A stretch of 27,426 bases of DNA, taken from NCBI GenBank assembly GCA_013265495.1, contig MU057666.1:345732-373157 (forward strand), read 5' to 3'. Of this stretch, positions 1-27,426 are shown one piece after another (position 1 is the stretch's first letter; every line of letters begins with the position of its first letter). The stretch comes from Vicugna vicugna. Taxonomy: Eukaryota. Made by a program: the position numbers and the translations under genes. The notes under the pieces are model-generated. The model saw only the letters and a list, made by a program, of their open reading frames with translations. It searched no databases and was not told the origin of the DNA.

Positions 1-334
1 TATATACAATAGTAGACTATGTATAATGATATATATAATAATCTTGCAAAGGTCTCAAATAGTGTTTTGCACATGATAAGCAGCCATGAAGTAATGATTA
101 GCTACTTTTTCAATGTATGTTTATTGAAAACCTAGTAAGTATAATATGTACAAACACATCCCTGGATGCTGTTGTCCTCTATTTGACTAAAAAATGGTCA
201 GGGGATGTTTAAAGGACTATTTCTTACCATGAAAAAGCCATTACCATATGTGTTTGATGTACTTATAATCTTTAGATTTATGCAGTCCTTTTTTGCCTTA
301 GCCTTAGGTAGGGCAGGACAAATCCATTCTTGCA

Positions 335-503
335 GTGCTGTAAGTGATGAAAATACTAAAATATTCTTTATCTGTGCTGTCCCCAATGGTGGTCATTAGC
401 TACATGTGGCTGCTGAGAACTTGGAATGTGGCTAGTGCAACTGAGATTTGAATATTTTATTTTAACTTAAAAATCTACATGTGACTAGTAGCAACTGTAC
501 TGA
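335..503. mobile_element. MER3-like hAT-Charlie non-autonomous DNA transposon
   Basis: tatctgtgctgtcc...ggtcattagctacatgtggctgctgagaacttggaatgtggctagtgcaactgag...tacatgtgactagtagc matches the recalled MER3 consensus. Confidence 0.8.
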
Positions 504-1199
504 AGTGACACTTCAGAGGGGTTCAGGAAAAGACTTTGAGTTCCCACTGCAATACTTTTGAAATATTTGACATGAACTTGATATTTCTTGTATCTGGTGA
601 CCTGGATCTAATTGAAAGAGATGTTTTCTTAGTATGAGGGAGAACTTTCTTTAGGTTAAAAAATTTAGGTGTGAACAGAAGCTCATTTTCCCAGCTCACT
701 TGGGGAATAACAACTGAACTTGTTTATATCAAAAAATCTGTGAAACCATGTAGATGAAATTGCACAGAAAGTGATTTTTTTAATGACCCAAAAGAGTAAA
801 CAGTTTTCTTTATGCTTACTGTTTGAGTAACAGCCACTTACAAAAGATAGAAATCATAAAAATAAATAAATTTATTTTATAATAAACATTCAGAAAAATC
901 TAGTGGTCATTTAAAGAAGCAGATGGGAGATTGTAGTCTGTGTAATCTGTGGCCAGCCAACTCACTTCTCTCCATCATATTCAATATTTAGAGTCTAAGA
1001 AACATCCTTTCTATCTGAAATATTTATATTTAAATGTGAATGCATACAATTAATGTGTTCATTCAAAAGTTATAAAAAGAATATATGAAGTGGAAAGTAT
1101 ATTTCTCTTCCCTGTCTGAATGATAGCCATCTAGCACTACTGCTTAGAGATTGTGTTTCTATCAATTTTCTTGTTTTGTAAAATTTCAGAGGTACTTAA

Positions 1200-1640
1200 T
1201 TTACTCCTTCAACATGTTTACTGAATGTCTATTATATGCTGGGCATTGTTTTAAGTACTGCTTTACAAAAGTGGAAATAAAAAGCAATTAAAAATTTCTT
1301 TCAAAATTACATTCTAATGGAAGGAAATAGGCAATAAACTAAATAATAAAAACATGTGATGTATTAAGTAGTGATAAATGCTATCAGTTTTTAAAAAGAT
1401 TTTAAAAGAGGTGAAGGTGTTAGAGGAGGAAAGGGAGTAAGGATTGCCTCAGCTGGGGAAGGAGTTTACATTTTAAATAAAATGAGCAGAGAAGGAACTT
1501 CAGAGCTGTATTTTCATCAAAGACATGAAGGAAATGAGGCAGCAAGATATGTTTAGGCAGAGAACTGCATGTGCAAAAATCTTAAGGTAGGAGCTTGTCC
1601 AGTACCTTCCAGAAAAGCATCTTTAAAATCTGGCTGCAGC
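1200..1640 (-). mobile_element. L2 LINE 3' fragment
   Basis: Starts with the L2 tail motif ttcaacatgtttactgaatgtctattatatgctgggcattgttttaag and continues with aaagacatgaaggaaatgag...ggcagagaactgcatgtgcaaaa. Confidence 0.75.
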
Positions 1641-2097
1641 AAGGATCACAAGACAGAGCCTTTTTATGCCAAGTAATTAATATACCATCTAATGATAGTT
1701 ATACTATTCTTGGTTTTTTTTTTTCCCATCAAATGTTTTATATCTTTAGGTTTTGAATAGGGCCTGCATCTCTCTGGTTCCTGTTATCTCTATTACCTAC
1801 ACATTAACTTCAGATAACATAATTACAATTAGGGTCTGATTATTTCTTATGGAATATATTATATAATACTTACAAAAACAGCTAAGCCAATTTCTGTTCC
1901 AGTGTTCTGTTCAAAGTCCAAGTTCAGTTTGTAATGTAAGATTCTGTCCTATATAAGACAGATTGTTTTGCACTGAATACAGTTTAATAAAAACTTACCA
2001 AAGAAGAAATTTTAATTCACTTGATTATAATAACATTATTGCCATTATTTTTATAGAAAAATAAAAGACTTAATGGAAGAGGACATTTCACTAATTT

Positions 2098-2402
2098 AGT
2101 TTATTAACGAGGACATCAAAGTCTAGAGTGAGGTAAAATGATTTGCCAAAGACACATAAATGATGATAGTTACAGCTAGCATTATTATGCTTATAATATG
2201 TGATAGCCATTGTGCTGAATACAGGCACTATGTAATTTTAATCTTCCGAACAATCTGATAGGCAGTCATTATTACTCTTTTACTAATGAGGAAACTGAGG
2301 GAAATAAGTTCTGTAAAGTAATGCAGCAGATAAATGGTACAGCTGGGATCCTATCGAGGTCTTTATATCGCAGAAAGAACTCACACTGATAACTGCTACA
2401 CT
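2098..2402 (-). mobile_element. Two adjacent MIR SINE fragments
   Basis: MIR core-like motifs gaggtaaaatgatttgccaaagacaca and ttttactaatgaggaaactgagg...aaatggtacagctgggat. Confidence 0.75.
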
Positions 2403-4610
2403 ACTGGAGTTACAGGGACAGGGATATCCTATTAAAAACACAAGAGGCAGAGAGGTTTCTGGGAAAGAGAGCAAGTTTTCACTGTGATCAGATATTGGAT
2501 TGAATTTTGCCTCCACATAGCTGAATATTTTGGGGTAAGCAGTGTAACTTTCAGTATGTTTCTAGGTGTGAATATCGAGGGACCAAATTACAGTCCCATA
2601 TTTGCTTATCAGGACTTTGACTTTATCCAGTATGGGTAAAAGTTAGAAGCCATAAAGCTTCCTAATTTAATTTGTGAGTACATTCTTATAGAGTAAATAA
2701 AAGAAGCTGTTCAGTTGAGATGAAAACCTTTATATGCTGAAAAAGAACATAGATTATTATATTAAAAATAAGGCTCATAATTTAAAATGAAAGTTTAGTG
2801 CAATGCCAATAGAAAACCCAAAGTACCTGCTTATTTTAAGGTTAGAAGAGAATATTGAAATTAACAAGGTGTTCATTAATTTGTCCCATATTATCTGCTT
2901 GCTTTTCACTTTTTTTTCCACATACATTTGAAATTTTACTTACATTCAATGAAGAAAGTCCATGTTATAAGCATGGATCATTATGTATCGATGTAAATGG
3001 CATTTAAAAAGTAACTATTTTGTTTGCACATGCAGAGCTATAAACTGCCCAGTTAGGTTCATAATAGTCATTCAGGATTTATACTGCAAGTAATTTGATC
3101 TTTTATTCAAATTTAAAATAAATTTACTTTTATGGGTAAAATTGCTTTGAACAGGCTACTAACCTGAAGTTGTAACTACTTTTATTGTGCTTACCAAGAA
3201 GCAAAGTTTCAGTTACCTTGATTGCTGTATTTTGCCAAACATCTTTTTTTAACCTATTATTTTGTATATGAAAATGATATGATTTACCCACTATGAGTAG
3301 AAAAGCTTCAAGTTATTTTTACATTATTAGTAATGAATTTACAATAAGCATCCAACCTCCCACACCGAGACTCCTGGCCAACCAGCTGAGGTTACAAAGT
3401 GTAATCTGTGGCTAGGGATCAGAGATTACTCTGTGTAAATTTAATTTACCCTTATGGAGATTAAAAGCTCATTAATACTTCATTCTTTCCAACTGAGATA
3501 AAAGTTTGAGGCAATTAGTATTTGAAAAAAATATTTTCTCCCATTAATTTATTTTTTCACTATGTAATCTGTGTTGGTTCCCTTTTAAGTATTGATAGAG
3601 TGTATTTTAAAATAGAAATCTATGGACTATATCTTAGGTTTTGTTGTTGTTATTGTTTTGGATTACTATTCCCTAACAACTTTTATTCCCTAACATTTAT
3701 ACAGCAACTTAAACAACAGCAATGAAAAAGTAGCATCTAGGTGTTCATTTCATCTGCTTTCCAAATGAAGCAACCAAACACTTCAAGAGGATCTAGATTT
3801 TTCCTACAAGGAAGAAGTGAGAAAACATTTTTAATTATTAAGTCAAGAAAGTTTTGCCACTTCTCAGTGATGAAGACATTGTGTACCAGCTGTTTTAGCC
3901 TGAAGGCAGTTTATTAATTACACAGATGTGTTAGAAATAGGGCTCCTGGCAGTGTTCAACATGGCTAGTGCAGCTTTTATGTACTTCACCAAGGCATTAC
4001 ATTATTCTTACCAATTATTATATGCAAGTAAAATGTAAATCTGTGGTTATATAGCTTCTTTTATATCCAAACATTATTCATAAAGAAAATATTCATGAAT
4101 GGAAAGAGGTGGTAAATATTGGTGGAAAGCAGCCAAAGGTTTTTGTTTTGGTTTAAAATTCTGACATAATTTGAAATTATGATACATTACTTAGTCTTTC
4201 CATAATAATAGCATGTTGACAAATGACACTGTGAATAGATAATCTGTATCGTTACAAACCAGAGATGAGGGAGACTTTTGTATAGAGTTAGAATCATTCT
4301 TTCATTAATATCCCTCCTTTTTAGTACATCAAATCTTTTGGCTCATTAATGCAACGCTGCAGATTTTTGAGTGATGGTGAAACATGGAGTAAATAAAATT
4401 ATAGTGGCCCTAAGAGAGTGTCTTTATAAATGCTTTAGTAATACACTTCTAACACTAGTAAAATGGGAATTGAAAAATGATTAATTTGTAATTAAGGCTT
4501 TTAGAAAGTAAAATTTTTTGACTACTTTGATATTCCTTTTCCTTCATAGTAGAGAATTGTAAAACATGTCTTAAGAAAATAACATATGAACTTTTTTTTC
4601 TCAGTGAGAA

Positions 4611-4865
4611 TTTTTTTTTCCAATTTTACTGAGGTACAATTGACAAGTCAAATTGTATTATTTAAAGTGTGCAACATGATGGTTTTATATACTTATTATA
4701 TATTGTGAAAGGAATCCATAGTTAATTAACAATACCACCACCTCACATTTTATCTTTTTAAAAACTGAGAACCTTTTAAGTTCTACTTTTCTAGCAAATT
4801 TCAGTTAAATACAGTTTTATCAGTTATAGTCCCTATGTTATGCACTAGGTCCTCAGACTTTATAT
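4611..4865 (-). mobile_element. L1 3' end, L1MA9-like
   Basis: Poly-T followed by actgaggtacaattgaca...tttaaagtgtgcaacatgatg...ttctagcaaatttcag...ttatagtccctatgttatgcactaggtcctcagactt. Confidence 0.8.
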
Positions 4866-5295
4866 TATACAGACTTTATTTAAGTTGGAAGAACTTGAGA
4901 CAGTTAAATTGGGGGCAAACTTGTGACACCATGTAGATGCTTTTCTCTTTCAGAAAAGTTGCTAAGATCTGAACTAAGTTTATTTTCATTATATGAGGAA
5001 TCAACCTTCAGAGACAACAAACTACCTTCTGCCTTGCTGTAAGTTAACAGAATTCATGTCTCTCTAAGACAACCCTTAACTCCTTCTTACTTCATCTCAT
5101 TTTTGAGATATCCAGGGAGACATATAACCCCCAGCTCTTTCTATTGTGACCCATATTTTCAATATATTAGGTTGGGAATCTCATTAATGTCAAGTGTATC
5201 CTAATTCTGGCCTAAAATAAAATTAAGTTGTTTAGCTATTGGAAAAGCTATGATTTAGCCACAGCCCTGTGGCACAATTTAGAAGAAATTTCATA

Positions 5296-5510
5296 GCTTC
5301 AATTTATTGAAGGTAGACATTGACCTAAATGCCTTATAGGCACTGCATTGTTTACTTCTTACAATAAGCTAATTTATCAGGTAAATAAATGCCAGTGTTT
5401 ACCCATTTTAGAGATGAGGAAATGGATATTTTGAAAGATTAAGTTATTTGCCTGAAGTTACACAACTAGTTATTGGCAGCGTTGAGATTAAAATATTATA
5501 AACTCTGCCT
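5296..5510 (-). mobile_element. MIR SINE
   Basis: cccatttttagagatgaggaaatgga...gattaagttatttgcctgaagttacacaactagt is the MIR core. Confidence 0.8.
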
Positions 5511-6316
5511 TATTGTAACTACTAATATCAAATTTACTGTATTTTCTTTTTACAAACTGTATTGTCCAAAATGTAATCCACATATTTTTAATGCAGAAGC
5601 TTGACTGTAGACTTATTTTAACACTGGAGCATTAAGTCACCAAAGTTTGAATATTTTAAATAAAATTATCTAGCATATGTATAGTTTTTACATGAAGGGA
5701 ACAGAAATTAACTGTGATCCACATAAACACATATAAAATTAGTTTAATCTGATTGTTTGAAATAATTTTCTGCTACCTCTTATTCTTTTCTTTTGAATAA
5801 AGTAGAATGTATACATAACAGAGAAAAAAACAATTTTTTAAACTAAGAAGTATTTTATCTTAGCTTATCTGAAAGAGTTATTTTACTTCTTCACAACTTA
5901 CTGTCTTCACTTGTATTCACTTGTCTTCAAATAAACTGATACTTGAAGTAAAAAATTTCACAATACCTACACATAGTAAGCATATGATAAATACTAATTA
6001 CTCAGTTGATTACATATTGTCAATTAGAGTAAACATTGTGTGCCAAGTGACTACCCAAGGAATTCTAGAAATCAGTTAACATTTTTATGTAGTGCACAAT
6101 GCAAAGCTTTCTTATGTGTTACTGTATCATTATACTATGGGTTATTATTGTGCTAATCACTAGGGTTGCAAAAATAAAAATGTACAAGAATCTCAAATAT
6201 AACAAGAGTTGCAACCAAGTAAATCACCTCACAAAAATATGTACGAAGTTCAGAGGGATGATCTTGAAGACAGTGAAGGATATTAGAAGAAGCCTCATAG
6301 AAGAGGTAATGCCATA

Positions 6317-6373
6317 CCAAATTCCTACTCACCCTGGAAACCAAACTGGTTTTGAGGTTGAGTAGGAATTTGG
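6317..6373. repeat. Inverted repeat forming a near-perfect hairpin
   Basis: CCAAATTCCTACTCA (6317-6331) pairs perfectly with TGAGTAGGAATTTGG (6359-6373), and the inner part pairs further (CCT/AGG, AAACCA/TGGTTT) to a 3-nt AAC loop. Confidence 0.9.
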
Positions 6374-6396
6374 CAAAGCCATATACAATTGAAAGT

Positions 6397-6421
6397 TGTG
6401 TGTGTGTGTGTGTGTGTGTGT
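6397..6421. repeat. (TG)12 microsatellite
   Basis: Read directly from the sequence. Confidence 0.97.
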
Positions 6422-6467
6422 AAAATTACTGTGTGTATGTGTAAAGTTATGTTGGGGGCTGGAACAT

Positions 6468-6953
6468 TGTGGTAGGCAGAATAACGACCTCCCAAGATAT
6501 CCAGGTCCTGGATCCTGGAACCTGTGCATGATACCTTATAGAGCAAACAGGACTCTGCAGATGAGATTAAATTAAAAATCCTGAGATGGGAGAAGTTACC
6601 CTGGAACACCCTCATGAGCCTATCTGTGATCACAAGTGTCCTGATAAAAGGGAGGCAGGGGAAGATTTGACTACCAAAGGGGAAAAGGTGATGTGATGAA
6701 AGCAGAAACTGGAAGATGTGTTTAAAGATGGAGAAAGAGCAGAAGCCAAGGAATGCAGGCCATTGGAAGCTGAAAAAGGCAAGGTAATTGAATTTTCCTC
6801 TCAGCCTTCAAAAGGATTCATCCTTGCTGATAATTTGATGTCAGCTCATGAATCTGATGATTTCAGACTTCAGACCTCCAGAACTATAAGATAATGAATT
6901 TATACCAATAAGTTTGTGGTAATTTGTTACAGTGGCAATAGAAAATGAATACA
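6468..6953 (+). mobile_element. MLT1D-like MaLR solo LTR
   Basis: Begins TGTGGTAGGCAGAATAA and ends TTTGTGGTAATTTGTTACAGTGGCAATAGAAAATGAATACA. Flanked by a degenerate 5-bp TSD, AACAT/AGCAT. Confidence 0.9.
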
Positions 6954-7334
6954 AGCATGAACTCTTACCCTGAAAAGCCTCACCTGAATCACAAACCTGA
7001 CTTTAGCCCCAGAGGTTATCTTAGACTCACTTATCAGCGTTATAAATTTGATTGATGTTATCATTCAGATGCTCACCTCATATATTTGATCTATATGCAT
7101 TAAAGTCACTTCTCTTTGTTTGTAGTTCAATCTGCAACCTGACCTAGAGTTAAAAATATGCATTTCAATGTTTCAGGAAACACCACATGGCCCAGGGTTC
7201 TTTCTTTGGAAAATTACTGAATTCATACATAATAATGTAACTGTTTATTTCTAAGATCCTTAATGAGTCACATGCTTAGATTTGAATTTCAAGAATATAA
7301 TTTTAGCATCAAACCAGAAGAATAAAATAGTGAA

Positions 7335-7950
7335 TAAGAAGCAGTAAGAGGACCAGTGAGAAAGAGACTAGATTACATATAGAAAAGGTTTGTCCTATAT
7401 GGGAGCAATAAAGACATACTCCAAAGATATTTTGGATCCAAAATCAAGTCTGTGATTGGATTATTGGGGGTTTTGGAGCCAAACGTAACTCTGAGATTTA
7501 TAACTTGGTCAACTGAGTCATGAGGTAACTGAGCTAGAAAATACATGTGTAGGAACAGGTATACAGATTTAAAGCTAAATGTAGCTTTCTATTGGACATC
7601 TAGATGGAGACTGATATTTAAAAATGTAAATGGAATGCAGTAGAGAAACCAGTGTGCCTGTATGGAGTTTGAAGTTAAGTGAAGCCACCTGGAGGTCTTT
7701 GGGACTAGCATGCTCCCAAAGAGCATGGAATAGGAAAGAGTTCCAGTTCCAGAATCCTAAGAAACATAAACATTGAAAACTCTGCATATAGAAAATCCAA
7801 TGAGAGAGACTGAGAAAAAAAAAATCAAGGGAAAGAGCATAAAGAAATGATGATGTTGAACCCAAAGGAAGAATTCTATAGAGATCTGTCGTCTCTTGCA
7901 TACCAGAAAGAGAGACAGTAGAGATAGGTGATTGCAAAGCGTGTTGACAT
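7335..7950 (-). mobile_element. Degraded L2 LINE internal fragment
   Basis: Purine-rich with L2-like motifs (tgtgattggatt, ttggacatctagatggaga, tggagtttgaag). Boundaries are approximate. Confidence 0.5.
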
Positions 7951-8845
7951 TCTGGATGAGATTATAGTTCATAAATATGTATATGTTTTTCTACCAATAT
8001 TTGAGTTAATGGGGTTAAAAAATCAAATGTAATGGGAATATGTACATCAAAAAGGGTATGAACTTGCAGGAATTTATAAAATGCTTCATATGCTTTCCCT
8101 TTTGTACTTTAGGGTATTTATTCTAAATTTTATTTTATTATAGTGATATGATAGTAAGTGCATTTAAACGTGGCCCTCAATTACCATGAGGATTAAAAAT
8201 AACTACTAATTCTTTGTGATTAAAAACAAATTCTCAGCCATTTGGTTTTATAGTATTCATGCATATTGGTGGGATCTTCCCACTGTCTCTTATAAATAAA
8301 ATGCTATTATTTCTGGTTAGAGGTTAGGAATTTTCATTCTCTGGAAAATGAAATTAAAAGAGATGAAAAACATTTATACACACTAGACACAAGGATAACA
8401 GTTGATCTGTGAAATGTGAAGTTTCTGTTGCAGTCATGAAGAAAAAGACCTTTAGAAAGGAAAATGTTATCTACCTTTGTGTGCCCTTTTAACTTGGTCA
8501 TGGTGCCACTGTGGTTATTATTCATGAGTAGTAAGGTCATTGATCTCCACTTGAATAAAAATAAGGAGAAAGACTTGTTTGTATGAAATAAGAAGGCATT
8601 CTAAAATTCATATTTTCCTACTTCATATTTCATAGATATGGAGTTTCTTTCATTTGATCAAAAGGCTAACAAAAATGACTTTTCTGTAAGTTTTATTCAC
8701 ATACATAGTTTAACTTTAGTAGACCCTGCTTTTGAACTAGTATTTCTTACTAACCATAAATCACTGCAAATTGAGCTGTTATAAAATATTAAATCAATTT
8801 AATTAATCTCCTCTAAGGATGTAAAAATAAGATATTTCTTTCCCC

Positions 8846-8993
8846 TTTTTTTTGGTGCACTGTCAGTTTACAGTGTTGCATCAACCTCTGGTGCACAGCA
8901 TAATGTTTCAGTCATACATACACACTCATGTATTTCCTTTCATATTCTTTTTCATTATAGGTTACTACAAGATATTGAATAAAGTTCCTTGTG
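8846..8993 (-). mobile_element. Short lineage-specific L1 3' UTR fragment (same family as 15225-15456)
   Basis: Poly-T then cagtttacagtgttg...ctggtgcacagcataatgtttcagtcatacata...ttcattataggttactacaagatattgaataaagttcc, the reverse complement of the element at 15225-15456. Confidence 0.88.
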
Positions 8994-9529
8994 TCCTTTT
9001 CACATTTTTAACATATTTATCACAACAAACCTTACATTTCCATGTATGGAGGACTTAGATCTTGTTTCCAGTGTTGGATCATGGCATTCTAAAGAGCCAG
9101 ACACTTCTCAACACAGTTTCCCCTCCTCACCAATGATTTGGGCAGCAGCAGTTCAGGGTTCAGTTCGGGATATGTGGTGATTCAGAGATTTCACTGTTTT
9201 TTCCATCAAGGCCCCCTTGATGCACAAGCACTGGCTATATGACTTCAGTGTCTCCTTTCTTAAGATATTTAAACATACTTTACTGAATTAGAGAATATTG
9301 ATAGGTCCCAATAAAGTGGGTGGTGAGTGAAGAGCATCTCTCTTTGGCTTCCAAGAAAGTTTTATAAAGATGTTTGGTTTCCTTCTCTGGTTAGATGATA
9401 CACTCTGAATGGTGATGGTTCTGTCCCCCGCCTATGATGGGGATGGTTGGCTGCTAGTTTGTTGTGATGGCTGCTCTAAGCTGGTGTTATAGATTCTCTT
9501 CACATCCAGGATTTGTCAGAACTATTCAT

Positions 9530-9692
9530 GTAAATTTGGGGAAAAATTATATTTTGTGTACATCAGTTTTGTCATTTGTAAATGGGATGGTAGTGCTTAT
9601 GCATGAGTAGTTTAGAGGTTTATGAAACAGTGAAAATAAAGTGCTTAACACACAGCCTAAGTTAACAGCAGGCATTTAGTAAGTAATAGCTA
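9530..9692 (+). mobile_element. MIR SINE
   Basis: catcagttttgtcatttgtaaatgggat...taaagtgcttaacaca...tagtaagtaatagctat. Confidence 0.7.
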
Positions 9693-10244
9693 TACAAATT
9701 AGTATATAATGATATGTGCATTATATGTTATATAAAATTATATATTACTAGTGACTTATGGAAATGTAGGCCTGACTGGTTAATCATGGAGGAAGCCTCC
9801 TTTATTCCTCACTATGATATTGTTTAACCTAAGCCCAACACCTGGCATATCTGAAGACAGAAACATAGTAAAGGCTATTATGATCGGGTCAGTTGACTAT
9901 TTTGATTCTACTTCCACAGCATATAATACAGTATTCTGATATCCCACCTTTTTTAATGCAGACCTTGGGAATGATTTCAGAAGTTAAAAAAAAAAAAGGA
10001 AAAGAAAAGGCAGGATATGCGCTAACATCTTTAGGTTCACGTATCATCGACTGAAGTCTGCAGATAATTGAGCACAGTCTACGTGCCAGAAAAGGTTGCA
10101 GGCACTAATGTCATGCTAAGTGTTTTGTGAATTAAGTCACCATCACTTGAAATTAAAATCTTTTAATGTAATAGTACAAACTGGCCTACCGTCATTAACA
10201 GTTACTAAGGAAATTTACAATCCAACCTCATGAAAGAGAGAAGA

Positions 10245-10420
10245 AAATACTATTGAACACTTATAATGAGTTATGCATTTTGATTTATAATATCTCAATG
10301 AACTTATTAAAAACTGTAATGTGATATTTTATACATTAGATGAAGTAACAGAAAATCATAGAAGTTAATGAACTTTTCCAAAATTGGACACATAAATGAA
10401 TAGTGTACCTGGAATTCTTC
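10245..10420 (-). mobile_element. Degraded MIR SINE
   Basis: tattgaacacttataatg...tagatgaagtaacaga...gaagttaatgaacttttccaaa. Confidence 0.55.
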
Positions 10421-10919
10421 CCAATATAATATTTCAAGTTTTAGACATTAAACATTAACATAACCAAACTAAAATATGAATTTGTTATTATTCATTTTAC
10501 ATTCATAAAATGCTTGTAGCCAATTCATGACTGTTAGAAAATAGAATCAAATAGTTGGATATTAGAGGTAGAAAATGTTTTGCAGGGAAAGAATATATCA
10601 TATGTCTTTTCTTTTTCTCCTTTTTTTGTAGCTTCTTTTAAGAGGAATTAGGAAAACAGGATTTTAAGATGTTTATCAGATTTCTAAATGATATCTTATG
10701 TCTCAAGATATAACAAAGCCTTAGAAGTTGTAGAATGTTATTAAATTCAAGTGCATCATAATTAGTAGTGTAACAAAATCATGCTTCTGATGTTACATAT
10801 TCTAAGAGAGTGATTAAGTTTTTCTTGGCATTATATAATCTATTTAGAGATTTATGTTATAAGACACTAATTTTTAGTTTCAGTTCTACTAACTTCAACT
10901 GGTGACTTAGGAAATAAAC

Positions 10920-11797
10920 ACATATATAGATAGATAGACAGCTAGACACACTAGCCTCCTCCTCAATTAGATAGACACATAGACAGATAGACAGAGAAAC
11001 ACTCCTTCTCCATTAGATAGGGACATACATAGATAGATAGTCACACCAGCCTCCTCCTCTATTAGATAGATAAATAGATAGATACACAGAAAGGCAGAGA
11101 AGCACACTAGCCTCCTCCTTCTCCTCCATTAGATAGATAGCTAGACAGACTAACCTCCTCCTCTTCCTATGTTAAACAGTTATAAAGACAGACACAGACA
11201 GACACACTAGCCTCCTCCTCCTCCTCAATTAGGTACATAGATAGATAGAGACAGACAGACAGACACACATACAGGCAGACACAAGAGCCTCCTCCTCCTC
11301 AATAGACACATACAAACACACACTAGCCTCCTTCTCCTCAGTTAGGTAAATAGACATACTAGCCTTCTCCTCTTCCTGTATTAGATAGATATAAAGACAG
11401 ACAGACACAGTAGCCTCTTCCTCCACCTCAGTTAGGTAGATAGACACACTAGCCTCTTCCTCTATTAGATAGCTAAACAGATGCATAGACTGAAAGACAG
11501 ACACTAGCCTTCTCTGCCTCTGTTAGATCGATAGACATACAGATAGACAGACACACTAGCCACCTCCTCCTCCATTAGGTAGATAGATATACAGACAGAC
11601 AGACAGGCAGTCAGGCAGACAGACTGACTGACACACACTTGTCTCCTCCTTCTCCGTTAGACAGTCAGACATGCTAACCTCCTTCTCCTCCTCCATTAGG
11701 TAGGCACACATACAGACAGGCAAAGACACACTAGCCTTCTGTTCTATTAGATAGACACATGTATAGGTACATAGACACACTAGCCTCCTCCTCCATT
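10920..11797. repeat. Compound minisatellite of about 17 units: ACACACTAGC(CTC)nCATTAG(ATAG/ACAG)n
   Basis: The anchor CTAGCCTCCTCC...TTAG recurs at about 10951, 11047, 11107, 11150, 11207, 11286, 11323, 11359, 11411, 11449, 11504, 11556, 11638, 11674, 11731 and 11780, plus a degenerate copy near 11001. Units are separated by GATA/GACA tetramer runs. Confidence 0.93.
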
Positions 11798-12120
11798 GCT
11801 GGGTCCTGTGATAGTTCTATTTTTAGTCTTTTAAAGAATTTCCATACTGTTTTCTATAGTGGCTGTACCAGTTTACATCCCATCAACAGTGTAATAGAGT
11901 CCCCTTTTCTCTGTATCCTTGCCAACATTTGTTATTTGTAGACATTTTGATGATGGCCATTCTGACAAGTATGACATAATATCTCATTGTGGTTTTGATT
12001 TGTATTTTTCTGATGATTAGCAAAGTTGAATGTCTTTTTAGGAGTCTGTTAGCCATCTGTTTATCGTCTTTGAAAAAATATCTATTCAGATCTTCTACCC
12101 ATTTTTAATCAGTTTTTTTA
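11795..12120 (-). mobile_element. L1 ORF2 3'-region fragment
   Basis: attgctgggtc...ccatactgttttctatagtggctgtaccagtttacatccc...ggccattctgacaag...atctcattgtggttttgatttg is the typical antisense L1 ORF2 C-terminal sequence. Confidence 0.92.
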
Positions 12121-12132
12121 TATTAATTAATA

Positions 12133-12790
12133 ATACATTCTTATAACTACCACAGAGCCCAATACACAGAAATTTGCCAGCTCTCCCAGAAGCTCCTCCA
12201 TGTGCTCTGACTCAATCATAGCCCCTTCCCTTCCTTTAAGTAAGTCTTTTCCTCTAAGTTACTGTTACAGAAATCACTTCCTTTTGTTTACGATTCCCTT
12301 ACCCAAGTATGTCTCCCTAGGTACTAGTGTTTAATCCTGACCATTTACAAAAAGAGTTCCTTGTAAGTCTGTTTTGGTCTACAGATTTATTTTTTATACC
12401 TTTCTTGAAATACACCTGTTTGATCTGTTTTTCATAGTCTGGATTTGACTGCATATACGTGCTACAATTTAGCACATTCATCCATCCTTTTTACTTCCTC
12501 AAACTGGCAGCTGGATGCAGAGGCATGATTAGGCTTGATTTGATCCTCTGTCAGATTGTGGAGTGTTATTTCATAAAGAGTCGCCTAGTGTCTCGTCTCC
12601 TTTTTATGATGTTAGCAGCTATTGATATTTGATGCCTCCATCCATTAATTTATTGGAGGTTGAAAAGTGTTATTAGTCTTTGAATTCTCTCATTTCTTTT
12701 TCGTTTACTAACAGAAACAATTTTATAAAGAGATGCTTTCCCTTATGTGCTATTTGATTCCTTAGTGCTACAGTACAGTTCACTTAGGAA
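12133..12790 (-). mobile_element. Ancient L1 3' region, L1MC4/L1MC4a-like
   Basis: Motifs tagtctggatttgactgc, tgatgttagcagctattga, ccattaatttattggaggttgaaaa and tacagttcacttaggaaa. Confidence 0.65.
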
Positions 12791-13425
12791 AATTAGTAAT
12801 GGTGTATTATTCCAGCATGCACTAGCTTAGCTATTAGGGCCACATTTGAAAGCCAAAACCCTAGAAACCGTCAATGATAATTAAGACCCAGCTATAATTT
12901 AAAATTTTTTAAATTGGAGAAATAAAAATTTGTCAAGCATATCAAGAGTACAGATTTTTCCTAATAAGGTAACAGCAATTATTAAATTTGACCTTATACA
13001 AATGCCCTTTGAGGTAGAGCTTGTAAAAGCTATTCTCGCCATTGGTATTTTTACACAGTAGAAACTATACAGCAATAAGGATGCATAACAACAAGTTATA
13101 CATCTTAAATACATAGTATTTCATTGACTACTTACACATCAATAAGGGAGGGAATGTTTCTATTTTGTTAATTTTTTCAGGCCCTTTGCCTTTCCCATAT
13201 AAATGTACATTAGAACTATATATAAGCATAGATATATGTTGAGATAAGCCTACTCTTGTGTGTAAGAAGAAAATCATGCTTGTCTTAGATATATGGTTAT
13301 ATAATCTTTATATGTAAATATTTATCTTTTTTTCATTCAGATTACATATGATTTAAATATTTTATTAATGTAACCATACAGACTTCTCTATATTCCCAAT
13401 ATTTTTTTCTTCTGTGTTATTCCAG

Positions 13426-13542
13426 TAGTGCTGCTTGGCTCATTAGACTCTGTTGCTGAGGTCAGCCTTGATGAGCAGGATAAAGTAACAGCTAAGCCGA
13501 AGGCCCTGCCAGGTGTGACTGATAATGAAATGACAGGGACAG
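13426..13542 (+). pseudogene. CEP162: CEP162 pseudo-exon A (117 nt): VLLGSLDSVAEVSLDEQDKVTAKPKALPGVTDNEMTGT
   Basis: Polypyrimidine tract plus CAG acceptor ending at 13425. The open frame matches human VLLDSLDSVAEVNLDEQDKITPKPRCLPEMTENEMTGT. The expected phase-1 donor position (13543) reads AT instead of GT. Confidence 0.92.
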
Positions 13543-13999
13543 ATGAAAGTGAGAAACTAGCTGTTCTCAAATATGTAAGGGTCTGTGACTAGTTGACTTC
13601 ATTTCCAGGGAAATACATATAATACATAATAATATATATAATAACTGTCAACAATAAAACTTTACATTTGATATTTTCTCGCTCTTTCTATGTAAATAAT
13701 CTGAACTTGCTAATAGTGACACTTAATGCTAGCAGTCTCAGTGAAGTGTGATTTTAAATACTTTTTAAAAATGAATGAATGCTGCTGGTACAAAGTATAG
13801 CACTGTAGATGAATATTAACTAATTATCTGTGCCCCCAGAGTATTCAGTTAAATTTGCCATGTGGAGGAGAATTGAGACTTTGGTTTTGGGCTTTTCCAT
13901 AGTTCTCTCTGTATAGGAGAAAAAGCTAGCTCACATCCCCAAATTCTGAAATGTCTAGGACTATCCAGACTTCACCAACAGTTGTAAAGGTCTTTAAGA

Positions 14000-15181
14000 C
14001 AATGCCTTTTCAGACTTTTTTTTTTTTTTTAAAGCAGTGGAACCCTTATCTCCAAAAGGAATCTTAGAAAGTACTCTCTTTACAGATAAAAATGACATTT
14101 TACCAGTATAAATATAAATGTTTACATTCATGACATTTACTTAAAAAATTAGTGATAGCAATTAAAACAGACCACTACTGTTAAAATTGGGAGTTATAGA
14201 TATTTGTTATATTCTTATATCATCAGACTTCCAATATGTTTATATATTTTGTTTTTGTTGTATAATACCAAAATATTCTTGGCTGATCCCTTAAATAGGT
14301 GCAAATGGGAAATTTTCAACTTTCTTTGCAAGTCCCAGTTGACTAGTTTGGTCAACTAAACCAACCCAGACTCTTGAAAAAAAGATCAATAGAAAGGATA
14401 AATCACTAGCCAACTCTGAACATCTGCTTGCATTTTATTTTTATTTTATTTTGTTTTTTAAATTTTTTAATCAAACTAATATGCTTGAAGAAGAATTCAT
14501 GTATCATAATAGTGCAGATGATGAATTTTCAAATACTGAACACTGCCATGTAACCAACAACCAGATTATAAAAAGCAAAACATGATCAAAAGCACAAAGT
14601 CCACTCAGATCTCTTATTTCTAGTCACTGCCATTCCAACAATCACTATCTAGTTTTACATCCTTCCATTTTAAAATGTAAATATGAAAGTTAATAAATTA
14701 CAGCAGAAATTTTCCATCAAGACACATCACTCATTTACTTGTTATCACCCAATTGAATATTCTGTCATGATGAAAATGTGTGCCGGGCAAGTACTGCTCA
14801 GTCTCACCACTGGTGAAGTATATGTCACATATGTGCTGTGATAGTGCACTTACACTGTTCTCAGTGAGCAGATATGAGTTCTTGTAAAAGACCAATATAG
14901 AGCTACAGCTTTTCTAGTCAGTGACCCATTATGGGAGGTTCATGTATGCACAGGACAGCCAGAGGAACTTGATTCTGTGATGTGCGTGAAAACAAAGCTG
15001 GAGACCCAAGCTACCATGCTGGTGGTCTTCAAAATATTAATTACATAAAAGGCACATCTGAGTGTGCAGATTAATTTCTATTACAGTTTTTATGTTTTAA
15101 AATGAAATTCCAATCAAACATCTGTAGACCCCATGATTTTCTCTGAAAACTATCATTTTGTTAAAAATATGAAAACCACTG
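14000..15181. mobile_element. Charlie4-family hAT DNA transposon remnant interrupted by an L1 fragment
   Basis: Left end caatgccttttcagactttt...aaagcagtggaacccttatctccaaaaggaatctta; right end tatgaaaaccactg (TIR-like CAGTGGTTTTCA). The internal assignment is less certain. Confidence 0.6.
14433..14660 (-). mobile_element. L1ME-like 3' fragment nested in the hAT element
   Basis: T-rich tail then gatgaattttcaaatactgaacactgccatgtaaccaacaaccagat...ctagtcactgcc. Confidence 0.7.
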
Positions 15182-15224
15182 CTATAGATTATAAGAAAAA
15201 CTCAGAAATAAAAATGCTATTACT

Positions 15225-15456
15225 TAATTTGGAAGTTCAAGATTTGCAGATACTAACTACTATGTATAAAATAGATAAACAACAAGTTTCTACTGTATAG
15301 CACAGGGAACAATATTCAATATCTTGTAGTAACCTATAATGAAAGAGAATATGAAAATGAATATATGTATGTATGTGTATGACTGAAACATGTTGTAGAC
15401 CAGAAATTGGCACAGCATTGTAAAATGACTATACTTCAATTTTTTAAAAAGTCAAA
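15225..15456 (+). mobile_element. 5'-truncated lineage-specific L1 (cetartiodactyl/camelid-type 3' UTR) with TSD
   Basis: aacaacaagtttctactgtatagcacagggaacaatattcaatatcttgtagtaacctataatgaaa...gactatacttcaat followed by an A tail. TSD AAAAATGCTATTACT (15210-15224) / AAAAATG-TATTACT (15457-15470). Confidence 0.9.
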
Positions 15457-15609
15457 AAAAATGTATTACTGAAAGAAAAGTCTATTAAGATTATCTGGGC
15501 AGTTATATAATGCTAATTTTTTTAACCTTATTTCTTAAATGTTCTTGATTCTGAAATAATTTGATGAGTCACTTACTCGAAGAGTGTACAGTATAAGTTT
15601 ATTGTTTTG

Positions 15610-15785
15610 TGGGCTTGGATTTGTATTCCCAGCCTTGCCAATTAGCAGCTGGGTGACATTGGAAAATTAATGCCTCTAAGCCTGTTTCCTCTTCTCTAAA
15701 ATGAGACTGCGGGATGATCAGCTGCAATAACATATAGTGCCTAGTATATTGCTGAGATTCAACAAGCAGTGCCAGCTGTGTGGTT
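15610..15785 (+). mobile_element. MIR SINE
   Basis: ggatttgtattcccagccttgccaattagcagctgggtgacattgg...cctctaagcctgtttcctcttctctaaaatgag. Confidence 0.75.
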
Positions 15786-16955
15786 CTCATTATGTGCATC
15801 AACCTCTATTAATAGTACAGATTATGTGAAAGAACCTGAAGTCATGTATATAAATTCCTATTGGCTGTAACCTGTTAAATTTACCTAGTATTTCAAAAAT
15901 ACTCTTGAAAAATATTCAATCAGTATATGAACTTAGTTTAAAAATTGAAAAGATCAGTGGTTTTTTGTTTGTTTACCATTTGTCTTCTGGGATTAAGCAG
16001 GCTTGGTTTAGGTGATATGTTGTCAAAGATTATCTTTTTCATTAATATGACTCAAGAAGTTCCTTGTGCTTTATTGTCTTTTAAAAGTTGATGACTATAA
16101 AGTGAGGGCCAGATCTAGCCTTTTGCTTGTTTTCATCTGTCTCATGGGCCGGTGCTGTTTTGTGCTGTGGCTGTGTGACTGGCACAGTCACTGGATGTGA
16201 CAGAATTCTACACATTGGGACCCTTGCCACTGCACAATAGAATTTGACACTTCTCAACTTGTAAGTGGGAAAAAAATAGGAAGCTTTTGACCTGTAATAA
16301 TACACAAAATAATGACACAGTATTTTCTCTTTCTAATGTAAAAGGGGAGAAGTCAGCCCTTTACTTTTCTCTCTATAAAATACATGAATAGAGTTAACAT
16401 ACATGACCCTGGGATTATTTTTAATATCCATTGGGTTAATGACTCAAATTAAGAGAAATATACCTTTCTCCTGCTCTGTTGTCTGAGCAGCCCCTGATGC
16501 CTCTCTGTCTTCCATTTCTAATTTCTGACTTTTAGGTCATTTGCTTTTCTGCATGTTTGCTCTGCTGTTGCTTTATGCCAGAACCCCTTCTTTCTGATAC
16601 CTCTCACCTGTTAAATTAGATTGAGTGTTCAGTACTGCTCTGCTGGTTACCATTGGGATCATTTATTTTATCCAGACTAAGTGATGCTTAACACCCCCTG
16701 GTATTTCTGTAGAGCAGAAAACACATTGTGCCTTTTTCTTTTGTTCATAAAATCAATTCTGTCCTTCAGTCAGGCTACTCTGAGTCTGATCAATGGTTTA
16801 GAGGGCAGGCAAGATCTTTTCCCTAAAGTCCTGCTGAATATCCCTGCCACTTAATTAGTGATTCTGCTCTGATGATATTCCCTACTTTTTTGTTTTTAGT
16901 TTATTTAAGCAACTCTATTGCTTTTTGGGCATGCTTCAAATAGCAGTGGTGACCT

Positions 16956-17480
16956 TGTTTCTGATTCCAAACTCATTCTGCTCACTACAAAACAGGCCAG
17001 TAAATCTGGAGACAAGGTGTTGGGGCAAGGAAAAGTGATTTTATTCAGAAAGGCAGCAGACCAAGAGGATGGCCAACTAATATCTTGGAGAGCCATCCTT
17101 CTCCAGTCAGAATACAGACTCCTTTTATACAAACAACAACAACAACAAAAAGCCACAGAGGAGGGGGTGTGGTTCATTGTTGCAAACTTCTTGATGCAGG
17201 AATTCTTTGTTCTTGCAGCCGTCCATGTGTGTCCCTGTAAACCTTCAACAAAACAAAGGTTATTCTCTCTTTTGCAACTTGCGGTCTCTACATAAGTGAG
17301 AAAGTGCTGACATCCTTAAAGGTCAGAGCCCCAAGAATAGGCTCTCCTGTAGATTTCAGGCTAAAGGCAACATTGTTTCACAAAAGGTGCAGAGCTGGCA
17401 AGACTAAGCCTAGAAAACGGGGCACAGTGGTTAAAACTCAGAACAGATCCAATGTGTTGTCAGATTTCTTCTCTATTACA
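16956..17480 (-). mobile_element. ERV1-class solo LTR (525 bp), antisense to CEP162
   Basis: TG...CA ends and a perfect 4-bp TSD ACCT (16952-16955, 17481-17484). Minus-strand TATAAAA (17123-17129) and AATAAA (17040-17045) are in LTR order. Confidence 0.88.
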
Positions 17481-17879
17481 ACCTGAAGCATTAGGTAGAA
17501 AGATAGCCCATTGTAAGGCATTCTTACACAGTCACATGTAGGACTTGGCTACATCTTAAGTTTAGAGTTGAAAATAGTCCCTCAGAATTTTATACTGTGC
17601 AACTCACAGATTATGTAGAGGAAGAGGAGGCTGTATATACTGTTTCATTTTTAGGTATTAATTACTTAGTCATGGATATCAGGAGAAAAGGAGACTGGTC
17701 ACCCTGCTCTTCTTTTTTCCCATTCTTCTATGACACTTTTATTCTTTTCTCTAACTTTGAAAATTCCACTGTTATTAATGAAAGGTACAAAATGAGTTAA
17801 GAAAAGACTTATCAAAATCTTAGATCATTATTGTCATTAGGTCCTTTGAGTTCTTTTTTCCAGATTTTGTTTCTTGGTG

Positions 17880-18990
17880 GAAAGGGGAGGAGTTTAATAG
17901 GGATGGAAGAGTGAACAGTGACATCAGGTTTTCTCTTGTGGATGACTGGGTGAGTAATCATGCCATGGCTAAAACAGCAGATCCTGGGAGTAGAACTGGT
18001 TTTGCTGGGTGTCGGAGCTAGCCGACAATCAATCAGGTCCAGAAACCTGTGCTGCAGGACTGAGAAAAGGAAAGACGTAACAAAGAGACAGCAAGACAAG
18101 AAAAGTTGGGGTTGAGAGGGTCTCACTCTAGCCCGCAAGACGCTAGGTCTAGAGTGGATGCCGAGTTTATTTTCAGCAGTTCTTTTATATGATTTTGACC
18201 CATTAGCTCATACATTCCTGCACGTAGGCAACGGCCTAACCTCGTGACTCGTATACATTCAACTCAGGTGATTGTTCTCTAAAAGATCACTGATTTGTGT
18301 GCCGATTGTATCTCTCCCTCTGAAGGTCCTTTGTGACTTAATAGCTCAAAGATGTTTCCTCAGGCATTAGCGCACCTGGTGCATTCTTTAGTAAAAGGGG
18401 TGGCGGGACAGAGAGGTCTCTTGGCACTGTGGGGTTTTACGCCCAAGTTTTGTGCTCGGCAGCCCTCTGTCACGAGCGGCTCCCCGCAGCTGGGGAATAT
18501 AATTAATTCATTTGAGGTTGTGTTAGATGTGATTTACTTATAGAACAGCCTGAATGTCTATTTGGAAATTTAATATTCAGAAAAGAATTAAGGACAAAAG
18601 ACATAGATTTGTAAGTCACATGCATATGGGTGATAATTAAGTGAAGAGTCTTGATGAAATTATCCAGCCCTCCTCCCTACAAAGAGAGCTTTTAAAAAAG
18701 AGGGTTAAAGATGGAGTCCTGAGATGAGCAATGTACCATAAAAGATGGAGATGTATCCATCAGAGTGGTGGGGAGAGGAAGGCGCTGTATGGAATAAACA
18801 GTTCCCAGGGAAAGGGCCATTTCAGATGTCTCACAGGGTGAAGAAAATTAAAACAGTTGAAGAAATTTAAAGGCTGGATTTGGCCCCTAGGAAATTATTT
18901 TTTTTGTTACAGCAGCTTTAACACAGGATATTGGAACACATATTTGATGGCAAAGTTAGAGGATTGAATTTCAGTGGAAGAAACACAGAA
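17880..18990 (-). mobile_element. Degraded L2 fragment split by the LTR at 18010-18488
   Basis: gtgacatcaggttttctcttgtggatgactgggtgag...tgccat before the LTR continues as ttcatttgaggttgtgttagatgtga...gacatagatttgtaagtcac after it. Confidence 0.6.
18010..18488 (-). mobile_element. Young ERV2/betaretrovirus-like solo LTR (479 bp)
   Basis: Minus strand starts TGCGGGGAGCCG and ends CTCCGACA. Perfect 6-bp TSD GCTGGG (18004-18009, 18489-18494). TATAAAA (18183-18189) is closely followed by AATAAA (18166-18171), and CpGs are retained. Confidence 0.9.
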
Positions 18991-19388
18991 GACAAGATGC
19001 CTGGTGGCATTGGGAGGCAAAGAGAGAAAGAGAGGCAGAGGAGAGAGAGGTCCTTACAAAATTATGTCAGTTTGAGAAATTTAGGAGTAGTTTTTTCCAG
19101 CACAGAGATTGGTTATGGGTGGTAGGAAGAGACAGTAACTAGTGGGGTGAGATTTTACAACGGCCACGTCAGGACGCATCTCCGCCTCTGACAGGGGTTA
19201 CTGAGCCTGCTGCGATTTCATGCTGGTGGGCTGTGCCACATACTAGCAAGTTTATATTTCACCCTGTCTTTATCACATCATATTGTCCCACAGCCTTGTT
19301 CACCATTTCGGGTAGATTAAGGGATGACAGTGTTTTATATTTTCATGTATTTGTGTGGTCATGCTAGAGATTACATTTATTTCAATTG

Positions 19389-19580
19389 ATGTTTCTTACG
19401 GACAGAGCAGCAGTGACATTGAAACTCTGCATCAGATGTATTGTCATGTAGCCCTTTCTTGGGAAGATGCAGATGAACAAGGAACTGAGAGTGATACAGG
19501 GGGAAATACCAAGAGCTCAGTGAAAGAGCATCCTCAGGAAGATGAAGGGTCCTCTAAAAACATCTCTACCATGGAATGTG
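19389..19580 (+). pseudogene. CEP162: CEP162 pseudo-exon B (192 nt): VSYGQSSSDIETLHQMYCHVALSWEDADEQGTESDTGGNTKSSVKEHPQEDEGSSKNISTMEC
   Basis: Lies inside ORF 19355..19600 and matches human VSYGQSSSDVEALHQAYCHIAHS...KSSVKGHPQENEENSKNISTMES. The donor GTAAAA at 19581 is intact; the expected acceptor at 19387-19388 reads TG instead of AG. Confidence 0.93.
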
Positions 19581-19886
19581 GTAAAATCTGCTTCCTTTGA
19601 GACCCTCTCTGAACAGTTCCAGTGTGGTGTAATTTAAATTCAATTTACTGTAGTGATTGTTTCTCAATCTGTGGATTTATAGGGTTTGTTTAAATGGAAT
19701 CTAGGAATCATTGGTTTAATTATAAAGTTAGAGCTGAACATAGGGTAAAATTTCAGTTCCTCCTATAGTATGTCTTCCCAAATTAAGAAATCACTTAAGT
19801 ATTTTCACATTATTTATGCTTTTCCATGAACTTATGCTAGTTATTTTTTAAATAGAGAGCAGTATTTGGGATCAACTAAATACATA

Positions 19887-19917
<31 letters not shown>

Positions 19918-19924
19918 TGTGTGT
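19887..19924. repeat. (GT)n microsatellite with one interruption
   Basis: Read directly from the sequence. Confidence 0.97.
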
Positions 19925-20171
19925 ACACCCATATTCATATATTTGATGTGTGTAGGGGGAGGGAGAGAAAATATATAGATATATAATTCAAATATAAATA
20001 CCTAAGAAGATTTTCTTGTACAAGGAGGTTACAGTGGGAAACTGGGATTATTATATGTGCCATTTTATTAATGTGTCAATCAGAGACAGTGTAATTTTGG
20101 TGGTAGTAGACATTAAATTAAGCAGTTTACATAACATTTTTGGTTGCTGTTTTTAACTTTTCTCCCCTTAG

Positions 20172-20253
20172 ATCTGCCCATGGTAGAGAAGCTGATGAAG
20201 CCTATCAGAATAGATTCCTTTAGGGTTGATGGTTTTGATTTACAACCTGTCAG
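20172..20253 (+). pseudogene. CEP162: CEP162 pseudo-exon C (82 nt): (D)LPMVEKLMKPIRIDSFRVDGFDLQPV(S)
   Basis: Canonical tttctccccttAG acceptor and GTAAGA donor (20254). Matches human DLPTVEELMKPIRIDSFGISGFDLQPVS. Confidence 0.95.
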
Positions 20254-20834
20254 GTAAGAGTTTTTTGGAATGGATTGTGCAGGGTGTTTATTTATTTATT
20301 GTTTTGTCACTGGAAACTTTTGGCATCATTTGTTCTGTGTAGCCATCCCTAGTGAATGATTAACAGGTAGCTAGTATGAGTCTACCTGTGAGACACTCCT
20401 CTCTTCCCTTAATATTAGTCTTTATCAAGTCTTTATCTAGTTTATCAAAATTCTTCTAGTGCTAATTTTTTTTTAATAGATGCTCCTAAAAATGTTAGTA
20501 CCATTGGGTAGGTAATCGTAAAGCTTTTCACTGGAAAAATAAAATCTCATCAGCTTTAATAGCTCAGGGACAGTTGATTCAAATGGTAAGAGAGAACATG
20601 GATTTTATTCTGTAAATGAGTCATCCATTTGCTTCTTTTTAAATGAGTTAGTTTTGCACTTAGTCACAGACCAGCCATCATCTCCTAGGGTGAGTTCTTT
20701 GGTCACAAGATAAACAGGCTTTGTGAAAATATTCCAGCTCCAGTAGCTTTTAATGGAAGCTTGTGGGACCTTGCTGTCATTCACCAGCACAGGGTACCAT
20801 GTCACAGTAACCTTGTCATAAGACAAGTGTCACA

Positions 20835-21190
20835 TCCGTTATCTCATGAGATCCACACAATAAGTAGGTCAGGCGTCTTTATCCCCATCATTCAAGTGAT
20901 GAAACTGAGGTGAACCAACTTGGTGGTGGGGCTCTCACATCACAAGAACCAGATGATGACAGCTAACATTTTACCCCTCACTTACTGTGGGCTTGATACT
21001 GTGCTAGGTTCTTTACATGTTAGATTTCATTTAATCTTACAGCAGCCCCATGAGATATATATATTCCATTATCTCTCCCATTTCATAGATGAGAAACCTA
21101 GGCTTAAAGGGGTTGAATAAACTGTTCAAGATCACATGGCCATAACTCAGCAATGCACTTGGATTGTCAGGTCTTTGATCTCTGTAAAAT
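20835..21190 (-). mobile_element. Two tandem MIR SINE fragments
   Basis: atccccatcattcaagtgatgaaactgagg, then acagctaacatttt...tttaatcttacagcagcccc...cccatttcatagatgagaaacctaggcttaaaggggttgaataa. Confidence 0.8.
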
Positions 21191-21687
21191 ATTTCTGTGA
21201 AAAGCCTGTCATCCATTCTTGTATTATTTGTTCATTTGTGTTTTCAACAGACAAGTTTTTGAGCCCCTCCTTGAACCCCAAGCTCATCATGAAATCCACA
21301 TGCAGTGATTTCCTGGCCTTGTTTGTATTGAGTGTGCTAGTTGAAAGTGATGTGCTGTAGCTTACCCTAAACCCTGTCTACTTACCACTAAGTCTAGCAT
21401 TCTTCCCCTGATCTGTGGTGCTAGTTAGTGTTTTTATGGGGCTGATTGGGCTCCCTTATCACTGCTGTTTGGGGCTATACTTGTATCATTGAAGGGATTT
21501 TTCTACACATTTTGTGTCTTTGTTGGCATAACTGACACAATTTTAATAATGTGAATTCTAAATAGAGATGTTTACATTTGTGTTTAAAAGCTGAAAACAA
21601 GTATACTTACATTAAAAGCATAGCAATAATTATAGGAATGTCAGTAGTAGAAAGTTGAGTATACATATCCAAAACCTCTTTAGTAAA

Positions 21688-22103
21688 CCATAGGATAAGT
21701 AATCCTAACTGCTGCAACAAATAATCCTTAAATTTTTAGTAGTTTAACATCATCAATTACTTATGTCTTGCTCACATCATAATTCCAAGTGTCTCAGTGG
21801 AGTTGGGGGTGGGACTCTGCTCCACATAGTCATTTAGGGACCCAGGTGACTTTCTGTCTTCAGCACATGGTTTTGAGGTCCTCCTGGACTCATCAGTCAA
21901 TAAGGAAAGGAAATAGATGGTTAGCACGCTTCCTTTTAACTGCCTAATCACAGGAGTGTTACCTCCCTTCAGCCCACATTGTGTTGGTAAGAACCAGCAC
22001 ATCCAGCTAAACTAGGTTCAAGAGGGCTAGGAAGTGTGGTTTGCTCATATGCCCAGAAAGAAATGTAAACACATTTGGTAGGTGTCTAGCCAGTCTCTAC
22101 CAG
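21688..22103 (-). mobile_element. MLT1K/L-like MaLR LTR
   Basis: aggataag...ctgctgcaacaaataatcc...ctctgctccacatagtcatttagggacccagg...gcccacattgtgttggtaagaaccag...gggctaggaagtgtggt...agtctctacca. Confidence 0.75.
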
Positions 22104-23200
22104 AAACTTCCCTTCTAACAGCCAAATATCCATTCCACTCTTCATTGAACAAAGACCTACTCAGCCCCTCCCCAAAGCAAACAAGCCAGAGTTCCATTCA
22201 GAAAGGTATCCACCTGGAAGGCCAGGATTCCCAGCTGAAGCACAGTTCTCTTTGTCAGGTTTCAGTGTAGCTCCTCATTGTCTACTAATCAGTGAGTTAA
22301 AAGGCAAGTTTTGTCCTTTCTTCCCCATCCCAATATGGTGGTGAGACTAAGACTACTCCTGTTCAGAAAGGAGAAGAATGAGGAAGCTACAGCAATCAGC
22401 AGTGCAGCTTTGAGATCCACTGAAAGGCCTTATGAAGACCCCCTACCTTCAAGTTGGGCATTTCTCCCTTAATTAGGCCATTATTCTGCTCTTAAGGAGG
22501 AACTACTTCATAAATATATTGTTCCGTGTAGCTCCTGGTTCCAGTGGTCTTGTGTTTCTTCACCACTGGCTTCAAGTGAAGTGGGTAACGGGAGGAGGGG
22601 GCACCCATCTTTGAGAATGCACTCTTTTCTCCGCCTGCTTTCTGCCTGCAGGTAGGTGGTTCTGAGGCTGCCAGACAAGTCTCTAGCCTTTTTTTTTTAA
22701 GCAGAGTTGTGGTTTCTTTGTCATCTTTGTCATTACAGCTCCTTCAGAAAGTTTTTTAGGCTTCTGATCAATTTGGTTCCAGTCAGTCCCATGTGCTAGT
22801 AACTACATTTAAAGAAAATTAGGGTTTTTTTTTTTCTCAGTTTAGTTGCAGCTGTCTGGTTATTATGAGGAGCAATAATCTTGTTTGAAGATGGCACCTC
22901 TAATGTGATATTTGCCAAGGAACTGAATCACTCTTCAACAAAGAATTCTCATGAAATCTTGCTTTTTCACAGCATTTTTCAGTGCTGAATCTTACTGTTT
23001 GAGTCCAGATGCAGAGAGTGAACCTAAGAGGCTCTGAGTTTCTCGACTCTGTTCCCTTGGATTCCTTCTTTAAAGACCAGCCCGTTCTGTCTTGAGCTCA
23101 TCTTTTTCCCGGTAGTATCTTGTCAGCAATAGCCAGTAGTAGCTGGCACTTAAACACTTCCTGTCCTCTCCTGCCATTCTCAGACTCTGCTGAGGGCGCC
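22104..23200 (-). mobile_element. MaLR (MLT1) internal sequence contiguous with the LTR
   Basis: Follows the LTR directly with MLT-int-like motifs (ccaaatatccattcc, ctcctgttcagaaaggagaagaatgaggaag). The right boundary is approximate. Confidence 0.5.
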
Positions 23201-23787
23201 AGGCTCAGGAGCCACAGAAATGATTTCATTTAAAAATCCTAGTGATTTTAAGATTTTCCTATACCATGATGAAATTCATGCATTTTAATATTTATATTCT
23301 ATGCTTGATTGATATAAATTATGGTTGCTTCTGTAGTTTCTACTGGAAATGTATGAAATGTTTTTCCTGCCTCAAGTGTATGTTGATGTTATAATATGGA
23401 TAACAGATACTACAAAAGGACCATTTAGAAATTCATTTTTTATTTTTCTTCAACAAAAGCGATCTGTCTTGTTTGGTTTGGCTTTACTATGAAGTAGTTC
23501 TTTGAGTAAACCACGAAATCCCTTATATTATACTGTATTAAAATTCTTATCTGAAATTTAAAACAATTATGTGACACCATGTGAGTATACTCTGTTAAAC
23601 AGAATTGTAATATGTTTAACATTAATGACCTAATTTAAGAGTTACAGGTATTAAATATATTTAATAGTATTATATGTTAATAATATAAATGTTTCAATGT
23701 ATATCATGTATATACATATATATTAATAAAACTAATATTTGAGGAGTCATATGCGGTTCACTCTGTGTGCCTTCTTTTGTTTCATAG

Positions 23788-24067
23788 CTACAAGAAACTG
23801 GCTAAGAATAAAGAAACTTAATTTGTTAATCCTTGTACCCCTTAAGATGAATCCAAATGTTATGTCTCAAGAAACAATGTGAACCAATTTTTGGACAGAA
23901 GTGAAGAGCATATAGTTTTACAAAAGTCAACAAATGAAGGTACAGAAAATAACTGTCCAAGAGTAAATACTGTGGAAGAACAAATAGATAAAGTGTACCT
24001 TGATATTTGGAAGAAAAAAATATTTGTTGTTCCTTGATTATTACCCCAGGATGACCAAATACATAAG
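23788..24067 (+). pseudogene. CEP162: CEP162 pseudo-exon D (280 nt) with 2 stops and 2 frameshifts
   Basis: Acceptor ttttgtttcatAG. Reads YKKLAKNKET* (TAA 23819-23821), a +1 shift before PLKMNPNVMSQ, a -4 shift near 23871-23875, then NVNQFLDRSEEHIVLQKSTNEG...VYLDIWKKKIFVVP* (TGA 24035-24037) LLPQDDQIHK. The donor reads GCAAGT at 24068. Confidence 0.9.
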
Positions 24068-24940
24068 GCAAGTGTATATAGTTTATATAGATTGGACATA
24101 ATGACAAATGATGTTACATAAATACTGCTGACAGGTATGTACTTTGTGAGCCAGCGGGACTGATTACAGACTAACCTCCAAGTGGATCCTGGGTATCTGT
24201 GAGCAGTTATCTGTTACAACACCCTGTCATCCCCAGATTTTAAAATGCCACTGCAGCATTAGCTTTCTTTTAGAAGCCATTTTTTTACATTTAAAATTTT
24301 TTAAACAAACATAGTCCAGAATTTGAGTAGCATAAGAAAATTAAGTTTATTCTGATGCTTTTTATTCAATCTTATCAGTAGTCTGTGTTGTGCAAAAGAA
24401 GGTAAGTTAGCATTTCATATAAATGCTGTTAGTGACTGTTGAGAAACTTACACATCTCTGTTCCTTTTTTCTGTGTTCTTGATTTATTCTGTTTTATAGA
24501 CTCATGACCACAGTATTCCATTTTTATTTTATGATTTTGACTTATGTGTTTACCGTAAACTAACCATAAACTATCTCCAGTTCCTTATGGAATAAGACAG
24601 TGTACTAAGCAGTTTTTACCTTGAGAAATCTGGAGAAAAAAGATAAGATTTTAAGTCATTTCAACTGTGTTCTTCCCCAATCTCCTCCATGTTCATTCTT
24701 GTAATTACATGTTTTCCTTTCTGGCAAGCCTATTTTGTTTTATTATTTTGGTGTTTTTTTTCCTGACTTTGAAGATGTGCTTCAGAATACTAAAATTCTG
24801 ATGAATTAGGCTTGGAGAACTTGAATGTCATGGCTCACCTTCTACAAACTGTGTTAAGCACTATGGTTTTGCCATCTGTTAAATCATATTTACAACTGTC
24901 ACTGATGTTTAAGTACTGACGAATTTGTACTTGTGCACAG

Positions 24941-25196
24941 ACTCTTAGATCTCAACTGAGTTCTGGAGAAGGAGGGGCTGTGACTGGTACACAGCTACCA
25001 CACAGGAAGGCCAGACGTGCCCCTCCTTTATTTAGAGAAAATCTCAGAGTGGATTATATGCATCAGTTAGGAGCTCAGGCTAAGGCAAACCCAGTTCACC
25101 ATTCAAGACATTTTCTACTCTTGCAAACTTTAGAGGACATTATAAAAAGCAAAAACTTCAGATCCATCCCTGCCTCAAATCAAGCCAGGAAAAAAG
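24941..25196 (+). pseudogene. CEP162: CEP162 pseudo-exon E (256 nt) with 2 deletions and a stop in the ancestral frame
   Basis: Branch-point-like TACTGAC (24914-24920) and cacAG acceptor. Reads TLRSQLSSGEGGAVTGTQLPHRKARRAPPLF, a -1 shift near 25034, RKSQSGLYASVRSSG* (TAA 25081-25083, human Tyr) GKPSSPFKTFSTL, a -5 shift near 25123-25126, then TLEDIIKSKNFRSIPASNQARKK. Donor GTAATT at 25197. Confidence 0.92.
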
Positions 25197-26509
25197 GTAA
25201 TTACATAATTTTCATAATAAAATTCAGTACATATAATGTATTATTTTATTTTCCTTATTCTCTAATTTCTCTGTTTCCTTCTCTCGTGAGAACTTTCCTT
25301 ATTTGTAGAAAAAATTTAATCTTAAGGTGCTACATTCCATCTCTGAAAGACAGATTCAGTTCACTTCAGTTCAGGGGGTTTGTCATCATTAATTCTAGGT
25401 TTTCCTGAATGAGACCCAGAAAATTTGGGAGGTGAATATAAGATAGGAGTGTCAAACCCCTCCTTATCTGGTTGGCTTTGTAATATCCAAAATGTTTGCC
25501 AGAAAAGAGGTATAAATCAGAATGCAAAGGGCAACATACAAATGAAGGTGGATACAGAGAGAAATATCTGGATATGAGTTTGGTCTAGTGTTGGGGAGTC
25601 TGGATGTTTTATCAGTCACCTGCATGAGTTTATACATCCCAGTTCCTCTCTGAGTTATTTCCTGATGGAGTCATCCATCTTGGTGGGAGGAAAGGGTGGT
25701 TTCCCACGCAGGAGCCTATGCCACTATTAATAGGGATAGAAACACTCAAGTCAGACCAGTGTTTCTGCTGCCTTTAGACTCCGGGGGGATGGGAGGGCAG
25801 TAGAGCCAGAAGCACCCTGTCGTTTCCTTTGTGGTTCAGCTGAATAGGCAACCAAGCCCATCGCTGCTGCCTGCTGTGACAGAGGAGAGCTAGCCTCGCT
25901 GGGAATATCACTTCCTGCTTAAAGCACCTCCCCTGCCTTTCCCTGCAGCGATCCATCCCAGGACCACTTGGACTCTATTAGAATTCTTTCAGCATTGAAG
26001 TCTCTTCTGTCTGCGTGGCTGTGCGTCCGCTGCAGCAGCCTGCGCGTGTCAGATGTAAGGCTCGTCTCTCCGCGTACAGGAGAGCAGCAGGAGCAGTGGC
26101 CTGTGCACACAGGAATCATTCTGTTGCTTAATGCAGCATCCTTTTCTCCTGTTCTTAATGTGGGGACCTCGGATCCCTTACCCTAACAGGCGCCTTGTGT
26201 TCTCTTACTTTCTCTTCCTTTTCTATGGAGCACCTGCTTTTGCGCTGCTGTCATCTATTCATTGTTGTTAATAACTAACTCTCCACTGGATCTAGTGCTT
26301 AATGTTAAGGAAAAATACTTGGGAGTATTTCCCAAATTTTAGAATCATCAAGAGGAGTGTAAGTTTTTCATTAATGTTTTAGGAGTATTCATTCTGTCTG
26401 TACCTTTGAGAACAAGAGAATGAAATTTTATTTTTAACATTATTTACTCTATTATATTTATTTTAGATAAACTAACTCCCAACATTTCTGAAGTTTACTT
26501 TATCCAAAT

Positions 26510-27426
26510 TCACTCATATAACAAGTGTTTCTGAGCACTGACCTGGGTCTAGGCACTGTTGGAGGCCCTCTAGGTATGTTGGAAGCAAGGCAGTGCCACC
26601 TCCCCTCCCACATCTCGTGGAGCTGTTATCTAATGAGGAGGGACAGACACTTAACAATGAGCATACAAATCAGTAAATGATGTTACATTCTAAGGAGAAA
26701 TAGAAAGCAGAGCAAGCGTGTCAGTGGTGGAGTCCAGCAGGTCACCATTTGAGATAAAATAGAGTTGGCCTCGGTGAGAGAACCCTTTGAACAAAGACTA
26801 GTAGGAGGAATTGGAATTGGCTGTGTGGGTGTGTGTGGGAAGCATATTCCAGAAAATGAAACAGTGCAAAAGTCCCAAAGAAGGAGGAATGCCTGGCATT
26901 TTGGGGATCAGCATAGAAGCCCACATGGCTGGGGCAGAGTGGGCAGAGGGGAGGGGGAGGTGAGATCAGGGCATCACAGGGACAGGTACGGTCAGCTTTT
27001 CTATGGCATGAAGCAGCCTTGGGCTTTCACTCAGTGTGGAAAGGTGAGCACCTGGGAAGTTGTGAGCATGGCAGTGACTTCAACTGATGCATCCTTTAGA
27101 CAGATTCCTTGGGCTGATGCCGTTGACTGTATGCATTCATAGGGGCACAGGAAGAAGCACAGAGACCAGTTAGAAGGGGATTTGAGGAATCTGGGCTGGC
27201 AGTGATGGGGCTTGATCCAGGGTGGTGGCAGTGGTGGTAAATGAGAAGCAGTTGGATAGGGATGTATTTAGAAGATAGAGCTGAAAGTCTAAAAGACTGG
27301 TTTGGGGTTGTGAGAGAGGCATCATGGGTGATGGCAGGGTTTGTGGCTTGAGCAGCTGGAAGAGTGCAGTTCCTCTCCAGATGGGCTTGGGGGTGGAGAG
27401 ATGACCAGGAGTTGAGCTGCTGAGAT
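26510..27426 (-). mobile_element. L2 LINE 3' region (runs past the window end)
   Basis: cactcatataacaagtgtttctgagcact...ctaggcactgttggaggc, aacagtgcaaaagtccc, tgaggtgagatcag-like motifs, ggcagtggtggtaaatgagaag, ttgagcagctggaagagtg. Confidence 0.85.

Follow-up and report, generated by a model that had tools for sequence, protein, structure and literature searches.

The window (the whole 27,426-nucleotide stretch of Vicugna vicugna DNA analysed here) contains a broken, partial extra copy of CEP162 (KIAA1009/QN1), one of at least six in the genome and in itself an ordinary finding. Taken as a whole, the copy is very probably a non-processed partial CEP162 pseudogene that arose on the camelid stem, was re-copied and joined to other loci in a mosaic, decays neutrally and no longer functions as CEP162.

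A CEP162-derived segment with retained introns

Positions 13089-27424 of the window are collinear with the intact CEP162 gene of the same genome (the parent, on contig C8256) over 14 kb, introns included, with 80-85% identity and E = 0, so a chance match is excluded. The segment begins inside a parent intron, 337 bases upstream of the first copied exon, and extends to the contig end. Five exons and their introns at 13426-25196 correspond to residues 239-549 of the 1405-aa alpaca CEP162, and the same five exons spliced in the parent give an open frame identical to alpaca residues 239-549. The CEP162-derived features are as follows.

13089..27426, plus strand: CEP162-derived segment, introns retained, 80-85% identical to parent C8256:13,909,286-13,923,272
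13426-13542, plus strand: exon A, residues 239-277, open, 15 substitutions in 117 bases
19389-19580, plus strand: exon B, residues 278-341, open, 23 substitutions in 192 bases
20172-20253, plus strand: exon C, residues 342-368, open, 13 substitutions in 82 bases, both splice sites canonical
23788-24067, plus strand: exon D, residues 369-462
24941-25196, plus strand: exon E, residues 462-549

The exon-intron boundaries of the copy line up with those of the parent. A processed pseudogene (retrocopy) is ruled out, since each of the four introns separating the five exons has been kept and is homologous to its counterpart in the parent. The closest protein matches of exon B were camelid CEP162 (82%). 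The K2P distance between window and parent was 0.115-0.19 in 26 of the 27 scored 500-column bins, and the single outlying bin was 25632-26116 (0.277). The copy would have arisen by DNA-level duplication of an internal CEP162 piece, from the intron before the residue-239 exon onward.

Lesions were called against the parent gene and not against the human protein, as had been done in the first-pass annotation. All three in-frame stops of that annotation were found again. The TAA at 23819-23821 in exon D derives from GAA and is present in the window copy only, the TGA at 24035-24037 in the same exon consists of a 3-base insertion plus substitutions, and the TAA at 25081-25083 in exon E derives from TAC in the ancestral register. 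The four indels listed earlier also appeared on alignment to the parent, namely the window-only +1 (G at 23835) and -4 (after 23875) in exon D, and the -1 (at about 25033) and -5 (after 25123) in exon E. Both non-canonical splice dinucleotides were confirmed: the exon A donor at 13543-13544 reads AT instead of the parent's GT, in the window copy only, and the exon B acceptor at 19387-19388 reads TG instead of the parent's AG, a change common to the window and the sister copy C4623. Two lesions had been overlooked, the 3-base insertion that makes the TGA and a GT>GC change of the exon D donor (24068-24069), which is common to the window and another copy, C5600. In total, the copy carries three in-frame stops, five indel events (+1, -4, +3, -1, -5) and three altered splice dinucleotides out of ten. 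The claim of radical substitutions held for L>W, which occurs twice, in exon B (common to C4623) and in exon D (window only); G>W was absent when compared with camelid or gorilla CEP162.

Annotated short models and selection

The suggestion that the copy might be unannotated turned out to be wrong. Three NCBI models of Vicugna pacos, XP_031530298, XP_031530299 and XP_031530300 ('centrosomal protein of 162 kDa-like', 105-119 aa), represent the same locus and are encoded exactly by window 19361-19580 and 20172-20253, each with its own last exon. Their protein sequences bear out exons B and C and also the first part of exon D with the TAA at 23819, at which isoform X2 ends. The coding parts specific to these models are the following.

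19361..19580, plus strand: first coding part of the short ORF, ATG at 19361 in a former intron, then exon B
21251..21308, plus strand: last coding exon of isoform X1, former intron, AG acceptor at 21249-21250, TGA at 21306
22973..22988, plus strand: last coding exon of isoform X3, AG acceptor at 22971-22972, TGA at 22986

The database thus lists as protein-coding what the evidence here describes as a decayed partial duplicate, with an ORF that starts in a former intron and finishes at a pseudogene stop. What the locus still produces is probably a spliced RNA that runs through exons B and C, as modelled by NCBI. These two exons contain no stop or indel and keep three of their four splice sites, an observation that counts against the pseudogene reading.

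The mapped functions of CEP162 lie in CC1 (448-906), CC2 and CC3, and microtubule, CEP131, CEP290 and centriole binding are all assigned to CC1-CC3 (PMC12017076). The annotated ORF, about residues 278-379, is outside all these functional regions. Although the copy resembles the parent in its five exons and introns homologous to residues 239-549, it has the internal piece only, with stops, indels and altered splice sites, and the window holds no CC2 or CC3 exon and just the first part of CC1.

Exon changes on the window lineage comprised 22 non-synonymous (one of them a stop) and 6 synonymous substitutions, at a site ratio of 3.7 to 1. The observed non-synonymous share was 0.786 and the expected share 0.788, and by these counts the substitutions look neutral. 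The C4623 lineage showed 17 non-synonymous and 9 synonymous changes (binomial p = 0.097). The dN/dS near 1 anticipated in the first-pass annotation was therefore seen on the window's own lineage (22:6), but not in the raw pairwise comparison with the parent (0.54). Pairwise dN/dS between the parent and the copies lay within 0.41-0.57 for six of them, with C5600 at 1.04; that most values fall in this lower range and not at 1 also counts against the pseudogene reading. Intron homology, an intact parent elsewhere, disabling lesions and the neutral pattern on its own lineage are the properties of a non-processed pseudogene, and the window copy would yield no CEP162 function.

Because NCBI labels the locus as protein-coding with three isoforms, some product or RNA role is possible. 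A true young protein-coding gene, whose 105-119-aa CEP162-like peptide would have its own action or interfere with CEP162 partners, agrees with the exact fit of the three isoforms to the window, with their canonical splice sites and their different last exons, and with exons B and C being free of stops and indels, whereas C4623 and C939 are broken there. However, the ORF lies N-terminal to CC1-CC3, the site of the mapped binding (PMC12017076), and the same exons are broken in sister copies. Exons B and C give no constraint signal on the window lineage, where just 7 changes (5 non-synonymous, 2 synonymous) were counted, and no related short protein turned up in other species when the exon B region and the exon E frame were used as queries. 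Such a gene is quite unlikely. An equally small chance is given to a transcribed pseudogene that makes no protein and has an RNA role, for example in regulating the parent CEP162 message. The annotated multi-isoform models suggest spliced RNA and the exons are about 89% identical to the parent, but the exon divergence of about 11% is high for RNA-RNA pairing effects, and no sequence feature demands such a role. Slightly less probable again is that the camelid duplicon family is still expanding and that this locus, having acquired a new start codon and new terminal exons, expresses a short peptide from the N-terminal region of CEP162, or an RNA, that affects the centriole or cilium, for example in the germ line.

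Copy family, mosaic duplicon and intact parent

When all nine candidates for the exon D-E region were scored, the parent and six duplicate loci (C621, C4623, C11569, C5574, C5600 and C8145) were obtained; for exon B, the nine scored candidates gave four places (C621, C4623, C939 and the parent). The window copy belongs to a camelid-specific family with at least six members, all of them partial duplicates that retain introns, which form two subfamilies. The copy count proposed in the first pass thus yielded an intact parent and at least six partial duplicates in the assembly, and its reading of the window as a duplicate pseudogene was borne out and went beyond a single duplicate, to a copy family with shared founding lesions in a mosaic duplicon. 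One founding lesion, the TGA-making +3 in exon D, is common to all five copies aligned across the site, and the other, the -1 in exon E, occurs in all six copies holding exon E. The -5 in exon E and the TAA at 25081 are common to the window, C4623 and C5600 only, and both are restricted to the window subfamily, as is the exon B acceptor TG.

The DNA tree grouped the copies as (C4623,(window,C5600)) with support 100/100 and (C8145,(C11569,C5574)) with support 94/94. In the protein tree with 20 orthologues, the duplicates formed a single clade (92/82) that was the sister of camelid CEP162 (100/99), both being within the starred camelid branch (100/99). Of the 11 residue changes of the camelid stem, 7 are found in the duplicates and 4 are missing from them. 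The trees and the shared residues would assign the first duplication to the camelid stem, by dates that depend on assumed calibrations and 11 informative sites.

The compared copies are 87-98% identical to the window, with 97-98% over 3.5 kb for C5600 and 88-92% over 27 kb for C4623, and the youngest splits in the family are at about 2% divergence. A segmental duplication is operationally defined by a length of at least 1 kb and an identity of 90% or more, and the window forms such pairs with C5600 and with C4623. The identity between window and parent reaches only 80-85%, which puts the founding event further back than the 90% threshold can capture.

Window 1-13088 is derived from two other loci and not from CEP162. 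The mosaic parts and the insertions are listed below.

1..10900, plus strand: upstream mosaic part, collinear with C11790:19,634,360-19,645,354 (minus strand), 89%
10930..11637, no strand assigned: tandem-repeat block of 49- and 52-base GATA/ACAG-rich units and (ACAG)n
11795..13088, plus strand: 1.3-kb segment, 81% to C11790:3,265,789-3,267,081
16956..17480, no strand assigned: repeat insertion of 525 bases, absent in the parent, in C4623 at 89%
18010..18488, minus strand: LTR-like insertion, window copy only, TG...CA ends, 6-base target duplication GCTGGG

The upstream part is also collinear with C4623 (87-92%), which is without window 7003-8503, and the tandem-repeat block separates the two source segments of the mosaic. 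The first ~325 bases of the 1.3-kb segment are a high-copy repeat, and its end coincides exactly with the CEP162 junction at 13088/13089, which is identical in C621 and C4623. The 525-base repeat has many further genomic copies (81-85%). On its minus strand, the LTR-like insertion has TATA-like and AATAAA motifs, and three further genomic sites match it at 94-95% identity. The ends and the target duplication of the insertion, not a library match, suggest that it is an LTR.

In the proposed course of events, the first duplicate would have arisen on the camelid stem lineage and been disabled early by the 3-base insertion (TGA, exon D) and the 1-base deletion (exon E), and several rounds of re-copying with differing breakpoints may then have produced the two subfamilies. 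In the window lineage, the CEP162 piece would have been joined at 13088/13089 to DNA from two other loci, giving a mosaic segmental duplication. This lineage would later have lost the donor and acceptor and gained the TAA, +1, -4, -5, the second TAA and the LTR-like insertion.

The window is the final 27 kb of its contig, and another contig, C5600, begins with a 98%-identical stretch, as would suit errors of sequencing or assembly where a repeat at the contig end was collapsed or misassembled. This origin of the lesions is very improbable, because they are shared in a nested, tree-like fashion across independently assembled contigs and the NCBI protein models agree in every letter with exons B and C and the TAA at 23819. 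A weak further argument is that 14 DNA runs from 8 studies contain about half of the words sampled.

An intact CEP162 is located on a separate contig (C8256:13,893,585-13,962,847). The sequence examined covers 1330 of the 1405 residues, 1318 of them identical to alpaca CEP162, with 0 stops and 0 gaps, and the other 75 residues belong to two short exons and two stretches outside that sequence. The synteny check gave the expected neighbourhood on C8256, with an MRAP-family exon 22 kb past the 3' end of CEP162 and a T-box gene 373 kb before its 5' end. The real CEP162 is intact at its usual place, and therefore no gene was lost. The earlier alternative of a unitary pseudogene, in which CEP162 was lost in the lineage and the window is its decayed remnant, has nothing in its favour besides the lesions and is refuted by the functional copy in conserved gene order and by the window copy starting inside an intron, joined to unrelated DNA at 13088/13089.

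Related duplications and consequences

Mosaic segmental duplications of primates, in which pieces of several loci are joined and re-copied, were reportedly described by Bailey and Eichler in 2006. The window duplicon is like them in its joined pieces from three loci and its re-duplication with differing breakpoints, and its family in having assembly breaks at the copies. Unlike them, it is camelid, its oldest layer (80-85% to the parent) is under the usual 90% threshold, and no intact gene is shown riding on it. Human SRGAP2C and ARHGAP11B are partial gene duplicates that give truncated proteins with new activity, and their products have retained a functional domain, with evidence that they are functional. 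The window copy likewise duplicates part of a cell-biology gene, introns included, and has a short annotated ORF. In contrast to them, this ORF is without any mapped CEP162 domain (PMC12017076) and evolves neutrally on the available counts.

No published account of the camelid CEP162 duplicate family was found: a search on CEP162 pseudogenes gave unrelated papers, the name of the annotated models gave none, and CEP162 did not occur in those papers on segmental duplications in alpaca and camel that were searched for it. The analysis removes a false lead, as a ciliopathy gene is not lost in camelids, and it reveals an annotation problem, in that the locus catalogued as a protein-coding 'CEP162-like' gene is a decayed partial duplicate. 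The other copies, of which there are at least five, could distort read mapping, variant calls and the assignment of orthologues for camelid CEP162. On a small scale, the nested lesions provide a dated history of how segmental duplication recurred in camelids.

The window copy and the intact parent gene

The CEP162 copy in the window is an ordinary partial duplicate pseudogene. The window (C621:345732-373157, 27,426 bases) lies at the very end of a contig of 373,157 bases (assembly of 2.03 Gb, 12,405 contigs), and its DNA is AT-rich and of mammalian type. With the translated exon at 19391-19591 as query, 95 of 108 candidate proteins scored E<=0.001; they represent CEP162 from many mammals, with alpaca and dromedary CEP162 at the top at 82% identity and the others at 58–74%. 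The window was aligned exon by exon against the CEP162 gene of the same genome (the parent gene), whose versions of the five exons, when spliced, give an open frame for alpaca CEP162 residues 239–549. The five exons together carry 105 substitutions over 933 parent exon positions.

CEP162 exons in the window (window positions; substitutions per parent exon bases)
13426-13542: exon A, 15 substitutions in 117 bases
19389-19580: exon B, 23 substitutions in 192 bases
20172-20253: exon C, 13 substitutions in 82 bases
23788-24067: exon D, 34 substitutions in 280 bases
24941-25196: exon E, 20 substitutions in 262 bases

Three stops were found, TAA at 23819, TGA at 24035 and TAA at 25081, the last in the ancestral register. 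Exon D contains +1 at 23835, -4 after 23875 and a +3 insertion that creates the TGA, and exon E contains -1 near 25033 and -5 after 25123. Canonical splice dinucleotides are kept at 7 of the 10 sites of exons A–E; the changed ones are the exon A donor (AT), the exon B acceptor (TG) and the exon D donor (GC). The coordinates given by the first-pass annotation proved correct to the base. Its radical substitutions held in part, since L>W occurs twice in the window copy and no G>W was found there. Two further sites were observed: a good GT donor at 13575/13576, 32 bases beyond the inactivated donor of exon A, and an AG at 19369/19370, 19–20 bases ahead of exon B. On paper, donor 13575 and acceptor 19369 could join exons A and B in frame with 54 extra bases; this pair is used by no annotated isoform.

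The same annotation had considered that these lesions might mark the loss of CEP162 from the genome. This reading fails, because CEP162 is present at C8256:13,893,585-13,962,847. In 23 exon-level matches, 1330 of the 1405 residues of alpaca CEP162 were covered, 1318 of them identical and 12 different, with no stop or gap over the covered residues; the remaining 75 residues (1-15, 229-238, 905-922 and 1260-1291) belong to two short exons and two gaps. The gene is closer to alpaca CEP162 than to dromedary CEP162. The proposed synteny check placed it between a T-box gene at 13.51 Mb, ahead of its 5' end, and an MRAP-family exon at 13,984,678, 22 kb beyond its 3' end. These neighbours fit the human gene order, TBX18 - CEP162 - MRAP2. 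The alternative explanation of the first-pass annotation, a partial duplicate with lesions beside an intact CEP162 elsewhere, is therefore the one that stands.

The parent's exon A (L036, C8256:13,909,640-13,909,756), the homologue of window 13426-13542, has 4 residue changes absent from alpaca and dromedary CEP162. They fall within 19 residues, whereas the remaining ~280 compared residues contain no such change (permutation P = 0.0006), and they are absent from the window and C4623 copies. They could stem from gene conversion by an unseen copy, from a patch in the local assembly or from a genuine burst of change.

A mosaic family of CEP162 copies

Counting copies across the assembly upheld the duplicate reading, with the window copy as one member of a multi-copy family. 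An exon B search (9/9 candidates scored) returned four places: the window, C4623 (88% to the window, with one TAG), C939 (a partial match) and the parent. A search with the 2.5-kb exon D-E region (9/9 candidates scored) matched C4623 at 91%, C11569 and C5574 at 88%, C8145 at 87% and the parent at 82%; C5600 matched at 97%, beginning at the first base of its own contig, and two other matches were short and weak (75–76%). C7185, an 839-base contig, is 98% identical to the last 485 bases of the window. Longer queries had only 37–40 of thousands of candidates scored, so their copy counts are lower bounds.

Two contig starts, L046 (C5600:1-3515) and L047 (C7185:1-485), are 97–98% identical to the window, which itself ends at the contig end at 27426. 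Evidently the assembly broke within the CEP162 duplication; C5600 could be either a young copy in its own right or an overlap that has diverged.

The lesions are shared in a nested manner. The TGA-making +3 of exon D is common to all five copies aligned over that site, and the exon E -1 to all six copies with that exon. Three lesions are limited to the window's subfamily: the -5, TAA 25081 and exon B's TG acceptor, a site at which C939 retains AG. TAA 23819, the +1, the -4 and the AT donor were found in the window copy alone. In the DNA tree the copies grouped as (C4623,(window,C5600)) with support of 100/100 and (C8145,(C11569,C5574)) with 94/94.

K2P distances over the exon D-E region
Parent to copies: 0.130–0.149
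Window to C11569, C5574 and C8145: 0.097–0.110
Window to C4623: 0.072
Window to C5600: 0.021
C11569 to C5574: 0.023

The window joins CEP162 DNA to DNA from two other loci.

Segments and insertions of the window
1-10900: collinear with C11790:19,634,360-19,645,354 (minus strand), 89%
10930-11637: tandem-repeat block of 49- and 52-base units and (ACAG)n, between two non-CEP162 source segments
11795-13088: 81% match to C11790:3,265,789-3,267,081
13089: start of CEP162 intron DNA
16956-17480: 525-base repeat
18010-18488: 479-base LTR-like insertion with TG...CA ends and a 6-base target duplication (GCTGGG), in this copy only

The junction 13088|13089 is the same in the window's contig (C621) and C4623, and the similarity to each source locus stops at that point. 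C4623 is collinear with the entire window at 88–92%, with homology extending upstream of the window; window 7003-8503 and 25696-26755 are missing from it. The homology of C11569, C5574 and C8145 starts at about window 20678, a 5' breakpoint different from the window's; the 5' ends of these three copies and of C939 lay outside the sequence compared. The tandem block may be a place where the mosaic is prone to breakage or recombination. The insertion of the 525-base repeat postdates the founding duplication and predates the split between the window and C4623. Three other loci are 94–95% identical to the LTR-like insertion. Because its TATA-like and AATAAA motifs are on the minus strand, this insertion faces away from the annotated ORF, which lies 870 bases downstream.

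Two unnamed ORFs from public run assemblies, P0006 and P0097 (122 and 111 aa), contain CEP162 exon B and adjoining intron at 71–74% identity to the window. They resemble unspliced CEP162 from other mammals rather than relatives of the window copy. By word matching only, the share of sampled window words was 0.49–0.56 in 14 DNA runs from 8 studies and four organisms, 0.05–0.18 in three runs recorded as RNA and 0.16–0.19 in three runs presumed RNA.

Age and decay of the copies

A protein tree of the 311-residue region was built from the parent, seven copies and 20 orthologues; the copies were translated in the codon register of the parent, and X was placed at breaks. In this tree the copies made up a single clade (92/82) whose sister was camelid CEP162 (100/99), and both stood on the camelid branch (100/99) within even-toed ungulates. 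At 11 camelid-stem sites, where three camelid orthologues agree and differ from a uniform gorilla, pig and hippo residue, the copies agree with the camelids at 7 and with the outgroup at 4 (95% interval of the share 0.31–0.89). From the tree position and these sites, the first duplication is placed on the camelid stem, before the split of camels and South American camelids. The base of this stem is ~65 million years old, and on that basis the first duplication would have occurred ~35 million years ago (range about 23–50). At this age, and with a tree depth of ~0.078 substitutions per site, the rate would come to ~2.2e-9 per site per year, a usual mammalian figure. On the same scale the window/C4623 split would date to ~17 million years ago and the two youngest splits to ~5 million years ago. 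The camel/South American camelid split is given as 11–25 million years ago in one source (PMC13751797).

Pairwise dN/dS was 0.54 between parent and window (303 codons) and 0.49–1.12 among copies, apart from a single outlying value of 2.42 over 130 codons. Changes were also polarised by the sister copy and the parent, and compared with the neutral non-synonymous share of 0.788 by a binomial test. The window lineage had 22 non-synonymous changes (1 a stop) and 6 synonymous (p 1.0), the C4623 lineage 17 and 9 (p 0.097), and both lineages together 39 and 15 (p 0.24). The substitution pattern is compatible with neutral decay, at low power. A dN/dS near 1, as had been expected for a pseudogene, was thus matched by the window-lineage counts and not by the pairwise value of parent and window.

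Annotated models and other content of the window

The first-pass annotation had supposed that the copy might be unannotated, which is not the case. A 90-aa open frame around exon B matched XP_031530299, 'centrosomal protein of 162 kDa-like isoform X2 [Vicugna pacos]', with isoforms X1 and X3 in the same protein cluster, and all three alpaca RefSeq proteins are exact letter-for-letter reads of the window. Together with the closer fit of the genome's CEP162 gene to the alpaca protein, this marks the source of the window as alpaca or a very close relative. X1, X2 and X3 start at ATG 19361 in a former intron and proceed through exons B and C. X2 continues into exon D and ends at the pseudogene's TAA 23819; X1 and X3 have new last exons, 21251-21308 and 22973-22988 respectively, both preceded by AG and a pyrimidine tract. 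These alternative last exons lack homology to CEP162 coding sequence, which, given the usual workings of annotation pipelines, suggests a transcript basis for the models.

The annotated product spans about CEP162 residues 278–379. The mapped functions of CEP162 are in CC1 (448-906), CC2 (957-1121) and CC3 (1167-1386) (PMC12017076), and two abstracts describe a role in transition-zone assembly and a link to retinitis pigmentosa (PMC12017076; bioRxiv 10.1101/2021.11.23.469779). With the local library, no Pfam family was found in alpaca CEP162 or the three short isoforms. The frameshifted exon E peptide gave 28 candidates in other species, none at E<=0.001.

No Rfam match was found anywhere in the window. 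A Pfam scan of 32 ORFs (28 in window 1-13088, 4 from further downstream) gave three weak matches, none of which reached its curated cut-off: Vac14_Fab1_bd (21.8 bits versus 22.1), Mnd1 (18.6 versus 23.5) and DUF5845 (17.5 versus 28.5). All three were set aside as chance rather than coding content of window 1-13088. The Mnd1 HTH (plus strand) and Vac14_Fab1_bd (minus strand) ORFs overlap at window 6093-6425; PDB sequence searches with both gave no match at E up to 1, so these two are probably chance.

Beyond the duplicate pseudogene itself, the new points are that CEP162 has given rise to a multi-copy, camelid-specific mosaic duplication family, whose copies are predicted to be present in camels, and that the window locus is now annotated as a small protein-coding gene.
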